A stretch of 64,000 bases of DNA from contig CAYGFH010000001.1 in NCBI GenBank assembly GCA_964349125.1, forward strand, positions 644,801-708,800. The letters are read 5' to 3'. The stretch comes from an uncultured Gammaproteobacteria bacterium. Its GTDB lineage: Bacteria; Patescibacteriota; Microgenomatia; UBA10105; UBA927. The notes beneath the pieces were generated by a model. The model ran no database searches, was not told the origin of the DNA, and saw nothing but the letters and a program-made list of their open reading frames with translations. This document shows, piece by piece, positions 1 through 64,000 of the stretch. Every line of letters begins with the position of its first letter. The first letter of the stretch is position 1. Made by a program: the position numbers and the translations under genes.

Positions 1-73
1 GGACTCGAACCTGCGAGGGATTGCTCCCGCGCGCTTTCCAAGCGCGTGCCATAGCCACTAGGCGACTCCTCCC
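1..73 (-). tRNA. tRNA-Ser (anticodon GGA), partial; the 3' acceptor strand lies beyond the window start
   Basis: The reverse complement of 1-73 reads GGGAGGAGTCGCC...CGCGC-TTGGAAA-GCGCG...GGTTCGAGTCC. It has the D-arm, an anticodon stem-loop with U33 and GGA at positions 34-36, a long variable arm (type II tRNA) and a T-arm GGTTCGAGTCC. It is truncated by the window edge. Confidence 0.6.
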
Positions 74-158
74 TACGTGCATTCTCTGGTCGCCCATGAG
101 GCTGCCAGAAAGATCATTATATCACCCCGAAGGCCTTTTTGGATGCTATAATCAGACA

Positions 159-1076
159 ATGTCTCCAAAAAAAATCGCACTGCTGTCCCTCATCATCTCT
201 TCCATTCTCTGGGCATCTTCTGGAACGGTAGCTAAAATTCTTCTCCCCTCTATAGATCCAATTCCACTTATGGCAATTCGAATTGGTATAGGAATTTCTA
301 TTCTTATTCCGCTGTACCTGTTCAAACCCCATAAGCCGTTTGTCCAAACCATCTCAGATACATGGCCTGCAATCCTTGGCGCCACGGGTAACTTTTTATT
401 TTTTATACTCGGTGTTTCACTCACTACGGCAAATGCCGCTGGAATTATCTACACGATCACTCCGCTTTTGACGCTGTTTCTCGCCAGTAAGACCATTCAG
501 GAGCTCTATACACCAAGACGGCTATATGGCATTCTTTTGGGGCTCTTCGGCGTCGCAGGCATCATGCTGCTTCCTGTTATTGAAGGCAAAGCGTCTATAA
601 GCGGAAACCCATTGGGAAATCTTCTTGTGTTATGTGCGGCATTTTGTTGGACTCTTTATATCGTCAGCTCTAGAAAAGCTATTTCAAAAAAGGGATATGA
701 ACCCCTTGCAGTTACAACGTTCTCTATGTCAGGGGCATTTATAATTTTTCTCCTGATCACCATCAGCACAGAGCACCGTCCCTTTCTTTCAGTTGCTCTT
801 TCCGGATTTCATCCGTGGCTATTACTCTATTACGGTGCACTGGTAACTGCTGTCACGTTTCTTATTCACCAGTGGGCAATCAAGCATTCTTCCGCGACCA
901 CAGCATCTCTGACAAACTATTTGCAACCGGTTTTTGCGTTTGTGTATAACGGTATATTTATCGGGGAGAAACTCACGCTTGGTTTTATTATCGGAAGTAT
1001 CTTTGTACTTGTTGGCACATTCCTCGCCACGAGCGAACAGGCAACTGCGTATAAAAATTCACTTAAGGGCAAGTGA
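159..1076 (+). CDS. DMT-superfamily (EamA-like) permease
   Basis: About 10 predicted TM helices in two halves, typical of the EamA duplication. The start was chosen at the internal Met (MSPKKIALLSL...) because the first 46 codons of the listed ORF overlap the tRNA. Confidence 0.7.
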   Translation: MSPKKIALLSLIISSILWASSGTVAKILLPSIDPIPLMAIRIGIGISILIPLYLFKPHKPFVQTISDTWPAILGATGNFLFFILGVSLTTANAAGIIYTITPLLTLFLASKTIQELYTPRRLYGILLGLFGVAGIMLLPVIEGKASISGNPLGNLLVLCAAFCWTLYIVSSRKAISKKGYEPLAVTTFSMSGAFIIFLLITISTEHRPFLSVALSGFHPWLLLYYGALVTAVTFLIHQWAIKHSSATTASLTNYLQPVFAFVYNGIFIGEKLTLGFIIGSIFVLVGTFLATSEQATAYKNSLKGK

Positions 1077-1793
1077 AAATCGGTGTATAGCCCCATCGAT
1101 ACACGCATCCCGCTTCTCAAATTGCGGTTTATCCAGCAAAGGGAAATCACTGCCTTTCGCATCACACTTTGCAAGCAGCAGCAGAGGGATATATAAATCA
1201 GCAACAACACCGTGAAACGCATCGAATATTTCATCAGGTGCTTCACTCATCGCAGTATTCACCACCGTATTTGCCGTCATATGAAGCAGTGCCAATTGTG
1301 CGATGGTTCGGACAGTTCCCTTCGGCAGATCAAACACATGCGCCATACCTATCGTCGAAAGGGCACTATGCACCTCATGGTCGGGACAGTTTGTCATACC
1401 TGTTGCTGCATCCGTGGTGAATGTCACTGGCTTGGCGATATCATGAAACAGAATTCCGAGTCTGATCAAGTCAGCATGACTGATACCATACACATGTGTT
1501 TTCAAATACGCGGCCAGCGCCACATCATGCTTCTTTGTGGCAAAATCCAGTTCGTCCAAAAATTCTTCGAATGCAGCCAAACACGCGGTCGTGTGGTCAA
1601 ACACGCTCTGGTGGTCATGCCACGGATTTATCTCAATGCAATCTCTGAGTGTGTAGAACTCTGGGAGTATAGTCTCAAGCGATCCCCCACGGATAGCACC
1701 AGATTGTACGACGTCTTGTATACTACTGCGCAAATTCTTCATGAAGTGTTTCTCGTATAGATTTCCACCAGTCATGGGAATCAGTTGATTCAA
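1059..1793 (-). CDS. HD-domain phosphohydrolase (CCA-adding/HD superfamily-like)
   Basis: Contains the LGILFHDIAKP HD motif with a downstream His/Asp-rich region. The true start may be an internal Met, because the 5' 70 nt overlap the upstream gene. Confidence 0.55.
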   Translation of the reverse strand: MNQLIPMTGGNLYEKHFMKNLRSSIQDVVQSGAIRGGSLETILPEFYTLRDCIEINPWHDHQSVFDHTTACLAAFEEFLDELDFATKKHDVALAAYLKTHVYGISHADLIRLGILFHDIAKPVTFTTDAATGMTNCPDHEVHSALSTIGMAHVFDLPKGTVRTIAQLALLHMTANTVVNTAMSEAPDEIFDAFHGVVADLYIPLLLLAKCDAKGSDFPLLDKPQFEKRDACIDGAIHRFSLALK

Positions 1794-2340
1794 TCTCCCG
1801 GGCGAGCGCTATGGCCTCCGGCATACGCAGTCGGGTCGCATTCCCCCGGAACCAATCAGCAGCGTGCGTGTTTCCCTTTTCCATCAGAAGCTTGAGTTCC
1901 ACCAGAAACGCGACGACATTTGCTTCGTACGTGATACGCGCTTCCAACGTTTCCTTTTTTTCGTAGGTGGTCAGTGTATCCAATAATCCGTCATCGATTC
2001 CCTTAAAAATATCACTGTTCGCGCGATCCTGATCCCGTTGCATATAGAATTTTGCGATTTTATCCATATCCCCGGTTCTGGCTTCATGAAAATCGTGGAA
2101 AATACTCATGATAAGCACGGTTTCCATGTTTAGGCTTAGCTCTGGAGAATTTGTTTTCAGTTCCTTCGCCAAAAAATATGCGATGACACAGGTCATAAAT
2201 GTATGCTCACCAACTCCCTCTTCGTTATCACCCATGATCATCCACCCTGTGCGTTTCATGCGTTTCACTACAGCCGCTTCGAAAATCAGATTTTTTATAC
2301 TCGTTACATTTTTTGTATCCATATGTGTTTTACTGTTCAA
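1723..2340 (-). CDS. HD-domain 5'-deoxynucleotidase (YfbR/HDDC2-like)
   Basis: HTFMTCVIAYFLA...FHDFHEARTGDMD matches the H...HD...E..GD metal-binding signature of YfbR-type HD hydrolases. Length is 205 aa. Confidence 0.65.
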   Translation of the reverse strand: MNSKTHMDTKNVTSIKNLIFEAAVVKRMKRTGWMIMGDNEEGVGEHTFMTCVIAYFLAKELKTNSPELSLNMETVLIMSIFHDFHEARTGDMDKIAKFYMQRDQDRANSDIFKGIDDGLLDTLTTYEKKETLEARITYEANVVAFLVELKLLMEKGNTHAADWFRGNATRLRMPEAIALAREIESTDSHDWWKSIRETLHEEFAQ

Positions 2341-2373
2341 AATCTCGTATTATTTTGCAGTTCTATGTTTTCG

Positions 2374-2469
2374 TTCTTTTGTTGTCCCACCGGAGCTATC
2401 GCTCCTTTGGGATGTATCCCAAAGCTCTTTTCTTTTGTTGTCCCACCGGAGCTATCGCTCCTTTGGGAC
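2374..2469. repeat. Two direct copies (period about 56 bp) of a ~34-bp element, TTGTCCCACCGGAGCTATCGCTCCTTTGGGA, around a perfect 8-bp hairpin
   Basis: Copy 1 is about 2381-2412 and copy 2 about 2437-2468. Between them CTTTGGGA-tgta-TCCCAAAG (2405-2424) forms a perfect 8-bp stem, followed on the plus strand by CTCTTTTCTTTTG. The element lies between tRNA-Arg and the start of the YfbR-like gene. Confidence 0.7.
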
Positions 2470-2522
2470 ATTGATAATTCTAAACTCTTCACTGTGAAGT
2501 GATTCGTTAAGACATATCAATG

Positions 2523-2594
2523 TGCTCTCGGACAGAGTCGAACTGTCATCAAAGCCTTCGGAGGGCCTCATTCTATCCATTGAACTACGAGAGC
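2523..2594 (-). tRNA. tRNA-Arg (anticodon CCG)
   Basis: The reverse complement reads GCTCTCG-TA-GTTCAATGGATAGAAT-GAGGC-CTCCGAA-GGCTT-TTGAT-GACAG-TTCGACT-CTGTC-CGAGAGC-A. The acceptor stem is a perfect 7 bp, the T-loop is TTCGACT, and the anticodon loop has U33 then CCG. Confidence 0.8.
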
Positions 2595-2635
2595 TGGTGC
2601 ATGCATTATACCCTGATTATGTGTGAAACGGAATT

Positions 2636-3052
2636 TTACGCCATCATTGCGAGGTCACCATGAAGAACCGTAGGTTGCATCGCATGAAGCTCTGTTATGT
2701 AATCCATATCAGGAATTGGATTGAGTAAAAACATTTTCTTGCCGAGCCAGTATGCCAACCCTATTTCTAAAAATGTGTTTCCGCCAATGTAGTTAGCAAT
2801 CCCTTTCTTGTCATAGTTGAGAACAAGTATCGCATCGGATTTTTCGATTTTTTTGAAATGTTCCCGTATGAAATCATGCTCAATTTTTGCCTCCACTTTC
2901 GCCTCATCTATAGTCGGATGCACATAGCCTATGGTATCCATGAGCTCTATGCTCTTTGGAACATATACTGTATGCCTCATCGCTTCCAAATCGAGCTTTG
3001 CTTTACTCATTTCCTTATGAAACTGCATGCTTCCACAAATAGTAATAATCAT
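2636..3052 (-). CDS. hypothetical protein (possibly nucleoside 2-deoxyribosyltransferase-like fold)
   Basis: 138 aa. The N-terminal ICGSMQF and G.NT.LE.G.A...GK pattern is reminiscent of the nucleoside deoxyribosyltransferase-like/DUF4406 family. Recalled from memory only. Confidence 0.35.
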   Translation of the reverse strand: MIITICGSMQFHKEMSKAKLDLEAMRHTVYVPKSIELMDTIGYVHPTIDEAKVEAKIEHDFIREHFKKIEKSDAILVLNYDKKGIANYIGGNTFLEIGLAYWLGKKMFLLNPIPDMDYITELHAMQPTVLHGDLAMMA

Positions 3053-3918
3053 TATTTGTTTCCTTTCTTATGCTCCGCAACAGCCGGCAGTATCGATGCT
3101 AAAAATATACAGATACCCCCCACTAATACCGGCATAGTCGGAATTTCTTTGAAAAAAATCATCATCAGCACGATGCCTATAATGGTATCATTCAACAATA
3201 TGATGCTCCCTATTTGTCCATCTACATATCTGAATCCGTAAGCGACAAGTTGGCCGGTAAATGCCTGCGTCAGCCCCAAATAGGAGAGTGACACCAGTGG
3301 CACTCCGAAGGATATCCCATTCCACGATTCCCGCAATGCCAGAGATACTCCAATCGCGAGGATAGCTGCAAGCCCGTTATCCAGTACGACCAATTGTGTG
3401 AGCGGATATGATTTGGATATGGGACGGGAAAATATACTCCACAGTCCAGCACACATGCCGCCAAACGCCGAGATAAAAATGTTTACGTCGAAAGAAAAGC
3501 CTTGATTCGTAAAGTACATACTTAAGAGGCCCAATGCGGTTAACACGAGCGACACTATTTTCACTCGAGTCATTCGCTCTTTGTACCAGACGTATCCCAC
3601 CATTGTTGTCGCAAGTATCATCCCGGCGTAAAACGAAAACAGGGCAGTTCCAACTGGGATTTTTGCTATGGCAAAAAACAGTCCTGTCGTTGAGAGGATA
3701 TTCGCGCTCGACCTGGCGAGAAACCATTGTATGTCGCCACGTATTACGCGCTTCCACGGGACGAACCAAATAACTAAAAGTACGACGACAAGCGCGCGTA
3801 TAGATGTAGAGAGAAAAGGGGCCACCTCAGCGCCCGCGATTCTCGTGGCAATATTTTGAGAGCCGTATAAAAATGCGGCTGCAAACAACGATAAAAAACC
3901 AAGGCTTAATTGATTCAT
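3052..3918 (-). CDS. DMT-superfamily (EamA-like) permease
   Basis: 288 aa and about 10 TM helices. Second EamA-type transporter of the window. The stop overlaps the start of the upstream gene. Confidence 0.7.
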   Translation of the reverse strand: MNQLSLGFLSLFAAAFLYGSQNIATRIAGAEVAPFLSTSIRALVVVLLVIWFVPWKRVIRGDIQWFLARSSANILSTTGLFFAIAKIPVGTALFSFYAGMILATTMVGYVWYKERMTRVKIVSLVLTALGLLSMYFTNQGFSFDVNIFISAFGGMCAGLWSIFSRPISKSYPLTQLVVLDNGLAAILAIGVSLALRESWNGISFGVPLVSLSYLGLTQAFTGQLVAYGFRYVDGQIGSIILLNDTIIGIVLMMIFFKEIPTMPVLVGGICIFLASILPAVAEHKKGNK

Positions 3919-3920
3919 AT

Positions 3921-5327
3921 TCAGGTTTTTGCAAGTATTGGAGATGATATCACTTTTATCTGCGATAACTCTCTAAATCCCTCAATGCCATGCTCCCTGC
4001 CAATTCCGGACTTTTTATATCCACCAAATGGATTAAATGGATGGAAATGCCCCACACCGTTTATATCTATGGTACCCGCCTGGATTTGCTGGGCAACTCT
4101 CTCTGCTTTCTGTATATCGCGGGTAAATACCTGTGCACCAAGACCAAATTCTGTTTCATTTGCCAAACGGACAGCCTCTTCTTCTGTCGCAAATGGCACA
4201 ACTGGCAACACGGGACCAAATACTTCCTCTTTCCAGACGCGCATTGCAGGAGTTACACCCGTGAGAAGCGCGGGAGAAAAATACGCACCCACGAGCTTCT
4301 TATCAAGTGGTAATTGGAACACTGTTGCGCCAAATTTTCTTGCATCTTCTACCTGATCCGAGAGCAATTCGAGTTGTTTTTTGGAGACAAGCGGACCTAT
4401 TGCAGTCTTTGGATCCGTTGGATTTCCGACAATCATTGCAGAAATTCTTTTTTTTAATTTATCCACTACATCGTCGAAAATTGATGCATGGACCAGCAAT
4501 CGCTTATCAGCATCACACGTCTGTCCGCTAAACATAAACCGTTTTGATGAGATCGATGAAACAGCACTATCAACATCAGCATCATCAAATACGATCGCAG
4601 GATTTGATCCACCCAACTCAAGCACAGCTTTTATCCCTTTACGTGCTGCCACATTGTATAACGATTGCCCTACAGCCGTGCTTCCGGTAAACCAGATAAG
4701 ATTAATATCACCCTCGACAAGCACACTCCCCACATCTGCCCCTCCGTGGATAAACGATAACACCCCCTTGGGTAACCCTGCTTCATGGGCAATCGTTTCA
4801 AGAAGTTGTCCTGTGAGGATACATTCTTCCGCGGCTTTATACACCACAGTATTACCTGCCAAAAGAGTAGGAATCACTCCCCAGATAAACATGTCAAATG
4901 GCAAGTTCCAGGGAGTAATAACAGCCGCAACACCGATGGGCTCGTAATACGCGGTATGAAGGGAGATGGAAGTCTTTCCTGTCACCGTGGGACAGAGCGC
5001 TTCCTCAGCATGATCTACAAACCAATTCGCGTATCCCCAATCCCATTGAATCTCTTCTGTACATTCCTGTATTGGGGTACCAATCTCTTGAGTGATAATC
5101 TGCGCTATCTCATTGGCATGCGACGTATATGCCTCAAGTAATTTCTTGACAAACGGAATTCTCGCTCTTACTCCTAACTGCCTCCATGAAGAAAACGCAT
5201 CATGCGCATATCGAATTTTTTTTGTAATTTCTATAGAAGATGTTACGTGTACAGATCCTATTGCACTATACCCATCTGCTGGATTCGTGGAGGTTAGTAA
5301 TTCTGACATAGTTGCGTTGCCCCGCAT
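3921..5327 (-). CDS. NAD(P)-dependent aldehyde dehydrogenase
   Basis: 468 aa. Motifs FTGSTAVGQ, ELGGSNPAIV and catalytic-Cys GQTCDA, plus the EEVFGPV glutamate region, match the ALDH superfamily. Confidence 0.8.
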   Translation of the reverse strand: MRGNATMSELLTSTNPADGYSAIGSVHVTSSIEITKKIRYAHDAFSSWRQLGVRARIPFVKKLLEAYTSHANEIAQIITQEIGTPIQECTEEIQWDWGYANWFVDHAEEALCPTVTGKTSISLHTAYYEPIGVAAVITPWNLPFDMFIWGVIPTLLAGNTVVYKAAEECILTGQLLETIAHEAGLPKGVLSFIHGGADVGSVLVEGDINLIWFTGSTAVGQSLYNVAARKGIKAVLELGGSNPAIVFDDADVDSAVSSISSKRFMFSGQTCDADKRLLVHASIFDDVVDKLKKRISAMIVGNPTDPKTAIGPLVSKKQLELLSDQVEDARKFGATVFQLPLDKKLVGAYFSPALLTGVTPAMRVWKEEVFGPVLPVVPFATEEEAVRLANETEFGLGAQVFTRDIQKAERVAQQIQAGTIDINGVGHFHPFNPFGGYKKSGIGREHGIEGFRELSQIKVISSPILAKT

Positions 5328-5381
5328 TCAAGCTGAGGATACAGCCTGCCTGCCGGCGAGGCAGGGATTCGAACAATTGCA

Positions 5382-5471
5382 TGGCGGAAGCGGCGAGATT
5401 CGAACTCGCGTGAGCCTTTCGACTCCCAAGGTTTTCGAGACCTGGCCGTTTAACCACTCCGACACGCTTCC
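5382..5471 (-). tRNA. tRNA-Ser (anticodon CGA)
   Basis: The reverse complement reads GGAAGCG-TG-TCGG-AGTGGTTAAA-CGGC...CTCGAAA...long variable arm...GCGAG-TTCGAAT-CTCGC-CGCTTCC-G-CCA. Type II tRNA with encoded CCA. Anticodon loop is CUCGAAA. Confidence 0.75.
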
Positions 5472-5519
5472 TACTATATGCCCTGACACAGCAACCGTGT
5501 CAGCAGTACTATGACTGTG

Positions 5520-5591
5520 CGCTCCCGCGCAGAATCGAACTGCGATCAGAGGTTCCGCAAACCCCTATTCTATCCGTTAAACTACAGGAGC
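5520..5591 (-). tRNA. tRNA-Arg, anticodon apparently GCG (G34, not the bacterial A34/I34)
   Basis: The reverse complement reads GCTCCTG-TA-GTTTAACGGATAGAAT-A-GGGGT-TTGCGGA-ACCTC-TGAT-CGCAG-TTCGATT-CTGCG-CGGGAGC-G. The loop T32 T33 G34 C35 G36 G37 A38 is the Arg(ACG)-type context, but with G at position 34. Confidence 0.65.
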
Positions 5592-5693
5592 ATTCGTATG
5601 TAAATACGATCGCATCTCAATACCCACAGATAACCCGATGGATACAACGAGACGCGTGGCCGTATTATACCCTGAAATATGCACGAACGTAAA

Positions 5694-6215
5694 TTAGCGC
5701 GTAGGAGGTTTTTCCAGGGGAACTTTGTCTGAGAGCCAAGTAGCTGCATTATCTACCCATGTTTTTTCAGGCTCCTCACGGAATTGGATATATTTTGCTA
5801 CGGTTTCCTTCACTTTATTTTTATTTTCGTGGCCTAAAAGCAATATGATACGTGTACCCACAATTGGCTTTATCTGTAACATGGTTTGTCCCCACTGTGT
5901 ATCAAACCAAAACTCACTGAGCTCTTCCCATCGGTACAACCGCCCAACGCTCTCAACTCCCAGCGTGGTGATATGATTTTCCACCTCTTCAGGGGGGACA
6001 GTGGAGAGCACGTAGATCAAAAATACGATTGAAACAACAGCAGCGATGAGCAAAAACTCCCGGGCAAACACTAAAATAACGATAAGTAAAAATACAATTG
6101 CTCCAATGTTGGTAAAATACTCTTTATCCCGCTTTTTAAATAAGCGTGATGGAGCGGTCCAGGACAACAAGACCTCACGTTGTTTCGGCAGCTTCAACTC
6201 TTGAGAATCTTCCAT
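5694..6215 (-). CDS. hypothetical membrane protein (2 TM)
   Basis: 173 aa with two adjacent hydrophobic helices after a charged N-terminus. No recognisable motif. Confidence 0.4.
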   Translation of the reverse strand: MEDSQELKLPKQREVLLSWTAPSRLFKKRDKEYFTNIGAIVFLLIVILVFAREFLLIAAVVSIVFLIYVLSTVPPEEVENHITTLGVESVGRLYRWEELSEFWFDTQWGQTMLQIKPIVGTRIILLLGHENKNKVKETVAKYIQFREEPEKTWVDNAATWLSDKVPLEKPPTR

Positions 6216-6265
6216 ATCTTACTTCAGTATATATCAATACTCGCGGTGAGTAAAAGGATTGGTTC

Positions 6266-6796
6266 TTAGCGGGAAAGTTTGTGGTATATCGGGCACCCGG
6301 GGTAGTGTGCACCCGGAAGATATCCGGTACTCATGAGGAACTCATTTACAATTTCTCCACCGGTAAAATGAAATGTTTTTTTGAACAGTTTCACCCATTC
6401 CTCCTTGGTGAAGTCTGCATGCCTATCCAGCCAGTGTTTGAACGAGCCGAATTCTTTTTGGATGGAGAGTATGACGTTTGCGTTGTAGATAGCAGCGTCA
6501 ATTTTCAGTCTGTTCCTGATTATTCCCGCGTCTGAGAGCAACCTCTTTCGCTCACGTTCCCCATAGGTTGCCACCTTGAATATGGAAAACCCATCAAACG
6601 CCCGTTTGAATTGCTGCTGTTTCTTCAAAATCGTAGCCCAACTGAGTCCCGCCTGATTTATTTCCAGCACGAGTCTTTCAAACAATTCATCATCAGACAC
6701 CATAGGGAAGCCGTATGCCGTATCGTGATAGATCCTGTGCAAATCGGAGAGGGGAAGTGATTGCACAAAGTCACAGTAAGTTTGTTGGTTTGCCAT
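6266..6796 (-). CDS. tag: DNA-3-methyladenine glycosylase I
   Basis: 176 aa. YHDTAYGFP...DDELFERLVLEINQAGLSW..IL.K...F..AF plus C-terminal Cys/His zinc-site residues match Tag. Confidence 0.8.
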   Translation of the reverse strand: MANQQTYCDFVQSLPLSDLHRIYHDTAYGFPMVSDDELFERLVLEINQAGLSWATILKKQQQFKRAFDGFSIFKVATYGERERKRLLSDAGIIRNRLKIDAAIYNANVILSIQKEFGSFKHWLDRHADFTKEEWVKLFKKTFHFTGGEIVNEFLMSTGYLPGAHYPGCPIYHKLSR

Positions 6797-6938
6797 ATAG
6801 TCTAGTTATTTAGTTCTAACATATGAGTGTGAAATCGCAGATAACAATGTAGTAAAACGGATGAAGGATCTTAAGAGTATAGTTCGTTTTGAGCCATTAG
6901 ACAATCAGTATCGAATAAAAAGGTAGGCTTCCTAAAAT

Positions 6939-7652
6939 CTAAAGTTGCATATGGTGTTTAATAATGTGTTTGCACGTAGTTACTACTTTATTGAAATACG
7001 ATTCATACAATCCAAACAAACCGTAATAACTAATTATAATCACTGGAATAATTAATGGTAAATAGTATCTATACCACGTCAACTGTAAGAACGGATATAT
7101 ATACAAAAACGTAACAAAAATATATATGGCCATAAAACGCTCTACAATCGAAACTTTCAAGAATAATTTTTGAATTATAAAGTAGAATCCCAATAAAAAA
7201 CTAACTGTGTTTAAAAAAGAAGATAGCGTAATATTCCTCACAGAAGGATCAGAGCTGTTAAATATCGCCGCCCATGAAGCAATAGCTCTCTCATATGCTG
7301 AATTTATTACGGTAGTATAATTTTTCGGATCAAGTATCTGGCCAATCATCACTTCCTGCCTACTTAAAAAGTATTTCAACGTATTATCAATAGGGTGCAA
7401 ATACACCGTCGGATTGGTGATCAGCCAGATATCAAACCCGATGACCCAAATTATTGTGATATAGAATATTTTTTTGAGAAAATATTTTCTCGTAATTAGA
7501 TATTCAATTATAAAATACGCTGATATAACTATAAAAAAGGTTATTCCGGTCAGTTTTGAAGCAAATGAAAGTCCTCCTATTATTCCTGAGATAATCAAAA
7601 AACCAAGTGATTTATATTCAAGAAATAATATAAAAGCAAGCAACGCAAACAT
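6939..7652 (-). CDS. polytopic membrane protein, C-terminal portion (possible continuation of 7595-8209 after a frameshift)
   Basis: 237 aa, very hydrophobic and AT-rich. Overlaps the upstream ORF. Together the two would give a ~440-aa GT-C-like protein. Confidence 0.4.
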   Translation of the reverse strand: MFALLAFILFLEYKSLGFLIISGIIGGLSFASKLTGITFFIVISAYFIIEYLITRKYFLKKIFYITIIWVIGFDIWLITNPTVYLHPIDNTLKYFLSRQEVMIGQILDPKNYTTVINSAYERAIASWAAIFNSSDPSVRNITLSSFLNTVSFLLGFYFIIQKLFLKVSIVERFMAIYIFVTFLYIYPFLQLTWYRYYLPLIIPVIIISYYGLFGLYESYFNKVVTTCKHIIKHHMQL

Positions 7653-8209
7653 TGAAAAAAAATATAAGAAGCATCTGGTAAGGCTTTTAGCATCGATTTA
7701 ATAAATATATCGTTATTCAACAGAACAAATACGATTCCGATGGAAAACATGCTCTTGGTTAATAAAAAGAAATTTATACACACTAAGATAAGTGTTAGCC
7801 ACGTGAGAATCACACTCACATACCGCATTTGATAAATATATATTGAGAACGGTGTGCGTAAAAAATCGTCTTCGGTTTCAAATTGCCCAAAAACCCAACG
7901 TCCATAGCGAGTAATGAGATCGTCCCTTGTCTGTGTGAAATCACCATATATCGTAGTTAAGTAATACCCATACATATATCGAGACACTGGGGGATGATCA
8001 AAATTCACGTCAAATTTCCAAAATGGTGATTCAAAATCCTTATTCCGTAAAAGAGTGTAACTTTCTGTTCCATAAAAGGTATGAATTTCATCTTGATCTA
8101 ATGGGATTGTTAAAGACATTGAGTGCAACCATCCGAACAGGTACACAAAAATGACCACAACAAGGGTCCATTGTATGACGGGAAGTAGTTGCTTACAACG
8201 TAAGCTCAT
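7595..8209 (-). CDS. polytopic membrane protein, N-terminal portion (GT-C/PMT-ArnT-like)
   Basis: 204 aa. One N-terminal TM, then a loop containing a DQDEIHTFY (DE..Y-like) motif, then further TMs. Its 3' end overlaps the next ORF by 58 nt in another frame. Confidence 0.4.
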   Translation of the reverse strand: MSLRCKQLLPVIQWTLVVVIFVYLFGWLHSMSLTIPLDQDEIHTFYGTESYTLLRNKDFESPFWKFDVNFDHPPVSRYMYGYYLTTIYGDFTQTRDDLITRYGRWVFGQFETEDDFLRTPFSIYIYQMRYVSVILTWLTLILVCINFFLLTKSMFSIGIVFVLLNNDIFIKSMLKALPDASYIFFQCLRCLLLYYFLNINHLVF

Positions 8210-8315
8210 ACATATATGTATAAATGAGAATATAGTAGGTCATATTCAAAGTAGAGTATCTCATCAAATATGTGGTTTGAATATCTACTTTCTGCACGTG
8301 TGCGTATGTATTCTG

Positions 8316-8403
8316 CGGAGAGGGAGGGATTCGAACCCTCGAAGAGCTTGCGCCCTTACCTGTTTTCAAGACAGGCGCACTAGACCAACTATGCGACCTC
8401 TCC
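8316..8403 (-). tRNA. tRNA-Ser (anticodon TGA)
   Basis: The reverse complement reads GGAGAGG-TC-GCAT-AGTTGGTCTAGTGC-G-CCTGT-CTTGAAA-ACAGG-long variable arm-GAGGG-TTCGAAT-CCCTC-CCTCTCC-G. Length 88 nt, type II. Confidence 0.8.
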
Positions 8404-8438
8404 CGCGATGACAATACTATTCATTATACATTGACGTG

Positions 8439-8527
8439 CGGAGGAGGTGGGATTTGAACCCACGCGAGCCTTATTCAGGCTCAAGGGTTTAGCAAACCCT
8501 CGCAATGGACCGCTATGCGACTCCTCC
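8439..8527 (-). tRNA. tRNA-Ser (anticodon GCT)
   Basis: The reverse complement reads GGAGGAG-TC-GCAT-AGCGGTCCATTGC-G-AGGGT-TTGCTAA-ACCCT-variable arm-GTGGG-TTCAAAT-CCCAC-CTCCTCC-G. Length 89 nt. Confidence 0.8.
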
Positions 8528-8619
8528 CGTTTGTTGCGACGTTTTGTAATTATATCAAAATAATCGTACTGAAGGGGAAATCATCTCTATAATAAGATAA
8601 TCACCATACAAAACAGGCA

Positions 8620-8657
8620 GCGCAGTATTACCGAATGAGGCTGAACATTGTATAATG
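8620..8657 (+). promoter_or_regulatory. candidate sigma70-type promoter for the plus-strand tRNA (-10 TATAAT at 8651-8656, preceded by TG)
   Basis: CATTGTATAATGAG lies 22 nt upstream of the mature tRNA 5' end at 8679. Confidence 0.35.
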
Positions 8658-8678
8658 AGATGTTTTATGGACACTCAT

Positions 8679-8763
8679 GGAGAGGTCGCATAGTGGTCTA
8701 GTGCAGCGGTTTACTAAACCGCCGAATCGCAAGATTCCGCGAGTTCAAATCTCGCCCTCTCCG
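8679..8763 (+). tRNA. tRNA-Ser-like (type II), anticodon apparently ACT (A34)
   Basis: GGAGAGG-TC-GCAT-AGTGGTCTAGTGC-A-GCGGT-TTACTAA-ACCGC-variable arm-GCGAG-TTCAAAT-CTCGC-CCTCTCC-G(CA). Stems are perfect. The loop is identical to the neighbouring tRNA-Ser(GCT) except A instead of G at position 34. Confidence 0.6.
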
Positions 8764-8839
8764 CAACGAATATCACTGTGCCCCACTCTTCAGATTCTGT
8801 ATTGTAAATCACAAATAAAACTCCTACTATATACTGAGT

Positions 8840-9256
8840 ATGTCACTTAATTTTATCGCTATCGTTGTTGCTACAGTGCTCCAGTTTATATTTGGCGCCG
8901 TGTGGTACAGCGCTCTCTTTGGCAAATTGTGGGGAAAAATCCACGGATTCGATACATTGTCCAAGGAAGTCCAAGCGCGGATGATGAGTGAGATGGGTCC
9001 GTATTATACGGTCCAATTTTTGGTAACCATTCTTACGACCATTGTACTTGCCATATTTATCGAATATGTACCACAGAATTGGAATCCGTACGGGATGGCA
9101 TTCTTCTTTTGGATAGGATTTATTGTTCCCACACAAGTAAGTGCCGTTATTTTCGGAGGGACGCCGAGAGAGTGGATCGTGAAAAAAATCGCCGTACAAG
9201 CCGGCGCTGCCTTTGGCTGCCTTCAGATAGCAGCAGCAGTGCTTCATTTCCTCTAA
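8840..9256 (+). CDS. DUF1761-like small membrane protein
   Basis: 138 aa, 4 TM. The FGAVWYSALFGKLW and PQNW motifs are typical of the DUF1761 family. Confidence 0.5.
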   Translation: MSLNFIAIVVATVLQFIFGAVWYSALFGKLWGKIHGFDTLSKEVQARMMSEMGPYYTVQFLVTILTTIVLAIFIEYVPQNWNPYGMAFFFWIGFIVPTQVSAVIFGGTPREWIVKKIAVQAGAAFGCLQIAAAVLHFL

Positions 9257-9906
9257 TCGCAACTCGCGATTAACAGAGCCTTCCCGGCGTGTATCGTCAC
9301 CGTCGCGTTATCCGACAAAAATTCATTGCTGACACAGACAGTTTGTCCGCGACGAATTGTTGTGTGTGTAAGCGGATATTTCAAACCTCGAATTGTTACA
9401 GTAATAGTTGCAGAATTTGGGAGCAATGAAATGTACGTGAACCCTCCCCTCTTTTTCACTATTGTGCGACCTCTCGAAATGAGCTGTATGTGATTTGTTT
9501 CGTTTCGGCAGCTCATCGGAATTTTGTGCAGTAGTCCCTGTTCCAGTAGCGACAGTGTAGCGAGCGTATGATCCATCCGTGTCCCCCACCCACCCAGTAT
9601 CACAATTTCGCTTGGATGTCGTTCGATCGCCACCTGCACAGCAAGCTCCGTGTCGGTGAAGTCTTTTTCAGGATGGTACACCCTAGTATCAGAAACCGAT
9701 TTTTTTATGCGCGAGAGTTCCCTCGGGTTTGCCGAGTCAAAATCTCCGATAGCTAACTGTGGCGTCACTCCCCGGGACAAAAGCCAGTACGCTGCACGGT
9801 CCACTCCTATGACATAGTCATCGGACGTTATTTCTCCAATTAGTGCATCGTACAATACTCCGTTACAGACTATGACAACCCGATTTTTCATATAGTTATC
9901 TAGCAA
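9253..9906 (-). CDS. thiN: thiamine pyrophosphokinase
   Basis: 217 aa. IGDFDS motif, RVVIVCNG... N-terminus and a C-terminal thiamin-binding beta domain. Confidence 0.75.
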   Translation of the reverse strand: MLDNYMKNRVVIVCNGVLYDALIGEITSDDYVIGVDRAAYWLLSRGVTPQLAIGDFDSANPRELSRIKKSVSDTRVYHPEKDFTDTELAVQVAIERHPSEIVILGGWGTRMDHTLATLSLLEQGLLHKIPMSCRNETNHIQLISRGRTIVKKRGGFTYISLLPNSATITVTIRGLKYPLTHTTIRRGQTVCVSNEFLSDNATVTIHAGKALLIASCD

Positions 9907-10585
9907 TGGTTACTCCCCATACTGTGCGCACTCCATGACGTTTCAGGACATTTGCCGCTTCCCGGAGTGTCGCTCCTGTTGTACATACATCATCAAACAA
10001 CAGTATTGTTGCCTTACGCAGGTGTGAAGACTCAGTGCGCAGAGAAAACACTTGGTGCACATTGGCTAACCTATCCACTTTGCGTTTCATAGTCACTTGC
10101 GGACGAGTCGCGATATCGCGACCCAGAACATCCGCACTATACTGTAAGCCTAACCGCGTTGCAACGAGTTTTCCTAAGAGTTCAGATTGGTTAAACCCGC
10201 GAAAACGGTATCGGTAGGTGTGTAGTGGAATGGGGATGAGCATCGTGGACGTGTTATCGGTTAACACGGATATTTGGTAGGCGGAAAAAGGGATATACGA
10301 TACAAGTTCGTCGGCCATGTCCCGCACATATCCATACTTTATGGAAGTGATAAGTTTTTTCACCACATCTTTGTAATAAAAAAACGAAGTGAGCCCATCA
10401 AGGGCATATCGAGAGTGACACCGCAGGTGTGTAATACCCGCTATAGCCGGCTTTTCGCACATCGGGCATATGGATTCGTTTTGGGCTATCGGAATAATCT
10501 GTTTTTGGCAGCGCTCGCATATATACCGCCCGATTTTCCCACACGACACACACTGCTTTGGGAAAATAAAATCAAGGATGGTCAT
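9896..10585 (-). CDS. ComF-family phosphoribosyltransferase (ComFC-like)
   Basis: 229 aa. N-terminal CxxC...CxxC zinc finger (CVSCGK...CERCQK) and C-terminal PRTase motif LLFDDVCTTGATL. Confidence 0.7.
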   Translation of the reverse strand: MTILDFIFPKQCVSCGKIGRYICERCQKQIIPIAQNESICPMCEKPAIAGITHLRCHSRYALDGLTSFFYYKDVVKKLITSIKYGYVRDMADELVSYIPFSAYQISVLTDNTSTMLIPIPLHTYRYRFRGFNQSELLGKLVATRLGLQYSADVLGRDIATRPQVTMKRKVDRLANVHQVFSLRTESSHLRKATILLFDDVCTTGATLREAANVLKRHGVRTVWGVTIAR

Positions 10586-10609
10586 AGAGGGTATTTTTCA
10601 AAAAGGCTT

Positions 10610-10906
10610 TTATTTGATCTCTCCCATATCCACTCTTAAGAAATTTTTCTCGAGCTTTTGCATCTCGCCTATGTATGAAGTATTCGTAATGAAGTATTCG
10701 TAATGAAGTATTCGTAATGAAGTATTCGTAATGAAGTAATTTGAAGAGGGTTCGTAGTCGTGTTGAGGGGACATGGTCATTTGCATGTTACTCAGTCTCT
10801 TTTTTAAATTAGTGGAAAAACCAATATATAATCCGCCGTCCTTAACGGACCGTAATATATAAACGTAATACCGCTGTGTAGAAGAAACGTCTGACGTTTC
10901 TAGCAT
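10610..10906 (-). CDS. GIY-YIG domain small protein, C-terminus disrupted by a 14-bp tandem repeat (possibly degenerate)
   Basis: YYVYILRSVKDGGLYIGFSTNLKKRL matches the GIY-YIG N-terminal half. Downstream, the reading frame runs through repeated YEYFITNTS blocks instead of the usual conserved C-terminal half. Confidence 0.45.
   Translation of the reverse strand: MLETSDVSSTQRYYVYILRSVKDGGLYIGFSTNLKKRLSNMQMTMSPQHDYEPSSNYFITNTSLRILHYEYFITNTSYIGEMQKLEKNFLRVDMGEIK
10676..10739. repeat. 14-bp tandem repeat (TGAAGTATTCGTAA) x about 4.5
   Basis: Directly visible at 10676-10739. Three units equal 42 bp, so the frame is retained per three units. Confidence 0.85.
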
Positions 10907-10976
10907 ACGTACATATGTTAAGATGTGGCCGCGTCAAACGCGGCTCACATCTCACGCGGCTATAGCCGCGTCGACG

Positions 10977-11395
10977 TGGTGGAGATGCCGAGTATTGAGC
11001 TCGGGTCCGAATAGAGTAACTAAAAACGTCTACAAGCGTAGTCCATTTTATTTTCCCCGCCTACCTATAAATGGACAAAGTAGTTGGCGGAGAGGGTTGA
11101 CCAAACGTGCGCCGAACGTAATAGGTCTGTTACGTCCTGATGTCCCGGCTAAGTTTTAACCTCTCCCGACTCACCGGAAAAAATCAAAGAGAGATTGCTT
11201 TACGCAAAAAGATATGCTCTTTGTGCGGAAGCCCCTGTCAAACTTGCCAATTTCTGCTCGAGAGCAGCAATATAGCGGCTTGAAAGGGAGTCTGTTGATT
11301 CCTCAGCAGATAAATTTTGAACCTGTTTTACGACTATTGTTCAAAGTCGGCTTGCTGTTTTTAATGTGCTGCCATCCGTCGAATCATTCATCCCC
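10977..11395 (-). ncRNA. ssrA: tmRNA (ssrA)
   Basis: The minus-strand 5' end GGGGATGAATGATTCGACGG (reverse complement of 11376-11395) matches the tmRNA 5' consensus GGGGcTGAttcgGATTCGACGG. The 3' end CCGAG-CTCAATA-CTCGG-CATCTCC-A-CCA (reverse complement of 10977-11008) forms a T-arm plus acceptor with encoded CCA that pairs with the 5' GGGGATG. It lies immediately upstream, on the same strand, of smpB. About 419 nt. Confidence 0.7.
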
Positions 11396-11439
11396 TTCGA
11401 TTCGCATCGCTCGCTCAGGGTAAACCTGTTACTGCGAAG

Positions 11440-11883
11440 CTACTTAACTTTCCCCCGAAATTCCCGATCAAGCTCCCGTCGCAAAATTTCTTTTTTCTTG
11501 GAATCACGTTTTTCAAACTGTTTTTTCCCTTTTGCGACAGCTATCTCAAGCTTTATTCGAGGACCCTTAGTATACCAAGAGACAGGAATGACGGTCAAAT
11601 TCGCACCCCCAAGCTTAATTTGTATACGAAGCAATTCCCGTTTATGGAGAAGTAATTTTCGCGTCCGTTTTGGATCATAATGGTCTGGTCTCGCGTACTG
11701 GTATGCAAAAATTTGTGCGTTTAAAAGATATGCCTCCCCATCGATAATCCTCACGAATGCCCCCTCCAGAGATGCATGTCCGGCTTTTACAGATTTCACC
11801 TCCATGCCCAATAGAGACACCCCTGCCTCAAACCGTTCAAGGATCGTATAGTCAAATGTAGCTTTCCTATTCACTATTCCCAT
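11440..11883 (-). CDS. smpB: SsrA-binding protein SmpB
   Basis: 147 aa. GIVNRKATFDY...LLGMEVKS...LLLHKRE and a basic C-terminal tail match SmpB. Confidence 0.85.
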   Translation of the reverse strand: MGIVNRKATFDYTILERFEAGVSLLGMEVKSVKAGHASLEGAFVRIIDGEAYLLNAQIFAYQYARPDHYDPKRTRKLLLHKRELLRIQIKLGGANLTVIPVSWYTKGPRIKLEIAVAKGKKQFEKRDSKKKEILRRELDREFRGKVK

Positions 11884-11924
11884 AGTGTGTCCATTTTACC
11901 ACGGGGTGATTGTGGAAACGTGAT

Positions 11925-13790
11925 TTACTTCAAATCTATGGTGTACAGTTTACCGCTTATGAGTAACACAATTTTTTTCAACTTCTCGTATACGGAAAAT
12001 TGAGTCGGATGCTGTCCTGAATACTGATACTGCGAAACATACATGCCGTCTTTATCCAATACCACAATACGTGAGTGAGAAGCATCCAGCACATAGACGT
12101 AAGTGGTGTCATCGCTCGTATATATAATAGGCGATTTTCCAAATGCAGGATCCACGCCTTTTACGAAATAGGTGTTTTCTTTTCCCTGGGTAAATCGCAA
12201 CACGGTGCCATCCTCGTTTCCCATAAAAACAGATCCGTCTATGGCAAGACCACTTGTGCGCGTCAAGTCAGGAAGCGTATCTGGGTTTAAATATTCCCGC
12301 CGTTCAGAAAATCCTTTTTCTGTCGCGACATATTTCCAAATCCTACTTTTTATCACATCGAGTAAATAAATATTCCCACCAAATGACACTATCGATTGGA
12401 TCGTTCCCCACTCTTCATCTTTTTTTATAACAAGTGTCGGTTTTTTGGCGCCCGGGGTTATCTCCAGCACACCAGTATCAGAAAGCACATATGTTTTAAT
12501 TCCATGAGCAGTGACAAGGAGTGGCCCTTTTACATCGGCTCCTCCGCCGATGATCTGTGCATTTTTGGAGGCAATATCCATTTTATAAATCGTATTCGTC
12601 GCTAGATCAGATAGCACTATTGCGTTGCCATCACGTGACAAAGAACTGATCGCTCCATTTTTTTTGAGCAGTGACACATCATAGTACAAGGATGGAGTAA
12701 CTTTTGTTATTCTAAGTGCTAAAGTGAGATTATCGGAAATCGTTTGATAGACTTCAAGTACTTTTCTCCCCTCAACCGTTCGTGTGGATACCGTCTCACG
12801 GAGTGGAGCGAGCAGTTTCTGTGCTTGTTCAAGTCTCTCCCGTCCCTTAGCCGGATTAAGCTCCAAAAGGGCGACCCCCTCCTCCAACGCATGCTGTGCC
12901 TCTAGGGTAATTGCTTCAACACGTTGATTCTTTTTCACACCAGCTTGCTTCATCACACCTAAAATGACACTGACAATGAAAAGCCCTATCATCACTGCTG
13001 TACCTATCGCAATCATATGTTTCGGATTTGCAAAAAGATATCGCATCCATTCTTTTGGAGCAAACCAGAATCGAAACGATCGGATATCACCCAGTTTTGA
13101 AAACATCGTTTCTTTTTTGCGCGCTGGCACGTCATCATTCGATGACTGAGGCTTGGGAACCGTTCCGGCAATGTGTGAATCGGAGGTTTCGATTGATGCC
13201 GAATCGGCATCAACAGACAGTATAGGCTCAGGCTCACTAAACTCTGATACTCCAAAAACCAGCGCTACACTTCCTTCCCCTCCAGTTTTTTCGTGCAACA
13301 TAAGCGTCAGTTTTTCAGCTATTTCAACGGGAGGTAAATGATCAAACAAGCCTGACAGCTCTTCACGGGTGAGGACTCCTGTAAACCCGTCAGAAGCAAG
13401 TAGAATCGTATCTTTCAATTTGACTTCGCCAGATATAGCTCCGTCTGTATGCATGAGACTGGCTAGTTCTGTGCCCCGCTTCACATATACCATTCCTTTT
13501 CCCCGTACGACCAGGTAGATAACAGTGCGAATGGGTACAAGCACAATGAGAGAGCGGATGTATGGCTGCGTCACGCGGTCACATATATCTTCTAGATCAT
13601 GAAGGCTACGGGGATCCTGACTTAAAAGTTCTGCCAGTTGTGATAATAGAGAAACTCCAAGTTCTTGTGCATGACCCTCCGCATCTTCAATTTCGAGGAT
13701 GCCGTACGCGGAAGGGGTGGTTAACACCTGACTCCAATGCACAGCATTGACAGGACCAACCACTAATCCGAGAGACGGTTTTATACGCAT
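11925..13790 (-). CDS. membrane-anchored PP2C-like (PPM) phosphatase with large extracytoplasmic beta-propeller-like domain
   Basis: 621 aa. The N-terminal ~200 aa carry PPM-like blocks (GILEIEDAEGHA..., VKRGTELASLMHTDGAISGE..., ILLASDGFTGVL). A single TM follows at about residue 250-275. The C-terminal ~340 aa are rich in repeated beta-strand motifs (YVLDASHSRIVVLDKDGMY). Confidence 0.5.
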   Translation of the reverse strand: MRIKPSLGLVVGPVNAVHWSQVLTTPSAYGILEIEDAEGHAQELGVSLLSQLAELLSQDPRSLHDLEDICDRVTQPYIRSLIVLVPIRTVIYLVVRGKGMVYVKRGTELASLMHTDGAISGEVKLKDTILLASDGFTGVLTREELSGLFDHLPPVEIAEKLTLMLHEKTGGEGSVALVFGVSEFSEPEPILSVDADSASIETSDSHIAGTVPKPQSSNDDVPARKKETMFSKLGDIRSFRFWFAPKEWMRYLFANPKHMIAIGTAVMIGLFIVSVILGVMKQAGVKKNQRVEAITLEAQHALEEGVALLELNPAKGRERLEQAQKLLAPLRETVSTRTVEGRKVLEVYQTISDNLTLALRITKVTPSLYYDVSLLKKNGAISSLSRDGNAIVLSDLATNTIYKMDIASKNAQIIGGGADVKGPLLVTAHGIKTYVLSDTGVLEITPGAKKPTLVIKKDEEWGTIQSIVSFGGNIYLLDVIKSRIWKYVATEKGFSERREYLNPDTLPDLTRTSGLAIDGSVFMGNEDGTVLRFTQGKENTYFVKGVDPAFGKSPIIYTSDDTTYVYVLDASHSRIVVLDKDGMYVSQYQYSGQHPTQFSVYEKLKKIVLLISGKLYTIDLK

Positions 13791-13815
13791 ATATCTATAC
13801 TAACACGAAGAAATG

Positions 13816-14034
13816 CTACAGAAGTATAAGGGCGAGCACAAACAGTGCAATACTTACCAGCAGATGGATGAGTGCGAGGGTTTTGATAACGGGTTCGAAG
13901 CCTTCTTCAATTACCGCCGACATCAACCGTTCCTGCCTGACAATGACCAGGGAAAACACTATATAAATAGCAAGTCCCAACAGAGTGAATGCTTTTATCA
14001 CGAGCCAAAATATGCCTGCAAAATCTCCTGTCAT
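13816..14034 (-). CDS. small membrane protein (2 TM)
   Basis: 72 aa. Its start overlaps the stop of the upstream gene by 4 nt (ATGA), suggesting translational coupling. Confidence 0.35.
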   Translation of the reverse strand: MTGDFAGIFWLVIKAFTLLGLAIYIVFSLVIVRQERLMSAVIEEGFEPVIKTLALIHLLVSIALFVLALILL

Positions 14035-14663
14035 TCTGGCCTCCCACTGTTTGCCGAAACACTTCGTATTTGCTCCACCACTTTATCCGGTCTTGGCACG
14101 CTGGTACACTCGATATTCGGTGTTTCACCAGCTGTCTCAACAGTCACATTTCCATAGTTAAAGAATGTAGCCATTATGCCACTTGCTGAATAGGTTATGT
14201 TTTGAATCCGGGAGAGCTCTGCTTGAGAAAAGCGCTTCACCAGAAGGTTTATAAAATCTATATCAACAATACGTTCGTTTGTAACGATATAAATATTGAA
14301 ATACCAACCGATAAACTTCACGATCACAAATCCTAGTGTTGCCAGGTACCAAAACAATGTCCCTACCAACACATAGGAAGCAGGTATCAGGGTAGATATA
14401 CCAAATAGAGAAATGAGAATTGGAAATATAAAAAGTGGCGCCATAGCCATTGCAACAGCAGCCAGCATCCAGGGAACATTTACAATAAAATGTTGCCGTA
14501 AAAACAACAGCACCACTTCATCCGCCTCCTGGGTCTCAAATCGCACGGTTGAAGGATTCTCTGCATAGCACGTGAACAGGTTAATTTTATCAGATCGAAC
14601 AGGAGCCGGAGAGGTCTTCGGTTTTACCGGGCTTGAGGTGGCGCTGTCAAATACGGTTGGCAC
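14031..14663 (-). CDS. bacterial PH-domain (YdbS/YdbT-like) membrane protein
   Basis: 210 aa. Two TM helices followed by a YIVTNERIVDIDF motif typical of the bPH_2 family. Confidence 0.45.
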   Translation of the reverse strand: MPTVFDSATSSPVKPKTSPAPVRSDKINLFTCYAENPSTVRFETQEADEVVLLFLRQHFIVNVPWMLAAVAMAMAPLFIFPILISLFGISTLIPASYVLVGTLFWYLATLGFVIVKFIGWYFNIYIVTNERIVDIDFINLLVKRFSQAELSRIQNITYSASGIMATFFNYGNVTVETAGETPNIECTSVPRPDKVVEQIRSVSANSGRPE

Positions 14664-14685
14664 ACTCGTATTGTACTACACGGTG

Positions 14686-16419
14686 CTATTTTTTCTCAAT
14701 ATTATAAAGACCGGACTTTAAAGATATCTTGCCCGGAGCTCTTAAATTAAACGCTTTATAAAAGTCATTCCCGTTTATTTCAGTGCTCCCCTTATTTGTT
14801 TGGAATGTCACTTTTGCCGTAGTGCCACCTTCGGAATATGTCACAGCAACACCGGATACGGCTGTAAACCCGCCGATTCCCCGCAAATCATCCCGACTGT
14901 AAGGATTGCCACCCCAACACGACCCTTGCGGTGTCACGCGGGAACTTTCCCCTTTTCCTTGGAACAATACAACCCAGGCATTGAGAATATCTGCCATTTC
15001 ATCACTAGTAAGCCATGGATGGCTTCTGCCGCAACTATCCCCAGATCTGTCCTTCCACCATCCTTTGTAAAACCATGGACTTCCACCAATTTTTTCATAC
15101 GCCTGGCTTGTCCAGCCGGACCTCCCGTTCGCGGTATCCCAAAAGCCTGGTGTGGAATATCCGTTTGCACTGTACGATTCCTGATACCCGCCACTTGTTG
15201 AGGCGTACCACGTGGAAAATGGAGATCCATTGGCGTACACCACTTTCCCACGGGTTGCGTTTACCGCTTCGTCCCACTTGCCACCCTTTGCCCCTGGCTT
15301 AAACACCTGACAACTCTCCGTCGCACAGATCGTCCCACCCCGGGCAAGTGCATAACTTCGAGCTGCGATGGCCTGGGCTTTGAGTGCTTCCATACCTCCC
15401 TCATCACCCCAACTTCCAGGCATTTCATATATGCGTTTCGCGTACTCTTCAAGAGAATAGGTCCCGTACCCCGTCACGTTGATTTGCGCATCAGGGTTGT
15501 GATCACGGATTTCAATGCCGGACCCATAATATGCCTTGAGAATAGTTTCATAATTCTGTCCAGATTTTGCCCGACCAAACGCTCCATATTGGCTCATACC
15601 CTTAAAATGCGGTGCACCGAAGCTAAATGCGGCAAACGCAGGTGAAAATCCTGGATTATAATCAGGGCGGGAGGCCGCGTCATCAGCAAGCGGCACATCT
15701 CCGACGCTTGTCTGGAACGTGCCAGTTTTTGCACTCAAAATTGACTGCTGCAGTGCAGACAGATTTGCAATGATGCCGGTCAATTTACTCTGGTAAGCAT
15801 CCGCATCACCGACTAATTTGCGGACCGATGCCGCCCGTTTATCCGTTTCTTCTTTTAGGTACGCAAGAGAGCTCTTTTCGTTTTCCAACGCTTTTTTCTT
15901 ATCCTCCAGATCTTTCACCGATATCGCCGTCTGCGTAATTGCCTTTTTATCAGTGTTTACGACTGCATTCTGATACGCCATCACACGCAGCATCTCTCCG
16001 ATGGATGTGGAAGATAAAAATGTGGCAAACGGAGTGAATCGGGTATTATTAATATAAAATTCCCGAATTCTCCGGTTTGCCAGCACCAACAATTCTCCTA
16101 ATGCTTCTTCTCCTGCCTTGATGGCTGCTGCTTTTTGCACCACGGAGGCTTCAATAGATTTGATCCGTGATTGAAATGTAGCGATATCCGACTCCATTTT
16201 CTTCAATGCGTCTACATGGGGACGCTTTGCTGACTCCATCTGATCCCAGGCTTCTTTGCACTTTGCAATCTTGTCGCGGCATTCAATTGCGTTTGAGCAG
16301 GATGGGTCACACTCAGCTGCATATACGTGAGACACGAGTAACCCAAAACTCATAACAACACAGATAAAGATTCCTATTGTTTTGAATAGAAGTGAGCTGT
16401 TGGGTACCATATTTTTCAT
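14686..16419 (-). CDS. SpoIID/LytB-domain protein with N-terminal signal peptide and coiled-coil region
   Basis: 577 aa. Signal/TM at the N-terminus, a ~200-aa heptad-rich segment, then the SpoIID/LytB signature MEALKAQAIAARSYA...GGTICATESCQVF. Confidence 0.7.
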   Translation of the reverse strand: MKNMVPNSSLLFKTIGIFICVVMSFGLLVSHVYAAECDPSCSNAIECRDKIAKCKEAWDQMESAKRPHVDALKKMESDIATFQSRIKSIEASVVQKAAAIKAGEEALGELLVLANRRIREFYINNTRFTPFATFLSSTSIGEMLRVMAYQNAVVNTDKKAITQTAISVKDLEDKKKALENEKSSLAYLKEETDKRAASVRKLVGDADAYQSKLTGIIANLSALQQSILSAKTGTFQTSVGDVPLADDAASRPDYNPGFSPAFAAFSFGAPHFKGMSQYGAFGRAKSGQNYETILKAYYGSGIEIRDHNPDAQINVTGYGTYSLEEYAKRIYEMPGSWGDEGGMEALKAQAIAARSYALARGGTICATESCQVFKPGAKGGKWDEAVNATRGKVVYANGSPFSTWYASTSGGYQESYSANGYSTPGFWDTANGRSGWTSQAYEKIGGSPWFYKGWWKDRSGDSCGRSHPWLTSDEMADILNAWVVLFQGKGESSRVTPQGSCWGGNPYSRDDLRGIGGFTAVSGVAVTYSEGGTTAKVTFQTNKGSTEINGNDFYKAFNLRAPGKISLKSGLYNIEKK

Positions 16420-16518
16420 ATTGTATCGGTAGGATGTCTAATCGGTATTACCACAGGATAGACACAATTTAATTGTACCATTCTTTATTTCCCACACATA
16501 ATTTGATACACTTACCAT

Positions 16519-17001
16519 ATGCGAATATTTGGCTTTATTACGGGCTTTTTCATATTACTGGTAGTTTCAGGAGTTATGGTTCCTCGTGTGTTCGCTCAGG
16601 GATCAACGACGACGATGCAAAACAATGCATGTGATCCAATTACCGATCCAGATGCAAAGAGCAAGTGCGAAGCATGTATGGGTGGAGAGACAAATACTGG
16701 TACCTTCACTGCATTAGGGTGCATTTCAACACATCCTGGAGACCTGCTCGGAAAAATTATTGGGCTCGCAATCGGCATGGCTGGCGGAATTGCGTTTTTG
16801 TTGATACTGTTTGGAGGATTTCAAATAATGACAAGCGCTGGCAACCCAGAGCAACTTAATGCTGGTCGCGAATTAGTCAGCTCTGCAATTACGGGACTGT
16901 TACTTATTATTTTCTCTATTTTTATATTACAATTTATCGGGGTGAATCTAATAGGAATTCCGGGGTTTGGAGGAACACCTGGTGCTTCAGGCGGAAGATA
17001 A
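16519..17001 (+). CDS. VirB2/TrbC-like T4SS pilin paralog 1
   Basis: 160 aa. Signal peptide (…PRVFAQ), then two hydrophobic helices separated by a short polar loop (TSAGNPEQLNAGRELVSSAITG), the PF04956-like architecture. It belongs to an 8-member paralog family in this window. Confidence 0.5.
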   Translation: MRIFGFITGFFILLVVSGVMVPRVFAQGSTTTMQNNACDPITDPDAKSKCEACMGGETNTGTFTALGCISTHPGDLLGKIIGLAIGMAGGIAFLLILFGGFQIMTSAGNPEQLNAGRELVSSAITGLLLIIFSIFILQFIGVNLIGIPGFGGTPGASGGR

Positions 17002-17002
17002 T

Positions 17003-17362
17003 ATGAAATACTTAACACAAAATCTATCTATACCGTGGGGAACGGGCCCAGGAGATACAGCTACCATTAAAGGTCCTCTCGGTGATGGAGTAATAGGCGG
17101 TGGAGCAGCAACCGTTGGAGGTTTACTCTCAAGCGCTATGAAATTGGTATTTCTCTTCGGAGGAGTAGGGCTCCTCCTCATGCTGTTGGCGGGTGGCTTT
17201 ACATTTCTCACGAGCGCAGGAGATATGAAAAAACTTGAAAAAGGCAAACAGCAAATCACAAACGCAATACTGGGATTTATCATCATTTATGGAGCGTATT
17301 GGGCGGTTCAGATCTTAGGATTCATATTCGGATTCGAAGCAATCGATACTATTTTCTCCTAA
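17003..17362 (+). CDS. VirB2/TrbC-like T4SS pilin paralog 2
   Basis: Start taken at Met of MKYLTQNL, 1 nt after the pilin-1 stop. It has the same TM-loop-TM pattern (LTSAGDMKKLEKGKQQITNAILGFIIIY). Confidence 0.5.
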   Translation: MKYLTQNLSIPWGTGPGDTATIKGPLGDGVIGGGAATVGGLLSSAMKLVFLFGGVGLLLMLLAGGFTFLTSAGDMKKLEKGKQQITNAILGFIIIYGAYWAVQILGFIFGFEAIDTIFS

Positions 17363-17366
17363 CAAT

Positions 17367-18077
17367 TTACGAACCAAATCGACGGTGTCTCATCTCATAC
17401 TGTTCAACCAGATTATCAAGCTTTTCTGGTGAAAAGTCGGGCATGTGCCAGTCAACAAAAAACAGTTCACTGTATTGGCTTTGCCAGAGTAAAAATCCGC
17501 TCAACCGTTTTTCACCACCGGTTCGAATCACCATTTCAGGGTCAGGTATCCCTGCTGTATCCAAAAATTGTGTAAAGTACTCTTCAGATATCTTTGTATT
17601 TGGTGTTTGAGAGGCATGACTGTCAAGAAGCCTGTTACATGCCCTGATAATTTCATCGCGTCCTCCATAATTAAGGGCAAACACAACAGTTATTCTTGTA
17701 TTATCTTTCGTTTTTTCGCTGTAGTGAGAAAGAAGCTCTCTGATGTCACTGTCAAATGATGCTGTATCCCCAATGACGCGGATCCGAATGCCCTTTTTAT
17801 GCATACGGTCACCAAATGTTTTAAATCCATACCGAAGCAGATTCATAATGCCCTTTACCTCCGCACTATCCCGTTTCCAATTTTCTGTGGACCACGCCCA
17901 TAATGTGAGAAACTGTATACCCATATCGGCCGCGTGTTCTATGAGAGATTCAAGGACACCATCTACGACTTTTCTGTGTCCCTCAAGAATCGGAAGATTA
18001 TGTTCCCTCGCCCACCGCCTATTCCCATCCATAATGATTGCGATATGCTCCGGAATTGTTGGTTTTGTCGTCTTCAT
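17367..18077 (-). CDS. uppS: undecaprenyl-diphosphate synthase (cis-isoprenyl transferase)
   Basis: 236 aa. HIAIIMDGNRRWA, a second DGNRR-like block and RTGGEKRLSGFLLWQ match the UPPS family. Confidence 0.85.
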   Translation of the reverse strand: MKTTKPTIPEHIAIIMDGNRRWAREHNLPILEGHRKVVDGVLESLIEHAADMGIQFLTLWAWSTENWKRDSAEVKGIMNLLRYGFKTFGDRMHKKGIRIRVIGDTASFDSDIRELLSHYSEKTKDNTRITVVFALNYGGRDEIIRACNRLLDSHASQTPNTKISEEYFTQFLDTAGIPDPEMVIRTGGEKRLSGFLLWQSQYSELFFVDWHMPDFSPEKLDNLVEQYEMRHRRFGS

Positions 18078-18080
18078 AGA

Positions 18081-19061
18081 TTAAAACAAATGTGATGTGA
18101 CAGTTCTGGTACCCACTGCAGGCGCATTGACTATGACTCTGCACACTCCGCCAATTGCACCAACCAGAGATACGACCTGCTGTTCATGTTTAGCCTCACA
18201 TAAGACGTGTACATTGGGACCTGCATCAATCGTATAGTACACGGGGAGTCCATCTTCCCGCCACTTGGAAATTGAATTCATCAACTCAATTGTCACATCA
18301 TTCCAATATTGTAGTGGTGGGGTTTGCGTTTGCATGACGGCGTGCATGGAAAGACACTCATCTTCCACGAGCTGACCAAACCGCACAAAATCACGCGCGT
18401 GAAATGCATCCAGCATACAACTGAGTGTTCTATCTATCCCCTGTTGCCTTTTTTCCCACAAGGGACTTGAAGAGACCTTTTGGTGGCCTTCGGATGTAGA
18501 GACCTTCTTCATCGAGGTATCGACAATACACAGAATGTCCCTCAGATCCCAAAATGTCGAGGGAGCGATGCTGTGTGCATACGACGTGTCATCAGATGTC
18601 CCCTTGTCCCACACGACAAATCCGTCGGGAATGCTCCTGCATGCTGACCCTGATCCTCTCCTTGCTAGTATCGTCAATTCCCGCTCTGAAAAAGTCAGTC
18701 CCAGTGCGCCGGAAGCTGCCACTGTTAATGCCGCGAATCCCGACGCGGATGACGCTACTCCCGTGCCTTTAGGAAAAGAATTTTTTGTCACGATACGGGC
18801 ACTTTTTTTACTACCTGCCAGAGTACGCAACACGGTAATATGGTCAACGATCCGCTGAGACTCGTGTGTGGAAACACTCTCACCATCAAACGAGACGAGG
18901 TCCTTGGTATATTCATTCGAAAACTCTACGGTTGTCACGGTGGTTGCCTTTGTGAGATTCATCGAGAACGAAGAGTTCGCAGGCAGTCTGCTTGCAGCAT
19001 CACGCTTCCCCCAATATTTGAGAAATGCGATATTTGCCGGCGCTATAGCTGTGGTTTTCAT
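18081..19061 (-). CDS. mvaD: diphosphomevalonate decarboxylase (GHMP family)
   Basis: 326 aa. APANIAFLKYWGKRD N-terminal signature and GHMP ATP-binding motif GTGVASSASGFAAL. Confidence 0.8.
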   Translation of the reverse strand: MKTTAIAPANIAFLKYWGKRDAASRLPANSSFSMNLTKATTVTTVEFSNEYTKDLVSFDGESVSTHESQRIVDHITVLRTLAGSKKSARIVTKNSFPKGTGVASSASGFAALTVAASGALGLTFSERELTILARRGSGSACRSIPDGFVVWDKGTSDDTSYAHSIAPSTFWDLRDILCIVDTSMKKVSTSEGHQKVSSSPLWEKRQQGIDRTLSCMLDAFHARDFVRFGQLVEDECLSMHAVMQTQTPPLQYWNDVTIELMNSISKWREDGLPVYYTIDAGPNVHVLCEAKHEQQVVSLVGAIGGVCRVIVNAPAVGTRTVTSHLF

Positions 19062-20542
19062 GATAGTACTCCGATCAGAGACAATGCCTGTAAGGCGCCT
19101 TGGGTAAACTTCATACCCCCGGATACAATTCTCGTCCGAAGTGTCTCCGGGTCTATACAGAGAATCTCTGCAACTTCGTCAGGATGCGCTTTAAATGGAC
19201 CTGAATGCACACCCGTGTATACCACGGCTCTTTCTGATTCCATTGTATTTTTTATGATCATCTTTCCGGCAAATTCCAGGTGTGTATCTACACCGATTTC
19301 CTCCCGAAGTTCCCTGTGCGCAGCTTCCTCATCCGTTTGTCCCTGCATCACATGACCGGCTGCCGATATACCCCATAAGCCCGCGTCCATATCTTTTGTC
19401 ATCGTCCTTTTTTGTAGTACAAGCTCGCCGTTATCCGTAGTAAGTAGTACTCCGACAGTCCTATGCATAAGTGTGGAATTCGCGTGGCACTCTGCCCTGG
19501 TTCTGTACTCAATAATCTGATCTGCCTCGTCCACGACAATGAGCATTTCAGATTGATTATCTGTTGTTTCTCGCCTCACACCTGGCGCGTCTAAATCAAC
19601 TGAAATAACTTCTCCGCCCGCCTGATTGATCGCCAAAGCCACCGCGTCTTTACACGCCGCATCAACCACAGCGAGCATACAGTCTCCCCCACCTGCTCCC
19701 GATAATTTTGCGCCGAGAGCACCTGCTTCTTTGGCGGCATGAAGCAGTGATTCAAGCTTCTCTGAACTAACCCCTAAATCCCTGAGATATTCCTGATTAA
19801 AATTCATGAGAGTTCCGATTCTATCCCACTCAGATGATGCCAATCGATGCGCCGCATCTGTAACAAGATCTGTTATCGCCGTAAATATCCGCTCAACTTT
19901 TTCAGGTTCGGCTGTGCGTTTTGCCGCAACAGCACGAACGATCGATACGGTATCTGCTTTCACTCCACTGTACCCCACGAGTATCGGTAAAGATGTTACA
20001 GGCAACTGTTCCACTACGTCTGCGCCTGACTGGTAGAGTATAGTTCCACCCCACACAGCACAGGCAACATCAAATCCGGATCCTACCTGCTGAACATCCA
20101 ATACTGCCGCATATGCTATATCGAACAATTCTTTGGACTTTATATTATGTCCATACAGCTCAGACAGTGCATACACCATGCACACAACACTTGCTGATGA
20201 CGATCCGAATCCAAACGTAGAGGGAAAATCAGATTGAGTCGACACAGCGACTCCCCCATCTATGGGGTGTCGCGCGAGATATCGTCGTAGCGCGGCGACA
20301 ATAAACGCAGCTTCTTTTGGAATATCATCTTTCCCGAGATCTGACAGCGAGAGTGAGTATTCAGGGAGACCGACATCGGGAGCCCGAAGCGTCAATACAT
20401 GATCAGGTACCGATGATAGCGTAAGGTGCATTCGCTTTCCGACGGCAGTTACAATACACGGATGCCCGTACACGACGGCGTGATCCCCAAACAGCAGCAA
20501 CTTTCCCGGCGCACTGACTGTGATTGTCGAGTTATTTTTCAT
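19058..20542 (-). CDS. GHMP kinase (phosphomevalonate/mevalonate kinase-like) fused to a C-terminal Nudix/IDI-like domain
   Basis: 494 aa. N-terminal ~330 aa: APGKLLLFGDHAVVYG and GFGSSSASVV GHMP motifs. C-terminal ~150 aa: HRTVGVLLTT...GLWGISAAGHV...DEEAAHRELREEIGV, a Nudix-fold pattern as in type-1 IPP isomerase, but with Ala in place of the IDI Cys. Confidence 0.65.
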   Translation of the reverse strand: MKNNSTITVSAPGKLLLFGDHAVVYGHPCIVTAVGKRMHLTLSSVPDHVLTLRAPDVGLPEYSLSLSDLGKDDIPKEAAFIVAALRRYLARHPIDGGVAVSTQSDFPSTFGFGSSSASVVCMVYALSELYGHNIKSKELFDIAYAAVLDVQQVGSGFDVACAVWGGTILYQSGADVVEQLPVTSLPILVGYSGVKADTVSIVRAVAAKRTAEPEKVERIFTAITDLVTDAAHRLASSEWDRIGTLMNFNQEYLRDLGVSSEKLESLLHAAKEAGALGAKLSGAGGGDCMLAVVDAACKDAVALAINQAGGEVISVDLDAPGVRRETTDNQSEMLIVVDEADQIIEYRTRAECHANSTLMHRTVGVLLTTDNGELVLQKRTMTKDMDAGLWGISAAGHVMQGQTDEEAAHRELREEIGVDTHLEFAGKMIIKNTMESERAVVYTGVHSGPFKAHPDEVAEILCIDPETLRTRIVSGGMKFTQGALQALSLIGVLS

Positions 20543-21479
20543 CTAACCGTACTCCTTCTTCTCCGAGTGAAATATGGGTAAGCTCATACGCATAGTGTGA
20601 GAGCACAGAGGCGACACGGGCGCGGTCCGGGTGATAGCCCAGCATAAATCCGACCCCGTTTTCCACCCCACCCCCACCCAATATCTTGACCGCACCGCCA
20701 ATGTGCTCTATTTCCCGTATACACGGCAGTACTGAGGCACTCACCACTCCCATGTGTTCCAATGTTTTCTCGCCAATTTTCATGGCATCTATGAGTGTCT
20801 GTTCATCCCCTTCTTTTATTGCCACCGTGATGCGTCGAACCTGCGCTTCGTTAATGGAGAATTGTGTATGCAGGGCATCAGCATCAGTGGATACAGATGA
20901 TGCGACGCGCGTCACCATATCGCCTGTGGATTCCTTTGGTCTACCGGTATTGATGAGGAAAAAATGAGAGAGAGTCGGATGAAGCTTAAAGGGCAATTGC
21001 CATATGCTTTTGAGGAACTCAAGCTCCCTCCTATACCAAATAAATCCGCCCATGGTCACTGCTGTGTTATCACCACCTGACGGATTTTTATGTTGTTTTT
21101 TTTCAATTTCATACGCCAGTTCATTTATGCGAATAGGATTCCAGATCTTTTTATAGTGGTACAGCATAGCACCCGCAATACCAACTGCCATAGCAGCAGA
21201 TGATCCTAAGTGAAATCCTGAAGGGATATCGGACGAAATAGTTATACGGGCGGGCGTGGGATGAGTTATAGCAAGTGTGTCCAAAAGATATCGCACAGCG
21301 TGCTGTGCGTGTTTTACTCCGACCGAAGAATCCACATGGATATCGGTTTCGTCGGGTGCGCCATGTTCAATAGTTACTCGAAGTCGTCTGTTTACTGCGC
21401 AAAGCAACGCAGGGTATCCGTACACGACGGCGTGTTCGCCCATTAAATGTATTTTTCCCGGAACTGACACTGTCGTCAT
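20532..21479 (-). CDS. mvk: mevalonate kinase (GHMP family)
   Basis: 315 aa. VPGKIHLMGEHAVVYG and PSGFHLGSSAAMAVG motifs. Confidence 0.7.
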   Translation of the reverse strand: MTTVSVPGKIHLMGEHAVVYGYPALLCAVNRRLRVTIEHGAPDETDIHVDSSVGVKHAQHAVRYLLDTLAITHPTPARITISSDIPSGFHLGSSAAMAVGIAGAMLYHYKKIWNPIRINELAYEIEKKQHKNPSGGDNTAVTMGGFIWYRRELEFLKSIWQLPFKLHPTLSHFFLINTGRPKESTGDMVTRVASSVSTDADALHTQFSINEAQVRRITVAIKEGDEQTLIDAMKIGEKTLEHMGVVSASVLPCIREIEHIGGAVKILGGGGVENGVGFMLGYHPDRARVASVLSHYAYELTHISLGEEGVRLDEK

Positions 21480-21784
21480 AGTGAGAGAGGTTTCACCTTT
21501 ATGCCGTATGGTATTACATCATCTGTGCCTGATTGCGCCGTTTTTCTCACAATGGTTATTACTTTTTTCCCAACTTCCAAGGCATCCAAATCACAATCAA
21601 CTATCTGTACACATAACGATTCGCCTGATTCGAGCCGAACAATTGCTACCGCATATGGGGCCTGATACCCAAAGTTTGCGGGCGGCACTCTGATAATTGT
21701 CCACGTCACAAGCTCCCCTATTTTCCCTATCATTCGCGCTACATATTTCTGATTTCTCCACACTTTTACCGGCGATATCATCAT
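21476..21784 (-). CDS. DUF35 OB-fold protein (thiolase/HMG-CoA synthase scaffold, archaeal type)
   Basis: 102 aa. OB-fold region (RVPPANFGYQAPYAVAIVRLESG...) of the DUF35 family that partners archaeal thiolase and HMGCS. It lies directly between those genes and mvk, and its stop overlaps the mvk start. Confidence 0.6.
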   Translation of the reverse strand: MMISPVKVWRNQKYVARMIGKIGELVTWTIIRVPPANFGYQAPYAVAIVRLESGESLCVQIVDCDLDALEVGKKVITIVRKTAQSGTDDVIPYGIKVKPLSL

Positions 21785-21820
21785 AGTTTAGCGTTTAGGG
21801 TACAGGGTTAAGTGTATGTG

Positions 21821-22999
21821 TTACTTTACCCTTTCCGCTACCCCCTTTTTAAGTATATGAACAACAGCGGTGGCACCACTGCCTCCTACATTGTGCGTCA
21901 GACCGTACGTTGCATCTGACACCTGGCGCTTGACCGCTTTTCCACGTAATTGATCGGCGACCTCGACTAACTGTTTCACCCCTGTAGCCCCAACGGGATG
22001 CCCGCATCCTTTGAGCCCACCGGACGTATTTACGACGAGCCGGGTGGAGGAGCCGAGCGTGGTTTCTCCGCGCTCAATTGCACCGGCGGCGCTTCCTTTT
22101 TCATAAAACCCCAAATCTTCCATTGCGAGAATTTCCGCTATGGTAAAACAGTCATGAACTTCAGCGACATCGATATCACCCGGTCCAATTCCAGCAAGAG
22201 CATATGCCTTTGCACTGGCTGTTCGCGTGGCCTTGAGCTCTAACAGGCTCGACCGCTGGGCAAGTGACAACGTATCCGTGGCAACAACAGACGACACGAT
22301 CTCGACAGCGTGTGATCCCAAATGTTGTCGCAATTTTTTGTTTGACGTTATGACAATCGCCGATGCTCCATCTGAAATCGGAGAACAATCAAGAAGTGTT
22401 AAGGGGTCGGCGATACAGGAGCTTTTAAGTACCTGTTCAACTGTTATTGCGCTGTGGAATTGCGCGTTTGGATTTATAAGAGCATGTGCATGATTTTTAA
22501 CGGCGACTGACGCGATTTGCTCCCTTGTCGTACCAAATTCACGCATGTGGGCACCCGCAAGCATCGCGTATAACCCCGGGAACGTGGCTCCGGAGAGCCG
22601 TTCAGGTTCACTACCTGCACCCATGAGCGCGGTTGCAACGTCCTCTGGTTTATGATCGGTCATCTTTTCGACACCCAAAACCACAACTGTTTCATACTGA
22701 CCGGAGAGCACACCATTAACCGCGTTATGTGCGGCAAGACCTCCGGAAGCACAGGCTCCCTCTACTTTAAATGCCGGAACAGGTAGTCCTAATTCTTCAG
22801 CAAAAAATGCACCCAAATGTTCTTGACCGCCAAGCATCCCTGAAAGCATGTTGCCTACAAACAATGCCTCAACAGCAGAGGGCTCGATACCCGCATCTCT
22901 GAGGGCATCACCGACCGCCTGTTTGGCAAGGACCCGGGGGGATACCCCCCAGAGTTCTCCAAATTTCGTTGTTGCGGCTCCAATTATGTATATACTCAT
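21821..22999 (-). CDS. acetyl-CoA C-acetyltransferase (archaeal-type/SCP-x-like thiolase)
   Basis: 392 aa. Thiolase fold with active-site Cys region (GACASGGLA) and a C-terminal GHPVGATG motif. Short, archaeal-type. Confidence 0.8.
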   Translation of the reverse strand: MSIYIIGAATTKFGELWGVSPRVLAKQAVGDALRDAGIEPSAVEALFVGNMLSGMLGGQEHLGAFFAEELGLPVPAFKVEGACASGGLAAHNAVNGVLSGQYETVVVLGVEKMTDHKPEDVATALMGAGSEPERLSGATFPGLYAMLAGAHMREFGTTREQIASVAVKNHAHALINPNAQFHSAITVEQVLKSSCIADPLTLLDCSPISDGASAIVITSNKKLRQHLGSHAVEIVSSVVATDTLSLAQRSSLLELKATRTASAKAYALAGIGPGDIDVAEVHDCFTIAEILAMEDLGFYEKGSAAGAIERGETTLGSSTRLVVNTSGGLKGCGHPVGATGVKQLVEVADQLRGKAVKRQVSDATYGLTHNVGGSGATAVVHILKKGVAERVK

Positions 23000-23027
23000 C
23001 GTTAATCGTTAATCGTTAATCGTTAAT
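23000..23027. repeat. 7-bp tandem repeat (CGTTAAT) x4 immediately 5' of the thiolase start codon
   Basis: CGTTAATCGTTAATCGTTAATCGTTAAT, directly adjacent to the start codon complement at 22997-22999. Confidence 0.8.
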
Positions 23028-23062
23028 CGCGATTTGCGGTTAACGGATAGCGGTTTACGGTA

Positions 23063-24112
23063 TTAAATTTTGTGTGTTTTTTTCAGATATCCGACATAAT
23101 CAATGTATGTTTTTTGGGATATTTGCTCGGACACCGTGGTCCTATACGCATTTGCACGGGATCTAAATGCGACTATTTCTTCTGTCACTTCCCATACAAA
23201 CGAATCACTCCCTGCTCCTGATCCATACGATGCCATAAATATTTTTTCGCCAGGTTTTGCTATATCAAGCACGGCCGCAAGCCCCAAGAGCGCTGATGCG
23301 GAGTAGGGATTACCGATGGCATCAACGGTGAGAGACGGCAGGAGCTGTTCTTTGGTAAACCCAAGACGACGGGCCACATCACGCGGGAATTTTCCATTCG
23401 GCATATGAAACACACAGTATGAAAAATCACTTGGCTTCATATCTGTCTTCTGCAACAGTTGGGTTGACGCTCCCATGACGTGGGCAAAGTATGCCGGTTC
23501 ACCGGTAAATCGACCTGAGTGGGATGGATACCGCAATCCGTCCCGTCTCCAAAAATCCGGTGTGTCCGACGAAAATGATGAATATGAAATGAGAGACGCG
23601 ATGCACTGTGTAGATCCGAGAATGTATGCTGCTCCTGCTGCCGCTGATGTATATTCAAGCGCATCATGCGGTTTGCTTTGCGCGGTATCTGCGCCAATAA
23701 CCATTCCATGCTCCACATGGCCTGATCCCACTATACCTGCGATTGCCTGCATGCCCGCTGTTGCGGCTTTACAGGCAAATTGCATATCAACTGCCAGGTA
23801 TGAATTACCTATGCTGAGTAACTCTCCCACGATAGTGGAGGTAGGATTCACTGCATACGGATGACTCTCGCTCCCGACAAAGAGCACATCGATATCTGTG
23901 GGATTGCCTGAATATCCATATAGACTTTGGCACCCTGCTTCAAGGGCTATGGTGACGGCATCTTCATCCACTCCCGGCACTGATTTTTCTTTAATACCAA
24001 GTGATCCCTGAATTTCCACACCGTTTTTATCCCATGCATGTGCAATATCAGACAGCTTCACCCGATAGGTCGGTATATACGTTCCATATGATACGATCCC
24101 TGTCTGTTTCAT
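23063..24112 (-). CDS. hydroxymethylglutaryl-CoA synthase (archaeal-type)
   Basis: 349 aa. Thiolase-like condensing enzyme with catalytic Cys context (DMQFACKAATAG) and His/Asn regions. Short form as in archaea. Operon context supports the call. Confidence 0.8.
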   Translation of the reverse strand: MKQTGIVSYGTYIPTYRVKLSDIAHAWDKNGVEIQGSLGIKEKSVPGVDEDAVTIALEAGCQSLYGYSGNPTDIDVLFVGSESHPYAVNPTSTIVGELLSIGNSYLAVDMQFACKAATAGMQAIAGIVGSGHVEHGMVIGADTAQSKPHDALEYTSAAAGAAYILGSTQCIASLISYSSFSSDTPDFWRRDGLRYPSHSGRFTGEPAYFAHVMGASTQLLQKTDMKPSDFSYCVFHMPNGKFPRDVARRLGFTKEQLLPSLTVDAIGNPYSASALLGLAAVLDIAKPGEKIFMASYGSGAGSDSFVWEVTEEIVAFRSRANAYRTTVSEQISQKTYIDYVGYLKKTHKI

Positions 24113-25275
24113 GACCTCGCTCCCCTTCCCAACTGAGCATGTGCCCGCGAGAGACTCCCCTCGGATAGTGAGGCCAACAGTGAGACCTCACCGGCGAGCA
24201 CGGCTCCACCGACTACTTCTGCAAATTCCTGTGAAGTCAGTGGTTTTGTACTACCTGCGACTCCTACTATAGCGAGTGCCTCTTTTTGCGTTGCAAGTGT
24301 GGTTCCGCCGCCGACTGTGCCAACAAGTAGGTCAGGAAGGTAGACACTCATGTAGAGCCCCCCGTCAACAATTTCGCAGGTGGTAATACCCAAACTTCCT
24401 TCAACCACATGGGCAATATCCTGTCCTGTTGCCAGAAATACTGCGGCGATAATATTTGCATACTGCGCATTAAATCCCATGGAACCTGCCATGGCACTAC
24501 CGATCATGCACTTTGATAACCAGACGTCATAGAGCTTGGGCGCTGTTGTTTTGAGAACGTCTGCAATAACTTCACCTGTCAGGAGTACTTCGGCTCGAGA
24601 CTCAAATCCGCGGCCGCGGACAAAATTGATCCATGCAGGTTTTTTATCTATATCGTAATTACCGGCAACACTCAGACACTGCACGCCGGTCTGGGAGTTG
24701 AGGTGAGACGCAATGGCATCAGAGGCAATCGTAACCATATTCATACCCATTGCATCCTGCGTATGAAACACCAATCGCACAAAGACCTGTTTTCCCACAG
24801 ATTTCACAGTTATATCAGACAGAGCGATATGAGAAGACGTGGTTTTGGCAACGCGATCCAGATCTGACTCATGTTCATATATATAAGACGCAAGCGTTTC
24901 CCCTTCACGCACTCCGGACACTCGGAACACGAGCCCTCTACTTGTTCCTATCCGAAACGCGGATGTGGTTGCTCCCCCGCTTTTTGTAATCGCCTTACAC
25001 CCCCTGTTTACTGACGCCACCAGCGCCCCTTCAGTGGTGGAGAGCGGCACATAATACGAACGTGGTGAATCGGACACATCCGCTGTCCCTCGAAGAGTGA
25101 GTGGACCCGCTACGCCCACGGGGATTTGTGTGAAACCGATCATATTTTCGCAGTTTTTTGTGCTGGCTATAGTGGTATCAAGCGTACTTGAGCCGATATG
25201 TGGAAGCGCAACAGATAGTGAGTCCTCAAGTGACTTTCTTCGCTCGGATACTGATGTGTGTGTGCGCATATTCAT
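24109..25275 (-). CDS. hmgA: HMG-CoA reductase, class I
   Basis: 388 aa. ENMIGFTQIPVGVAGPL, VPLSTTEGALVAS, DAMGMNMV and GTVGGGT motifs of class-I HMGR. Confidence 0.85.
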   Translation of the reverse strand: MNMRTHTSVSERRKSLEDSLSVALPHIGSSTLDTTIASTKNCENMIGFTQIPVGVAGPLTLRGTADVSDSPRSYYVPLSTTEGALVASVNRGCKAITKSGGATTSAFRIGTSRGLVFRVSGVREGETLASYIYEHESDLDRVAKTTSSHIALSDITVKSVGKQVFVRLVFHTQDAMGMNMVTIASDAIASHLNSQTGVQCLSVAGNYDIDKKPAWINFVRGRGFESRAEVLLTGEVIADVLKTTAPKLYDVWLSKCMIGSAMAGSMGFNAQYANIIAAVFLATGQDIAHVVEGSLGITTCEIVDGGLYMSVYLPDLLVGTVGGGTTLATQKEALAIVGVAGSTKPLTSQEFAEVVGGAVLAGEVSLLASLSEGSLSRAHAQLGRGARS

Positions 25276-25283
25276 AGTGGCAA

Positions 25284-25916
25284 TTATATAAAGGGTATAC
25301 GAAATACGCCTATACGGTACATCAGTACGCTATAGAGACCAAGGAGCGGGAGCACGATAGCGCTAAGGAGTGAAATTTTGGCCAAATCCAGACGAAGCCC
25401 AAACCGAAGAGCTAAATATGAGAGTGTTATTTTCCAAAATAACAACGTAATGGATATAAGTAAATATAATGCACTAAATAGAATGCCGGTTCCGTTTGTA
25501 GACCGCGGAGGCGGCAGGAGTATATAGAGAAATGATGTCATCCAAAACCAAACGACAGTGGGAAGAAGCGTGTATCCCCAACTCACAACAAATCCTTTAA
25601 GCTTTCCCGATCGACCAAATAACGCACTGACGCACCAAAACAGGCCAATCACAATAATAAATGTGGATACAAATCCCGCCATAAGCACGATCCACTGTTT
25701 GGTAAGCAAATATGGTCGAAACAGTGATGTTTTCACGATTGATGCCACGGAAAAATACACGGCCACGATAAGTGCCAGGATTCCGAGTTCTTCGTATCTG
25801 GCGTGGTCAACTATCGCACGGAACGTCTCATACGGCTTCGTCACGACCCCGAGGGTGCGTAACCCAAAAAACACAAGTGATTGTTGCAGAGATCTGATCA
25901 TAAAATAGAGCCACAC
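25284..25916 (-). CDS. hypothetical polytopic membrane protein (Yip1-like)
   Basis: 210 aa, 5-6 TM. No motif recognised. Confidence 0.4.
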   Translation of the reverse strand: MWLYFMIRSLQQSLVFFGLRTLGVVTKPYETFRAIVDHARYEELGILALIVAVYFSVASIVKTSLFRPYLLTKQWIVLMAGFVSTFIIVIGLFWCVSALFGRSGKLKGFVVSWGYTLLPTVVWFWMTSFLYILLPPPRSTNGTGILFSALYLLISITLLFWKITLSYLALRFGLRLDLAKISLLSAIVLPLLGLYSVLMYRIGVFRIPFI

Positions 25917-26023
25917 ACAGCCCTACTGTAGTAGTCGTAGACACAGGACAAAACCATGCGCGAAGAGAGGGAATACGAACGTCTCTATACCGCCAACGGG
26001 CATGGAGCGATGAGAAAACCAGC

Positions 26024-26260
26024 TTAAAATCCTTTCTGCAAGATACTCACGAGGAGGGTTATCGTCGACCCGAATAGCATATACAGTCCAATGACTAACA
26101 GTAACGAACACACAACGATTGCGGCAAGGGGCATGACCTTTAACCGCTTAACCAGTATTTTATAGAGCGGTGTGAACGGACCGACTGTCTGAACGGGCAA
26201 ATCGGTAACCTCTTCCCACCGTTTCACAAATTTTTTGAACACTGCATCGTTTGATTTCAT
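26024..26260 (-). CDS. small membrane protein, candidate anti-sigma factor
   Basis: 78 aa. Cytoplasmic N-terminus and a single C-terminal TM. Its start overlaps the stop of the ECF sigma gene (ATGA). Confidence 0.3.
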   Translation of the reverse strand: MKSNDAVFKKFVKRWEEVTDLPVQTVGPFTPLYKILVKRLKVMPLAAIVVCSLLLVIGLYMLFGSTITLLVSILQKGF

Positions 26261-26808
26261 ATGGATATAAAAAGCTCCACAAATGCTTTGCGCGCGCGGA
26301 ACAGTTGTGACTCTGCGCCTTTCATGGATAAGGCGAATTTACTTGCGATGTCAGATACTGACAGATTTTCTACGTATTTTGATACGAGAAGTGATTTGTA
26401 ATGAGGCAACAGTTTACCAAATACCGTCTGTATTTTTTCCTTAAGTAGCACGATGTCCAGCTCCTCTTCCGGATTTTTCTGTGACGATATGAGCGTTTCT
26501 AAATTTGGCATCTGAGAAAATACCATTTGCTTTAATTTTTTGCGTCTGTAAAAATCGATGATTTTATTGTGGCAAATCGCATAGAGGAATGTGGTGATAC
26601 TGGAGTTTCCGTGAAAGTCCCGCAATGCTTCCAAAAAGGCAAATAACGTATCCTGCAGTATTTCTTCGCAATCCGCCGGGTTATTTACTTTTGTCCGAAT
26701 ATACGAGGTGAGTTTCGGCGTGTATCGCCTGTAAAATACCGCCAGTGCCTTCCGATCTCGAGCGAGTATTTGACGAATCAGGAGTGTATCATTAGCGTGA
26801 TCAATCAT
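26257..26808 (-). CDS. RNA polymerase sigma-70 factor, ECF subfamily
   Basis: 183 aa. Region 2 (LQDTLFAFLEALRDF, FLYAICHNKIIDFYRR) and region 4 HTH (LSVSDIASKFALSMKGAESQLFRARKAF). Confidence 0.75.
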   Translation of the reverse strand: MIDHANDTLLIRQILARDRKALAVFYRRYTPKLTSYIRTKVNNPADCEEILQDTLFAFLEALRDFHGNSSITTFLYAICHNKIIDFYRRKKLKQMVFSQMPNLETLISSQKNPEEELDIVLLKEKIQTVFGKLLPHYKSLLVSKYVENLSVSDIASKFALSMKGAESQLFRARKAFVELFISI

Positions 26809-26862
26809 AAGAATGTGGGAAAACTATACCACACACTCCATGGTTCCCACAAATTTATACAA

Positions 26863-26893
26863 ATTGACAGGACCGCACAAACTGCCATACACT
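26863..26893 (+). promoter_or_regulatory. candidate promoter for pilin array (-35 TTGACA at 26863-26868, -10-like TACACT at 26888-26893)
   Basis: TTGACA, a 19-nt spacer, then TACACT. ATG at 26903 implies a very short or leaderless 5'UTR. Confidence 0.3.
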
Positions 26894-26902
26894 ATTAGAT
26901 AT

Positions 26903-27226
26903 ATGGAGCGAGTCTATGCAGCTGTAGAAATCGGAAGTGAGTTCCCTTCATTAACACGCATAACAAGTCTTGGAGGGCTCTTGTCCGTCATCGTGCCAAA
27001 CGCCTTCATGCTGGCAGGGGTCATAGCCTTCCTTTTGTTAGTATTCGCCGGATTTGGTATGATACAGGCTGCGGGATCAGGTGATACAAAGCAAATGGAG
27101 TCAGGTAAAAAAGCGATTACAGGAGCTGTCATCGGCCTTCTCGTCATAATTGGATCGTTCTGGATTATTCAAATACTAGAGACATTAACAGGCATGAAGG
27201 GTCAAATCCTTCCGCCCATGAGATAA
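26903..27226 (+). CDS. VirB2/TrbC-like T4SS pilin paralog 3
   Basis: Start taken at MERVYAAV. Two TM helices flanking the loop IQAAGSGDTKQMESGKKAITGAVIGLLVII. Confidence 0.5.
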   Translation: MERVYAAVEIGSEFPSLTRITSLGGLLSVIVPNAFMLAGVIAFLLLVFAGFGMIQAAGSGDTKQMESGKKAITGAVIGLLVIIGSFWIIQILETLTGMKGQILPPMR

Positions 27227-27233
27227 TACAACT

Positions 27234-27596
27234 ATGTGGAAAGTATACGCAGATGACATTGTGGGTTCCGTGACAAACCCGCTCCCGGCACAGTATAAAA
27301 ATATAATCGGCGGAGGCACAGGTGGGGGACTTATCCTGTTTATGAGTAACATCTTGAGACTGGTGTTCGTCGTTGCCGGAATATTTGCATTTTTTAATTT
27401 CATCGTTGCAGGATTTCAGTACATGAATGCTGGCGGTGATGCTAAGTCGGTTTCGGCAGCGTGGGACAGAATTTGGCAATCGCTGATGGGATTGGTTATT
27501 ATCATTGGCTCTTTTGCGATGGCCGCACTTATGGGACAGGTATTTTTTGGCAATCCGAATGCAATATTAAGCCCGACGATATACGGTCCAAACTAA
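27234..27596 (+). CDS. VirB2/TrbC-like T4SS pilin paralog 4
   Basis: 120 aa. Gly-rich N-terminus, then TM1, loop MNAGGDAKSVSAAWDRIWQSLMGLVIII and TM2. Confidence 0.5.
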   Translation: MWKVYADDIVGSVTNPLPAQYKNIIGGGTGGGLILFMSNILRLVFVVAGIFAFFNFIVAGFQYMNAGGDAKSVSAAWDRIWQSLMGLVIIIGSFAMAALMGQVFFGNPNAILSPTIYGPN

Positions 27597-27597
27597 T

Positions 27598-27975
27598 ATG
27601 ACAAAAGTTCTTGCAGCATCACAACCACTCGGCACAATCGGAGGTGGAAGTTCAGGCGAACTCGGACCTTTTGCAGGGAAAAGTCTTAATAATCCACTTG
27701 ACGCCATAACTGGATACGTTAGTTCCATCGTGGGGATGCTTACGATTTTTGCGAGCATTTGGTTTTTATTTATGTTATTGTTCGCAGGGTATGAGTGGAT
27801 TAGTGCGGGCGGTGATGCCAAAAAAATCGCTTCTGCACGTGATCGCATCACACATGCGTTTGTGGGACTTGTCATTGTCATCGGATCTTGGAGTTTACTC
27901 GCCGTCACAGGACAGTTTTTTGGCTATGATACTTTATTGGGTTCAGGCGCAAATGAATATTTTAAATTAAAATAA
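27598..27975 (+). CDS. VirB2/TrbC-like T4SS pilin paralog 5
   Basis: 125 aa. Loop ISAGGDAKKIASARDRITHAFVGLVIVIG. Starts 2 nt after the previous stop. Confidence 0.5.
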   Translation: MTKVLAASQPLGTIGGGSSGELGPFAGKSLNNPLDAITGYVSSIVGMLTIFASIWFLFMLLFAGYEWISAGGDAKKIASARDRITHAFVGLVIVIGSWSLLAVTGQFFGYDTLLGSGANEYFKLK

Positions 27976-27979
27976 CACC

Positions 27980-28336
27980 ATGAATTCAAAAATCCTTGCA
28001 GCACTGAGCAATCCGGTATTACCCAACACCATCGGTGGTGGGGCAGGAGCAAATTATCAGCAGGGTGGGCGTGCGCTCGGGTCACTTATTAGCGGTCTTG
28101 TCGGAGCGCTGTTTATCGCAGGATTTCTTTTGGCATTCTTCTTCCTCATTACGGGCGGCATTACGTGGATCAGTGCAGGCGGAGATAAAGCAAAACTGGA
28201 AGCTGCACGGGATAGAATCACAAACTCTATCATAGGTATTATCATTGTGGGAGCATCATTTGCATTGACGGCTCTTGTTGCTGGATTCTTCGGATTTGAA
28301 CTGAATACCCTCCCAATACCCACGGTCGGACGGTAA
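27980..28336 (+). CDS. VirB2/TrbC-like T4SS pilin paralog 6
   Basis: 118 aa. Loop ISAGGDKAKLEAARDRITNSIIGIIIVGA. Confidence 0.5.
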   Translation: MNSKILAALSNPVLPNTIGGGAGANYQQGGRALGSLISGLVGALFIAGFLLAFFFLITGGITWISAGGDKAKLEAARDRITNSIIGIIIVGASFALTALVAGFFGFELNTLPIPTVGR

Positions 28337-28353
28337 GTTTCTCAAAGAAGACA

Positions 28354-28400
28354 TTGACATTGCGCGTTATTTTGCGCAACAATGAAAAATAGGATATAAT
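28354..28400 (+). promoter_or_regulatory. internal promoter with near-palindromic operator-like element upstream of pilin paralog 7
   Basis: -35 TTGCGC (28372-28377), 17-nt spacer, -10 TATAAT (28395-28400), and an upstream TTGACA (28354-28359). ATTGCGCG-ttatttt-GCGCAACAAT is an imperfect inverted repeat overlapping the -35. AGGAGG sits 9 nt before the ATG at 28426. Confidence 0.45.
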
Positions 28401-28425
28401 CAATGTATATAAATAGGAGGAACGT

Positions 28426-28755
28426 ATGAAAGTATTTGCAGCAGATCCACAAATCACCATTGGCCAACCATCAAATATTAAAATTGGAGATATCGGCCAA
28501 CTCATTAGTGCTCTTGTGGGAACGCTCCTTATTATCGCAGCACTGCTCGCTTTCTTCTTTCTGATTCTCGGTGGTATTCAGTGGATAACTTCCGGTGGTG
28601 ATAAAGCAGGCATGGAAGCCGCCAGAAACAAAATTACTCATGCGATTGTCGGACTTATCATTGTTGGAGCCGCATGGGCGGTTATGCTCCTCATCCAGAA
28701 CTTTTTGGGAGTCACGATCATTGGCGGCGCGGTAAATTTCCCAAAGCCATATTAA
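28426..28755 (+). CDS. VirB2/TrbC-like T4SS pilin paralog 7
   Basis: 109 aa. Loop ITSGGDKAGMEAARNKITHAIVGLIIVGA. Strong SD. Confidence 0.5.
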   Translation: MKVFAADPQITIGQPSNIKIGDIGQLISALVGTLLIIAALLAFFFLILGGIQWITSGGDKAGMEAARNKITHAIVGLIIVGAAWAVMLLIQNFLGVTIIGGAVNFPKPY

Positions 28756-28875
28756 CAGTGATTCTGGAATCTTGAATAAAGAATCATGGGGTTAGGGCAA
28801 ACGTGTATTGTTCGGTTTTCCATAATTCGTTATTCCTGATTCATTATTAACGCCCTCTCGTGCTACAATATACGT

Positions 28876-29259
28876 ATGAATTTCAAGCGATTTTCTGCAA
28901 ATATCGCGGTTATTGCCACGTCACTGCACCTTGCTCCATACGTTGTTGCTGAAGAACTTAGCACCTACAAAGACACAGATGTCGCTACTCTTAGTTCTCT
29001 CGAGGGATTGTTTAGTAACGCCGTAAGAACCGTGGTCTCTCTCTCCGCGGTAGGACTGTTCCTTATGTTCATCGCGGGCGGGTTTTCATTTTTATTCTCA
29101 GGCGGAGACCAAAAGAAGCTAGAGCAGGCTCGTGGCACCCTTACGAATGCAATTATTGGGCTTGTCGTCATATCATGCGCTTATCTGATCCTTCGAATCA
29201 TTGGAACATTTACGGGCACCTTGGATACCATTACCACATTTAAGATTTTTCAGGAGTAA
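28876..29259 (+). CDS. VirB2/TrbC-like T4SS pilin paralog 8
   Basis: 127 aa. Signal peptide, then loop FSGGDQKKLEQARGTLTNAIIGLVVIS. The upstream TGCTACAAT is -10-like. Confidence 0.5.
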   Translation: MNFKRFSANIAVIATSLHLAPYVVAEELSTYKDTDVATLSSLEGLFSNAVRTVVSLSAVGLFLMFIAGGFSFLFSGGDQKKLEQARGTLTNAIIGLVVISCAYLILRIIGTFTGTLDTITTFKIFQE

Positions 29260-29261
29260 CT

Positions 29262-30785
29262 ATGATTGACGTTCTTACATATATACACAATAATAGGAAG
29301 AGCATGATTCGTCTACTTTCCTCAACTCTACTTTTTATACTTTTTTTTGCAACTCTCCCTTCGGCAAATGTCTATGCGCAAAATCCTGCACCTGCACCCG
29401 TGCAGACATCGTCGTGGAAACAGTCCACACCCTTTTCATTTGGCAGCGCACTTGAAGGGACAGCGATGAATGCCCAATCAGCATGGCACACAGGGACACA
29501 GTACGTCATGTATTCGCTGACCTGTCTTATCACTGGAGCAGATTGTTCATACAAATTAGAGGATTTGCCTGCGAATATGTGTGGAAGCGCGTTGGGACAT
29601 ATAGATAAATCCATCGCAGCAACATTTGTAAATAGGCCTGCAGACACTGGACTGTGGCTCGCTGATACAGGAAGAACATTAGGGTTCCTCCCAAGGGAGG
29701 CAGTAGCGCAGGGTATAGGATTTTCAGGAATGCAACCGTTATTGCCTATTTGGAAAGCATTTCGAAATATTTCGTATATGTTGATGGCCGTTGTCATGAT
29801 CGCACTGGGATTTATGATCATGTTTCGCAAAAAAATAGATCCAAAAACGGTTGTCACTGCACAAAACGCAATTCCTAGAGTGGTGATAGCACTGATACTT
29901 ATCACATTTTCGTACGCTATCGTCGGTGTGCTTATCGATTTTATGTACGTCATCATCTACTTCTTAATTGCGCTGTTTAAGTCAACAGGGCTACTGGATA
30001 ATCCATCGTACCCTGTGTGTTTGGCGTACAAGACGCCTGAATTGCTCTATGGTCAGGGCGGCATGATGGCAAACTTCATGAATATCCCGAAGGATCCCTA
30101 TAGATTAATATTCGGCGCTACAGATAATTTTCTTGCAAACTCAGGCACCCTTTCAGGTATTGGGCTGGTGTTGGCCCTACTGGGAACTGCGGCATCAGTG
30201 CCTCCTGTCGCGACCGGAATTGCCGCTGGTGCGTTTATTGGGCTTCCGATTTTGCATCTTATTATTTCTATAATCATTATCTTTTTGTTCCTGCGATTGG
30301 CATTCTTTTTTCTGGGAGCCTATATACAAATTGTCATTTCACTGTTATTGGCACCGTTGCAGCTATTGTTTGAAGCGGTTCCTGGGAGCACGGCATTTTC
30401 CTCATGGATTTCAAATCTGATAGCGAATCTGGCGGTATTCCCTGTTGGCGCTGCGATGTTTATGCTGTCAAACGTATTTACCCATTTTGCAAATGTTAAT
30501 TCTGGCACTATCTGGGCTCCTCCGTACGCTCCAATATCCGGTAACGCATCGCAACTGTCTGCCATTATTGCTTTAGGTGTGTTGTTTGCCATACCGCAGA
30601 CTGCCGGCGCCATAAAAGAGGCGCTAAAGGCAAAGCCGGTTATGGGTGGTGGCAGTGGCAGTGGCGGCGGATTGCAAAATGCAGCGACGATACTGTCAAT
30701 GGCGTACTATGCACAGTCATTCACTCCACAAGGATTGAAGGATAGGATTTTCGGTGGGGGTGGAGACAAAAAAGGTGGGCATTAA
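29262..30785 (+). CDS. TrbL/VirB6-like polytopic T4SS membrane protein
   Basis: 507 aa. Signal peptide, ~130-aa extracytoplasmic N-terminal domain, at least 6 TM helices and a Gly-rich C-terminal tail. Sits directly after the pilin array (3-nt gap). Confidence 0.45.
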   Translation: MIDVLTYIHNNRKSMIRLLSSTLLFILFFATLPSANVYAQNPAPAPVQTSSWKQSTPFSFGSALEGTAMNAQSAWHTGTQYVMYSLTCLITGADCSYKLEDLPANMCGSALGHIDKSIAATFVNRPADTGLWLADTGRTLGFLPREAVAQGIGFSGMQPLLPIWKAFRNISYMLMAVVMIALGFMIMFRKKIDPKTVVTAQNAIPRVVIALILITFSYAIVGVLIDFMYVIIYFLIALFKSTGLLDNPSYPVCLAYKTPELLYGQGGMMANFMNIPKDPYRLIFGATDNFLANSGTLSGIGLVLALLGTAASVPPVATGIAAGAFIGLPILHLIISIIIIFLFLRLAFFFLGAYIQIVISLLLAPLQLLFEAVPGSTAFSSWISNLIANLAVFPVGAAMFMLSNVFTHFANVNSGTIWAPPYAPISGNASQLSAIIALGVLFAIPQTAGAIKEALKAKPVMGGGSGSGGGLQNAATILSMAYYAQSFTPQGLKDRIFGGGGDKKGGH

Positions 30786-30896
30786 CGTGTCTTTAAATAC
30801 CCAACTCATCGCCTTTTTTGGCTACATGGATAATTAAAATCCAGAAAAAAGATACGAGATATTGAAGATTATCTCAGATAGTCGCACGTGTGCATA

Positions 30897-33800
30897 TTAA
30901 TGGTGGGCACCACCACCACCACCACCACTGCCTTTACTTCCACCGCCCCCCTCATCATATCCTTCTTTTGCGGTTTTAGCTCCTAACCCAATGGAAATGC
31001 CAAGCCCAGCAAGTCCGGCAAGATAGTATGTATAAATCCTCCAAGGCGCATCGGTGTGATGATGTTTTCCGTCTATTCCTACATATTCCCATATTAATCC
31101 CATTTCTTTTTCCATGTATGTATTCATTCCTGGAGCTGTGGTTCCGAAGGCTTCTTTTAAATCCTTTTGAAGTTGTTCCCACATCCCATGGCGCTCATTT
31201 ATGGTGGTTGCCAAGTCGCCATGATCTCCAACGTTGCCAGTAACTCGCCTAATCGGAGAGTTTTTTAACTGATTAAACACCGATCCGTAAATCAACCAAT
31301 CATCCGCTCTGTCCATTGCGGTAATATTCATCCACGATCCACCAACTACCGCCACGCCTCGTGCCGCAAACTGTCCTCCATATGTAAATAGAATATTTTT
31401 CTTCAAATCAGGGAGAGCTTTCTGGAAAGGTTCAAATGAACGAACACCAAGTAAATCGACAACCATTGTTGCGCTTGCTTGTGCAGATCCATTATCGCCA
31501 GCCACACGAGCAATGCCACATTTCTCAGACTTACCTGATTCTTCTCCTATGTATCCCGACACTCGCTCAACGACATCTGCATTGGAGTGTTTCTTATTTA
31601 CACTATATTGCGAACCAGGAGCCTCCAAGGGATTGTCAAGAAATTTTTCTCTCGACTCAAGATCTTGAACATCAATGTATGTATCAACCATATCGGACAT
31701 AGTTAACCGCTTGAGTTGCGGTTCTTGTGTAACAAAGTTAGATAATTCTTTTTTTAATTTAATAAACTTATCTTTATTCACCCCCATATTTTTACACACA
31801 GTTGTTAGCACCCCATCTTGAATTTCGGTTGGGCCATGATGCCAGTTTATAGGGCCACCGCCAGTTTTTTCAAAAGATAATAGCTCGTCAGTGATACGGT
31901 CGGTGATTTTCATATACTGTATGGCTAGATCTGGTCTGTCTGCGCTTATAGTAGCAGCTTCTTTAGTTTTGATGTGTGAGAAAACTCCTTCAAAATATCC
32001 ACCATTGACCATCGCTTTATATTTTTCTATTGTTTCATAGTGATTGTGCTCAATAAGATCTTGAAAGCTTCTAGTGGTCAGGTATTCTCCCTGTACATGA
32101 AGCACTCCAGGCTGACCATGTTCACCATGCATAAGCTTATGGGCTATATGCTCGCGCTGGTGCGCTGATTCAGCACCAATAAACTCACCACCTAAAATGC
32201 GCTTATAATCGCCAACACCGATCCCCCTTGTCCAGGCATCTGCGCCGTATATAAGATCGTACATATCGATTTTAGGTTTACATACCCACGACGCACCCTC
32301 ATATCCGTACCCACCTATCACAAGGTCAGCATACTTCATACCCTCTTTGAAATTTATTACCTCCTCCAATTGATGGCGTGTGAGCGCTTCTATGGTTTTT
32401 GGTGGGTTTTTTACAGGATATCCTTTTAAATCATGACCAAAATGGAATCCTAACATCTGCTCAATACGCTCTTTTCGCTTTCCGGGATCCATTTCATATA
32501 CATCAAGTGCATCTGCGGCGATTCTTAACTTATATGATGGATCTTGCATTGCTTGATCCACCATTATTTTGGTTGCCTCTGTCACGCCTGTTATTTCTGC
32601 ATATTGATGAGCCATTACACGCATGTGAAGTTTGCTTGCAGGATCCATAAGATCCCAACGCTCAATAAGATGTTCATACATTTGCCTCGCCTGTAGATAT
32701 TGTGACAATCCAGATTCTCCGCCATACTTAGGGCCTTGAAAATTTTGACCGTCACTGGCGCCAGGGCTTAAGGCTTTTGTACGCGTATAGACCTCGCGAA
32801 GTGTGACCGTGTTAAGCTTTTGCGCTTCCAATACTACCCCTTTTATGACATCACTACTAAACTCCATTGTCTCATTTTGAATACCGATTTTTCGACAAAG
32901 TCCAGAATAATCATATTTACCATCAAGGGATTCCTTTATTGATGAGCGATTTTGGAAATGATTAGTAAAGTGTTCTCCAAATTCTTTTTTGTTTGCTTCC
33001 AGAACGTACTGCAAATCAAACCGCATACTATCCATTTCCTTATCACCGATTCGCTGTTTATGTCCACGCTCAAAATTTCGTTTATAAATATCGCCCAAGT
33101 CGTCTAATATGTGGTTTGCAGTTCCATTGATAAATCCTCCGTCAGCCTTGATGTCATAAATACCTCTATCCCCTAAAGCACCTAACACACTCACTTGTGT
33201 TTTTTTAATATCCATTCCCATCTTCATAACACCATAGGAGTAATCGATGTTGTCTTTTGCTTGAATGATACGGCTAATTTCTCGTAGTCTTTTGACACGA
33301 TCTTTAAAGAATGGGTGCTCCTTCATTTTAACCAGATCAGTTCTATAAACAGGTGTTCCATCAGGATTCGTCAGCGGCTTTTTATCTGGACCGAGAAAAC
33401 GCTCTGTTGTCACCTCAATAGGAGTTTTTGTTGCATCGGCGATTTCCTTTCGCCATTCAGGGTTTTCCATAAGCTCTTGAATGTCAGATTCATATTTAGA
33501 GCTTGCGTAATACTCAACGACTTGCTGTAGTTGTCGTTGAATTTGTTGCGGAACCGCGCCTCGAGTGTCAAACCCGACAGCTTCATTGTATTTACGATAC
33601 AGTTGGTTGAACCCCCATTCAGGGTATAATACCGTCAATTTTCGCACATCTGAGGCTAGAAACATGGAACTGTACTGATCCATAATACTTTCTCCACGCT
33701 CGGGTCTATTACGATATATTTCTTCTTGAAGCCTACGTGACTCTGTCTCTGCAGCATCAGCCATTGATTCAATCACATTCTGAGGATTACCCACTTTATT

Positions 33801-34994
33801 CAGTTGATCTGCGGTAAAACCGCTATGTACATCTTGCAAGTCATCAAGAACTTTTCGCAGTCTTCTAGGGTCTCCTTTAAATCCTGGGGTTGAATCCATC
33901 ATGTATTGTACTTTTTTGAGATACTCGTCTAGGTCGCGGTTTCCGCTTTTTTTGGTGGCATCCCACACTTCTGCGCCACTTTTCCCTCCGCCACCAAAGC
34001 CTGACGCTTTCATCATCTCCGTTTTGATCGACGGATCTCCAAGAATGTCAGACACTTCAATTACAAACTTGGTTTGTATCACTTTTTGCTGTGACGTCCG
34101 CCCTGGTCCACCAATTTCTTTTGCATATTGCTTTAGCGCATCTTGTAGAGGGGTGTTTTCAAGTACTTTTTTTGCTAAAAAGGTAGCTGCGTCGTCTGGG
34201 ATATTCATTAGTCTGATTTTTGTTTCTATACCAACGTCGCCTCCCGCCATAACTATCAATATATCGTTAAGACTTTCTTTTATGTCTTCGTGCACATCCT
34301 CTATTGTGTCTTCTTCATTTTTCGCTTTCTTTTTTCCTTCTGGCTTCTGTCTATTTTCCATGACTTTTTCTTCGAGAACCGACGCCATGCGTGTGCGCAA
34401 CATATCTGATGCGTCATAAATTTTTGAAGGAATACTTGCATTGACACCTTTAAGATAGGCGACGCGTTCGTGTATTTGTTTTGCAGCCTTTGCTATCTCA
34501 ATTTGCTCGGATAAGACCATTTCAGAACGCAAAGAATGTACCAACTGAGCTTCTTTTGCAACCAAATACACTGGATCATTTCTAAATGAGGATTCAGCTA
34601 TATCTGCAGCAACAACAGCGACTATATCGGACTTTGGGACGCCATTATCCAATAAGAATTTTACGTTCCTTCCCGTCTCGGGCGTTGCAAGAGACAACTT
34701 GGCGGCCTCTACTTTAACCGAAGTTGCGTTAATTGATGGGGCTGCCTTATTATCTATAACCGCATTAACGACCTCTGTGTGCCACTGTGCGGTTCCTTCT
34801 TTAGCGGTAATTACTGCTTTCGCTAATGGTTTCACCGACTCTTTCATCTTTATGCCGCCAGGTTGAGTTTTTTCCTGTATTGCTACTCTTGGTTTTTCAG
34901 GGCGACGAAGTCTCATGCCCTTTGCCATCATTCCTGCTTCAGCAAAAATTTTTAATGTCTCCATTAGGCCTTGCGCTTGATCTTCTTCTTTCAT
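30897..34994 (-). CDS. giant protein (1365 aa) of unknown function with C-terminal membrane anchor and Gly-rich tail
   Basis: Uninterrupted 4.1-kb ORF. No signal peptide and no recognisable catalytic motif by eye. Single C-terminal TM (YYLAGLAGLGISIGLGA) followed by GGGGSKGSGGGGGGAHH. Confidence 0.5.
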   Translation of the reverse strand: MKEEDQAQGLMETLKIFAEAGMMAKGMRLRRPEKPRVAIQEKTQPGGIKMKESVKPLAKAVITAKEGTAQWHTEVVNAVIDNKAAPSINATSVKVEAAKLSLATPETGRNVKFLLDNGVPKSDIVAVVAADIAESSFRNDPVYLVAKEAQLVHSLRSEMVLSEQIEIAKAAKQIHERVAYLKGVNASIPSKIYDASDMLRTRMASVLEEKVMENRQKPEGKKKAKNEEDTIEDVHEDIKESLNDILIVMAGGDVGIETKIRLMNIPDDAATFLAKKVLENTPLQDALKQYAKEIGGPGRTSQQKVIQTKFVIEVSDILGDPSIKTEMMKASGFGGGGKSGAEVWDATKKSGNRDLDEYLKKVQYMMDSTPGFKGDPRRLRKVLDDLQDVHSGFTADQLNKVGNPQNVIESMADAAETESRRLQEEIYRNRPERGESIMDQYSSMFLASDVRKLTVLYPEWGFNQLYRKYNEAVGFDTRGAVPQQIQRQLQQVVEYYASSKYESDIQELMENPEWRKEIADATKTPIEVTTERFLGPDKKPLTNPDGTPVYRTDLVKMKEHPFFKDRVKRLREISRIIQAKDNIDYSYGVMKMGMDIKKTQVSVLGALGDRGIYDIKADGGFINGTANHILDDLGDIYKRNFERGHKQRIGDKEMDSMRFDLQYVLEANKKEFGEHFTNHFQNRSSIKESLDGKYDYSGLCRKIGIQNETMEFSSDVIKGVVLEAQKLNTVTLREVYTRTKALSPGASDGQNFQGPKYGGESGLSQYLQARQMYEHLIERWDLMDPASKLHMRVMAHQYAEITGVTEATKIMVDQAMQDPSYKLRIAADALDVYEMDPGKRKERIEQMLGFHFGHDLKGYPVKNPPKTIEALTRHQLEEVINFKEGMKYADLVIGGYGYEGASWVCKPKIDMYDLIYGADAWTRGIGVGDYKRILGGEFIGAESAHQREHIAHKLMHGEHGQPGVLHVQGEYLTTRSFQDLIEHNHYETIEKYKAMVNGGYFEGVFSHIKTKEAATISADRPDLAIQYMKITDRITDELLSFEKTGGGPINWHHGPTEIQDGVLTTVCKNMGVNKDKFIKLKKELSNFVTQEPQLKRLTMSDMVDTYIDVQDLESREKFLDNPLEAPGSQYSVNKKHSNADVVERVSGYIGEESGKSEKCGIARVAGDNGSAQASATMVVDLLGVRSFEPFQKALPDLKKNILFTYGGQFAARGVAVVGGSWMNITAMDRADDWLIYGSVFNQLKNSPIRRVTGNVGDHGDLATTINERHGMWEQLQKDLKEAFGTTAPGMNTYMEKEMGLIWEYVGIDGKHHHTDAPWRIYTYYLAGLAGLGISIGLGAKTAKEGYDEGGGGSKGSGGGGGGAHH

Positions 34995-35041
34995 AGATAT
35001 TTATATTGTATCGTGAGGCTATAGAGACTTCAAGCTACAGG

Positions 35042-35596
35042 TTACTGATACAAGCTGTGGGCTTGTATGTACAGCGATATGTGCTGGGGCACCAGTTGAC
35101 TAATGGGCAATCCTCTTTTCACCCTCTCCCGAATTTTTGTGGAAGAGATATTGCTCCCCACAAGCAATTCATCGGAGATAACATGCATGTTTGGATACAA
35201 TGGCTCATTTGGATATCCATACCGTGGAAATACCAGAAAAGGTAGCTCTTGTAATAGCTGCTGCCACTCCTGCCATAAATGCAGTGTTGGCAGTTGATCA
35301 GAGCCGATGATAAATGAGTAGGTGTGTTCTTTGGGCAAAAAAGGAAGGATGTGAACGGTTTCTCCGTCCAGTTGATTATCTATTTCGATAGTAGAGACCT
35401 GAGTTCTTGGAAGTTCTATAAGTCGGGTCATAGCAAGTCTATCTTCTACAGAAGCAACGGGTTTGGGAGGGCTTTGATGGAAGTTTGGCAAAAACCATAC
35501 TTCATCAGTCTCGGTAAAATCCAGCACCTGCTGGGCAATCATCAAGTGCCCGATGTGAGGGGGGTTAAATGCGCCACCGAGAAGTGCTATCTTCAT
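35042..35596 (-). CDS. nadD: nicotinate-nucleotide adenylyltransferase
   Basis: 184 aa. ALLGGAFNPPHIGHL (the H.GH nucleotidyltransferase motif) and a C-terminal ISST.IR motif. Confidence 0.8.
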   Translation of the reverse strand: MKIALLGGAFNPPHIGHLMIAQQVLDFTETDEVWFLPNFHQSPPKPVASVEDRLAMTRLIELPRTQVSTIEIDNQLDGETVHILPFLPKEHTYSFIIGSDQLPTLHLWQEWQQLLQELPFLVFPRYGYPNEPLYPNMHVISDELLVGSNISSTKIRERVKRGLPISQLVPQHISLYIQAHSLYQ

Positions 35597-37785
35597 GGTT
35601 GTTTCAGTATTCGTTTGGTATATCGCTCTCTCGATGAACGAATCACTTTTTCCCTATTTTGGTTACGAGACTTTGGAAGAGGCAGGGTTTTAGCAGAGAA
35701 CGGCTGGCTCGTATGATTGTCTATGGATAATTTCATTATCATCTCATAATTCCCCAACGCTACCAACTCACTCTCCGCGTATTTGTCACCAAATTCGCGC
35801 ACCAGGCTTCGGGCGTCTGCGGCGCCGACGCTGAAAGACATAATTGAACCCGCATTACCAAAAATTGCTTTTTGGACATCCTCATCGATTTGTCCTATGT
35901 ACTGGTTAGCAAGCGTTAGATCAAGCCGATATTTTCGTGCTTCCGATAAAATTTTAATAAACGATGTTGTTGCGAAATTCTGAAACTCGTCGACATAGAG
36001 ATAAAAGTCTCTGCGTTCAGTTTCTGCTAAGTACACGCGGTTCATGGCTGCAAGCTGAAATTTAGTGATTATCATAGCCCCCAATAAGGCGCTGCTATCC
36101 TCTCCTAGTTTTCCTTGCGACAGATTTACCAGCACAATTTTACCCTGATTCATGACATCTTCAAGATCTACTGTGGATGCACTGCTTCCCACGATATTTC
36201 TTATAGTCTGAGACGATAAGAATTGTCCCACCTTGTTGAGAATTGGAGACACGGCTTCCGAACGCATTTGTGGACTCATTTTGCCAAACTCGTTTACCCA
36301 GAAATTCTTGAGCACCTGATCGTTCATCTTTTCCACCACTTTAGCTCTATATGTTTCGTTGGTTAACAGCTCCGGGACCTGCAAGAGCGTACTACCCGGG
36401 ACGTTTGTGAGGGTGAGGATTGTGTTACGAAGGATATATTCAAGTCTGGGCCCCCAGCTTAAATGATAGAGTTTATAGAAAATAGAGACTATGCCCGAAG
36501 ATACAAGCTCTTTGTACGCGGGGTTTCTAATTTCAAGCGGATTCAAATGAAAAGGGTATTCTAAGTCTGATGGATCCAAATACACCACATCATTGATTCT
36601 ATGTGAGGGAACATAATCTAGCAAAATATCACAGAGATCACCATGCGGATCAACCACTGCGACGCCTTCGCCATTTTTCATATCATTGATAGCCATATTG
36701 GCAATCATTGTGGATTTTCCTGTTCCTGTTTTTCCAATTATGTACATATGTTTTCGCCTATCATCTTTTTTCACGCCGAACGTACACAGCTTGTTTTTGT
36801 ATTCGGTTCGACCAAAAAAGTTAATTTGTTTCTTCTCCTCTTCATTTTCCGTTGCAATTGGCAGATTTTCCGGTGCCTCCCCCGTTAATTGCGATCCCCA
36901 TGAGATATTTTTAATCATAGAAAGCGTGAGCCCTGGCGGGTGCCATAATGATGCAAGCTCAGAGGCGTTTAGTATTTGGTTTCTTGGCAGTAGATCTCCA
37001 CTCCTCGTAATCATCGCTTTTTCTAGGCGTTTTTTGTTCCAGAATGCGGGTTCTGTGAGCTGTAAGGAATTTCCTCCACCCAATGTATAGACGCCAAACG
37101 TCCCACCCAAAGAGTGAAGCAATTCTGTCGCACGATGCTCGCTGGCCGCTACGGTAGCAATTCTGACTGCTGCCGTAAATCCAACCTGTGCGATTTTTGT
37201 TTCTATGAGCCTTGCGTGTGGATGAGCTTTCATCCGACCGGGAGTCGGAGAGCTCACATCGGGAATTCCACGGGCTACCACTGCCGCTGCGGTATGCTGC
37301 CAACCGTGCCCGGCAGGAGAAATCCAGACCTGTACAGCCGCCGCTTCCCCTACCGGCAATTTCGCCATCTGTCCCAAAACGCTTGCAAGAACATCCAGCT
37401 CTTTTACCTCTTTATATGTTTTGAGCGGGTAATAAAATGAGTTCGATAGCGTCAGGTGAGCGGCGGCATGTGGAAGAGTAAAAAAATGCGGAGCATAATC
37501 AGCAGACTGAGAAAGCAGCACTTTCGGGTACTGCGCCGTGATCTGACTTTCAACATAGGATTGGGAGAGCGATGGCATGCCAATAAAAAAATGCAGCCGC
37601 GAGTTCACGGATACTAATTCAAGGCTATAAAACTTTGGCGCATGTCGAGGCCCAAAAAGCTTGGCGAAAAATCCCCCATGCCCTCCTGTTGCACCAAGCG
37701 CGGCGTACACCTGTTCCATTGCGGCTGGTGTTTCCTCACTTTCTCTGGAATTTTTCACCTCCAGCAGTACAAACGAAGACTCCAT
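35593..37785 (-). CDS. VirD4/TraG-like type IV coupling-protein ATPase with atypical soluble N-terminal domain
   Basis: 730 aa. Walker A YIIGKTGTGKST, VVDPHGD, Walker B LYVDEFQNF and a TLANQYIGQID motif in the C-terminal ~400 aa. The N-terminal ~330 aa have no TM helices and no recognised motif. Confidence 0.6.
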   Translation of the reverse strand: MESSFVLLEVKNSRESEETPAAMEQVYAALGATGGHGGFFAKLFGPRHAPKFYSLELVSVNSRLHFFIGMPSLSQSYVESQITAQYPKVLLSQSADYAPHFFTLPHAAAHLTLSNSFYYPLKTYKEVKELDVLASVLGQMAKLPVGEAAAVQVWISPAGHGWQHTAAAVVARGIPDVSSPTPGRMKAHPHARLIETKIAQVGFTAAVRIATVAASEHRATELLHSLGGTFGVYTLGGGNSLQLTEPAFWNKKRLEKAMITRSGDLLPRNQILNASELASLWHPPGLTLSMIKNISWGSQLTGEAPENLPIATENEEEKKQINFFGRTEYKNKLCTFGVKKDDRRKHMYIIGKTGTGKSTMIANMAINDMKNGEGVAVVDPHGDLCDILLDYVPSHRINDVVYLDPSDLEYPFHLNPLEIRNPAYKELVSSGIVSIFYKLYHLSWGPRLEYILRNTILTLTNVPGSTLLQVPELLTNETYRAKVVEKMNDQVLKNFWVNEFGKMSPQMRSEAVSPILNKVGQFLSSQTIRNIVGSSASTVDLEDVMNQGKIVLVNLSQGKLGEDSSALLGAMIITKFQLAAMNRVYLAETERRDFYLYVDEFQNFATTSFIKILSEARKYRLDLTLANQYIGQIDEDVQKAIFGNAGSIMSFSVGAADARSLVREFGDKYAESELVALGNYEMIMKLSIDNHTSQPFSAKTLPLPKSRNQNREKVIRSSRERYTKRILKQP

Positions 37786-37953
37786 GGGTTCATATTATCA
37801 CAAACAACAGGTGCTTCATGCTTGAGCATGATTCGACCCCACGCCGAGATGATCATCATTGTCGGCGTGAAAACTCAAATAATGAGTTTTCACGGTCCTG
37901 ATGCGCTTTGTGCTATTGCTAAACCCATAATACATTCGTAGAATATTTATACC

Positions 37954-39324
37954 ATGGATCAGCATCCTGTCCCACAAAATGTCACCACATTTCAGTTCCG
38001 GCTTATCGGAGACATGACCATTAAGCAATTCGGGCACCTCGCGGGCGGCGCCATCCTTGCCTACATTTCGTACAAACTCCCGCTGCCGTTCTTTTTTTCT
38101 TGGCCACTTACCATTATCTTTGCTCTCGGCGGCATTGGATTTGCGTTTGTTCCCATCGAAGAACGACCGATGGACGTTTGGGTGCTGTCTTTTTTGAAAA
38201 ATGTATATAGTCCAACTATATACGTGTGGGAGAGGTCGCCAAGCGTAATCACACCTGTGGTTTCACGGGTACAACCAGTGCACCCTAGTGCCCCTGTTAT
38301 CGCACCGCGTCAACAGCCATCGCCCCCCGCAGTCAGACCTCCGTTGCCGCAGGGGCAAATGGCAGCGCAAGTGCACCCGACCCAACCTGTTGCACAGAAA
38401 TCAGCTGCAAGCGTTGTAAATACCATGTATGCCGCGAAACTCGCCACAGGACAACAGTACACCTCACAGGGACAATTGCCTCAACAGCAAGCGCCTGGAA
38501 TGTTTGACTGGCTATCATCACTCTTTTGGCCAAAGACACGGATACAGATCCCTCAGCCCACACCCCAACAGGCCCCTCATATGGCAACACCTTCTGTGGT
38601 GGGTAATCATCTTGATATGTCCACTCCCCCGGCTGTTGCAAAACAGCCTATCAACACGCCTCCACGAGATTCTGAAGAGAAAAAAGAAAAACTGGATGAA
38701 AAACTCTCTGTACTTAAGCACGAACTGGAAGACCACTCCATTTCTCAGGCGCGAATTTTGGAACTTCAAAAGCAACTAACGGAAGTGCTGATGCAAAAAG
38801 ATATAATGGCCGCCGAAATGCAGGCCATGCAAAAACAACTAAACACGGTGGCTGCTCCCCAATCAGCTTTGCCAGTACGGCCAACGATCCCCTCGGCACA
38901 ACAACAACAGGTACCCCAGCCCACGCCACAACAGAAGCAACCGACAGTAAAGATTATTACGCCCGAAGGGGCCGTACGAGCGGGGCTTCCACGACTGACG
39001 ACATTCCCCAACGTGGTAACAGGCATTACAAAGGACAGCGATAACAATCTTCTTCCTGGTGTGCTTGTTACTGTAAAGGATAAGGATGGAGTCCCTGTGC
39101 GCGCTCTCAAAACAAACAGGCTTGGTCAGTTTGCCGCATCGACTCCGCTATCAAATGGTGTGTACTTTGTAGAGATAGAGGATCCAAGACAACGATATAC
39201 CTTTGACCGGGTGCAAATAACACTCAACGGGTCCATTGTCCCGGCATTGGAAATTATTACAAAGAGTCAAAAGCAGATATCACGGGATAAACTGGCAAAA
39301 GAATTATTTGGAAACACAGCATAA
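37954..39324 (+). CDS. PrgI/VirB3-like membrane protein with long Pro/Gln-rich linker, coiled coil and C-terminal beta domain
   Basis: 456 aa. The N-terminus FQFRLIGDMTIKQFGHLAGGAILAYISYKLPLPFFFSWPLTIIFALGGIGFAFVPIEERPMDVWVLSFL resembles the PrgI/VirB3 family (two TM). This is followed by ~200 aa of P/Q-rich low complexity, a coiled coil, and a C-terminal region with a carboxypeptidase-regulatory-like beta pattern (LPGVLVTVKDKDGVPV). Confidence 0.4.
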   Translation: MDQHPVPQNVTTFQFRLIGDMTIKQFGHLAGGAILAYISYKLPLPFFFSWPLTIIFALGGIGFAFVPIEERPMDVWVLSFLKNVYSPTIYVWERSPSVITPVVSRVQPVHPSAPVIAPRQQPSPPAVRPPLPQGQMAAQVHPTQPVAQKSAASVVNTMYAAKLATGQQYTSQGQLPQQQAPGMFDWLSSLFWPKTRIQIPQPTPQQAPHMATPSVVGNHLDMSTPPAVAKQPINTPPRDSEEKKEKLDEKLSVLKHELEDHSISQARILELQKQLTEVLMQKDIMAAEMQAMQKQLNTVAAPQSALPVRPTIPSAQQQQVPQPTPQQKQPTVKIITPEGAVRAGLPRLTTFPNVVTGITKDSDNNLLPGVLVTVKDKDGVPVRALKTNRLGQFAASTPLSNGVYFVEIEDPRQRYTFDRVQITLNGSIVPALEIITKSQKQISRDKLAKELFGNTA

Positions 39325-39325
39325 T

Positions 39326-39985
39326 ATGACAGACGCAATCGTCCCTATCAAATCCACCACACAGGTTTTCACAGAGGTGGAAGCCATCGAACAAAATATT
39401 CTTATTTTTGTCGACGGTTCATGCTCGTTGGTTATTTCTGCATCAGCTGTTAATTTTGGTCTGTTGTCTGAGCGTGAACAAGACGCAATTATATCATCAT
39501 ATGCCGGACTGCTAAACTCTCTGTCTTTTCCGATTGAATTACTTATTCGCACACAGCACAAAGATGTTACTGCATACTTGCATCTGTTGGAAGACCAGGA
39601 GAGAAAACAGACAAATCCAAAACTCGCAAAAAGCATTCATGATTATCGAATTTTTGTGGCTGCAACGGTAAAAGAAAAGGATGTTTTGGATAAAAAGTTT
39701 TATATTGTTGTCCCTTTTTCGAGTCTTGAGCTCGGAGCATCGCCCAGCGTGTTTTTTGGTACCAAAAAGCGGGGCTTGCCATATAAAAAGCAATATATTA
39801 TCGAAAAGGCGCTTTCGGCCCTCAATCCAAAGCGGGATCACGTTATTCGATTGCTAAACAAACTTGGCCTTCATGCGCATCAGCTTACTAATGAGCAATT
39901 AGTAAAACTCCTCTTTACTACGTATAACGCCGGTGTGCCCACTCCTGATGACGAAACAATACATAAGGCACTTCACTCAACATAG
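39326..39985 (+). CDS. VirB4 N-terminal-domain-like protein (probable 5' portion of a split virB4)
   Basis: 219 aa. IFVDGSCSLVISASAVNFGLLSEREQDAIISSYAGLLNSLSFPIELLIRTQ resembles the CagE/TrbE/VirB4 N-terminal family block. It ends at a TAG that is in-frame with the downstream VirB4 ATPase ORF (6-nt gap). Confidence 0.45.
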   Translation: MTDAIVPIKSTTQVFTEVEAIEQNILIFVDGSCSLVISASAVNFGLLSEREQDAIISSYAGLLNSLSFPIELLIRTQHKDVTAYLHLLEDQERKQTNPKLAKSIHDYRIFVAATVKEKDVLDKKFYIVVPFSSLELGASPSVFFGTKKRGLPYKKQYIIEKALSALNPKRDHVIRLLNKLGLHAHQLTNEQLVKLLFTTYNAGVPTPDDETIHKALHST

Positions 39986-39991
39986 AACAAT

Positions 39992-41926
39992 ATGACATCT
40001 TTTTTTCAAAAAATTCTTGGTCAACAGATACCCACACAGGTAAGTGCGCCGGTCGTGCATTCAACTGATCCGATTAGCGTTTGTGATCTCGTTGCCCCTC
40101 CTTCCATCGAAGTGGATTTTGATATGCTAAAAATTGGAGGATATTACTATAGAACATTATTTATTGCAGGGTACCCTCGTTTTGTCAGCGCAAACTGGCT
40201 TGAGCCGCTTATTTCATTCAACCACACACTGGATATTTCCATGTATATATATCCCACAAGAAGCGAAGAGGTGCTTGAAAATCTCAAGCGTAAGGTTGGT
40301 GAAATGGAAGCAACCATACAGTCGGATATGAAAAGAGGCCGAGTTATTGAACCATCAATTCAAGTGGCATTAGAAGACGCGCTGGCGCTTCAACAGGAGC
40401 TCGCTAAGGGCGCTCAGCGATTCTTTCAATTTGGATTGTATGTCACCATACCGGCAAGAGACATAGAAGACTTAAATAAAGCGAGCAAACAAGTTGAGGC
40501 AACGCTATCATCACTGCTCATTGTGACAAAACGGGCAACTTTGCAAATGGATGAGGGTTTTAAGACTACCCTTCCCATGGGTCAGGATAGAATTGTTGTG
40601 ACAAGAAACATGGACACAACATCACTCGCCACCACATTTCCGTTTACCACATCTGAACTCACCGCAAATGAAGGAATTCTCTACGGCATCAATCAACACA
40701 ATGACAGTCTTGTTATTTTTGACCGCTTTACATTGGAGAACGCCAATACAGTGGTGTTCGGAAAGTCAGGCGCCGGAAAATCGTTTTTAGTGAAGCTCGA
40801 GATTCTTCGAAGTCTTATGTTTGATACTGAGGTAATTGTCATTGATCCTGAAAATGAATATGAAACACTCACACATGCGCTGGGTGGCGAGTATATCCGG
40901 TTTCATTTTGGAGCAACCACAAAAGTGAATCCTTTTGACTTAGCACTCTTGCATCAGAAGGGCGCGATACAGGAAGATAGTGAGCTAAATCAAAAAATTT
41001 TATCGCTTCATGGGTTTTTCCGTGTTGTCATGGGCAAACTAAACGCTATGGAAGACGCGCTGCTTGATCGGGCGTTAATCCTGACATATAAAATGAAGGG
41101 AATTACGCCTGACCCGGAAACACAGTCAAAAGAACCACCGCTCATGGAGGATTTATATAAAACGCTGGTTGGCATGGAAGACACTGTAGCGAGAGGTTTA
41201 GCTGATCGTATCGAAAAATTTGTAAAGGGAAGTTTGGTTGGTATATTTGACCATCAAACTAATTTTGAAATCAGAAATCAATTAACCGTATTTTCAATTC
41301 GAGATCTTGAAGATGAACTGAGACCAATAGCTATGTATCTCATTCTGGATTTTATCTGGACAAAGGTGCGCAGAAATATCAAAAGACGCATTTTGATAGT
41401 TGATGAGGCATGGTATATGATGAAGTATCCTGACTCTGCCGCTTTTTTAAACTCTATTGCTAAGAGAGCCAGAAAATATTATCTCGGACTGACAACTATC
41501 ACGCAGGACGTTGAGGATTTCATGTCCGTTGATCTTGGAAAAACAATTATTCAAAACAGCTCGCTGCAGATTTTACTCAAACAATCAACGGCAGCGATAG
41601 ACAGAATTGCAGACGTGTTTTTTCTCTCTGAAGGCGAGCGCCACTTTTTACTGTCTGCAGGTGTTGGAGAAGGACTTTTCTTCGCGGGAAGCGCGCATGC
41701 CGCAATTAGAGTGATCGCATCTCCTCAGGAAACTGCACTTATCACGACAAAACCGCAGGATCTTCAGGCAAAAGCAGACGCCGCGACGTCTCCCCCTGTT
41801 ACCAAGCCAGCGGCTATGTCAGTCGAGGTTATCTCTCCCGCTCAACCTGTACAAACGGATGTTCACCCGCTTGGAACAGCAAATCGACCTATATTCACCA
41901 CAGAATCTCTGCCAGAAAAACCATAA
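39992..41926 (+). CDS. virB4: VirB4/TrbE-family type IV secretion ATPase (ATPase portion)
   Basis: 644 aa. Walker A VVFGKSGAGKSF, VIVIDPENEY and Walker B ILIVDEAWYMM, plus the upstream GGYYYRTLFIAGYPRFV...LDISMYIYP block typical of VirB4. About 180 aa shorter at the N-terminus than typical VirB4. Confidence 0.8.
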   Translation: MTSFFQKILGQQIPTQVSAPVVHSTDPISVCDLVAPPSIEVDFDMLKIGGYYYRTLFIAGYPRFVSANWLEPLISFNHTLDISMYIYPTRSEEVLENLKRKVGEMEATIQSDMKRGRVIEPSIQVALEDALALQQELAKGAQRFFQFGLYVTIPARDIEDLNKASKQVEATLSSLLIVTKRATLQMDEGFKTTLPMGQDRIVVTRNMDTTSLATTFPFTTSELTANEGILYGINQHNDSLVIFDRFTLENANTVVFGKSGAGKSFLVKLEILRSLMFDTEVIVIDPENEYETLTHALGGEYIRFHFGATTKVNPFDLALLHQKGAIQEDSELNQKILSLHGFFRVVMGKLNAMEDALLDRALILTYKMKGITPDPETQSKEPPLMEDLYKTLVGMEDTVARGLADRIEKFVKGSLVGIFDHQTNFEIRNQLTVFSIRDLEDELRPIAMYLILDFIWTKVRRNIKRRILIVDEAWYMMKYPDSAAFLNSIAKRARKYYLGLTTITQDVEDFMSVDLGKTIIQNSSLQILLKQSTAAIDRIADVFFLSEGERHFLLSAGVGEGLFFAGSAHAAIRVIASPQETALITTKPQDLQAKADAATSPPVTKPAAMSVEVISPAQPVQTDVHPLGTANRPIFTTESLPEKP

Positions 41927-41929
41927 ACC

Positions 41930-44242
41930 ATGGATGATGATAAAAAAAAGATAACCTTAAAAGAATACATTGACTCTGCACAGATCGCTTCGGGTGTAGA
42001 AAAGTTCGACGTATCAGGATTTTTATCGGGGCTGGATGCATACGGAGCGATGCCAGAAGGTGTTTCTGGAATTGTGGCCAGCCTATACACCTCCGCTCCG
42101 GATCGTCGTGCCAGTCTCATAAAACAGCTATATGCAGAGCTTCAGGCGGCGCCGGGATCATCAGAAGCGCCGAACCTCCCGCAACTATCAACCTCCGAAG
42201 AAGTTCAATCCGCGCTTCCTGTTGCAGCCGTTTCAGAGAGAAGGAGACAAGCGCACATAGATACGGGTGCATATGTCATACATCAGCATGACATGCGAAG
42301 CTCTGAGCTGAAGTCTGTTGAAAAAAACATACGATGGCGCAGAGAGGTAACACAACAATTTTTTGCAAAGATTCAAAAGAAAAGGCTGTACGAATCAATT
42401 GGTGTTCCAGAATCAGAAGCAAAAAAAGCAATTGAGAAAGCACTGGAAGAGCCAATTTATGAGACGAATCGAAAAAAAATTGAAAAAATCATAGCAGAAC
42501 GCATAAGCAATCACGAGGTTTTTAGGCAAAACAAGGAAGAGTTCCAGGGAATCTTCGAAGAAGTTGCGTCAACAGCAACAGTATCCTATGCCCCTCTTTC
42601 AGACGAATTGACAAGAACAGCGGTGGGGGCCGTGCTCGAAAACAGGACGCTTGAGGACGTTCGCCCAGTATTAAATACATTTGCTTCAGTGTCGCAGCAA
42701 GACGGGTATGCGTCACCGTTGGAGCTTAGTGCTGCAGTCAAAAAAGCAAAGATAGTTGCAAGCGTCGCCGCGGGTAAACCCAACGATCTAAAGATAGATT
42801 CAGCTGCGGCACTGAGTTTTAGCACGAGTATTCGGTCGATTCAACAGTCACCAGAGCACAAAAAAAGGGTGGTTGAAAAAGTTGCGGTTGATGACTACGG
42901 TCGATCGTTGGTTGAGAGCGGAGAGGTGGATGAGTTTATTCGGAGAAGCGAAAAATACTCAGCACATTCGCTTAAAAACAAAGTTACCGGATATGTTGCT
43001 CCGGCGTATTCTCCGGACACCGATGCGATTGAATACATTGCCGCAGAAATTCGGCACAACCCAACAGGGCTAGCGACCGCTGAGGGCTTATATATGGCAA
43101 AGGCGCACGCCAGCACATCTCATCCCACGCACTTTGAATTTCATCTCCCTGATTTTTCTTGGTTTATTCGTTCTGGACAAAAACAACCAGGGCTAACCGT
43201 GGCGGGAAAGACAATTACTGGCGGATTAGCAAGAGAGCTGGGAACACAGGCATTACTTAAGATGGGATTTGGTGCAACATCTAAGATTGTGCTTGTCGGA
43301 GCGCCTGTAATTGGATGGGCAATCCTGCTTTGGACCACATTTTCGGGAACAATTAAAAATGTGGCAAATTCGACAGTCGGAAAACTGTTAAACGGCGGAC
43401 TTGGATCTCTCCGTGCAGCAAGTGGAGCCTTTGGCGGTTTTGTTCAAAATGCACTACATACCAAATATGAAGATCCAGCCGCAGTAAATGCCACGAGCCT
43501 TGCGGTGTTTGCGGCCGTTGCTCCAATCATCTTGACCATGGGACTTGTCTTTCAAACAATGGCTACGCATCGCGCACAGTTTTTGCCTATTAGCTCTGGT
43601 ATTGCTCCAGGAGGCCCCCCCATTGACTGCACGCAAGAACCGGATAAGAGTGGGCCTGCGTGCAACCTTTCAAAATGCGAGGTTAAAAAGCCCGGTGATT
43701 GCCAGTGGCCGTTAGAAAAGACCTCTGGTGCGTGTATTATAGAAGGACCCTTCGTAGGGACGCACAGCTCGTGTGGTCTTTCAGGAGTCGATTTTATTTC
43801 CCGAGACGCAAACCAGGCCGGGCTTTTCGGTGCCAAGGTGTTTACTCCTTATGCTGGGACGGTCGAGGCGTCCGTATTTGGCTACGATGATTACAGTGGC
43901 AAGGCGGGTAGTCAAGATGGTGGGACATATGGAAATCATGTTATTGTAAAAACAGAGGATGGTGGAAGACTCATGTTTGCACATCTACGCAACATCCAAA
44001 CGGTTAACTCTGGTGATTCCGTCGATTCAGGGACGGTGGTTGGCTTTGTTGATAGCACGGGATACTCTCTTGGGGTACATTTGCACTATGAGGATCTGGG
44101 CGCATCAAGAACATGTCCGAGAAGCGGAGCTGATATAAATAAATATACACCGTTTCCTGTGCCTGCTTGCGAAGGGTTCGCAGACTGCGACGCAAAACTC
44201 AGAGCAGAGGGTCACGCCGCATGCTTATCAGAAATGCCATGA
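41930..44242 (+). CDS. large membrane-associated M23 (LytM-type) peptidase, likely cell-wall hydrolase of the secretion system
   Basis: 770 aa. The C-terminal M23 domain (GTYGNHVIVKTEDGGRLMFAHL...GVHLHYE) follows a central hydrophobic region with several TM helices and a long charged, helical N-terminal region. Confidence 0.7.
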   Translation: MDDDKKKITLKEYIDSAQIASGVEKFDVSGFLSGLDAYGAMPEGVSGIVASLYTSAPDRRASLIKQLYAELQAAPGSSEAPNLPQLSTSEEVQSALPVAAVSERRRQAHIDTGAYVIHQHDMRSSELKSVEKNIRWRREVTQQFFAKIQKKRLYESIGVPESEAKKAIEKALEEPIYETNRKKIEKIIAERISNHEVFRQNKEEFQGIFEEVASTATVSYAPLSDELTRTAVGAVLENRTLEDVRPVLNTFASVSQQDGYASPLELSAAVKKAKIVASVAAGKPNDLKIDSAAALSFSTSIRSIQQSPEHKKRVVEKVAVDDYGRSLVESGEVDEFIRRSEKYSAHSLKNKVTGYVAPAYSPDTDAIEYIAAEIRHNPTGLATAEGLYMAKAHASTSHPTHFEFHLPDFSWFIRSGQKQPGLTVAGKTITGGLARELGTQALLKMGFGATSKIVLVGAPVIGWAILLWTTFSGTIKNVANSTVGKLLNGGLGSLRAASGAFGGFVQNALHTKYEDPAAVNATSLAVFAAVAPIILTMGLVFQTMATHRAQFLPISSGIAPGGPPIDCTQEPDKSGPACNLSKCEVKKPGDCQWPLEKTSGACIIEGPFVGTHSSCGLSGVDFISRDANQAGLFGAKVFTPYAGTVEASVFGYDDYSGKAGSQDGGTYGNHVIVKTEDGGRLMFAHLRNIQTVNSGDSVDSGTVVGFVDSTGYSLGVHLHYEDLGASRTCPRSGADINKYTPFPVPACEGFADCDAKLRAEGHAACLSEMP

Positions 44243-45216
44243 AAAAATTTATTGTGTTTTTATTTATAATTACAGTGGTCGTGTTGCTGGTTATCGTGTG
44301 GTCTACTCGTAAGAATTCCGTGGTTCAGACGCCTCAGAACGATCTCCTTCCTCCTAGAACAGCACCGTTGTTGTCTGCCCCACGCAACATAGTGTTTCCT
44401 GGTGAAGAAAATGTGGTATTCTCTTATGGTGTCGCGTTGCCTGAACTTCCAAAAGAATTGCCTTCTTACTCAACAGCGTACCCGCAAAATATAGATGTCT
44501 CAGTTGCGGAGCTTGCCAAGATTTGGGGATTTACCTCACCGCTAAAAAAACCGGTTCCGTATGTATTTGATTGGGTCGAAAAAGATAAAAATCTTTCGGT
44601 AAACACTCGGACAAACACACTTACTTTTGCTTATTTTTATCCTGCTACAAGCTCTTCTATGGTTCGTAGACTCGCGCAGGGGTCGGTTTTAAAGGACATC
44701 GCTGACGTTGGACTTCTCCCAAAGAGTCTCCTGCTAACAGAGACATCAAGAGAGGTGGATACCACACAAGGGGAGGGTCTTGATACAGAGGGTTTTCCCT
44801 CAACATTCATCTTCTATCAATACAAACTGGCAAATCAGCCGTATCCGTTTATATTCACAGGAGTAAATCAATATGCCGCAACCATTAGAGTATTGGCCGA
44901 TGGTGGCGTTGTTTCTTTTTCGCTGAGACTTCCTCCGTTTGTTAAGCCGCTAGAAAGCAAAAAAACGCTCACTCATGACGAAATATTGTTGTCGCTAAAT
45001 GAAAACAAAGGCATACTAACTCGCGCAGGAGAGAAGTTTGGGTCAGACCCGTACAAACAAGTGGACAGCTTCTCTTCGGTTGAAATATCTTCTATTACTA
45101 TTGGATTTTTCTTTGACGCTGAAACAAAAAATTTTGACCCAATATACGTAATTTCAGGTACTGCGTTTGGGGACAGGGCCTATTCCGTCACATATTATCT
45201 GCGTGCAACGATGTGA
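44239..45216 (+). CDS. hypothetical secreted/membrane-anchored protein (VirB8/PrgL-position)
   Basis: 325 aa from MKKFIVFLFIITVVVLLVIV. Its start overlaps the upstream stop (ATGA). Single N-terminal TM, then a soluble domain. No motif recognised. Confidence 0.4.
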   Translation: MKKFIVFLFIITVVVLLVIVWSTRKNSVVQTPQNDLLPPRTAPLLSAPRNIVFPGEENVVFSYGVALPELPKELPSYSTAYPQNIDVSVAELAKIWGFTSPLKKPVPYVFDWVEKDKNLSVNTRTNTLTFAYFYPATSSSMVRRLAQGSVLKDIADVGLLPKSLLLTETSREVDTTQGEGLDTEGFPSTFIFYQYKLANQPYPFIFTGVNQYAATIRVLADGGVVSFSLRLPPFVKPLESKKTLTHDEILLSLNENKGILTRAGEKFGSDPYKQVDSFSSVEISSITIGFFFDAETKNFDPIYVISGTAFGDRAYSVTYYLRATM

Positions 45217-45227
45217 CGGGACGCGCC

Positions 45228-45252
45228 GTGCGGAATTTATGTTATCCGCACA
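45228..45252. terminator. 7-bp stem hairpin between convergent genes (GTGCGGA-atttatgttat-TCCGCAC)
   Basis: Inverted repeat seen directly. It overlaps the dnaN stop codon. No clear U-tract. Confidence 0.25.
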
Positions 45253-46340
45253 GGCATAATGATATGGAGATACGTTTCATCGTTTAACAGCTTAAATACT
45301 CCTGGATTTAGAGAGCCGGTCATTTCAAATAGAAGTACTTCTTCCTGAATTGTGGAAAGAAAATCCAACAGATATTTACTGTTAAATGCCATTTCCCCTC
45401 CTTCTCCCTCGACCTTTGCCTCAACCACAATCTGATCTTCCCCTACCTGCGGAGTGTTAGCGCTTACCACCACCTGCTGTTCTTGAATGTGCAGTCGTAT
45501 TATGTTCGCGCTGTCCCGTGCAAAAATACTGGCAGACCTGACCGCCCGAAGCAGGCTTTCCCTGTCAAACTGGACTCTCGTGTTATATTTTTGTGGGATA
45601 ATTCTGTTGTAATTGGGGTACTCTCCATCAATAAGGCGCGTTCGAATTTCAATATCGCCTATTGCAAATAACAATTGATTGTCTTTCTGCCTGGAAAGTA
45701 GAATTGTCTCGGTTTCTTTTTCTTCTGCGGCTATCTTCAGCACTTCTGCAATTGCTCTCGACGGGACCAAGAGATCAAGTCCTTGGGTAGACTCGATTGC
45801 CTGTTTTTTCACAGATAGTCGATATCCGTCCGTTGCCGCAAACACCATTTCTGTGCCGTTTTCGACAATTCTGACGCCTGTCAGAACGGGTCTTCCTTCA
45901 TCTGTTGCCGCACTGAAAACAACCCTGTTAAGATTTTTTATTACCTGTGACTTTTCCATCTGAATTGGCTGCTTCAATGCTTCCTGTGGGATGAGCGGAT
46001 ATTCAGATGCAGAAACACCGGGGATGGTTGCGGTATACCCTGCACACTGAATCTGAAGCGCTCCGTCTACAACAGATAACACGATGGTGTCTTGTGGGAG
46101 AGACGATACGTATTCGCATATTAAGCGTGAGGGAACACAGATTCCGCCTTCTTTATTCACTTTTGCTCCAACAAGCAGCGTCTCCGTTGTTTCCAGATTG
46201 GTTGCTGTTATCTTTAGTCTTCCTGCCTCCGTTGTTAACAACACATGCTGTATAATTGGTAATTGTGGTTTAGAAGGGACTATGCGGCCCGCTCTTATGA
46301 GCGCTCGCAGTAAATTCACTTGTAATACTTGTAGGTCCAT
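45237..46340 (-). CDS. dnaN: DNA polymerase III beta subunit (sliding clamp)
   Basis: 367 aa. Three-domain clamp pattern with N-terminal MDLQVLQVNLLRAL and a C-terminal ...LNPGVFKL...MPVRI. Confidence 0.85.
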   Translation of the reverse strand: MDLQVLQVNLLRALIRAGRIVPSKPQLPIIQHVLLTTEAGRLKITATNLETTETLLVGAKVNKEGGICVPSRLICEYVSSLPQDTIVLSVVDGALQIQCAGYTATIPGVSASEYPLIPQEALKQPIQMEKSQVIKNLNRVVFSAATDEGRPVLTGVRIVENGTEMVFAATDGYRLSVKKQAIESTQGLDLLVPSRAIAEVLKIAAEEKETETILLSRQKDNQLLFAIGDIEIRTRLIDGEYPNYNRIIPQKYNTRVQFDRESLLRAVRSASIFARDSANIIRLHIQEQQVVVSANTPQVGEDQIVVEAKVEGEGGEMAFNSKYLLDFLSTIQEEVLLFEMTGSLNPGVFKLLNDETYLHIIMPVRIT

Positions 46341-46383
46341 ATGTGTTTAGAATTATTACTATAGTATTAGTAATAGAAAGCGG

Positions 46384-46530
46384 TGTGGAAAAGTGTATGT
46401 CTTTTTCATGTGTAAGTCAACGGATCGCTCTGATCGAACAAGTAGTGTGTTTGATCGGAGAAAACCCTGTGGATCCTAATGTGGATAACTGTGTGGATAA
46501 CCATCATTAAAATGTGAATAAGTGGATAAG
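46384..46530. other. oriC candidate: DnaA-box cluster between dnaN and dnaA
   Basis: TGTGGATAA-type boxes (= TTATCCACA on the minus strand) at 46468-76 (TGTGGATCC), 46480-88, 46492-500, 46513-21 (TGTGAATAA), 46522-30 (GTGGATAAG) and 46384-92 (TGTGGAAAA). All share one orientation. An AT-rich tract sits at 46351-46380. Confidence 0.6.
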
Positions 46531-46539
46531 CAAAACAAA

Positions 46540-47943
46540 CTATACCCACAGCTTGCTTTTTATCCCCGCCACATCCCCTCTCAGTCTTTCGTTTGTGGAT
46601 AATTCTTTGGTTATAGATTCTACACCATGCATCACAGTGGTATGATCACGCCCCCCCAAAAGCCCCCCTATATCACCATGCGTAAGCCCAAGCTCTGTTC
46701 TGCAGAGATACATAAACACTTGCCGTGGCCTCGCGATTGGCCTATCTCTTTTTGGACCCCTTAATGCAGTTGATTTAACCCCAAAATGTATGGCAACCGC
46801 ATCCAGCAAATCTTGCGGAGGCACTCTCTTTTGTGCTTTCTCAGAAGATTTTAACGCAGGTTTAATGCTGAGAAGAGATGCTATTAATTCAGTTGTCACC
46901 TCTGTGTTTTTTGTCGCGGTTTCGGTGATAAGCCTCCGGAGAAAACCCTCAATCGCTCGCGTATCAGATATGTTTGCAGCAATAAGTTGAGCAGATTCCG
47001 ATGACACTGTTAAACCGAGTGCCGCAGATTTGATATTTATAATGGCCACCCGAAGCTCGAAGTCTGGGTTTGCGACATCTACCGTCAACCCGCCCTCAAA
47101 TCTGCTTCGTAGCCTGTCTTCCAACTTGGAAATCTCCGTGGGCGGCCTATCAGAGATGAGAATTATTTGTCCACCCTCTCTGTGAACAGCGTTGAACGTA
47201 TGGAAAAACTCCTCCTGTGCAGTTAATTTACCCGCAATGAACTGCACATCATCAACAAGAAGAAGTTGAGCGTTCCTGTACTTTTGCTTAAATTGTCTGG
47301 CGGTCTTTGTTTGGATTGCTTCGACTATTTCGTTTAAGAACTCCTCCCCCATACAATACACAACCTTTGTATTTGGACGACGCTGCAAAATACTGTTTGC
47401 GACGGCATGCATCAGGTGTGTCTTCCCTACCCCCACACCACCGTAGATAAAGAGAGGATTATACGCGGTTCCAGGGGATCTTGCGACTGCGGTGGCGGCA
47501 GCATACGCCATTTGGTTGGTTGTTGAAACCGCAAAGTTCTCAAACGTTGCATCAGGCCTGATGTGAAGCCTTCGGGAAAGCGATGTTAGATCAGACTCTT
47601 TTTGTGCGACGGTTGTTGCAAAAAGAGGCCCCGCCTCTTTGTCAGTAAGCGTTTCTTTTTTAGGAACGACCGAAAATACCATGCTGATATTTTCGTGAGT
47701 GTGATGGTCTAATATGCTCTTAACCAGCGAATAGTATCGCGTCTCAACAAGAGTTCTCATGAGGGGGCTGGTAAAGCTTATAGAGGCAACATTGTCAGAT
47801 AGAGACAAGAGTTTTGAGCTGGCAAAATGCGTTTGAAATGTCGCCTTTGATACCGACAATTCAATCTCAGCCAAAACAGTTTTCCAAAGTTTTTCAGTAT
47901 CCATGGTGTATATAGAGGCAGTCCGTCGCTCTTGTAGAGGCAA
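46540..47943 (-). CDS. dnaA: chromosomal replication initiator protein DnaA
   Basis: 467 aa. AAA+ Walker A GGVGVGKTHLMHA, Walker B LLLVDDVQF, sensor motifs and C-terminal DNA-binding domain (...GGRDHTTVMHG...). Confidence 0.9.
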   Translation of the reverse strand: MPLQERRTASIYTMDTEKLWKTVLAEIELSVSKATFQTHFASSKLLSLSDNVASISFTSPLMRTLVETRYYSLVKSILDHHTHENISMVFSVVPKKETLTDKEAGPLFATTVAQKESDLTSLSRRLHIRPDATFENFAVSTTNQMAYAAATAVARSPGTAYNPLFIYGGVGVGKTHLMHAVANSILQRRPNTKVVYCMGEEFLNEIVEAIQTKTARQFKQKYRNAQLLLVDDVQFIAGKLTAQEEFFHTFNAVHREGGQIILISDRPPTEISKLEDRLRSRFEGGLTVDVANPDFELRVAIINIKSAALGLTVSSESAQLIAANISDTRAIEGFLRRLITETATKNTEVTTELIASLLSIKPALKSSEKAQKRVPPQDLLDAVAIHFGVKSTALRGPKRDRPIARPRQVFMYLCRTELGLTHGDIGGLLGGRDHTTVMHGVESITKELSTNERLRGDVAGIKSKLWV

Positions 47944-47960
47944 TCTGGGTTATATCATAT

Positions 47961-47979
47961 TGTGGATAAGTTGTCCACA
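47961..47979. promoter_or_regulatory. pair of DnaA boxes upstream of dnaA (TGTGGATAA at 47961-69, TTGTCCACA at 47971-79, inverted)
   Basis: Seen directly. Typical dnaA autoregulatory or origin boxes. Confidence 0.5.
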
Positions 47980-48016
47980 TCAGTTCTCCATGTACAGCGT
48001 GATACTATAGTACTAC

Positions 48017-50038
48017 ATGTTTTCTCGCACAATGTCTATCGTTCTATTCTGTGTTCTCGGATGCCTTCTTCTGCTTGGAGATGATAAACAGTCGATTGTG
48101 TTGATCACGTCTTCAGCGGGCGTGATAGGGCTGTTTGCGCACGACTGGTATATGGGAACACGAACATACAAAATACATAACACCATATTGGCTTCATGGC
48201 TTGTAGTCTTCGCTGTGCTCTGTCTTTCTTCTCTCACTGCCCTAAGTGTGGGATTTGCGGTGTGGGACAGTATTAAATATATCATAGCGTTTTTGCTATT
48301 TATATTCTTTTCTAATAGGAAAGAATATGGTCTTCAGTCTCACTTCCTGAGAGAGCTGTCCAATTGGACAGCTCTAGTGCTTGCAGTATCATATGCGTTT
48401 GAATATTTCCCGCTTTTACAGTCAGCAATTCCCAAAATGAACCTGTTATATAAATCGTATGGTCATAGCCATGTCGTGAATATCCTTGTGTTTACCCTAC
48501 CATATCTACTTATGAGCAATATGAAAACCAAATCCCTTCGCACAACAGGGTTTCTCTTGTTTGTGTTGATGGGAATCATCACGTCGTACGCACGCGGATT
48601 AGCGGTGTTACTGTCTGCGAGTTCTGTTATTTTTGTATTTGTGGGTATAAAAAATAAATCCCTACCCAAACTAGATATAGGCCGATTATTGCATGTATGC
48701 AGGATCTTACTACTAGGCGTAGGGCTGCTCATCTCAGCCATCATCTTATATCGGCAAATATCTCCAATCATCATCCGCCCTCCTCTGTCCAAAACCACGA
48801 TTTTTGAAAGCAGAATAGGATATTGGAAACAGTCGATTTTGGCAATTCAAGACCGTCCTCTGTTTGGAAGCGGTCCGGGTAGTTATTACCTGGTGTCAAA
48901 GAGATATCAGGATGAACAAAACAGGTATTCTTGGTTTGCTCACAGTTATCCACTTCAAACCGTTGTGGAATTAGGATTGGTAGGGTTTGTGTGCGTGGCA
49001 ATTTTATTGTATGTGACTATTACACACGGGCGACAAACCATTGGTGAAACCGATAATCGTCACCCTACGTGGATCAAGCAATCTATATTATTTGGTGCAA
49101 TCCTCTCTCTTGGGTATAGCGTTATAGAAATGAATTTAGATTTTACCGTCGTGTGGCTTATATTCTGGATATTTTTAGGCTTGTTGTCTCAACCGCGCTA
49201 TCACAGTGATGCAAAAAACACACAAAACAGAGAAATTAGCGTAGTAATTCCAATTATATTTCTCTGCATATTTTACGGCTGCGCTGTCGTTGCAGCAGCG
49301 CTGCAGCTACAACCCGGCGGGATAAAATTTGCGCTCAGGATAATGCCCCACGACGCGGGATTAGCAGAAAAATATTTGGATTATAGTACGATAGAAAACA
49401 ACCAGCCCATACATAACACGGAAGCAATATATTTGTTTCATCAACACAACTCAGAAATCTTGGCAAAAATAGCAAACACAAAGAAAGATGCACAGGCATA
49501 TGACTACTATATGTACAAGGCGATTCAGAATGACCCGAAAAATCGGTCACTGATAGAATCGTACATCACTGAAGTGGGCAAGAAAAACATACCAACGGGG
49601 ATATATAGAGTGGTACGCCTCTTGATTATGAATATATCCATAGACAAAAAATCAGACACCAAATTCATCGACAACAACTGGAACCGGATTCAGGAATGTT
49701 TTAATGAAGAAACCCTACTGTGGGTGGACCCCCCATACACAGACACGTATGAAGCAAAAACCCTGTACTTCGCAGCGCTTTGCTTAATAAAATCAAAAAA
49801 AATACAAGAAGCCAAATCGCTCCTAAAAATTGCGGTGAACTCTCGACCATCATGGAGCAGTATTTATATTGACTACGCAGCGCTGATATGGTGGAATGAT
49901 AGTGACAAACAACTTGCCGTAGCAAGCATAGAGATGTGCAAAAGTAACAAAAACGCGAAAAAGCATTGTTCCCAATTCGATCAGAATTTGTTTTTAGAGA
50001 CAAGTGTGTATGATGTAACCGCTCGCCTCAAAAACTAA
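48017..50038 (+). CDS. polytopic membrane protein, O-antigen ligase/polymerase-like, with C-terminal TPR-like region
   Basis: 673 aa. About 12 TM helices with a large external loop in the first 420 aa (Wzy_C-like). The C-terminal 250 aa are helical repeats. Confidence 0.4.
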   Translation: MFSRTMSIVLFCVLGCLLLLGDDKQSIVLITSSAGVIGLFAHDWYMGTRTYKIHNTILASWLVVFAVLCLSSLTALSVGFAVWDSIKYIIAFLLFIFFSNRKEYGLQSHFLRELSNWTALVLAVSYAFEYFPLLQSAIPKMNLLYKSYGHSHVVNILVFTLPYLLMSNMKTKSLRTTGFLLFVLMGIITSYARGLAVLLSASSVIFVFVGIKNKSLPKLDIGRLLHVCRILLLGVGLLISAIILYRQISPIIIRPPLSKTTIFESRIGYWKQSILAIQDRPLFGSGPGSYYLVSKRYQDEQNRYSWFAHSYPLQTVVELGLVGFVCVAILLYVTITHGRQTIGETDNRHPTWIKQSILFGAILSLGYSVIEMNLDFTVVWLIFWIFLGLLSQPRYHSDAKNTQNREISVVIPIIFLCIFYGCAVVAAALQLQPGGIKFALRIMPHDAGLAEKYLDYSTIENNQPIHNTEAIYLFHQHNSEILAKIANTKKDAQAYDYYMYKAIQNDPKNRSLIESYITEVGKKNIPTGIYRVVRLLIMNISIDKKSDTKFIDNNWNRIQECFNEETLLWVDPPYTDTYEAKTLYFAALCLIKSKKIQEAKSLLKIAVNSRPSWSSIYIDYAALIWWNDSDKQLAVASIEMCKSNKNAKKHCSQFDQNLFLETSVYDVTARLKN

Positions 50039-50039
50039 T

Positions 50040-51023
50040 ATGGTATATCCAAAGCATGCAATTATAGCGGTAACATTAAACTGTAATTCCCGATGCGTCA
50101 TGTGTGATATTTGGAAAAACCGTATCACCAACGAATTACTACCAGAGGAGTTTCTTAAATTGCCATCGTCTTTAATCGATATAAATATCACGGGCGGGGA
50201 ACCATTTTTAAGAAAAGATCTGGTCGAGATTATATACAATATGAAAAAAGCAGCCCCTCGCGCGAGGCTTGTAATGATTTCAAACGGATTTATGCCGCAC
50301 AGGGCGGCAGAAGATCTGCCCAAAATACGGAATATAGATCCTAACTTTGCATTTAGAGTGTCGATTGATGGCATGGGTAAAGCACATGACGATATTCGTA
50401 GAATTCCTGGAGGGTTCGATAAAATAATGAAAACACTTGATGCCGCACGTAAATCAGGTATAAAGGACTTGGGTGTTTCGTTTACGGTGATAGACCAAAA
50501 TGTAGATGAAATCCCAAAGGTGCGCGATTTTTGTAAACGCCAAAATCTTGAATTTTCTATAACGGTAGCAACAAATTCTGTTATTTACTTCGGCTCAGAC
50601 AAAGGTTCATTGCGCCCCAAAAACCCGAAGCAGCTCGAGCGAAGACTTTCAGATCTTTCACATGACCACTTCGGAAGATTCAGTCCCAAGGAAATAGTAA
50701 GAGGTTGGTTTGTGAAGGGCATGATAGATTATATTCATAGCGGAAAGCGCTCTCTGCCCTGTGATGCGGGACAGGGATTTTATTACATGGATTCAACAGG
50801 AAATGTGTTTACATGTCACTTGAAACCATGGATTATGGGAAACATCCGCAGCGATACAGTAGAGAAAATTTTTAGCAGAAATGTGTTTGCAAAGAACGTG
50901 GCTGATTGCAATGATTGTTGGATGGTTTGTACAGCAAAATCAATGATGAAAAAACGGTTAGCGGTAATTCTCCCGCAGGTTGTCCCTGAGGTGATAGATG
51001 CAGCCATCAGAAATATGTTTTAG
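50040..51023 (+). CDS. radical SAM protein (SPASM/twitch-type)
   Basis: 327 aa. CNSRCVMCDIW is the CX3CX2C cluster motif, with additional C-terminal Cys (CDAGQG..., CNDCWMVC). Confidence 0.7.
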   Translation: MVYPKHAIIAVTLNCNSRCVMCDIWKNRITNELLPEEFLKLPSSLIDINITGGEPFLRKDLVEIIYNMKKAAPRARLVMISNGFMPHRAAEDLPKIRNIDPNFAFRVSIDGMGKAHDDIRRIPGGFDKIMKTLDAARKSGIKDLGVSFTVIDQNVDEIPKVRDFCKRQNLEFSITVATNSVIYFGSDKGSLRPKNPKQLERRLSDLSHDHFGRFSPKEIVRGWFVKGMIDYIHSGKRSLPCDAGQGFYYMDSTGNVFTCHLKPWIMGNIRSDTVEKIFSRNVFAKNVADCNDCWMVCTAKSMMKKRLAVILPQVVPEVIDAAIRNMF

Positions 51024-51024
51024 T

Positions 51025-52035
51025 CTACGGGTTGTGAGACAATCGAAGGAACTGTTTTAAAAAATCATTGTAATCGCGAGTTTTAAAGAATGTAATTGGT
51101 TGGGTATGATCGTATTCTCCACGTAGAAAATCACCAACCAGGCATGTCCTTCCGAACTCCAACGCCTCTGCTACACCAATGGGAAATCCTTCGATCTCTG
51201 AGGGCAACACGAAAAACCTGCAGTTGCTGAGTAACTCGAATTTTTCATCCCCCAACACATACCCGGTAAAAAGCACATTTTTCCCTACTGCAGATTGTCG
51301 CAATATATTTTCATATTCTGAAGGATGGTTTGCCCCCCCAGCAATAACAATGGGTAGAGAGTTCCAAGCAGAAGCACTGACGAGCCATTCTATGCGTTTT
51401 TCCGGAACGAATCTACCCATGTAAAGAATATACTGATTTTTTTTCAACCCATACTTTTTTAGAGTTGCGCGTCCTTGTGTTTTTAGGCCGGTTGGCGCTA
51501 TATATTTGGCGAGGGTAATATCGCCTTTCCCGAACGCTCTATAATGCTCTGCTAGACCCTTTGACACAACAAATATTTTATTCGAAAACACCAAGGTAAC
51601 GGTCTCACAGAATTTTAAAAAAAGTTTAGCAACACTCCCCCACTTTTTCCTTTTCCAATCAAGCGCATGTATGGTGGTATACACCTGCTTGTGAAATAAA
51701 CGAGGAATAAACGAGAAGACCGCCGGTCCTATGCCGTGATACCACACTATGTTTGCGGGGCTCAGCGATGCGTGTATGGAGGCGATAAGGCTGTAGCTTA
51801 TGGTATCAAGATATGGGTTGTTTATGGAGGGTATTCGCACCAGTTTCGCGCCATAGACCGTTGGTTGACACTCATGTCTATGAGTCCATGACCGCACATA
51901 GCATCGAACAGAATATCTTTTGACTAATTCAGGAAGCTGAGCCTCCACATACCCCTCTATTCCGGAGGTTCCTACAAAGTCTTTTGGTAGCCCCCTCGGG
52001 CCAATAATCGCAATTGTACCCATAGACTTATACAT
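51025..52035 (-). CDS. glycosyltransferase family 4
   Basis: 336 aa. GT-B fold with the EGFPIGVAEALEFG motif. Confidence 0.7.
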   Translation of the reverse strand: MYKSMGTIAIIGPRGLPKDFVGTSGIEGYVEAQLPELVKRYSVRCYVRSWTHRHECQPTVYGAKLVRIPSINNPYLDTISYSLIASIHASLSPANIVWYHGIGPAVFSFIPRLFHKQVYTTIHALDWKRKKWGSVAKLFLKFCETVTLVFSNKIFVVSKGLAEHYRAFGKGDITLAKYIAPTGLKTQGRATLKKYGLKKNQYILYMGRFVPEKRIEWLVSASAWNSLPIVIAGGANHPSEYENILRQSAVGKNVLFTGYVLGDEKFELLSNCRFFVLPSEIEGFPIGVAEALEFGRTCLVGDFLRGEYDHTQPITFFKTRDYNDFLKQFLRLSHNP

Positions 52036-53128
52036 AAAATAACTGCAGGTATTTGTATATGTTGTGTATTGAATGATACGTTTTTGCGATACGTTTGGCT
52101 CGCGCTATCTTTGACCGCAAAGTGCTCAGTCGTGAAAGCGAATATTCAATTTTTTCACGCATTTCAGCATCCGTTGTAACTATGTATCCACTTTTTTCAT
52201 CCAAAACTTCATCGACGCCTTCAAATCGCTTGGTTATTACGAGGGTCCCGAGTGATAGTGCGTCAAGCATAGCCACAGGAAAACCTTCAGCGCTTCCAAT
52301 CGAATTACATATATATAATTTTGCCCGTCGCATCAAGGTAGAAATATTGATGATCGGAGCGAGAACAAATATATTACGTTCGAGTTTATGCTCCTGAATA
52401 AAACGTAAACAGGCGTCTTTTTGCGAGCCCTCCCCTACCAGTAAAAGAGTTAATGATGGCCTGCTCGAACATATTATGTCTCTGCACAGCTGCAACAGCG
52501 GAAGGATCTGCTTGGTATCCTCCAATCTTCCGGCATATATCAAATCAAACGGACGTAAATTTGTGGGCAGTTTTCCTAGTGCATATCTCGACCAGTTTGA
52601 AATTACGACTATTTTTTCACTGGGTATGCGGTATTCGTTAATGAGATTATCCTGTATTGCTTTAGTGGGCACAATAATCGAGTCAGCATTTGGGTATAAT
52701 AACCTAATGCCCATGCTTTGCAGCCACGGAAGCGCCATGGTTTGTAGTATTGTGGATGTGTAGTGGCCTTCATTAATCAATATGCGGGTATCTCTCCAGA
52801 AAAAAAGCATTCTTGAAGCAAGAATAGTCAGTGCATAGGGGCTGATAAATCCTAGGATTGTTGTGGGATTTTTTTGAAAAATATGATACCACGCCCACAG
52901 CATGAACAGCACGCTGCTATCAAATGGACACCAACGGTAAAAATCAAGAATATGAACGTTGGGATTTGTAATGATTGCCCGCAGATCAAAATCCCTCTGC
53001 TCTTTTAATACTATATACACACCTGTATTTGGATGGGTGCTCCCTATCTTATTTACGATATCGGTGATTCGCACCGGCATCCCCCCTAATCCCAAGTTCG
53101 AATAAATGATGAATATGGGCCTACTCAT
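52028..53128 (-). CDS. glycosyltransferase family 4
   Basis: 366 aa. AEGFPVAMLDALSLG motif. Confidence 0.65.
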   Translation of the reverse strand: MSRPIFIIYSNLGLGGMPVRITDIVNKIGSTHPNTGVYIVLKEQRDFDLRAIITNPNVHILDFYRWCPFDSSVLFMLWAWYHIFQKNPTTILGFISPYALTILASRMLFFWRDTRILINEGHYTSTILQTMALPWLQSMGIRLLYPNADSIIVPTKAIQDNLINEYRIPSEKIVVISNWSRYALGKLPTNLRPFDLIYAGRLEDTKQILPLLQLCRDIICSSRPSLTLLLVGEGSQKDACLRFIQEHKLERNIFVLAPIINISTLMRRAKLYICNSIGSAEGFPVAMLDALSLGTLVITKRFEGVDEVLDEKSGYIVTTDAEMREKIEYSLSRLSTLRSKIARAKRIAKTYHSIHNIYKYLQLFYV

Positions 53129-54117
53129 ACCGAATATAAATCCAAATGCGAAAAGAAGAAATCTGCAGTTTTAGTAAAGCCATAGTTGAAGTCGCGAAAT
53201 TTCTTTATCTTTGAGATGTTTTGTATTTTATCGTTATTTGCCCAGGTCTGAAGCATCTCGGCTGGAGATGCCGATTTGTACGAGCATTTCAATGTGAGTC
53301 CGTGCTGATGTATGACGTCCTCAGCAACATGTATTACGTCTTTTAACAAGAGTGGCCTCCCACTACCAAGATTGACAATCTGAAGCTTGTTAGGTCTATC
53401 AAGCAGCGCCAGAAACATCTGTAAAAAATCTTCTATATATGTCCAATCACGCGAAAGCACAGAAGGGCTATAAATATCAATTCTATTTTGCTGTTTTGCA
53501 GACATCAATAATTTAAGGGGAAGCATGTCTGGTCGACCGTTCGGACCGTATACACTAAATGGTCTGACAATAGTAGTCGGGATACCTGTGCGATCAAAGA
53601 AATTCTTTACGCCAATTTCCATAGAAGTCTTTGATGCTCCGTAAACTGATATTGGTGTATATAAATGAATATCTTCAGCCTCATTAAATGGGACAGTAGA
53701 AGTGTTGCCATATACAGATGAAGAGCTAAACACTACTGCGTGGCTGATATGTCTTCTACATGCCTCAAGCACGCTCAAGGTTCCTATAACATTCGTTGAG
53801 AAATACTGCAGTGGGTTCTCTTCTCCATTTCTCACTCCGACCTCAGCCGCAGCGTGAATAAGCGTTGTTGGTTTATAAGCATCGAGTATATTAATCAGAC
53901 GCTGCGTAGCTGTAATTGATTCATTATAGAACTTGAATTTTGGGTTAGTTTCAAATTCTGCGAGACGGAATTGTTTTATCTTCGAAGAATAGTACGGATT
54001 CAGATTATCGATGCCAATGACTGATTCTGTGTCTGATTTTTCTAATAATTCCCGGCATATATAACTTCCTATAAATCCTGCAGCTCCGGTGATAATATAC
54101 CTATTATGCATATACAT
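53125..54117 (-). CDS. NAD-dependent nucleotide-sugar epimerase/dehydratase (GalE/WbpP-like)
   Basis: 330 aa. Rossmann motif ITGAAGFIGSYICRELL and a YGASK catalytic triad region. Confidence 0.8.
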   Translation of the reverse strand: MYMHNRYIITGAAGFIGSYICRELLEKSDTESVIGIDNLNPYYSSKIKQFRLAEFETNPKFKFYNESITATQRLINILDAYKPTTLIHAAAEVGVRNGEENPLQYFSTNVIGTLSVLEACRRHISHAVVFSSSSVYGNTSTVPFNEAEDIHLYTPISVYGASKTSMEIGVKNFFDRTGIPTTIVRPFSVYGPNGRPDMLPLKLLMSAKQQNRIDIYSPSVLSRDWTYIEDFLQMFLALLDRPNKLQIVNLGSGRPLLLKDVIHVAEDVIHQHGLTLKCSYKSASPAEMLQTWANNDKIQNISKIKKFRDFNYGFTKTADFFFSHLDLYSV

Positions 54118-54171
54118 TGGTGATTGATAGCCATCATGATATCATCTTATGAATAATTAAGAAAACAATAT

Positions 54172-55992
54172 ATGTGTGGAATAGTCGGATTTTCAGGTGT
54201 AAAGGATACTGATAGGCTAATCTCATTACTTAGCTCGATTGAGCACCGAGGAAGAGATGAGCGGGTAGTATATGCTAAAAATGGAGTTAATTTGGGCATG
54301 AATCGATTAGCCATTGTCGATCTTACGCCCGGCATGTACCCAGTCAGATACAAGAATTATGTAATGGTCTATAACGGTGAAATATATAATTTCAAGTCAC
54401 TCCGTCGCGCATTAGAGCGTAGGAGCGTCTCTTTTACAACCGAGAGTGATGCTGAGGTGATTCTCCCGCTGTTTGACGCATATGGATACCGTGCATTTTC
54501 AATGCTTGAAGGAATGTTCGCAATTTGCATCGTTGATACCGGGAAAAATAAACTCATACTTGCGCGTGATAAATCCGGCGAAAAGCCGCTATATTATAGA
54601 CACAATAAGGCAGAGTTTCTGTTTGCCTCCGAGCTTAAAGTATTGCTACAAAGTGGCGAGCAAAATACGCTAAACGCTCCGCTATTGAACGAGTATCTTC
54701 GCCAGGGTTTTATGTTCGCGCCAAATACCATGATCAAAGAGGCAAAAAAGATTCCGCCTTCCGGGTATATCATATACGATCTTAAAAAAAAATCAGTCAC
54801 ACACGGCACATACTGGACGCCTCAAATCAATACAAAGCCTCCAGATTTCGTGGAGAGTGAAGATGCCGTGATTCGTAAGATAGATTCGCTATTGCATAAA
54901 GCGGTCAGTTCTAGGCTGGTATCAGATGTTCCCGTAGGGTGTTTTTTGAGTGGCGGAATAGATTCCAGTTTAATAGCACTTTTCGCCTCACAAAGATACC
55001 ACACACTTAGAACGTACTCCGTTGCATTTCCAGAGTGTGAACAGGAAGATGAATCCCGATTTTCACGATTTATTGCTGCGCGTATTAAATCTGAACATAC
55101 CGAGGTGATGTGCACTGCCACTGCCGTAGGAGAATTATTGCCAAGGATAGGAACCCTTGTAGATGACCCAATAGCTGACCCTGCCGTGTTGCCCACATTG
55201 CTACTCTCAAGAGAGGCTCGAAAACAAGTAAAAGTTGTGCTTACCGGTGAGGGCGCCGATGAATTATTTGGTGGATACCAGCGATATCAAAGAGAATTAT
55301 ATATAAATATGGCAAGAAGAATACTACAATCACGCAAAAACGTGATGAGTGCCGTACGTTGGCTATTTCCAACTCGCTTCAACAGTCTAAAACTCCCATT
55401 TGTTCAGGGATATAGCGCCCAGAAAATATGGAATACGAGAGAACTAAACCAATTCTTGATGAGGTCGCAGTCAGACATGATACCACATGACTATATGCGC
55501 ATGTTCGGTGTCTCTGATCCTCTTCTTGCTATGCAAATGACAGACTATCGTGGGTATATGGCAGAGCAATTGCTGATGAAAATAGATAAATCAACAATGG
55601 CCTCTAATCTAGAGGCACGTGCGCCATATCTCGATTATAATCTCATGCGTTTTGCATTTTCCCTCCCAAGGCAGTATAAACTGAGGATGCACACTGGAAA
55701 ATACATCTTAAAACAGGTTGCTAAAAAATATTTACCTCACACATTTGTACACAGAAAAAAACATGGATTTGAGCTCCCCCTCTCTGTGTGGTTTAGAGGA
55801 GAATTGCGAGAACATGTAGAAAAATCTGCTCGTCAGATAGAACAGTATGCAGATGTGTTTCACCCCGATATGTATAAACGAATCGTGGATGAACACTTGT
55901 GTGGTAGTCGTGATAATAGTGATAAAATATGGAGCATGATAGTGTTGCTTAGCTGGATGGATGCCCACCACATATCACATGAGTACAACTAA
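54172..55992 (+). CDS. asnB: asparagine synthase (glutamine-hydrolysing)-family amidotransferase
   Basis: 606 aa. N-terminal MCGIVGF nucleophile and PP-loop SGGIDSS. Confidence 0.85.
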   Translation: MCGIVGFSGVKDTDRLISLLSSIEHRGRDERVVYAKNGVNLGMNRLAIVDLTPGMYPVRYKNYVMVYNGEIYNFKSLRRALERRSVSFTTESDAEVILPLFDAYGYRAFSMLEGMFAICIVDTGKNKLILARDKSGEKPLYYRHNKAEFLFASELKVLLQSGEQNTLNAPLLNEYLRQGFMFAPNTMIKEAKKIPPSGYIIYDLKKKSVTHGTYWTPQINTKPPDFVESEDAVIRKIDSLLHKAVSSRLVSDVPVGCFLSGGIDSSLIALFASQRYHTLRTYSVAFPECEQEDESRFSRFIAARIKSEHTEVMCTATAVGELLPRIGTLVDDPIADPAVLPTLLLSREARKQVKVVLTGEGADELFGGYQRYQRELYINMARRILQSRKNVMSAVRWLFPTRFNSLKLPFVQGYSAQKIWNTRELNQFLMRSQSDMIPHDYMRMFGVSDPLLAMQMTDYRGYMAEQLLMKIDKSTMASNLEARAPYLDYNLMRFAFSLPRQYKLRMHTGKYILKQVAKKYLPHTFVHRKKHGFELPLSVWFRGELREHVEKSARQIEQYADVFHPDMYKRIVDEHLCGSRDNSDKIWSMIVLLSWMDAHHISHEYN

Positions 55993-57076
55993 GAAAATAT
56001 GTATATTGTATTGGGATCTGGGTTTAGGTGGCATTCAAAAACGGATTAAAGATCTCGTGAGGGCCATGTCTGTTAGATATCCCGCATACGAGATTCATGT
56101 GTTACTCAGACGAAAGCTCTTGGCGGGATTTGACGAACAGGTTAAAAATACCCCGAGAGTATTCGTTCACTACTATCCGTTCACAGGAACAATCCGTCCT
56201 CCTCTTGGTTTTATATTCTGGATTGCCTGGATGTATATATATCTCTCTCCTCAGGTGATCCTGACTTTTCAGGCACTCCTCTCGTCGGTAGTTGTGCTAT
56301 GTAGATATGTATTCTTTTGGATTCATTCAAGACTGGTTATAAACGAGGGCGCCGTCACATCAAACGCTCTCAAAATTGACAACATTTCACACCTCGGGCT
56401 CCTTGTCCGGATTTTCTATAAATTTGCAGACACTATTATTGTCCCCACGATTGCATGCCGAGACGATTTAATTTCAAAATATCATATATCTCCGAAGAAA
56501 TTGAAGCTGGTGCCAAACTGGACAATGTTTCCACCGCAGGCTCCCCTCAAGTCACTCTACGATATCATCTACATCGGTCGTTTTAGCAATGAAAAAAACC
56601 CTATGGAAACGATACAGCTCGTACGAAAACTATTACTTCGATATCCCGCGCTTAAGGTTGCCATGATTGGAGATGGGTATTTACGCGCACAGCTGCAGGC
56701 TGAAGTACGCCAATATGGCTTATTAGACACTGTGCATTTTTTCCAATCCTCAAACGATATTCAAAAATATATTCGGCACGCTAAGGTATTGTTCGTGCCA
56801 TCCCGCAATGAAGGGATGCCAAATGTGGTTTTAGAGGCTGCAATAAGCCAAGTGCCATCTGTGGTATCAGATTTTCCGGGGGCAAGAGAGGTAATTCAAC
56901 ACGGGGAAACAGGATATATCTACACCACACGAGAAGAAGCAATTGAGAGGGTTACGTTATTATTGCGACACAGTGCGCTGCGAAAAAAAATGGGAAAAGC
57001 AGCACAAAAAAATATCATAAAACGATACGGACAATTAACGCAACGAGCGTATATGAAAACGGTGCTAGCTCTGTGA
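55979..57076 (+). CDS. glycosyltransferase family 4
   Basis: About 365 aa from the internal Met. NEGMPNVVLEAAISQVP motif. The 5' end overlaps the asnB 3' end. Confidence 0.7.
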   Translation: MSTTKKICILYWDLGLGGIQKRIKDLVRAMSVRYPAYEIHVLLRRKLLAGFDEQVKNTPRVFVHYYPFTGTIRPPLGFIFWIAWMYIYLSPQVILTFQALLSSVVVLCRYVFFWIHSRLVINEGAVTSNALKIDNISHLGLLVRIFYKFADTIIVPTIACRDDLISKYHISPKKLKLVPNWTMFPPQAPLKSLYDIIYIGRFSNEKNPMETIQLVRKLLLRYPALKVAMIGDGYLRAQLQAEVRQYGLLDTVHFFQSSNDIQKYIRHAKVLFVPSRNEGMPNVVLEAAISQVPSVVSDFPGAREVIQHGETGYIYTTREEAIERVTLLLRHSALRKKMGKAAQKNIIKRYGQLTQRAYMKTVLAL

Positions 57077-58066
57077 CAAGGGTGTTTTTTTAGCTCTGCC
57101 AACCAGGCCGTTATATCCAGTCTGAATGGATATATTTGAAAGTCCAGCATCCGTATGCCAACGCCTGAATTCAGTGTAGGTTTGAGGCGTATCATATGTT
57201 GGGGATAGCATGTCCATCGTGTCAAGATAGGCCCATTCTCGTAGCGCTTCATCGGTTGGTTGAGTGAGATCCCGAGAATGATCGGCAATGAGCAGCTTCC
57301 AATTTATTGTGGGTCCAATACGAGGAATTTTTCTGATGAGGGAAGCCAATGGCCACATGATGTCTATATATCTCTTAACCGCACGGTATAATGTGTGTGG
57401 AGCGATGCGGGTTGTAATTGGTCTGACCCAATACTTAGGCTCCAATACATATCGGTATATATTTTTTATATATATATCGCTCACAATTTCGCCACCAGGT
57501 GTTAGTGACGACAGCATATTTAAAAATGCTAACCGAGGATTTGGCGTATGTTGAAGTACTCCAAAGCAAAACACCTTATCAAAATATTCTGTTTGAAATG
57601 GCATCGCATACACATCCGCCTGGACTATAAGAAGATTTGGGTGTCTCCCATTGTGGAGATAATTCATGCTAACAGACTGAGAATAGTCAAAACTGACTAC
57701 GGTGGCACTAGTTTTTAACGCTTCTCTGGTGAACCTTCCGGATCCGCTCCCAACTTCAAGTATGTTTTGACCTTTAAGGGAATACGGCCAGCCTGTTTCA
57801 TGTACAAATCTCTTGTGCGACGATTTTTCTATCGCTGTATCATACTGGGTGTTGTGGTGCATACTCCATTCGAAGCTAAAACTCGCAGTATAACTATCTC
57901 CAGCAGTGAATCGTGGTACATATTGAATAATAGGATAAGATACACCGGACAGAGGTTCCACAAGAATACCCTCCTGTACCCTTTCTCCGTTTGCCCTTTT
58001 TTTAATAAGTTTCAGTGGCCTTTTTGTGACGGGACATCTCAAAATATGTAAGTGTTTCAAAAACAT
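57065..58066 (-). CDS. class I SAM-dependent methyltransferase
   Basis: 333 aa. Motif I ILEVGSGSGRFT and motif II (VFCFGVLQH). Confidence 0.65.
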   Translation of the reverse strand: MFLKHLHILRCPVTKRPLKLIKKRANGERVQEGILVEPLSGVSYPIIQYVPRFTAGDSYTASFSFEWSMHHNTQYDTAIEKSSHKRFVHETGWPYSLKGQNILEVGSGSGRFTREALKTSATVVSFDYSQSVSMNYLHNGRHPNLLIVQADVYAMPFQTEYFDKVFCFGVLQHTPNPRLAFLNMLSSLTPGGEIVSDIYIKNIYRYVLEPKYWVRPITTRIAPHTLYRAVKRYIDIMWPLASLIRKIPRIGPTINWKLLIADHSRDLTQPTDEALREWAYLDTMDMLSPTYDTPQTYTEFRRWHTDAGLSNISIQTGYNGLVGRAKKTPLSQS

Positions 58067-58191
58067 GTATGTATTATATAATAATCATATCTATCGCATC
58101 CCAATTTGGACAACCAGCGCAGCCCAAGTTGAAATTAGATGTATAAGCATCTGTTTGCTTCATATCTTTTGTCTGAATTAACACCAAAAAC

Positions 58192-59679
58192 ATGAACATA
58201 CACCGGCAAATAAAAGTACCGTATATATTATCTTTTTTATTGACTTGTGTAAGCATATGGCTACTTACAAAGATTCATTTATTCTACGTGCCCAACTCGG
58301 ACTTTATGAATTATCTCAATGTGGGGAGAAGAATGTTTATAAATCCAATGGACCCGGTTATAACAAGCGCGCCTTTATATCCGGTCATTATTTGGATTTT
58401 TGAAATACTTGTTCCGATAGAGTCTCCTGGTGTCATTATAGGAATAGTCTTTAACATCATTTGTTTTATAGCAACGTTATATGTCATGTGGATGCTTATA
58501 CGCCGGGTAATGTCACAACACGCCCTGATACCGGTAGTCCTTTTTGCTGTAAACCCCTTGTCCCTCTATGTCGTTTTGCAGCCGTCGAATTTACCACTGG
58601 CAGTTTTATTCGTATTTCTCGCAATCCTCACGCACAAACACAAGCCTATATACTCCTTTTCCATGTTGTTTCTGGGCTCCATCACTAGAATTGAGGTTCT
58701 TGTGCTCTTTGCTATCATCATGCTTCATGATCTGTTCATATTACGAAAGAACAGGTGTCCAAAAGGCTTATTGATCTTATTTATTCTGTTGTTTGCGTGG
58801 TATGCTCGGCCGGTTATGCCACACGATAATTACGTATCTGAAATTTCGCATAGGCTAATTGAATTACCAAACCTGGCATTTATTCGCAATTCAGTGCTTC
58901 GGGCTCCATTTTCTATTAATCTGTTAACATCCCATAAAATATTTGATTACACGTCGCCCGAATCATTTCTTGTGTTGATGCTGTTGTTTTGGCTATTTAT
59001 TGGCGCTCGGATTTATAAAAAAGAATCTCCGGAATATAGCACTATGACTAATAGCTTTATGCTGAGCTATGGACTGATCCACCTACTCTTTCCTGATAGA
59101 ACGATACGGTACAGTTTTCCACTTCTCCCTTTTGTATATGTGTTCTTATTCTTGCCGTTTCGCGGCGTATTTCGATTTCGCAAAACTGACTATACGGGGA
59201 TAATGCGATATGCGGTTATTTTCATTGCGTGTGGAATCGCAGTGCTGTCCTTTACGCACGGATCTACCTATACTAATGATCAACGATGGGATCGTGCAGA
59301 AAGAAGACTTGTTTCGGAATGGCTGAATACCTATATTCGTTCACCCAGCGTTGTGTACGCTTTTGAGCCATATGTGCATAGATATTACAATAAAAATAAT
59401 AATATACAGTATCACACAACCCACGATCAGTCAGCCTGGAAAAACGAATTATGCATGGAAAAAAGAGATGTATACATAATATTTGATAACCAAACTACAA
59501 GCTCCGGGTCATATTATGATCACATAAACGGCCTTGACTATTTTTTAGCTATGCAACAATCGACAGAGGCAATGAAGCAATTGAAAATTGTACACTCAAT
59601 CAAAGCAGGTCATCGCTATGCCAATGTATACAGATTTATAAATACATCTGAAGGCTGGTGTGGAAATTTCTTTAAATGA
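58192..59679 (+). CDS. polytopic membrane protein (GT-C / PMT-ArnT-like glycosyltransferase candidate)
   Basis: 495 aa. More than 10 TM helices in the first 350 aa and a soluble C-terminal domain. Confidence 0.4.
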   Translation: MNIHRQIKVPYILSFLLTCVSIWLLTKIHLFYVPNSDFMNYLNVGRRMFINPMDPVITSAPLYPVIIWIFEILVPIESPGVIIGIVFNIICFIATLYVMWMLIRRVMSQHALIPVVLFAVNPLSLYVVLQPSNLPLAVLFVFLAILTHKHKPIYSFSMLFLGSITRIEVLVLFAIIMLHDLFILRKNRCPKGLLILFILLFAWYARPVMPHDNYVSEISHRLIELPNLAFIRNSVLRAPFSINLLTSHKIFDYTSPESFLVLMLLFWLFIGARIYKKESPEYSTMTNSFMLSYGLIHLLFPDRTIRYSFPLLPFVYVFLFLPFRGVFRFRKTDYTGIMRYAVIFIACGIAVLSFTHGSTYTNDQRWDRAERRLVSEWLNTYIRSPSVVYAFEPYVHRYYNKNNNIQYHTTHDQSAWKNELCMEKRDVYIIFDNQTTSSGSYYDHINGLDYFLAMQQSTEAMKQLKIVHSIKAGHRYANVYRFINTSEGWCGNFFK

Positions 59680-60398
59680 TACAAAATCGAAAAAAAACTC
59701 GCACGAATATAGCAGTACTAATACCTGCGTATAATGAAGCTGCTTCTATAGCTCGTGTTGTTTCTGGCGTACTTCAAAATAGAAACATAGCGAAGTGCGT
59801 TGTCGTTGATGATGGATCGATAGACCACACGGGTGTAAATGCTCGTAAAGCAGGCGCATATGTTCTGAGAATGTCAAAAAATTCAGGTGCGGGAGCGGCT
59901 CTCAGAGCCGGACTTGCAGCCATAGTAAAAAGCAAGGTGGATTATATAATAACCCTGGATGCTGATGGTCAACACGATCCCGTATATATACCCCGCCTGC
60001 TAAATGGCATAAGCCAGAACAATGAATTCGTTATAGCCAGTAGGTATATTAAACAAACACCAAACAGCACACAGTATTTGCGAAGATTTGCAACAAAGAT
60101 AATTTCGATGGCCATAGAAAAAGCATATTCAGTCAAAGTGTCAGATCCCACTTCTGGATTTCGAATAATGACAAAAAGAGTAGCGCAGTTACTTTCAGGA
60201 GCGTATCCAACTCGGTTTTCGGAGCCGGAGATTATACTTTTGCTCATCAAAAATCATATTCAATTTTCCGAGATCTCCATACCTATGTCGCCTCGCCTTT
60301 ACGGGCGATCATCCATATCCTTTTTACGGGGCACCCTCATGTTTGCATACATACTGATTAAAATTATGAAATCATCTCTCGTGAAAGTCGTTGTATGA
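59676..60398 (+). CDS. glycosyltransferase family 2 (polyprenyl-phosphate sugar transferase-like)
   Basis: 240 aa. IAVLIPAYNEA...VVVDDGS..D.T and a DADGQHDP DxD-type motif. C-terminal amphipathic helix. Its start overlaps the upstream stop. Confidence 0.75.
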   Translation: MIQNRKKTRTNIAVLIPAYNEAASIARVVSGVLQNRNIAKCVVVDDGSIDHTGVNARKAGAYVLRMSKNSGAGAALRAGLAAIVKSKVDYIITLDADGQHDPVYIPRLLNGISQNNEFVIASRYIKQTPNSTQYLRRFATKIISMAIEKAYSVKVSDPTSGFRIMTKRVAQLLSGAYPTRFSEPEIILLLIKNHIQFSEISIPMSPRLYGRSSISFLRGTLMFAYILIKIMKSSLVKVVV

Positions 60399-61947
60399 GC
60401 ATATGAGGCACAATCGGTTCTCTACTTATCTACGCGAATCAAAATTATTTGGAGTTATGTTCGTTCTATTACTATTTTGTACGTCCCTGGTTATAAGAAA
60501 CCCATATATAGGGAGATCATTTGGAGATCAACACGAGTGGGCCACAGCTCATACATTAATCGCTCTGGAAATATTACAATCAGAAGGAGCGATTCAAAAC
60601 GTATTCCGAAATATACAAACCTATCCGGGTGAAAACAACAAGCATATATGGTGGGTCACAACCAGGGTCATGGATGAACACGGCATAGGGTATTACACAT
60701 CCTATCCTCCATTTGCACTCATCTTCGCATATACAGTTTTTACCGTGTTATCAGTCCCATTTACGATTGCGTCGATAGAGATTTTCAATTTGATATTACA
60801 CGGTTCATCTGCGGCCATTTTGTATCTGATAGTGTATGAAATGGTTTCGTGTAAATCGAAAAATATATATGCAATCATTGGGGTTACATATTATATATTT
60901 TTACCGCTTCACTTGTGGGCGTTTCATAAAATATATTCTTGGGATATCCTTTGGCATTATTTTTGGATAGCAGAACTGTATGTTATGTTTAATCTTATTA
61001 AAAATATTGATATACACTCTGCTGTCACTACTTCACGGCTCACATATCTTTTAGGGTCTCTAAACTTTCTCACAATTTTTACTGAGTATCAGGGGGTCTA
61101 TTTTGCAATTGGCGCATTTGTGTTTGCTCTTGGTATGTCTCGTTATGACAAGCGGTATATTACAATAGCACGCACACTCGCGCTGTCAACATTTCTGTCA
61201 CTTACTATTACGTTTATGCAGCACGTGACTGTCACCGGTGTATTGCCATTTCTACACGTTGTATATCATAAACTGTTTGTTCAATATGGCACGTTAGGGA
61301 TGTCCACACAGGTTGGAAGCATATCAAGCATAGGTAAATATTTATATGCATATCTTTCTCCCCTGCTGCCAATCATAGTGTATTTGATTTTTCTCAGTTT
61401 CATATATAGAAATAGAAAAATATCTTTGGGGATTGGTATAGAAAAAGCGTTTGTGATGATATTATTTCTCCCCTCAGCACTGCATCTGATATTCTTTTTA
61501 CCTGATCACATTATTCATGAATTTACCTTATTAAAATTATCTATTGGCCTATCCATCATAATTCCATTGCTTTTATCTTATTATGATGTTTTTCTCGTGT
61601 CTAACACTACATTATTTCGATCAATCATATTGTTACTAGTAGCACAATCAATCGTCGCCTCCGTTGCGATCTACAAACGAGAATATGCACAACAACCCAA
61701 CCAAAATCGATACATGATATTAGGTAACCAGATTAAGAAACAACTACAGGCATCTGAAGTGGGGTTTATCAATGACACGAAATGTCTTAACCCGCAACTA
61801 ATTTATTTCACGAAAAGAAATCTCGCATATGCAGAGTCTTTGGATCAAGTCAATCAGTGGCTAGTACAACATAACAAGAAAAAAGGAAAGCTTTTTTCTC
61901 TGCGTGAGGGTTGCGTATTGGAATCAGTCGTACTGGTGAATAAATAG
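60391..61947 (+). CDS. polytopic membrane protein (GT-C-like)
   Basis: 518 aa, more than 12 TM. Overlaps the upstream gene by 8 nt. Confidence 0.4.
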   Translation: MYEHMRHNRFSTYLRESKLFGVMFVLLLFCTSLVIRNPYIGRSFGDQHEWATAHTLIALEILQSEGAIQNVFRNIQTYPGENNKHIWWVTTRVMDEHGIGYYTSYPPFALIFAYTVFTVLSVPFTIASIEIFNLILHGSSAAILYLIVYEMVSCKSKNIYAIIGVTYYIFLPLHLWAFHKIYSWDILWHYFWIAELYVMFNLIKNIDIHSAVTTSRLTYLLGSLNFLTIFTEYQGVYFAIGAFVFALGMSRYDKRYITIARTLALSTFLSLTITFMQHVTVTGVLPFLHVVYHKLFVQYGTLGMSTQVGSISSIGKYLYAYLSPLLPIIVYLIFLSFIYRNRKISLGIGIEKAFVMILFLPSALHLIFFLPDHIIHEFTLLKLSIGLSIIIPLLLSYYDVFLVSNTTLFRSIILLLVAQSIVASVAIYKREYAQQPNQNRYMILGNQIKKQLQASEVGFINDTKCLNPQLIYFTKRNLAYAESLDQVNQWLVQHNKKKGKLFSLREGCVLESVVLVNK

Positions 61948-61973
61948 GGGCGTTTCTATTCGCCGTGCAATTG

Positions 61974-63944
61974 TTATTTTTTTTCTACTATTTTAAAGAC
62001 TATATCAGAAGAAAAAATTGGTGTAGTGATAACACTTCTTTTTAGGTTAATTGTCTCACTATTTAATACAGATCCTGTCGCAGGATCAATCCATTGAATT
62101 TCGCTTCTCCCTGGAATTTCAACGGAGATTTCCGACGGTTGTTCTATGGGATGTATTACTCTTCGAGATATGTATCCGTATATTATATTTCCGGATTTTA
62201 TTGAATATACAGTATCTTTTTCATTTGATGATGTTGCAGTATGTTTGACCAGAGAATCTCCAATGTCCGCAATGGTCTTTGAGAAAACCTCTACATATTT
62301 TCGTTCAAGCGGCCCTATATATATATTTGATGGCCCATCCTTATTCTCAAACAGCTTGCTCGGCATCCCCCAAACAATAAATGAGTTTTTCTCAAAGAAA
62401 TTAATCCATAGTCTCATGCGATATCGTATCCCGGAATATTCATCCCAGCTGCCATAGCTATTTCCCTGCTCGCTTACCACTATGGGTTTTTTATACGATT
62501 CAAAAGGCAAAAATTGCCGTCTATAATCCTCTTCGCAGTATTCGTTGCACTCCCCTGGATACCAATGAAAAGAAATTATCTCGATTTCATCCAAATGAGG
62601 TTTTTCCCAACTGGTCGTAATAGGGTGTTTATATGGATCAATAGAACGGAGATACTGTGCCATATAGACAACAAGCGAATCTGGTAATCGAATCTCATTT
62701 GTTAGTTCCCATACATCTACATAGCTTGCATATCTGGCGACTATATAGTCGATATAACTGCGGAGTATATCCTGTTGTTTGTGTAGCGGTAATGTGGTGT
62801 CAAAGGGAAGCGAAAAACTTAATAGACTCATCCAAATGTGCTGATTATGTTCTCGCAGCATGCGGAACATCTTATCAAGATATGTTCCGTTATTGATTTT
62901 ATATACATTTCCTTTTTCTGACAATAAATCCCAGAGCTGAAAACTACAGTTGCTGTCTCCCCATCGGAATATATTGAACCCACTTTTTTCATGTGTCTCT
63001 AAAAAAGACTCAAAGCTGGTAGTTGGGTACGAACCATCATGAGATGATACCACGCGTATATCAGTATTGAGTGGCCATTGGTTTAACGGATCCCCATCTT
63101 GGTTTAAGTCATTCACACACGTCTGAATTCCAATGGGAATAAAAATAGAACCGGACTCATCTGTAAAGAGTTTTGCATCTGTCTTTGAGAGTGATATGAA
63201 ACCAATATCTGTCGAATTAATAACTAAAAATGTCCCGATTTTTTGAGGAGATATAGCTCCTTCAATTTTCCATTTCCAAAGACCTGTGATGTTTGGAGTG
63301 AATCTCAATTTCCAGTGCTCATGATCATAGTAAAAGGCTTGTATCCGATACTCTTTTCCTTTTGGATCGATAATCAGGGCGTGTACATTGATATCAGCAT
63401 ATTTATTCGCATAGGATGACTCATCCTGTAGTATATCTATTTCAAATAAACTATTTCGTTCAACTACATTTCTTTGGGCGGTAATGGTCGCAGGCTTTCT
63501 CGTGTTGATATACGCGCCGATTTGCGGGAAAAAACGAACAAGAGCAAGTACCTGTTCACGTGCCTTTTCGTATGTTGTCATCGTGCTCTCCGCGTTTCTT
63601 ATATCGGAGTCAGAAAAAAATGTATACTTTGCTTCTGGGTTAATCATCGTAACGCTTGTATTATCCTTGGAAGTAAAAAACATATTATTCCTATGTATTT
63701 TAATGCTTACTTCATTAATGTTTTTAGAATGATACGTCCACCTAACATGACCATTTACAGACTCAACAAACGTAAGGAAAATTTCCGTATCATCCTTCGA
63801 AACTATATATATCCCACTTGTTGAATAAAAAGAATTTAGTATAGTTCTCCCAACTTTTGCGCACCATATCGGCTTTCCCTCATAAGTTATTGCACATTGC
63901 GCCTGAGATCCGATAATATAGACGTGTTTGGAATCGTGTTGCAC
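61974..63944 (-). CDS. putative glycoside hydrolase (TIM-barrel GH5-like with N-terminal Ig-like domain)
   Basis: 656 aa. VDVWELTNEIRLPD resembles the NEP catalytic acid/base block of GH5-type barrels. The N-terminal ~250 aa are beta-rich. Confidence 0.4.
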   Translation of the reverse strand: MQHDSKHVYIIGSQAQCAITYEGKPIWCAKVGRTILNSFYSTSGIYIVSKDDTEIFLTFVESVNGHVRWTYHSKNINEVSIKIHRNNMFFTSKDNTSVTMINPEAKYTFFSDSDIRNAESTMTTYEKAREQVLALVRFFPQIGAYINTRKPATITAQRNVVERNSLFEIDILQDESSYANKYADINVHALIIDPKGKEYRIQAFYYDHEHWKLRFTPNITGLWKWKIEGAISPQKIGTFLVINSTDIGFISLSKTDAKLFTDESGSIFIPIGIQTCVNDLNQDGDPLNQWPLNTDIRVVSSHDGSYPTTSFESFLETHEKSGFNIFRWGDSNCSFQLWDLLSEKGNVYKINNGTYLDKMFRMLREHNQHIWMSLLSFSLPFDTTLPLHKQQDILRSYIDYIVARYASYVDVWELTNEIRLPDSLVVYMAQYLRSIDPYKHPITTSWEKPHLDEIEIISFHWYPGECNEYCEEDYRRQFLPFESYKKPIVVSEQGNSYGSWDEYSGIRYRMRLWINFFEKNSFIVWGMPSKLFENKDGPSNIYIGPLERKYVEVFSKTIADIGDSLVKHTATSSNEKDTVYSIKSGNIIYGYISRRVIHPIEQPSEISVEIPGRSEIQWIDPATGSVLNSETINLKRSVITTPIFSSDIVFKIVEKK

Positions 63945-64000
63945 GGAATACGATTGATTATGGGCAAATGATTGCGTCCAGAGTACAGTGCCAGTATCTC

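Follow-up and report, generated by a model that had tools for sequence, protein, structure and literature searches.

Reviews name the pilin array as the most unusual feature of the Patescibacterial T4SS. Whether the genes of such an array encode interchangeable pilins or distinct subunits is the question raised by six consecutive genes, p1 to p6, in the 64,000-nucleotide stretch of DNA analysed here (the window).

Six tandem paralogs and two distant ones

The initial annotation described six tandem paralogous genes for two-helix membrane proteins of 107-127 aa, and their open reading frames, a shared loop block and the Pfam family PF18895 (T4SS_pilin) all bear this out. On the forward strand lie p1 (26903..27226, 107 aa), p2 (27234..27596, 120 aa), p3 (27598..27975, 125 aa), p4 (27980..28336, 118 aa), p5 (28426..28755, 109 aa) and p6 (28876..29259, 127 aa), with successive gaps of 7, 1, 4, 89 and 120 nt and only 2 nt between p6 and the gene of a VirB6-like protein. 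Two further paralogs had been placed about 10 kb away, and both are real, being matched by PF18895 and by our local profile: p7 (16519..17001, forward strand, 160 aa, Cys-rich in its N-terminal domain and bearing a signal peptide) and p8 (17003..17362, forward strand, 119 aa from the ATG at 17003 or 131 aa from a TTG at 16967) lie 10 kb upstream of the array.

The proteins p1-p6 share one layout, in which an N-terminal tail is followed by TM1, a loop block (xGGDxKKxEAARxxITxAxxGLxI) and TM2. Each paralog has two Kyte-Doolittle peaks, and the AF2 model of p4 is a helical hairpin (helices at residues 31-65 and 70-103, with block-mean pLDDT of ~87-97 across residues 41-100). The loop between the helices carries 2-4 Lys/Arg, which are most of the basic residues. 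The N-termini follow the pattern M-x-K-V-[YFL]-A-[AD], after which come 20-35 polar or Gly-rich residues ahead of TM1. Gly-rich and signal-peptide-like N-termini had been set against each other in the initial annotation; the tails do differ most among the paralogs, and a signal-peptide-like N-terminus is limited to p6 (MNFKRFSANIAVIATSLHLAPYVVA ahead of EE) and p7 (MRIFGFITGFFILLVVSGVMVPRVFA ahead of QG). Visual inspection and hydropathy revealed no hydrophobic h-region before TM1 in p1-p5, that is, no signal peptide.

We found the open reading frames of p1-p5 not to be extendable upstream, yet gene callers start p1 at 26813 (137 aa). We rejected this longer form: because a conserved promoter (26864-26893) falls inside the extension and the gene is called at 106-107 aa, without the extension, in the related strains L002 and L003, 26903 is by these sequence criteria the better start, as had been preferred initially.

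Family assignment

All eight paralogs are matched by PF18895, with E-values for p1-p6 between 4.6e-10 and 3.4e-4 (p1 5.4e-7, p2 3.4e-4, p3 1.2e-6, p4 1.3e-7, p5 7.7e-9, p6 4.6e-10). Relative to the gathering score of 26.6 bits, p1 (30.0), p3 (29.0), p4 (32.1), p5 (35.9), p6 (39.9) and p7 (26.8) are at or above the cut-off, and p2 (21.1) and p8 (25.7; E 1.2e-5) are just under it; the local profile finds these two with E 1e-36 and E 8.8e-24, respectively. The same family is matched by 116 of 119 array members from related loci. Because an independent curated model matches all six, the similarity of p1-p6 is, on this profile evidence, not compositional.

The proteins might instead have been unrelated small membrane proteins, holin-like or conferring bacteriocin immunity, that mimic pilins by composition. 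The matches pointing that way are marginal (Phage_holin_3_6 at E 0.33; Colicin_V in 2 of the 119 relatives), while PF18895 is the top and near-universal match, the loop motif is position-specific and the array stands in fixed synteny with T4SS genes, so that we consider this explanation refuted and barely worth entertaining.

The description as 'VirB2/TrbC-like' fared less evenly, holding for architecture and T4SS context only. None of the eight window paralogs matched PF04956 (TrbC/VirB2) at E <= 1, and among the relatives it matched only 4 of 119 (best E 4.9e-5). The TrbC model PRK13871 met p8 at E 0.59. When the paralogs were aligned by hhalign with an alignment of 120 VirB2 sequences of the Agrobacterium/Rhizobium type, probabilities were 0.6-27% (0.1-3.5% for the reversed control), in a comparison where the VirB2 alignment is narrow (at least 57% identity to its query) and a broader profile might do better. 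Only p5, at 27%, rose over the reversed control, which is too low for homology, and no usable signal came from hhalign with Agrobacterium-type VirB2, whether the family was used as a whole or orthogroup by orthogroup. Fold searches for pilins returned generic helical hairpins alone and did not discriminate, and a profile of p4 orthologues found nothing meaningful among PDB sequences (best E ~1).

Type IV pilin families, also put forward initially for comparison, are absent from the Pfam scans of the window proteins and the 119 relatives. The paralogs have no class III signal peptide (a short basic leader ending in Gly and followed by a hydrophobic N-terminal helix), and neither a prepilin leader nor an N-methylation motif can be seen in their sequences. 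Weak similarity to NF045849 (Mbov_0395 family) was found in six of the eight paralogs (E 5e-5 to 2e-3, 17-23 bits against a cut-off of 40), and similarity to the actinobacterial DUF6112 (PF19607) in 17 of the 119 relatives.

A monoderm-type T4SS locus next to dnaA

The T4SS pilin-like assignment made at the outset is supported by PF18895, by the two-helix hairpin and by the neighbouring genes for VirB6-like, VirB3/PrgI, TrsD, VirB4, T4CP and hydrolase proteins. Downstream of p6 lies the gene of a 507-aa polytopic membrane protein (29262..30785, forward strand), syntenic in all related loci. This protein had no match in Pfam, NCBIfam or PDB sequences, and searching PDB sequences with its alignment gave nothing. 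Its AF2 model (pLDDT 76) had TrwI/VirB6 of R388 as all of its top five Foldseek PDB matches (E 0.016-0.37, probability 0.82-1.0, TM-score 0.28/0.45); by predicted fold, the protein appears to resemble VirB6.

On the reverse strand, divergent from p1, is a gene for an ECF-type sigma factor (26257..26808; Sigma70_r2 and r4_2; TIGR02937 at 81 bits against a cut-off of 42.9). It adjoins the array in every Gottesmanbacteria locus that reaches far enough upstream (L002-L004, L007-L013, L015, L017 and L019-L026; also L027 and L028). Overlapping it by 4 nt is a gene for a 78-aa single-pass membrane protein (26024..26260, reverse strand; TM at residues 45-63), conserved in position in L001-L004 and without a family match, which we infer to be a candidate anti-sigma factor. 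Also on the reverse strand, a 1365-aa protein (30897..34994) with a Gly-rich C-terminus and no signal peptide or TM segment is syntenic and very fast-evolving (20-58% identity to homologues in the same position); that it is a substrate or an accessory protein is speculation.

Further downstream are genes for a VirD4-like coupling ATPase (T4CP; 35593..37785, reverse strand; TrwB_AAD_bind and TraG-D_C; NF045973, CD1115 family, E 1.6e-9) and, on the forward strand, a PrgI/VirB3-like protein with a C-terminal beta-sandwich domain (37954..39324; PF12666 PrgI, 32 bits against a cut-off of 27), a TrsD-like or VirB4 N-terminal-like protein (39236..39985; NF045975 E 5.7e-8; NF041427 TrsD E 0.003), a VirB4 ATPase (39992..41926; TraG P-loop, AAA_10) and an M23 peptidoglycan hydrolase with a VirB1-type role (41930..44242; PF01551 E 7.5e-12). 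The VirB4 gene lies 10.7 kb downstream of the array, and its product is of the monoderm (CD1110 / MPF-FATA) type according to the NF045971 model (394.7 bits against a cut-off of 325). The window's VirB4 and TrsD-like proteins also match the corresponding mycoplasma ICE ATPase model. The locus is bordered by dnaN and dnaA (45237..47943, reverse strand) in the replication origin region, and the cumulative GC-skew minimum falls at ~38-42 kb of the window. No relaxase was found within the window. The nearest homologues carry the labels Gottesmanbacteria, Microgenomates or Patescibacteria, and the locus is, as judged from its genes, a chromosomal, origin-proximal, monoderm-type T4SS of an ultrasmall Candidatus Gottesmanbacteria bacterium (Microgenomatia, Patescibacteria).

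Three predicted transcription units

The unit opened by p1 is preceded by TTGACA (26864-26869) and TACACT (26888-26893) on the forward strand, 18 nt apart and ending 9 nt before the ATG. Of the 15 sigma-p1 spacers listed, 9 show this promoter clearly, the remaining ones being short and without it, and the transcript of p1-p4 is predicted to be leaderless or near-leaderless. An ECF-type promoter was also sought upstream of p1, where the conserved elements turned out to be sigma-70-like instead; the link between array and ECF sigma factor is for this reason one of synteny.

The p4-p5 spacer carries a double sigma-70-type promoter followed by a ribosome-binding site (28354..28420, forward strand), with TTGACA (28354-28359), 12 nt, TTGCGCAACAAT (28372-28383), 11 nt, TATAAT (28395-28400) and AGGAGG (28415-28420). 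Over 23 loci, TTGACA is exact in 22, a TATAAT-like box is present in 21 and the Shine-Dalgarno sequence in all 23; the block with the palindrome, its 12-nt spacing fixed, occurs in 20. The AGGAGG before p5 is the only consensus ribosome-binding site of the array, and p5 is one of only three among 58 window genes with a six-base Shine-Dalgarno match (five genes have at least five bases).

In the p5-p6 spacer, an extended -10 box, TGCTACAAT (28861..28869, forward strand), ends 6 nt before the ATG of p6. A -10-like box 5-9 nt ahead of this ATG is kept in most loci, where the spacer varies in length from 24 to 137 nt, and p6 and the VirB6-like gene are predicted to share a leaderless-type transcript. 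A long, imperfect hairpin in the same spacer was considered as a conserved attenuator and rejected (z only -1.85, and absent where spacers are short). A scan of 26000-31000 for consensus terminators found none inside the array.

Promoter-like sequences in both long spacers had been proposed initially, and their elements are indeed conserved between species that have reached saturation at synonymous sites. The array thus shows three predicted transcription units: p1-p4, p5, and p6 with the VirB6-like gene.

A fixed set of orthologues under purifying selection

With the p4 profile we found 20 Gottesmanbacteria species loci (L007-L026), four of which end early at a contig end. In all 20 the order of sigma gene, p1 to p6 and VirB6-like gene is collinear. 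In a neighbour-joining (NJ) tree, which carries no bootstrap support values and for which start codons in other loci were set heuristically, each array position forms a pure clade (for example, p1 n=21, p2 n=23, p3 n=25), and the nearest neighbour from other loci occupied the same array position in 144 of 144 cases. In Microgenomatia-like arrays that are more distant, both the gene order and the one-to-one orthology can still be recognised, and these comparisons show the six-member set to be ancient and fixed.

Substitution patterns show strong purifying selection on the array members: dN/dS of the pilins is 0-0.07 where computable, saturated dS leaving p6, the VirB6-like gene and the 1365-aa gene without a value. 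Relative to strain L003, dN is 0.000 for p5, 0.011 for p2 and p3, 0.021 for p1, 0.029 for p4, 0.087 for p6 and 0.22 for the VirB6-like gene; between strains it ranges over 0.000-0.019 for p5 and 0.087-0.318 for p6, the fastest-evolving pilin. The p5 protein is identical in strains whose synonymous sites approach saturation, and its mean pairwise identity is 0.79, against 0.55-0.64 for the other positions. Orthologues of p4 share 57-94% identity, with NPVLP..IGGG invariant at the N-terminus, and N- and C-terminal motifs that are presumably extracytoplasmic are conserved among orthologues.

These data bear on whether the genes encode interchangeable or antigenically variable major pilins, used singly or diversified for evasion or host-strain matching. 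Antigenic diversification had been suggested initially, a published survey raises the same reading (PMC12102498), and Bartonella and Anaplasma offer a precedent that it cites. The paralogs agree with such variation in that array members are merely 27-34% identical to p1 and differ most in their N-terminal tails, in that two internal promoters could permit differential expression, and in that p6, the VirB6-like protein and the 1365-aa neighbour diverge fast between strains. Set against this are the unchanged gene order and one-to-one correspondence of orthologues in all 20 species loci, the low dN/dS together with a p5 that stays unchanged despite near-saturated synonymous sites, and motifs in the exposed tails that do not vary; within the Gottesmanbacteria loci examined, array members were not seen to be gained or lost in particular lineages, and the pilin array of Southlakia has been reported as essential (PMC10633639). 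We therefore regard variable pilins as unlikely, and for p1-p5 as largely refuted. The other suggestion made initially, major and minor pilins, fits the data.

A possible heteromeric assembly

The genes p1-p6 probably encode six distinct, non-interchangeable PF18895 pilin-like subunits of the Gottesmanbacteria T4SS, which would work as follows. Each protein would be inserted in the membrane so that its two termini face outwards and its basic loop faces the cytoplasm. Of the six, p5 is the most conserved and is predicted to have the highest expression. Its identity is the highest, and it alone in the array has a consensus ribosome-binding site, downstream of a conserved double promoter, which makes it the likely major subunit; its conservation could instead reflect more interaction partners rather than abundance. 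The proteins p1-p4 and p6 would be low-copy specialised subunits of a base, adaptor or tip. With VirB4 providing the power, subunits drawn out of the membrane may be built up on the VirB6-like platform into a pilus, or a conduit resembling a stalk, extending to the host cell that the epibiont needs.

Some observations speak against a pilus. The signal peptide of VirB2, TraA and TrbC is missing from p1-p5, and VirB2/TrbC homology is not detectable in the sequences of the window proteins, for which the fold searches are non-discriminating. Pilin modules occur in other lineages as fusions of 2-16 within one polypeptide, an arrangement that is hard to reconcile with a classical conjugative pilus built by extracting single subunits. 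We know of no filament seen in any Patescibacterium.

By analogy with the pilus-independent channel role of VirB2, the six proteins could instead make no pilus and form a heteromeric ring or channel lining in the membrane around the VirB6-like protein. The fusions, which give proteins with many TM helices, the missing signal peptides, the repeated weak NF045849 similarity and the DUF6112 similarity in relatives all agree with such a lining, and monoderm MPF-FATA systems are not known for pili (PMC12102498, PMC12857230). It is not obvious why a lining would need one member to be highly expressed from a strong promoter of its own, and the conserved extracytoplasmic motifs at both termini suggest contacts beyond the membrane; we hold it to be rather doubtful.

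In its most specific form, the proposal of distinct pilin-like subunits becomes an obligate heteromeric T4SS pilus or stalk of six VirB2-like classes, with p5 as the bulk, p1-p4 and p6 as fixed low-copy members and nucleation by a highly divergent VirB6. Here p6 might substitute for the missing VirB5, and the same assembly would exist in covalent form as the multi-module 'polypilin' fusions of other lineages of the CPR. We offer this form tentatively, as one that may be right but is on balance improbable; if true, a conjugative-type filament would for the first time be known to be heteropolymeric, and for the first time to occur in a monoderm.

Comparison with known systems

The pilins VirB2, TrbC and TraA of diderm T4SS (PF04956) are, like the present proteins, of ~110-125 aa, with two hydrophobic helices, a short basic loop and a Gly-rich segment after the N-terminus, and are genetically linked to VirB6, VirB3 and VirB4. 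The mature VirB2 sequence starts QSAGGG. They differ in their long signal peptide, in showing no detectable sequence or profile similarity and in belonging to diderms, whereas the present system is of the monoderm type. VirB2 systems have one major pilin and a VirB5 tip protein; here there are six co-conserved paralogs.

The Mbov_0395 family (NF045849, a 'pilin-like conjugal transfer protein' of mycoplasma ICEs) and DUF6112 likewise comprise small two-TM proteins of monoderm conjugation systems, where they are known in one copy and not as an ordered array. Bartonella, Anaplasma and Rickettsia, host-dependent bacteria too, likewise have several VirB2-type genes in tandem; there the copies are read as recent variable duplicates serving antigenic variation or host range, whereas those described here are ancient and each is conserved. 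Type IV pili and type II pseudopili follow the same inferred logic of one abundant and several conserved low-copy subunits encoded together, with an unrelated protein family and assembly machinery.

Closest are the arrays of other Patescibacteria. A survey recorded 441 arrays of 2-11 pilin genes, with a mean intra-array identity of 25% (maximum 54%), named Microgenomatia as one of the two array-richest classes and reported dnaA/dnaN adjacency for the T4SS (Quinonero-Coronel et al. 2025, PMC12102498). Such arrays share with the present one the tandem PF18895 genes, low paralog identity and a chromosomal MPF-FATA-like T4SS near dnaA in which no relaxase was found. For Southlakia epibionticum ML1 to grow as an epibiont, the pilin array and the T4SS are both essential (Wang et al. 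2023, PMC10633639; PMC12857230), the Patescibacterial T4SS being the first shown to be essential for the growth of its bearer (PMC11665869, PMC12857230). The Southlakia array has six pilins according to a review (PMC12857230), a likeness to ours in number; one difference is the T4CP-like gene of the window, no counterpart of which was recognised in Southlakia.

The array as an object is thus already published. What goes beyond the literature is the collinear module, the purifying selection, the distinction of p5 and the predicted VirB6-like fold of the 507-aa neighbour, a candidate for the VirB6 that sequence searches rarely find in Microgenomatia. For experiments, p5 as the putative major subunit, and p6 with the VirB6-like protein as a fast-evolving module, are the targets. 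Whereas the survey stresses variability and host-strain adaptation (PMC12102498), the array described here is an ancient fixed set of six and not a variable repertoire, with ordered orthogroups, purifying selection and a distinguished p5, and the question moves from variation for host range to heteromeric architecture.

Architecture of the pilin-like array

Six ORFs lie in tandem on the forward strand between positions 26903 and 29259: p1 (26903-27226, 107 aa), p2 (27234-27596, 120 aa), p3 (27598-27975, 125 aa), p4 (27980-28336, 118 aa), p5 (28426-28755, 109 aa), and p6 (28876-29259, 127 aa). They are separated by 7, 1, 4, 89, and 120 nt and are followed, after 2 nt, by an ORF of 507 aa. When aligned, the proteins show 27-34% identity to p1 and a common layout of an N-terminal tail, a first transmembrane helix (TM1), a loop block GGDxKKxEAARxxITxAxxGL, and a second helix (TM2), with two strong hydropathy peaks in each. 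The inter-helix loop carries 2-4 Lys/Arg residues, which suggests that it is cytoplasmic and that the N- and C-termini are both outside.

A profile of the six proteins recovered exactly two further members in the window (p7 and p8), at 16519-17001 and 16967/17003-17362. The Pfam T4SS_pilin model PF18895 matched all eight paralogs (E 4.6e-10 to 3.4e-4), six of them at or above the gathering score. The initial annotation had described six tandem paralogs of one architecture with almost no spacing apart from two longer spacers, and two more copies 10 kb away; the ORFs, alignment, hydropathy, measured gaps and profile searches bear this out. As an independent model matches all eight, the similarity is not merely compositional, and an unrelated small-membrane-protein family is excluded. 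Gene callers place the start of p1 at 26813. This start was rejected, with a conserved promoter falling within the extension and two related loci (L002 and L003) calling 106-107 aa without it, and the originally proposed start at 26903 was upheld.

Elsewhere in the window, a complete mevalonate-pathway operon (18081-25275, reverse strand), followed by uppS (17367-18077), includes a thiolase/HMG-CoA synthase/DUF35 (OB_ChsH2_C) trio typical of archaea; a complete operon is notable given the reduced CPR genome. Three tRNA-Ser genes cluster at 8315-8764, apart from a fourth at 5382-5471, tRNA-Ser(CGA). One clustered copy (8679-8764, forward strand, Rfam 54 bits) was called with anticodon ACT; an A34 tRNA-Ser is unusual in bacteria. 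A tmRNA gene at 10977-11395 (reverse strand, Rfam 108 bits) was not reported by ARAGORN.

Conservation across related loci

Related loci were collected by exact-protein look-up (L001-L006) and by scanning genomes with a profile of p4 (L007-L030), and all their ORFs were compared by BLAST to the window proteins. The 20 Gottesmanbacteria species loci (L007-L026) all carry a divergent ECF sigma gene, p1 through p6, and the 507-aa, VirB6-like gene, with four of them stopping at a contig end; the large convergent protein is detectable as a homologue in about half. In a neighbour-joining tree of 178 pilins, every array position formed a pure clade of 21-25 members, and the nearest neighbour from another locus occupied the same array position in 144 of 144 cases. 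The more distant arrays (L027-L030, one labelled Woesebacteria), with up to ten genes, are still collinear with p1 to p6. Together, collinear order and pure position clades, distant arrays included, indicate that the pilin duplications are older than the radiation of the Gottesmanbacteria lineage.

Against the closest distinct strain, dS was 0.7-1.6, which is near saturation, and dN/dS was 0-0.07. In comparison with strain L003, dN was 0.000 for p5, 0.011 for p2 and p3, 0.021 for p1, 0.029 for p4, 0.087 for p6, 0.22 for the VirB6-like protein, and 0.32 for the 1365-aa neighbour encoded beyond it. Mean pairwise identity within orthogroups was likewise highest for p5 (0.79, versus 0.55-0.64 for the other five), a rank free of p5 bias because most loci were retrieved with the p4 profile. 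The extracytoplasmic tails are partly invariant, as in NPVLP..IGGG of p4. Antigenic diversification had been proposed for the paralogs. For p1-p5, variation of this kind, or in host range, is poorly supported given their one-to-one order across L007-L026, pure position clades, invariant tail motifs, and low dN/dS, and we regard it as very improbable. The same fixed orthogroups are those of the reading we prefer, a set of specialised subunits.

Promoters and ribosome-binding sites

The three non-coding stretches before p1, p5, and p6 were compared by phylogenetic footprinting. Before p1, a conserved TTGACA-N18-TACACT element ends 9 nt from the ATG. The element before p5 is TTGACA-N12-TTGCGCAACAAT-N11-TATAAT followed by a consensus AGGAGG site, and can be read as a pair of sigma-70-type promoters that overlap: TTGACA/AACAAT (spacer 17-18 nt) and TTGCGC/TATAAT (spacer 17 nt). 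All 23 loci compared have a Shine-Dalgarno site; 22 have the exact TTGACA, 21 a TATAAT-like box, and 20 the central block at the fixed spacing. Within the central block lies a perfect 8-bp palindrome, TTGCGCAA (28372-28379), whose spacing is constant across most related genomes; it could double as a -35 element and an operator. Before p6, an extended -10 box (TGCTACAAT) stands 6 nt from the ATG and is kept although the spacer ranges from 24 to 137 nt; so placed, the box implies that p6 and the VirB6-like gene share a leaderless transcript. The promoter-like sequences noted earlier in both long spacers thus proved to be conserved across related loci.

A Shine-Dalgarno match of at least 5 bases was found for 5 of 58 genes scanned, with p5 among the three best and none for p1-p4 or p6. 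In many window genes the start codon is preceded, at 6-9 nt, by a -10-like box (e.g. 26888-26902, 28861-28875, and 16507-16518, and also upstream of the starts at 34994 on the reverse and 37954 on the forward strand); this, together with the rarity of Shine-Dalgarno sites, points to frequent leaderless mRNAs in the genome. From its expression signals together with its conservation, we infer that p5 is the best candidate for an abundant major subunit.

The surrounding T4SS locus

The array sits within a monoderm-type T4SS locus. Family matches identified a VirD4-like coupling ATPase (35593-37785, reverse strand) and, on the forward strand, a PrgI/VirB3-like protein (37954-39324), a TrsD-like protein (39236-39985), a VirB4 of the CD1110 family (39992-41926, 394.7 bits versus a cut-off of 325), and an M23 peptidoglycan hydrolase (41930-44242). 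No relaxase was found among the window ORFs scanned for families, and dnaN and dnaA lie immediately beyond the locus. Every window protein tested was 100% identical to its counterpart on an 809-kb metagenomic contig (ENA ERZ27247837). Named homologues of p4 and the 507-aa protein belong to Candidatus Gottesmanbacteria, the Microgenomates group or Patescibacteria.

Family searches gave no match for the 507-aa protein (29262-30785, forward strand), a polytopic protein predicted to be co-transcribed with p6. With its AlphaFold (AF2) model (pLDDT 76), the best five Foldseek PDB matches were all TrwI/VirB6 chains of the R388 T4SS (E 0.016-0.37, probability 0.82-1.0), a predicted likeness weak in score and specific in identity. 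VirB6 homologues are scarce in Microgenomatia, and extreme divergence has been proposed (PMC12102498); its predicted fold makes the 507-aa protein a candidate for the VirB6 component that sequence searches rarely find there.

The 1365-aa protein (30897-34994, reverse strand) lacks a signal peptide, TM segment, or family match. Its gene is syntenic with the array and the fastest-evolving in the module (20-58% identity between species), and its Gly-rich C-terminus, GGGGSKGSGGGGGGAHH, resembles GGGGDKKGGH of the VirB6-like protein; a role as T4SS substrate or as accessory protein is conceivable. Divergent from the array are an ECF-type sigma gene and, overlapping it, a gene for a single-pass membrane protein of 78 aa that may be an anti-sigma factor (26024-26808, reverse strand). 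The pair is divergent in every Gottesmanbacteria locus reaching far enough upstream, and a weaker sigma homologue (29-33% identity) adjoins two more distant arrays. The promoters of the array themselves appear sigma-70-like.

Our preferred reading, held with moderate confidence, is that p1-p6 are a fixed set of specialised pilin-like subunits, p5 being the major one, which a VirB4-driven machine would assemble on the VirB6-like protein into a pilus or stalk-like conduit directed at a host.

N-termini and fused pilins

No signal peptide was found in p1-p5, whose ORFs allow no upstream extension. Their N-termini (window 26903-28460) follow M-x-K/R-V-[YFL]-A-[AD]. This pattern resembles the c-region, around the cleavage site, in the signal-peptide-like N-termini of p7 (..PRVFA|QG) and p6 (..YVVA|EE), but comes with no hydrophobic core; it could be a processing motif or a relic.

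The six-protein profile matched 66,595 representative proteins in a library of 1.84 billion. Its top scorers (P0361-P0510) are single polypeptides of 2-16 tandem pilin modules, such as a signal peptide plus six modules in 552 aa and 16 modules in 1775 aa. A six-module fusion gene lies inside a pilin array (locus L031, 1777-3435), and its DNA translation equals the protein exactly. The parts of the Patescibacterial T4SS pilin literature covered by a term search held no mention of such multi-module 'polypilins'. Covalently joined modules argue that several would act side by side and are awkward for a filament made by extracting single subunits; they keep alive a purely membrane-embedded assembly, which we nevertheless consider unlikely.

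Relation to known systems

In contrast to canonical VirB2/TrbC pilins, no window protein matched PF04956 at E ≤ 1. Comparison by hhalign of the family or single orthogroups with 120 Agrobacterium/Rhizobium-type VirB2 sequences, collected with a query 98% identical to a database VirB2, gave a probability of at most 27%; only p5 exceeded the reversed control, at a value far too low to argue for homology. Among 119 array members of related loci, 4 matched PF04956 (best E 4.9e-5) and 17 matched DUF6112, while NF045849, the mycoplasma ICE 'pilin-like conjugal transfer protein', matched 6 of the 8 window paralogs (E 5e-5 to 2e-3). These matches form weak bridges. The label 'VirB2/TrbC-like' therefore holds for architecture, context, and a curated sister family, and not for demonstrable PF04956 membership. 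The likeness to monoderm ICE components is a hint that monoderm systems may have possessed the small hairpin protein ancestrally instead of acquiring it from diderm systems.

In the Saccharibacterium Southlakia epibionticum, a predicted pilin series is essential within an essential T4SS cluster (Wang et al. 2023, PMC10633639); a 2025 review called its six divergent VirB2-like pilins remarkable and speculated on a monoderm T4SS pilus (PMC12857230). A survey based on PF18895 (Quinonero-Coronel et al. 2025, PMC12102498) counted 441 pilin arrays, each of 2-11 genes, across 383 Patescibacterial assemblies, most frequently in Microgenomatia and Saccharimonadia, with a within-array mean identity of 25% and loci often near dnaA and usually without a relaxase. 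The array is thus a published phenomenon, correctly rediscovered in a lineage not individually described before; new here are the ordered orthogroups, the setting apart of p5, and the VirB6 candidate.

Follow-up and report, generated by a model that had tools for sequence, protein, structure and literature searches.

The orphan protein of 1365 aa that we label BIG, encoded in a window of 64,000 nucleotides (the whole stretch of DNA analysed), may be a lineage-specific, tail-anchored cytoplasmic structural platform of a T4SS inner-membrane complex, paired with VirB6 (probability of roughly 0.4). In this model, a single C-terminal helix would sit in the cell's own membrane, with a non-enzymatic helical mass of ~1300 residues in the cytoplasm under the channel. 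The anchor helix and a conserved membrane-proximal region (residues ~1110-1320) would associate with the VirB6-like channel/pilus-assembly protein; the large cytoplasmic body would lie next to the VirB4 ATPase as a platform for docking or coupling, and would most plausibly tether the co-transcribed VirD4-like ATPase, which in this lineage would have lost the N-terminal membrane anchor of canonical coupling proteins. The variable N-terminal 440 residues could be an adaptable partner- or substrate-binding part. We infer both the membership of BIG in the T4SS machine and its contacts with VirB6 and VirD4; the platform reading is supported by synteny at 11 loci, the same-strand virD4-nadD-BIG order, the tail-anchor topology, a non-enzymatic profile, a confidently predicted fold, tails common to BIG and VirB6, an apparent exchange block, and precedent in other systems.

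The BIG gene occupies positions 30897..34994 of the minus strand (stop codon included), starts with ATG and ends in ...GAKTAKEGYDEGGGGSKGSGGGGGGAHH, as read from the ORF list and the DNA. These exact coordinates agree with the uninterrupted 1365-aa frame of the original prediction. Given the full-length homologues (36-65% identity; HMMER family) and the low probability of a chance open frame of 1365 codons (P ~ e^-75 by our own arithmetic, with stops at ~5-6% of random codons at 44% GC), BIG is a genuine intact gene. BIG alone was matched by the family HMM in the window.

As originally predicted, BIG lies inside a T4SS-like locus, here a Patescibacteria-type chromosomal T4SS adjoining dnaA/dnaN, which probably belongs to Microgenomatia. 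The ultrasmall parasitic Patescibacteria are thought to use T4SS on their hosts. The VirB6-like gene is preceded by an array of six genes for VirB2-like T4SS pilins (26813..29259, plus strand); Pfam PF18895 was detected in 6/6 pilins, four at the curated cutoff and, near it, 27234-27596 and 26813-27226/27598-27975 (marginally). The VirB6-like polytopic membrane protein (507 aa; 29262..30785, plus strand) was recognised by its position, a signal peptide and ~6-7 hydrophobic segments, and had no HMM match in Pfam or NCBIfam. Its gene is convergent with BIG, with a gap of 111 bp, and its C-terminus is also Gly-rich, ending GGH. On the other side of BIG, the string virD4-nadD-BIG begins with a VirD4-like coupling ATPase of 730 aa (35593..37785, minus strand; Pfam DUF87, TrwB_AAD_bind, and TraG-D_C), which has no transmembrane segment (maximum hydropathy 1.15). 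It is followed by a nadD-like nucleotidyltransferase (35042..35596, minus strand; Pfam CTP_transf_like, E 1.9e-21), which shares 4 nt with virD4 and is separated from the start of BIG by 47 bp. A divergent T4SS operon (37954..44242, plus strand), identified with Pfam and NCBIfam, encodes a PrgI/VirB3 fusion (37954-39324), a TrsD/TraC-like protein (about 39326-39985), VirB4 (39992-41926), and an M23-peptidase protein (41930-44242). The Pfam search detected no relaxase at the T4SS locus.

An exhaustive HMMER search identified relatives of BIG in 34 clusters, with lengths of 1044-1427 aa. The family is encoded with, and phyletically restricted to, this T4SS gene set and layout, as expected of a T4SS component, and no homologues were found in plasmids or phages. 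BIG matches no known family or fold among the libraries searched: the Pfam matches were all sub-threshold noise, searches of NCBIfam, PHROGs, and PADLOC came back empty, PDB sequence searches returned nothing with either BIG alone or the family profile, and none of 30 family members reached the threshold of any Pfam family. The absence of a recognisable domain therefore held in all of these searches, which also revealed no homology to a characterised enzyme family. Walker and relaxase motifs, not seen by eye in the original prediction, had no counterpart among AAA, P-loop or relaxase profiles either.

Several specific identities were rejected. Conjugative (MOB) relaxases are characterized by an HUH/3-His or HD metal site with a catalytic Tyr, an alpha/beta HUH or Rep_trans fold and a profile match; BIG had no such match, no invariant His or Tyr in 30 members, and an all-helical fold. 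T4SS P-loop ATPases (VirB4, VirD4, VirB11) carry Walker A and B motifs in a RecA-like alpha/beta core, but BIG had no AAA/P-loop Pfam match and its model is almost without beta strands. Proteins of the VirB6/TrbL family have at least five transmembrane helices and match TrbL/VirB6 or PrgH profiles, whereas BIG has one hydrophobic segment, no Pfam match, and an hhalign probability of 1.4% against the local VirB6-like alignment. The TssL/DotU (IcmH) family had no Pfam, NCBIfam, or PDB Foldseek match to BIG, and only the tail-anchored architecture is common to both.

The secondary structure of BIG, originally described as mixed, proved to be almost entirely alpha-helical in AF2 predictions. Residues 430-1365 were modelled from only 32 sequences as a compact, almost purely helical body (m63297047aba8; pLDDT 87.3, pTM 0.87), for which Foldseek found no match in PDB or BFVD (TM ~0.1). 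No internal repeats were found; alpha-solenoids (ARM, HEAT, TPR), which show tandem internal repeats of ~35-45 residues and a fold match to other solenoids, were thus rejected. Within this body, the all-helical conserved core, delimited by AF2 and the conservation profile, comprises residues 441-1319 (31038..33674, minus strand). Only G611, G885, R1163, D1167, and G1206 were invariant among 30 sequences; near-invariant residues were mostly G, P, W, Y, and L, and a conserved polar cluster at residues 1115-1267 adjoins the membrane anchor. Since no His, Tyr, Lys, or Glu was invariant in the 30 members, the conserved residues speak against an enzyme. Overall, a scaffold fits best among the three roles originally proposed (effector, adhesin or scaffold), because of the one-copy synteny with VirB6, the lack of conserved catalytic residues and the compact helical fold.

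The N-terminal region (residues 1-440; 33675..34994, minus strand) is more variable, according to AF2, occupancy and conservation. It combines helical subdomains with an amphipathic helix and a K/P-rich linker that is disordered (model m0d7688b9f1cf; pLDDT 82, pTM 0.52; no Foldseek match in PDB). Column occupancy and conservation were low, with residues 201-280 present in <26% of members. A conserved patch was nevertheless observed at residues 81-160 (34515..34754, minus strand; pLDDT 93-98), which reads ...FLL.nG.vP.S..VA.V.ADIA.S....DP.YL.AKEAQL... in alignments A1 and A3.

The hydrophobic helix with which BIG was said to end, a putative tail anchor, was located at residues 1320-1339 (IYTYYLAGLAGLGISIGLGA; 30978..31037, minus strand) by hydropathy, flank charges and AF2. 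Segment 1320-1338 is the only candidate and is weak (Kyte-Doolittle 19-residue mean of 1.31, compared with a best value of 1.17 outside the C-terminus); an equivalent segment was found in 29/30 relatives (hydropathy of 1.1-2.2); in the target clade its hydrophobicity is only moderate (1.1-1.7), and several family members exceed 2.0. The terminal helix modelled by AF2 includes the anchor and spans 32 residues (1316-1347). In agreement with the lack of a signal peptide noted originally, BIG has no N-terminal hydrophobic segment, and none reaches 1.6 in 30 members. BIG thus has the features of the tail-anchored class, namely no signal peptide and a single helix in the last 50-70 residues. The flanks in the family are mostly net positive before the helix (YR.R motif) and neutral or acidic after it, and 26-27 residues follow the anchor in BIG (6-32 across 29/30 members). 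Based on the positive-inside rule, ~1320 residues are predicted to be cytoplasmic and only 6-32 to lie outside. With no signal peptide and this predicted cytoplasmic bulk, BIG is unlikely to be an adhesin.

The tail that follows the helix (residues 1340-1365, KTAKEGYDEGGGGSKGSGGGGGGAHH; 30900..30977, minus strand) is Gly-rich, net negative and ends in HH; a (GGT)6 repeat at 30909-30926 accounts for six Gly, and its AF2 pLDDT of <50 indicates disorder. Known C-terminal sorting signals depend on three elements: an N-terminal Sec signal peptide, a signature motif just ahead of the helix, and a short basic tail behind it. The proposal that the Gly tail is a sorting or processing signal did not survive this comparison: BIG has neither a signal peptide nor a basic tail, its pre-helix sequence (...GKHHHTDAPWR) lacks LPXTG, PEP, and GG motifs, and NCBIfam, which includes sorting-domain models, gave no match, so that LPXTG/sortase, PEP-CTERM, GlyGly-CTERM and related signals were rejected. 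Nor is the tail family-wide, as at least six Gly were present in only 14/30 members, Gly/His tails were confined to one clade, and another whole clade had short K/E-rich tails. The Gly tail may have some importance, other than as such a signal, because the VirB6-like protein carries a similar one: (Gly)n-His endings were both present in 7 loci and both absent in 4 (n = 11). Two points on these tails count against the platform reading. With two clades involved, their co-variation counts as about a single evolutionary event, and a K-rich flank may put the VirB6-like tail in the cytoplasm, with that of BIG predicted outside, which would undercut a common role.

Gene order was compared at 11 loci with readable flanks. 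At all 11, a single copy of BIG converges tail-to-tail on the VirB6-like gene after the pilin array. This synteny persists at 17-26% BIG identity and despite insertions upstream of BIG (PaaX-like, HTH, and hypothetical genes); the BIG-VirB6 junction is the only one never broken, the upstream side being interrupted repeatedly. The whole 25-kb neighbourhood, mevalonate genes included, is collinear in relatives, which makes the BIG-VirB6 adjacency weaker functional evidence than it appears. This frozen collinearity also counts against the platform reading, as does the convergent orientation of BIG and VirB6, which are not co-transcribed.

Since the collinearity extends to all relatives, BIG might be found among T4SS genes only through frozen gene order, like nadD, nadE, and the mevalonate genes. 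We consider it unlikely that BIG is, in this way, unrelated to secretion and acts instead, tethered to the membrane on its cytoplasmic side, in a process such as division, membrane shaping or the organisation of the envelope. nadD (and, in some relatives, nadE) is embedded in the same string without a T4SS role, and BIG has no sequence or fold tie to any T4SS component. A mere bystander is, however, difficult to reconcile with a junction that is intact at 11/11 loci beside an often interrupted upstream side, with terminal tails that are common to BIG and VirB6 and co-vary, with their apparent one-block exchange, or with the confinement of the family to genomes with this T4SS layout.

No other protein of the locus evolves as fast as BIG, which shows ~4.7 times the divergence of VirD4 and ~5.8 times that of VirB4 (40% identity where VirD4 has 94%). 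The two membrane proteins that evolve fastest at the locus, the M23 protein apart, are BIG and the VirB6-like protein. Such divergence would be unexpected for a tight partner of VirB4 and VirD4 and is more typical of host-facing proteins, a further point against the platform reading. Selection on BIG is purifying overall (dN 0.32, dS saturated). Between the window and L002, synonymous divergence was saturated in BIG, VirB6, pil6, and nadD (pS 0.75-0.83), compared with 0.44-0.66 in the flanking pilin-to-HMGS genes, a difference which suggests that BIG and VirB6 were exchanged together, in a single block.

BIG and the VirB6-like protein might also form a specificity or exclusion module, modelled on TraG/TraS or ConG/YddJ of conjugation, in which a fast-diversifying pair would choose kin or host partners and external Gly/His tails near the cell wall would perhaps serve as ligands or substrates of the M23 (Gly-Gly type) peptidase of the locus. 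Exclusion systems target VirB6-family proteins, and lysostaphin-type M23 enzymes cleave oligoglycine. We consider this very unlikely: the high rates of both proteins (the M23 protein apart), the mosaic evidence that they moved together, their co-varying tails and the M23 peptidase encoded in the same T4SS are consistent with it, but the 6-32 BIG residues predicted outside are too few for recognition, one BIG clade has nondescript tails, these genomes contain no relaxase and hence no sign of conjugation, and the M23 link is pure conjecture.

Fast evolution would equally be expected of a host-facing factor, and BIG could be a dedicated protein substrate or translocator of the T4SS, whose C-terminal helix would insert in the host membrane. 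The VirD4-like ATPase would recognise BIG, pull it out of the donor membrane or capture it prior to insertion, and send it through the pilus; the helical body would then manipulate the host or open a conduit for nutrient or RNA uptake. BIG is encoded next to the coupling-protein gene, a location at which conjugative systems carry the relaxase, their protein substrate (PMC12102498), and the locus has no relaxase. The moderate hydrophobicity of its helix (1.1-1.7 in the target clade) is typical of T4SS transmembrane effectors (TMEs), and strongly hydrophobic effectors can also be secreted, in two steps, with an intermediate in the inner membrane (PMC12981334). Moreover, the Patescibacteria T4SS lacks known substrates, yet the system is essential in Saccharibacteria (PMC10633639), and a cultivated Microgenomatia parasite has tubular structures, possibly T4SS pili, that reach the host (bioRxiv 10.64898/2026.06.21.733656). 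We nevertheless judge this role improbable. The strict single copy and fixed position of BIG differ from effector repertoires, and its selection is purifying overall. Several relatives have a helix above 2.0, which would insert in the producer, and the compact 900-residue domain (pTM 0.87) would need unfolding for transport. T4SS-translocated effectors are defined by coupling-protein-dependent export and a C-terminal signal accessible in the cytoplasm; the N-in/C-out topology predicted for BIG would hide its C-terminus, whereas the known T4SS signals lie at a C-terminus located in the cytoplasm (PMC12981334), and thus argues against a canonical translocation signal. It is quite unlikely, in particular, that the Patescibacterial T4SS has in BIG its missing cargo or translocator, a giant helical protein that would pass through the VirB2-like pilus and be planted by its C-terminal helix in the host membrane, to form or organise an uptake conduit. 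If so, the conduit would supply nucleotides, RNA, or lipids to biosynthetically crippled parasites, and the fast evolution of BIG would track host range.

The TMEs of Legionella, Coxiella, and Rickettsia resemble BIG in being large and helical, with one or two moderately hydrophobic helices; they depend on the coupling ATPase and often evolve fast (PMC12981334). They are, however, mostly N-in/C-in with a cytoplasmic C-terminal signal, whereas the BIG helix lies at the extreme C-terminus with a short predicted external tail, and they vary in presence and copy number without being fixed beside virB6, where BIG is single-copy.

For the platform reading, tail-anchored cytoplasmic subunits also occur in other secretion machines, for example TssL (T6SS) and DotU/IcmH (T4BSS). 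As in BIG, a helical cytoplasmic domain is combined with one membrane helix at the C-terminus, and a signal peptide is missing. These subunits are proven integral parts of the inner-membrane complex, whereas the membership of BIG is predicted; moreover, they are much smaller (~200-260 aa versus 1365 aa) and have no sequence similarity (no Pfam DotU match) or PDB fold match to BIG. Extended VirB6 proteins, such as SEML1_0011 and SEML1_0013 of Southlakia epibionticum, Rickettsia RvhB6, and F-plasmid TraG, combine a VirB6 membrane domain with a large hydrophilic, often helical domain (review PMC12857230). The essential T4SS cluster of S. epibionticum includes two ~1000-aa VirB6-like/T4SS proteins with large helical (ARM-like) hydrophilic domains (PMC10633639 supplement). 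These essential Saccharibacterial proteins, compared by description only, are encoded at the corresponding place in their locus, with prgI/virB4 on one side and the pilin array on the other. Extended VirB6 proteins carry the hydrophilic domain in one chain with a membrane domain of at least five helices, whereas BIG is a separate gene product with one terminal helix, next to a short VirB6-like partner (507 aa) to which it has the negligible hhalign score given above. Finally, the DotL-DotM-DotN-IcmSW-LvgA complex of Legionella differs in consisting of many small subunits, with DotL keeping its own anchor, and has no sequence or fold relation to BIG. It is a cytoplasmic, largely helical assembly on the coupling ATPase at the membrane, which diversifies substrate recognition, and by analogy the role of these coupling-complex adaptors would be the one that we propose for BIG.

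The gene for the 1365-aa orphan protein BIG is an uninterrupted ORF on the minus strand (30897-34994), as the original prediction had it, with an ATG start and a C-terminal end ...IYTYYLAGLAGLGISIGLGAKTAKEGYDEGGGGSKGSGGGGGGAHH. [quoted passage not shown] Only three relatives were obtained from word-indexed searches. An exhaustive HMMER search, using a profile of residues 125-1320 against 1.84 billion representatives, yielded 34 family clusters (31 at E 1e-10 or better), with full-length members of 1044-1427 aa and identities to the target down to 16-20%. A scan of 185,579 GTDB species genomes placed the family at one locus, identical to L001, and the JGI metagenomes contained one 1.2-kb fragment. 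Mobile-element origin was rejected, since no homologue was found in the plasmid and phage collections searched, and no paralogue was found in the window. The family is rare and narrowly distributed; it lacks annotation, and the surveys of Patescibacterial T4SSs consulted here make no mention of it. Whatever the role of BIG proves to be, it and its relatives form a new protein family, for which a large helical architecture is predicted with confidence. The sole GTDB species genome with a homologue, L003 (contig CAYSEV010000015.1, GCA_964430295.1), is titled 'uncultured Gammaproteobacteria bacterium'; this label is probably wrong, because L003 has the same Patescibacteria-type T4SS and mevalonate synteny as the window.

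The T4SS locus comprises an ECF-like sigma factor gene (26257-26808, minus), six VirB2-like T4SS_pilin genes (26813-29259, plus), a gene occupying the VirB6 position, for a 507-aa polytopic protein (29262-30785, plus), BIG itself, nadD (35042-35596, minus), a VirD4-like coupling ATPase gene (35593-37785, minus) and a divergent operon (37954-45216, plus) encoding a PrgI/VirB3 fusion, a TrsD/TraC-like protein, VirB4, a 770-aa M23-peptidase protein and a 349-aa single-pass protein, beyond which lie dnaN and dnaA. Patescibacteria T4SSs have been described by Quinonero-Coronel et al. as monoderm MPF_FATA-like systems with pilin arrays and no relaxase, located near dnaA (PMC12102498), and the layout of the window matches this description. 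A complete mevalonate cluster of the CPR/archaeal type (PMC6107057), together with a VirB6 without HMM match, points to the Microgenomates group; the pilin arrays and the nearness of dnaA also entered into this inferred assignment. This cluster (18081-25275, minus) includes thiolase, HMGS and HMGR genes, a small OB/DUF35-like protein gene (21476-21784) and three GHMP-kinase-family genes, among them diphosphomevalonate decarboxylase; the GHMP-kinase-family gene at 19058-20542 carries a fused NUDIX domain, which may be IDI type 1.

Several other features of the region were recorded. The VirB6-like protein had no Pfam or NCBIfam match; it has what looks like a cleavable signal peptide and an external domain of 137 aa, and its Gly-rich C-terminus closes with GGH. 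A seventh T4SS_pilin gene (16519-17001, plus; PF18895, E 5.5e-6), 10 kb from the six-gene array, encodes a Gly-rich tail, PGFGGTPGASGGR. The M23 protein (41930-44242, plus) has a 450-aa N-terminal region without signal peptide, followed by hydrophobic segments at residues 453-471 and 523-541 and then by the peptidase domain. Mechanical TTG starts make the TrsD/TraC-like ORF (39236-39985, plus) and the ORF at 44167-45216 (plus) overlap the preceding genes; an ATG at 39326 gives a TrsD/TraC-like protein of 219 aa, in line with its relatives (215-220 aa), and the 349-aa single-pass protein probably has a later start, MLIRNAMKKF... The stop of the VirD4-like gene and the start of nadD share 4 nt, which places a gene for NAD biosynthesis within the T4SS string; in relatives, nadE joins it. 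Finally, a tRNA-Ser with an ACU anticodon (8679-8764, plus) lies near a normal tRNA-Ser(GCU) (8438-8527, minus); it has the anticodon loop UUACUAA, a clean cloverleaf and a long variable arm (Rfam, 54 bits). A34 is unusual in bacteria apart from tRNA-Arg(ACG).

The lack of any recognisable domain in BIG held throughout our searches: neither BIG nor diverse family members had an above-threshold match in Pfam, NCBIfam, PHROGs or PADLOC, no member of a 30-sequence panel exceeded the threshold of any Pfam family, and PDB sequences gave no match to the single protein or to the 30-sequence family profile. Sub-threshold GerPC, HTH_Tnp_1, DUF1217 and BREX PglX hits, each limited to one member and far under the cutoffs, were regarded as noise. 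We also rejected internal repeats, for which a check found none, as well as homology to the M23 protein, PrgI fusion, VirB6-like protein and VirD4 of the same locus. Using a 32-sequence alignment, AlphaFold2 modelled residues 430-1365 (mean pLDDT 87.3, pTM 0.87) as a compact domain of about 45 helices and a few short hairpins, with a 32-residue helix (1316-1347) and then a disordered tail at its end. Residues 1-450 (pLDDT 82, pTM 0.52) were modelled as a disordered K/P-rich linker followed by several flexibly joined helical subdomains. The models are thus almost purely helical and not of the mixed secondary structure first proposed. Structural searches with Foldseek covered PDB and BFVD for the C-terminal model and PDB for the N-terminal one, and returned nothing at E <=1e-3 (TM about 0.1).

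The conserved core spans residues 440-1340 (target numbering), and the first 440 residues are variable and rich in indels, with the exception of a patch at 81-160. Besides Met1, only G611, G885, R1163, D1167 and G1206 are invariant in the 30 sequences; G644, P744, W780, P865, L876, Y896, W903, P973, L1039, P1048, C1067, R1115, S1146 and G1154 are near-invariant. Conserved polar residues are mostly found in the last 250 before the anchor, where they form a cluster (R1115, S1146, R1163, D1167, D1228, D1232, S1246, R1250 and E1267). No conserved His/Tyr/Lys/Glu constellation of the hydrolase, nuclease, relaxase or NTPase type was observed among the 30 sequences, in agreement with the reported lack of nuclease and relaxase motifs, and relaxase, ATPase and adhesin identities were considered and rejected in membership tests. 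Together with the polar cluster, this lack of a catalytic constellation speaks for a binding protein or scaffold, the functional surface of which would be close to the membrane.

Hydropathy analysis bore out the absence of an N-terminal signal sequence and the single C-terminal membrane segment, although this candidate segment (residues 1320-1338) is weak in the target, with a 19-residue Kyte-Doolittle mean of 1.31. In 29 of the 30 members, a single hydrophobic segment (hydropathy 1.1-2.2) was observed, located at the very C-terminal end; its preceding flank is basic, mostly net positive and often YR.R, and 6-32 neutral or acidic residues follow it. A single C-terminal helix preceded by a basic flank, without signal peptide, is the sequence signature of a tail-anchored protein, the bulk of which would lie in the cytoplasm.

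The poly-Gly tail, GGGGSKGSGGGGGGAHH, is present in the target, but the suggestion that it is a sorting signal did not stand: a sortase- or exosortase-type signal was rejected, as the tail falls outside any such definition. At least six Gly follow the helix in 14 of 30 members and a His occurs within the last few residues in about 21; throughout one clade of shorter proteins (1044-1180 aa) the tails are ordinary and K/E-rich, so the Gly/His tail is clade-specific. Six terminal glycines are encoded by a perfect trinucleotide run, (GGT)6 (30909-30926, minus), which is prone to in-frame slippage that could vary the tail length. Among the 57 genes of the window, Gly-rich ends were found only in BIG, the VirB6-like protein (...FGGGGDKKGGH) and the isolated seventh pilin. 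The (Gly)n/His tail of the VirB6-like protein is present in the same seven loci as that of BIG (as a terminal His only in L009 and L010) and is missing in the same four. Tail presence follows a division into two clades, so this co-variation amounts to roughly one evolutionary event. A specificity module formed by BIG and the VirB6-like protein, perhaps with the M23 peptidase and oligoglycine tails, is a further reading, which we consider very improbable.

The VirD4-like ATPase encoded upstream of BIG has no hydrophobic segment (maximum hydropathy 1.15), and its relatives carry an N-terminal DUF8128 according to precomputed Pfam annotation. Canonical VirD4, TrwB and PcfC are fixed at the channel through transmembrane helices at their N-termini. 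As a coupling ATPase in soluble form requires a receptor at the membrane, the co-oriented, apparently tail-anchored BIG would be the obvious candidate.

Gene order was compared in eleven loci, both close and very distant (L001, L002, L004/L005, L006, L007/L008, L009, L010, L013, L014 and L015). In 11 out of 11, BIG and the VirB6-like gene converged tail-to-tail, with the pilin array beyond the latter; the two were separated by small gaps, and in L014 they overlapped by 4 nt. The usual order upstream is virD4-nadD(-nadE)-BIG, and PaaX-like, HTH or hypothetical genes break up this side in several genomes (a PaaX-like gene is inserted in L002 and L009). BIG may also be a bystander gene held in place by collinearity: collinearity extends over all 25 kb of the region in these genomes, mevalonate genes included, so that adjacency to the VirB6-like gene alone is moderate evidence of function only. 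We regard a bystander as unlikely.

BIG diverged more than any other protein of the region in each of the 21 genome pairs. Identities to L001 were 94% for VirD4, 97% for pilin-5, 88% for nadD and 74% for the VirB6-like protein versus 40% for BIG; against L007, the value was 84% for both VirB4 and VirD4 and 24% for BIG. Expressed as -ln(identity), the divergence of BIG was at the median 5.8 times that of VirB4, 4.7 times that of VirD4, 1.7 times that of the VirB6-like protein and 2.2-3 times that of most genes. The M23 protein evolves as fast (24-30% identity where VirB4 has 75-84%). Synonymous sites of BIG were saturated in every available pair, precluding a dN/dS value; a dN of 0.32 against saturated dS implies net purifying selection. 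In the closest pair (window versus L002), pS was 0.44-0.66 for pilins 1-5, sigma, Yip1, HMGR and HMGS, versus 0.75-0.83 for pil6 (the array's sixth pilin), VirB6-like, BIG and nadD; nadD combined 85% amino-acid identity with a pS of 0.83, HMGR 83% with 0.63. This mosaic (26813-35596) suggests that BIG and VirB6 belong to a block of deeper history, exchanged as a unit by recombination.

Fast evolution and the position adjoining the coupling ATPase would also suit a translocated, membrane-inserting T4SS substrate, for which transmembrane T4SS effectors provide precedents (PMC12981334); however, BIG is a fixed, single-copy gene, its predicted topology is C-out and the helices of the family are often strongly hydrophobic, which makes this reading doubtful. 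That BIG is the cargo or the translocator of an epibiont T4SS seems rather improbable.

We tentatively favour, at a probability of roughly 40%, a role for BIG as a cytoplasmic, tail-anchored platform, specific to the lineage, within the inner-membrane complex of the T4SS. BIG would pair with the VirB6-like channel protein and might dock the TM-less VirD4. The T4SS is the one machine shown to be essential for the epibiotic growth of a cultivated Patescibacterium (PMC10633639), and tubular structures, possibly T4SS pili, extend to the host in a cultivated Microgenomatia parasite (bioRxiv 10.64898/2026.06.21.733656). Patescibacterial T4SSs lack a relaxase, and their cargo and cytoplasmic organisation are not known (PMC12102498, PMC12857230). 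BIG is an obvious, so far undescribed candidate for a docking platform or a cargo, because it is encoded by the largest gene, at a conserved position, has a confident fold unmatched in PDB or BFVD and is tied to an anchorless coupling ATPase. If either is true, it would be a new part for the T4SS repertoire of monoderm bacteria and would give genetics, cryo-ET and pull-down work a concrete target.

The putative role, as a giant tail-anchored component of a T4SS, would be unprecedented. Functionally, we propose a likeness to the tail-anchored subunits TssL and DotU, to the Dot/Icm coupling complex, and to 'extended' VirB6 proteins with their hydrophilic domains, whose role is unknown (PMC12857230); the essential T4SS of S. 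epibionticum has two 'extended' VirB6 representatives of about 1000 aa with ARM-like helical domains. By sequence or fold, BIG belongs to none of these groups.

What the first reader, a model, noticed from the sequence alone, without database searches (positions are those of the whole stretch)
39326..41926. VirB4 ATPase apparently split by a single in-frame TAG between its N-terminal domain and the ATPase core
ORF 39326-39985 (219 aa) has the hallmark block of the VirB4/TrbE N-terminal domain (DGS...NFGLLSEREQDAI...LLNSLSFPIELLIRTQ). It ends at TAG 39983-39985. The Walker-containing VirB4 ORF starts 6 nt later at 39992 in the same reading frame (both coordinates are 2 mod 3). That ORF is about 180 aa shorter at the N-terminus than typical VirB4. 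Joining them across the TAG would give about 865 aa, a normal VirB4 length. TAG is used as an ordinary stop elsewhere in this window (ends of the radical SAM gene at 51021-23 and the membrane-protein gene at 61945-47). The options are therefore a recent nonsense mutation, a naturally two-subunit VirB4, a sequencing error, or programmed readthrough.
Basis: partly seen in the sequence, partly recalled or inferred. Interest (0 to 1): 0.6.

Follow-up and report, generated by a model that had tools for sequence, protein, structure and literature searches.

The report
Natural two-gene VirB4 (TrsD-like plus ATPase)

Summary
The sequence observation is correct. ORF1 (39326-39985, 219 aa, TAG stop) and ORF2 (39992-41926, 644 aa) share a frame, 6 nt apart, and together are collinear with full-length VirB4 profiles.

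It is not a lesion. Thousands of ORF1 homologues are stand-alone proteins of about 219 aa (Pfam PF26593, "TraC-like"). The closest ORF2 homologues are all about 570-690 aa.

In 78 junctions, each from a different species (77 related loci plus the window):
- ORF1 ends in TAA (43), TGA (28) or TAG (7).
- ORF2 is in a different frame in 68; the commonest junction is an ATGA overlap (20).
- One locus is fused.

The three closest relatives (93, 88 and 85% identity) use TGA, with ORF2 out of frame. Both ORFs are under strong purifying selection. TAG is an ordinary stop in the window (10 of 42 long ORFs).

Gene order (PrgI/VirB3-like, ORF1, VirB4, cell-wall hydrolase) matches trsC-trsD-trsE in staphylococcal pSK41. 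A 2025 paper already reports TrsD, a remote homologue of the VirB4 N-terminus, as the most abundant Patescibacteria T4SS component, usually beside virB4 and near dnaA.

Natural fused forms exist (L016, Amesbacteria). A model of one superposes on full-length R388 TrwK/VirB4.

Verdict: real, ordinary, already known.

The parts
37954..39324 (+). PrgI/VirB3-like membrane protein (456 aa), first gene of the tightly packed operon. Its TAA stop lies 1 nt before the ORF1 ATG.
   Evidence: Pfam PrgI E 1.9e-7, above cut-off, at residues 5-87, plus a weak C-terminal CarboxypepD_reg-like match. Called as a PrgI gene in an identical public contig.
39326..39985 (+). ORF1: stand-alone TrsD-like / 'TraC-like domain' protein (219 aa), equivalent to the first ~200 residues of a full-length VirB4.
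   Evidence: NCBIfam NF045975 positions 104-285 of 894 (E 2.8e-7) and TrsD/TraD NF041427 (E 1.7e-3, below cut-off). The identical product in L082/L083 carries PF26593 TraC-like. There are 2121 homologues and the best 120 are 193-241 aa. pN is 0.11-0.17 against pS 0.8-0.9.
39983..39985 (+). TAG stop codon of ORF1, an ordinary terminator.
   Evidence: TAG ends 10 of 42 long ORFs in the window. The ORF1 stop is TAA/TGA/TAG in 43/28/7 of the 78 junctions. No tRNA with a CUA anticodon lies in the window.
39986..39991 (+). 6-nt spacer AACAAT between ORF1 and ORF2. It is not conserved.
   Evidence: Spacing in orthologues ranges from a 4-nt overlap to more than 100 nt.
39992..41926 (+). ORF2: VirB4-like ATPase (644 aa) lacking the first N-terminal module. 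Walker A GKSGAGKS is at 40760-40783 and Walker B ILIVDE at 41390-41407.
   Evidence: NF045971 CD1110 family, 394.7 bits against a cut-off of 325, profile positions 185-730 of 752. Pfam P-loop_TraG, AAA_10 and DUF87. 27% identity, E 1e-47, collinear with pSK41 TrsE from residue 46. Motif positions.
41930..44242 (+). 770-aa protein with a C-terminal M23 peptidase domain, a likely cell-wall hydrolase partner (VirB1-like role). It starts 3 nt after ORF2.
   Evidence: Pfam Peptidase_M23 E 7.5e-12. The same gene order occurs in relatives.
35593..37785 (-). VirD4/T4CP-like ATPase (730 aa), divergently transcribed from the operon.
   Evidence: Pfam DUF87, TrwB_AAD_bind (E 4.8e-7) and TraG-D_C. NCBIfam CD1115 and TraD models match weakly.
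27598..27975 (+). VirB2-like T4SS pilin gene (125 aa).
   Evidence: Pfam T4SS_pilin E 1.2e-6, above cut-off.
28876..29259 (+). Second VirB2-like T4SS pilin gene (127 aa).
   Evidence: Pfam T4SS_pilin E 4.6e-10.

Best explanation
ORF1 and ORF2 are two separate, co-translated genes of the chromosomal type IV secretion system of a Microgenomates/Gottesmanbacteria-type Patescibacterium.

ORF1 is the TrsD-like ('TraC-like domain') protein and corresponds to the first ~200 residues of a full-length VirB4. ORF2 is the rest of VirB4: the second half of the N-terminal domain plus the RecA-like ATPase.

Shown here: the split is ancestral and conserved, both genes are under purifying selection, they are collinear with intact VirB4, and they sit in the operon order VirB3-like, TrsD-like, VirB4, hydrolase, with spacers of 1, 6 and 3 nt.

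Inferred:
- The two polypeptides associate non-covalently to rebuild a complete VirB4 protomer.
- ORF1 supplies the membrane-proximal surface that contacts VirB3 and forms the dimer.
- Tight gene packing gives roughly matched production.

The in-frame TAG is simply one of the three possible phases.
For: - **Stand-alone ORF1 homologues:** 2121 in total; the best 120 (66-93% identity) are all 193-241 aa. More distant ones are also stand-alone, and many carry long Q/P/S/T-rich tails that rule out continuation into an ATPase.
- **Short ORF2 homologues:** the best 120 (75-100% identity) are 567-692 aa.
- **Variable junctions:** across 78 species-level junctions (77 related loci plus the window), stops are TAA 43, TGA 28, TAG 7. 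ORF2 is out of frame in 68, and an ATGA overlap occurs in 20.
- **Closest relatives:** L085, L086 and L087 (93, 88 and 85% identity) have TGA stops, spacings of +4, +1 and -4, and ORF2 always out of frame.
- **Selection:** pN is 0.11-0.17 against saturated pS of 0.8-0.9 for ORF1, and similar for ORF2.
- **Collinearity:** the join aligns in one stretch to two VirB4 models. In the alignment of natural fusions with split forms, the break falls in a variable-length linker.
- **Natural fusions:** L016 (821 aa) and an Amesbacteria family of 783-897 aa carrying PF26593 plus P-loop_TraG.
- **Structure:** the AlphaFold model of fused P0152 (pLDDT 79) superposes on full-length R388 TrwK/VirB4 (8rtd_O: TM 0.72/0.71, E 6e-29, 842 columns). 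The C-terminal-domain-only structure 4ag5 gives TMq 0.42.
- **Synteny:** the order matches pSK41 trsC-trsD(227 aa)-trsE(672 aa).
- **Literature:** TrsD is a remote homologue of the VirB4 N-terminus. 2,272 homologues were found in Patescibacteria, 1,664 beside virB4. The homologue is essential in Ca. Southlakia epibionticum, and the clusters lie near dnaA/dnaN (PMC12102498). The window has dnaN and dnaA directly downstream.
Against: - Physical association of ORF1 with ORF2 was not tested. It rests on the natural fusions and on homology to VirB4.
- ORF1 alone gives only weak direct evidence. It scores 18 bits against a cut-off of 200 for the NCBIfam TrsD model. hhalign against pSK41 TrsD gives E 0.0056 with a probability of only 6.5%. 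No PDB sequence hit was found. Its own model has pLDDT 63, and its Foldseek E-values of 0.04-0.1 are not significant, although TrwK/VirB4 chains top the list.
- In a few distant lineages the TrsD-like gene is not next to virB4 (L075, L076), so some independent role is possible.
- No function has been assigned experimentally to TrsD (PMC12102498).
Confidence: 0.88

Rival explanations
1. A recent nonsense mutation turned a sense codon into TAG in a formerly fused VirB4, leaving a pseudogene or a crippled gene.
For: The two ORFs are in frame and only 6 nt apart. Fused VirB4 genes do exist in related Microgenomates.
Against: - All 120 closest ORF1 homologues and all 120 closest ORF2 homologues are split-sized.
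- The nearest relatives, at 93, 88 and 85% identity, are already split, with other stop codons and other frames.
- 76 of the 77 related junctions analysed are split.
- ORF2 has an ATG and an N-terminal segment that align with the orthologues' own starts.
- Both ORFs show strong purifying selection.
Confidence: 0.01
2. A sequencing or assembly error created a false stop codon.
For: The window comes from a metagenome-assembled genome, where single-base errors can occur.
Against: - The junction, and 8-10 kb around it, is base-for-base identical in an ENA contig and in a separate Logan assembly of run ERR3094292. The junction segment is also identical in a third contig. These may share reads, so they test the assembly step, not an independent sample.
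- More decisive: the split is the conserved state in dozens of other species.
Confidence: 0.01
3. Programmed UAG readthrough or recoding produces a fused 866-aa VirB4, either in addition to or instead of the two separate proteins.
For: - The arrangement is in frame with a short spacer that contains no further stop.
- A fused product would probably work, because natural fusions exist and the junction is a variable linker.
- UAG is generally a leakier stop than UAA (established knowledge).
Against: - The in-frame relation occurs in only 10 of 78 junctions, below the one-third expected by chance. One of those 10 is the true fusion L016, and most of the rest use TAA.
- It is absent from the three closest relatives.
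- TAG is a normal stop for 10 of 42 genes in the window.
- No suppressor tRNA lies in the window.
- The stop context and the spacer are not conserved.
Confidence: 0.03
4. ORF1 is an independent accessory factor (TrsD in the strict sense) that descends from a VirB4 N-terminus but no longer acts as part of the VirB4 protomer.
For: - No function is assigned to TrsD (PMC12102498).
- Some distant homologues are not adjacent to virB4 (Gracilibacteria in PMC12102498).
- Many homologues carry long low-complexity tails.
Against: - Fusion and fission have recurred within the same clade, with the same collinear order.
- The fused model has the full-length VirB4 architecture.
- Adjacency is near universal and often involves overlapping stop and start codons.
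- ORF2 alone lacks the module that every canonical VirB4 has.
Confidence: 0.07

Closest known systems
TrsD-VirB4 pairs of the Patescibacteria T4SS (Quinonero-Coronel et al. 2025, Microb Genom, PMC12102498)
   Same: - A small protein remotely homologous to the VirB4 N-terminus is encoded next to a short virB4.
- A PrgI/VirB3-like gene lies alongside and VirB2-like pilin genes lie nearby.
- The cluster is chromosomal and sits beside dnaN/dnaA.
- Every one of these features is present in the window.
   Different: - Nothing essential differs.
- A VirD4/T4CP-like gene is directly adjacent here, which the paper reports for only 148 of 5,713 T4CP homologues.
- The in-frame TAG junction is a lineage-specific accident.
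TrsD/TrsE of staphylococcal pSK41/pGO1, and TraD/TraE of pIP501 (MPF_FATA conjugation systems)
   Same: - The gene order is the same: trsC (VirB3-like), trsD (227 aa), trsE (672 aa VirB4), then membrane protein and hydrolase.
- ORF2 is collinear with TrsE from its first conserved residues (27% identity, E 1e-47).
- The sizes are similar (219/644 aa against 227/672 aa).
   Different: - ORF1 is only a remote relative of TrsD: 18 bits against the NF041427 cut-off of 200, and hhalign E 0.0056.
- The pSK41 system is plasmid-borne and conjugative with a relaxase. The window's system is chromosomal and next to the origin genes.
Full-length VirB4 (R388 TrwK; fused VirB4 of Ca. Amesbacteria, e.g. P0152; CD1110 family)
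   Same: - ORF1 plus ORF2 cover the whole profile in order.
- Fused relatives are 45-48% identical to ORF1 and about 63% identical to ORF2.
- The model of the fused form matches TrwK over its full length.
   Different: Here the polypeptide is divided at the variable linker, inside the classical N-terminal domain, into two gene products.
Pfam PF26593 'TraC-like domain'
   Same: The identical 219-aa product in public contigs is annotated with PF26593. UniRef names close homologues 'TraC-like domain-containing protein'.
   Different: None. This is simply the family the protein belongs to.

Membership tests
VirB4-like conjugal transfer ATPase, CD1110 family (NCBIfam NF045971) | Whole-protein score at or above the curated cut-off of 325 bits | tested here: met
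   ORF2 scores 394.7 bits, E 7.8e-118.
VirB4-like conjugal transfer ATPase, CD1110 family (NCBIfam NF045971) | Walker A and Walker B nucleotide-binding motifs | tested here: met
   GKSGAGKS at ORF2 residues 257-264 and ILIVDE at residues 467-472.
VirB4-like conjugal transfer ATPase, CD1110 family (NCBIfam NF045971) | The N-terminal module (profile positions ~1-185) is present in the same polypeptide | tested here: not met
   ORF2 covers profile positions 185-730 only. ORF1 covers positions 15-117 as a separate protein. The natural fusion P0152 covers positions 3-735.
TrsD/TraD family conjugative transfer protein (NCBIfam NF041427) | Score at or above the curated cut-off of 200 bits | tested here: not met
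   ORF1 scores 18.2 bits, E 1.7e-3, and only residues 11-66 align. hhalign of A1 against pSK41 TrsD gives E 0.0056 and probability 6.5%. ORF1 is a remote homologue, not a member by this model.
TrsD/TraD family conjugative transfer protein (NCBIfam NF041427) | A protein of ~200-230 aa encoded between the VirB3-like gene and a short VirB4 gene | tested here: met
   Window: PrgI-like, ORF1 (219 aa), ORF2. pSK41: trsC, trsD (227 aa), trsE.
TrsD as defined by the CONJScan/MacSyFinder profile used in PMC12102498 | A hit to the T4SS trsD HMM profile | not testable with these tools
   That profile is not in the available libraries. The paper reports 2,272 hits in Patescibacteria, 1,664 beside virB4.
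Pfam PF26593 TraC-like domain | A significant match to the family model | tested here: met
   The precomputed hit is unmarked (E at most 1e-5) on the 219-aa gene of L082 and L083, which is identical to ORF1. The local Pfam copy lacks the model, so a direct scan returned nothing.
Programmed stop-codon readthrough / recoding site | The in-frame arrangement and the stop codon or its context are conserved among orthologues | tested here: not met
   10 of 78 junctions are in frame. Stops are TAA 43, TGA 28, TAG 7, and spacing ranges from -4 to more than +100 nt. The closest relatives are out of frame.
Programmed stop-codon readthrough / recoding site | The downstream ORF lacks its own conserved start | tested here: not met
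   An ATG lies at or near the ORF1 stop in most of the junctions, and N-termini align among the sampled split ORF2 orthologues.
Pseudogene created by a nonsense mutation | Orthologues are intact and the fragments are under relaxed selection | tested here: not met
   Orthologues are split. pN/pS is roughly 0.13-0.2 for both ORFs.

The most novel reading that the evidence does not exclude
In this lineage the accidental in-frame UAG with a stop-free 6-nt spacer might let a small fraction of ribosomes read through. The cell would then make a minor fused VirB4 isoform alongside the two separate subunits. That would be a snapshot of how the repeated fusion and fission seen in Microgenomates VirB4 could begin. 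Nothing here requires it, and no conservation supports it.
Probability: 0.03. Interest if true: 0.3.

Novelty: already known. Interest (0 to 1): 0.1.

Why it matters
It matters mainly for annotation. This gene pair should not be flagged as a pseudogene, frameshift or recoding event. ORF1 should be named a TrsD-like / VirB4 N-terminal module protein instead of 'hypothetical'.

Biologically it is one more instance of the Patescibacteria T4SS, whose TrsD homologue is reported as essential in Ca. Southlakia epibionticum (PMC12102498). Two modest by-products came out of the analysis:
- Split and fused VirB4 forms alternate within Microgenomates.
- The split point is a variable linker, which supports reading TrsD as a detachable VirB4 module.

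Tried and rejected
- **Pfam scans of ORF1 and close homologues** gave nothing significant, because the local copy lacks PF26593.
- **Profile search of A1 against PDB sequences** returned no hits at E up to 10.
- **hhalign of the shallow ORF1 alignment against a single TrsD sequence** was weak.
- **The ORF1-only AlphaFold model** was low-confidence (pLDDT 63). Its Foldseek E-values were not significant, although TrwK/VirB4 chains topped the list. I replaced it with a model of a natural fusion built on a mixed alignment.
- **TAG reassignment** was considered and rejected: all three stop codons are used in the window.
- **A suppressor tRNA** was considered and rejected: none lies in the window.
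- **A missing Shine-Dalgarno motif before ORF2 as a sign of non-initiation** was considered and rejected: almost no gene in the window has one.
- **dN/dS proper** could not be computed because synonymous sites are saturated, so pN and pS are reported instead.
Full report
**Observation.** The coordinates are correct.
- ATG 39326 lies 1 nt after the TAA of the upstream gene and opens a 219-codon ORF ending at TAG 39983-39985.
- After the spacer AACAAT, ATG 39992 opens a 644-codon ORF ending at 41926, in the same frame.
- The ORF listing extends ORF1 upstream to a TTG at 39236. The homologues begin at the ATG (MT..IPI...), so 39326 is the real start.
- TAG is an ordinary stop in this window.
- No tRNA with a CUA anticodon is in the window.

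**What the two ORFs are.**
- ORF2 is a VirB4-like ATPase of the monoderm CD1110 type. It scores 394.7 bits against a cut-off of 325, but it covers only profile positions 185-730 of 752.
- ORF2 carries Walker A GKSGAGKS at residues 257-264 and Walker B ILIVDE at residues 467-472.
- ORF1 matches the N-terminal part of monoderm VirB4 models: NF045975 positions 104-285 of 894 (E 2.8e-7) and CD1110 positions 15-117. It also matches the TrsD/TraD model weakly (E 1.7e-3).
- The conceptual join aligns as one uninterrupted stretch to NF045975 (positions 105-877) and to TIGR00929 VirB4_CagE (positions 19-726 of 792).
- The two ORFs are therefore collinear pieces of one VirB4. However, the break lies inside the classical N-terminal domain, because ORF2 keeps about 250 residues ahead of its P-loop. 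It does not lie at the boundary between the N-terminal domain and the ATPase.

**Is it a lesion?** No.
- ORF1 has 2121 homologues. The best 120 (66-93% identity) are all 193-241 aa. UniRef names them 'TraC-like domain-containing protein', which corresponds to Pfam PF26593.
- The identical 219-aa gene in public contigs carries that Pfam hit.
- The best 120 homologues of ORF2 (75-100% identity) are 567-692 aa.
- A scan of one genome per species returned 80 loci from Gottesmanbacteria, Woesebacteria, Beckwithbacteria and other Microgenomates/Patescibacteria.

I analysed the junctions in those loci by script. In 77 of the 80, the VirB4 gene directly follows ORF1. With the window this gives 78 junctions:
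- The ORF1 stop is TAA in 43, TGA in 28 and TAG in 7.
- ORF2 is in a different frame in 68 and in the same frame in 10.
- The single commonest junction is the 4-nt overlap ATGA (20 loci), the classic signature of two translationally coupled genes.

The three nearest relatives found (93, 88 and 85% identity) have TGA stops and spacings of +4, +1 and -4 nt. All are out of frame.

In the three remaining loci, which are more distant lineages, the picture differs:
- In L076 the VirB4 gene lies several kb downstream.
- In L075 no VirB4 gene lies within the stretch of about 6 kb held downstream of ORF1.
- In L079 the held DNA ends less than 1 kb after ORF1, so adjacency cannot be judged.

Both ORFs are under strong purifying selection. 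For ORF1, pN is 0.11-0.17 against saturated pS of 0.8-0.9, and ORF2 is similar.

The junction and the surrounding 8-10 kb are base-identical in an ENA contig and in a Logan assembly of run ERR3094292. The junction segment is also identical in a third, 2.7-kb ENA contig. This argues against an assembly artefact, although these assemblies may share reads.

The lack of a Shine-Dalgarno motif before ORF2 means nothing here. Almost none of 31 gene starts in the window has one.

**Operon context.**
- The genes are PrgI/VirB3-like (37954-39324), ORF1, ORF2 and a 770-aa protein with an M23 peptidase domain (41930-44242). The spacers are 1, 6 and 3 nt.
- The next gene overlaps by 4 nt in the public gene calls.
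- A VirD4/T4CP-like gene is divergent at 35593-37785.
- Two T4SS pilin genes lie at 27598-27975 and 28876-29259.
- dnaN (45237-46340) and dnaA (46540-47943) follow immediately.

**Natural fusions.**
- One of the 80 loci, L016, has a single 821-aa gene. In it the ORF1-like and ORF2-like parts are joined by a short linker.
- A search with the fused representative P0152 found a family of fused VirB4 proteins (783-897 aa, PF26593 plus P-loop_TraG) in Ca. Amesbacteria and relatives. These are interleaved by similarity with split forms of 573-667 aa.
- In the alignment of fused and split forms, the window's break falls in a variable-length, poorly conserved linker. This linker sits between the conserved ...LF..YN... 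end of the TraC-like module and the conserved ...AP..I.VDF..L.I...RT.F..GYPRFV... start of the ATPase protein.
- An AlphaFold model of P0152 (mean pLDDT 79, N-terminal module mostly 80-90) superposes on full-length TrwK/VirB4 of R388 (8rtd_O: E 5.7e-29, TM 0.72/0.71, 842 columns). The structure of the C-terminal domain alone (4ag5) gives TMq 0.42.
- The ORF1-like module therefore occupies the VirB4 N-terminal position.
- The model of ORF1 alone was poor (pLDDT 63). Its best PDB matches were again TrwK chains, but with non-significant E-values.

**Mechanism.**
- Shown: a conserved two-gene VirB4, a collinear domain order, tight operon packing, and purifying selection.
- Inferred from the natural fusions and from what is known of VirB4: ORF1 binds ORF2 in trans to complete the protomer. 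In VirB4, the N-terminal domains dimerise, embed at the membrane and contact VirB3 and VirB8 (review PMC12857230). ORF1 probably mediates docking to the PrgI/VirB3-like protein encoded just upstream.
- I put about 0.9 on the statement that this is a natural split. I put about 0.75 on the model of assembly in trans.

**Comparison with what is known.**
- Staphylococcal pSK41 has the same order: trsC, trsD (227 aa), trsE (672 aa VirB4), then membrane protein and CHAP hydrolase.
- ORF2 is collinear with TrsE (27% identity, E 1e-47). ORF1 is only remotely similar to TrsD.
- Quinonero-Coronel et al. [quoted passage not shown] They report it as the most abundant T4SS component in Patescibacteria: 2,272 homologues, 1,664 associated with virB4.
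- The same paper notes that the TrsD homologue is listed as essential in Ca. Southlakia epibionticum, that pilin arrays are abundant in Microgenomatia, and that the clusters lie near dnaA/dnaN.
- The window is a textbook example of that description. The finding is therefore already known. The in-frame TAG is an accident of this lineage.

**Rivals.**
- Nonsense mutation: about 0.01.
- Sequencing or assembly error: about 0.01.
- Programmed readthrough: about 0.03.
- ORF1 acting independently of VirB4: about 0.07.

The evidence for and against each is given in the corresponding fields.

Noticed in passing
window 45237-47943 (- strand): dnaN and dnaA lie immediately downstream of the T4SS operon, so the cluster sits beside the probable replication origin. 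PMC12102498 reports the same for Microgenomatia.
   Followed up: partly
window 35593-37785 (- strand): A VirD4/T4CP-like ATPase (DUF87, TrwB_AAD_bind, TraG-D_C) is directly adjacent and divergent to the virB4 operon. It is conserved in relatives L086 and L087. The 2025 survey found only 148 of 5,713 Patescibacteria T4CP homologues near virB4.
   Followed up: partly
window, 31 gene starts sampled (e.g. 16419, 13790, 28876, 34994): Almost no gene has a Shine-Dalgarno-like motif. Several have a TAnAAT-like box right against the ATG (e.g. 'gatacaatATG', 'tagtatagatatATG'), which suggests leaderless or SD-independent initiation.
   Followed up: no
window 22998-23029: A perfect heptamer tandem repeat (ATCGTTA, 4.6 copies) directly abuts the start codon of the minus-strand gene 21821-22999.
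   Followed up: no
window 8679-8764 (+), with 8315-8403, 8438-8527 and 5382-5471 (-): There are four tRNA-Ser genes, three of them clustered. One is called with anticodon ACT (A34), which is unusual for bacteria. Rfam confirms it as a tRNA at 54 bits.
   Followed up: partly
window 30897-34994 (- strand): A 1365-aa ORF with no Pfam match lies between the pilin genes and the T4CP gene. It may be an uncharacterised T4SS component or surface protein.
   Followed up: no
window 37954-39324: The PrgI/VirB3-like protein is 456 aa, far longer than the 91-position PrgI domain. It has a long P/Q-rich middle and a C-terminal CarboxypepD_reg-like beta-sandwich match.
   Followed up: no
related proteins P0428, P0429, P0432, P0438, P0439, P0480, P0482, P0491, P0507: VirB4 homologues of 1158-1215 aa in related Patescibacteria carry intein and LAGLIDADG homing-endonuclease domains (PF14890, PF14528).
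   Followed up: no
related proteins P0122, P0138, P0183 and others (300-715 aa): More distant stand-alone TraC-like/TrsD-like proteins carry C-terminal tails of 100-500 aa rich in Q, P, S, T and N, with no recognisable domain.
   Followed up: no
L016:4174-6636; P0152 and P0391-P0413: Fused TrsD-like plus VirB4 genes occur sporadically (1 of 80 species loci) and as a family in Ca. Amesbacteria. They are interleaved with split forms, which implies repeated gene fusion or fission.
   Followed up: partly
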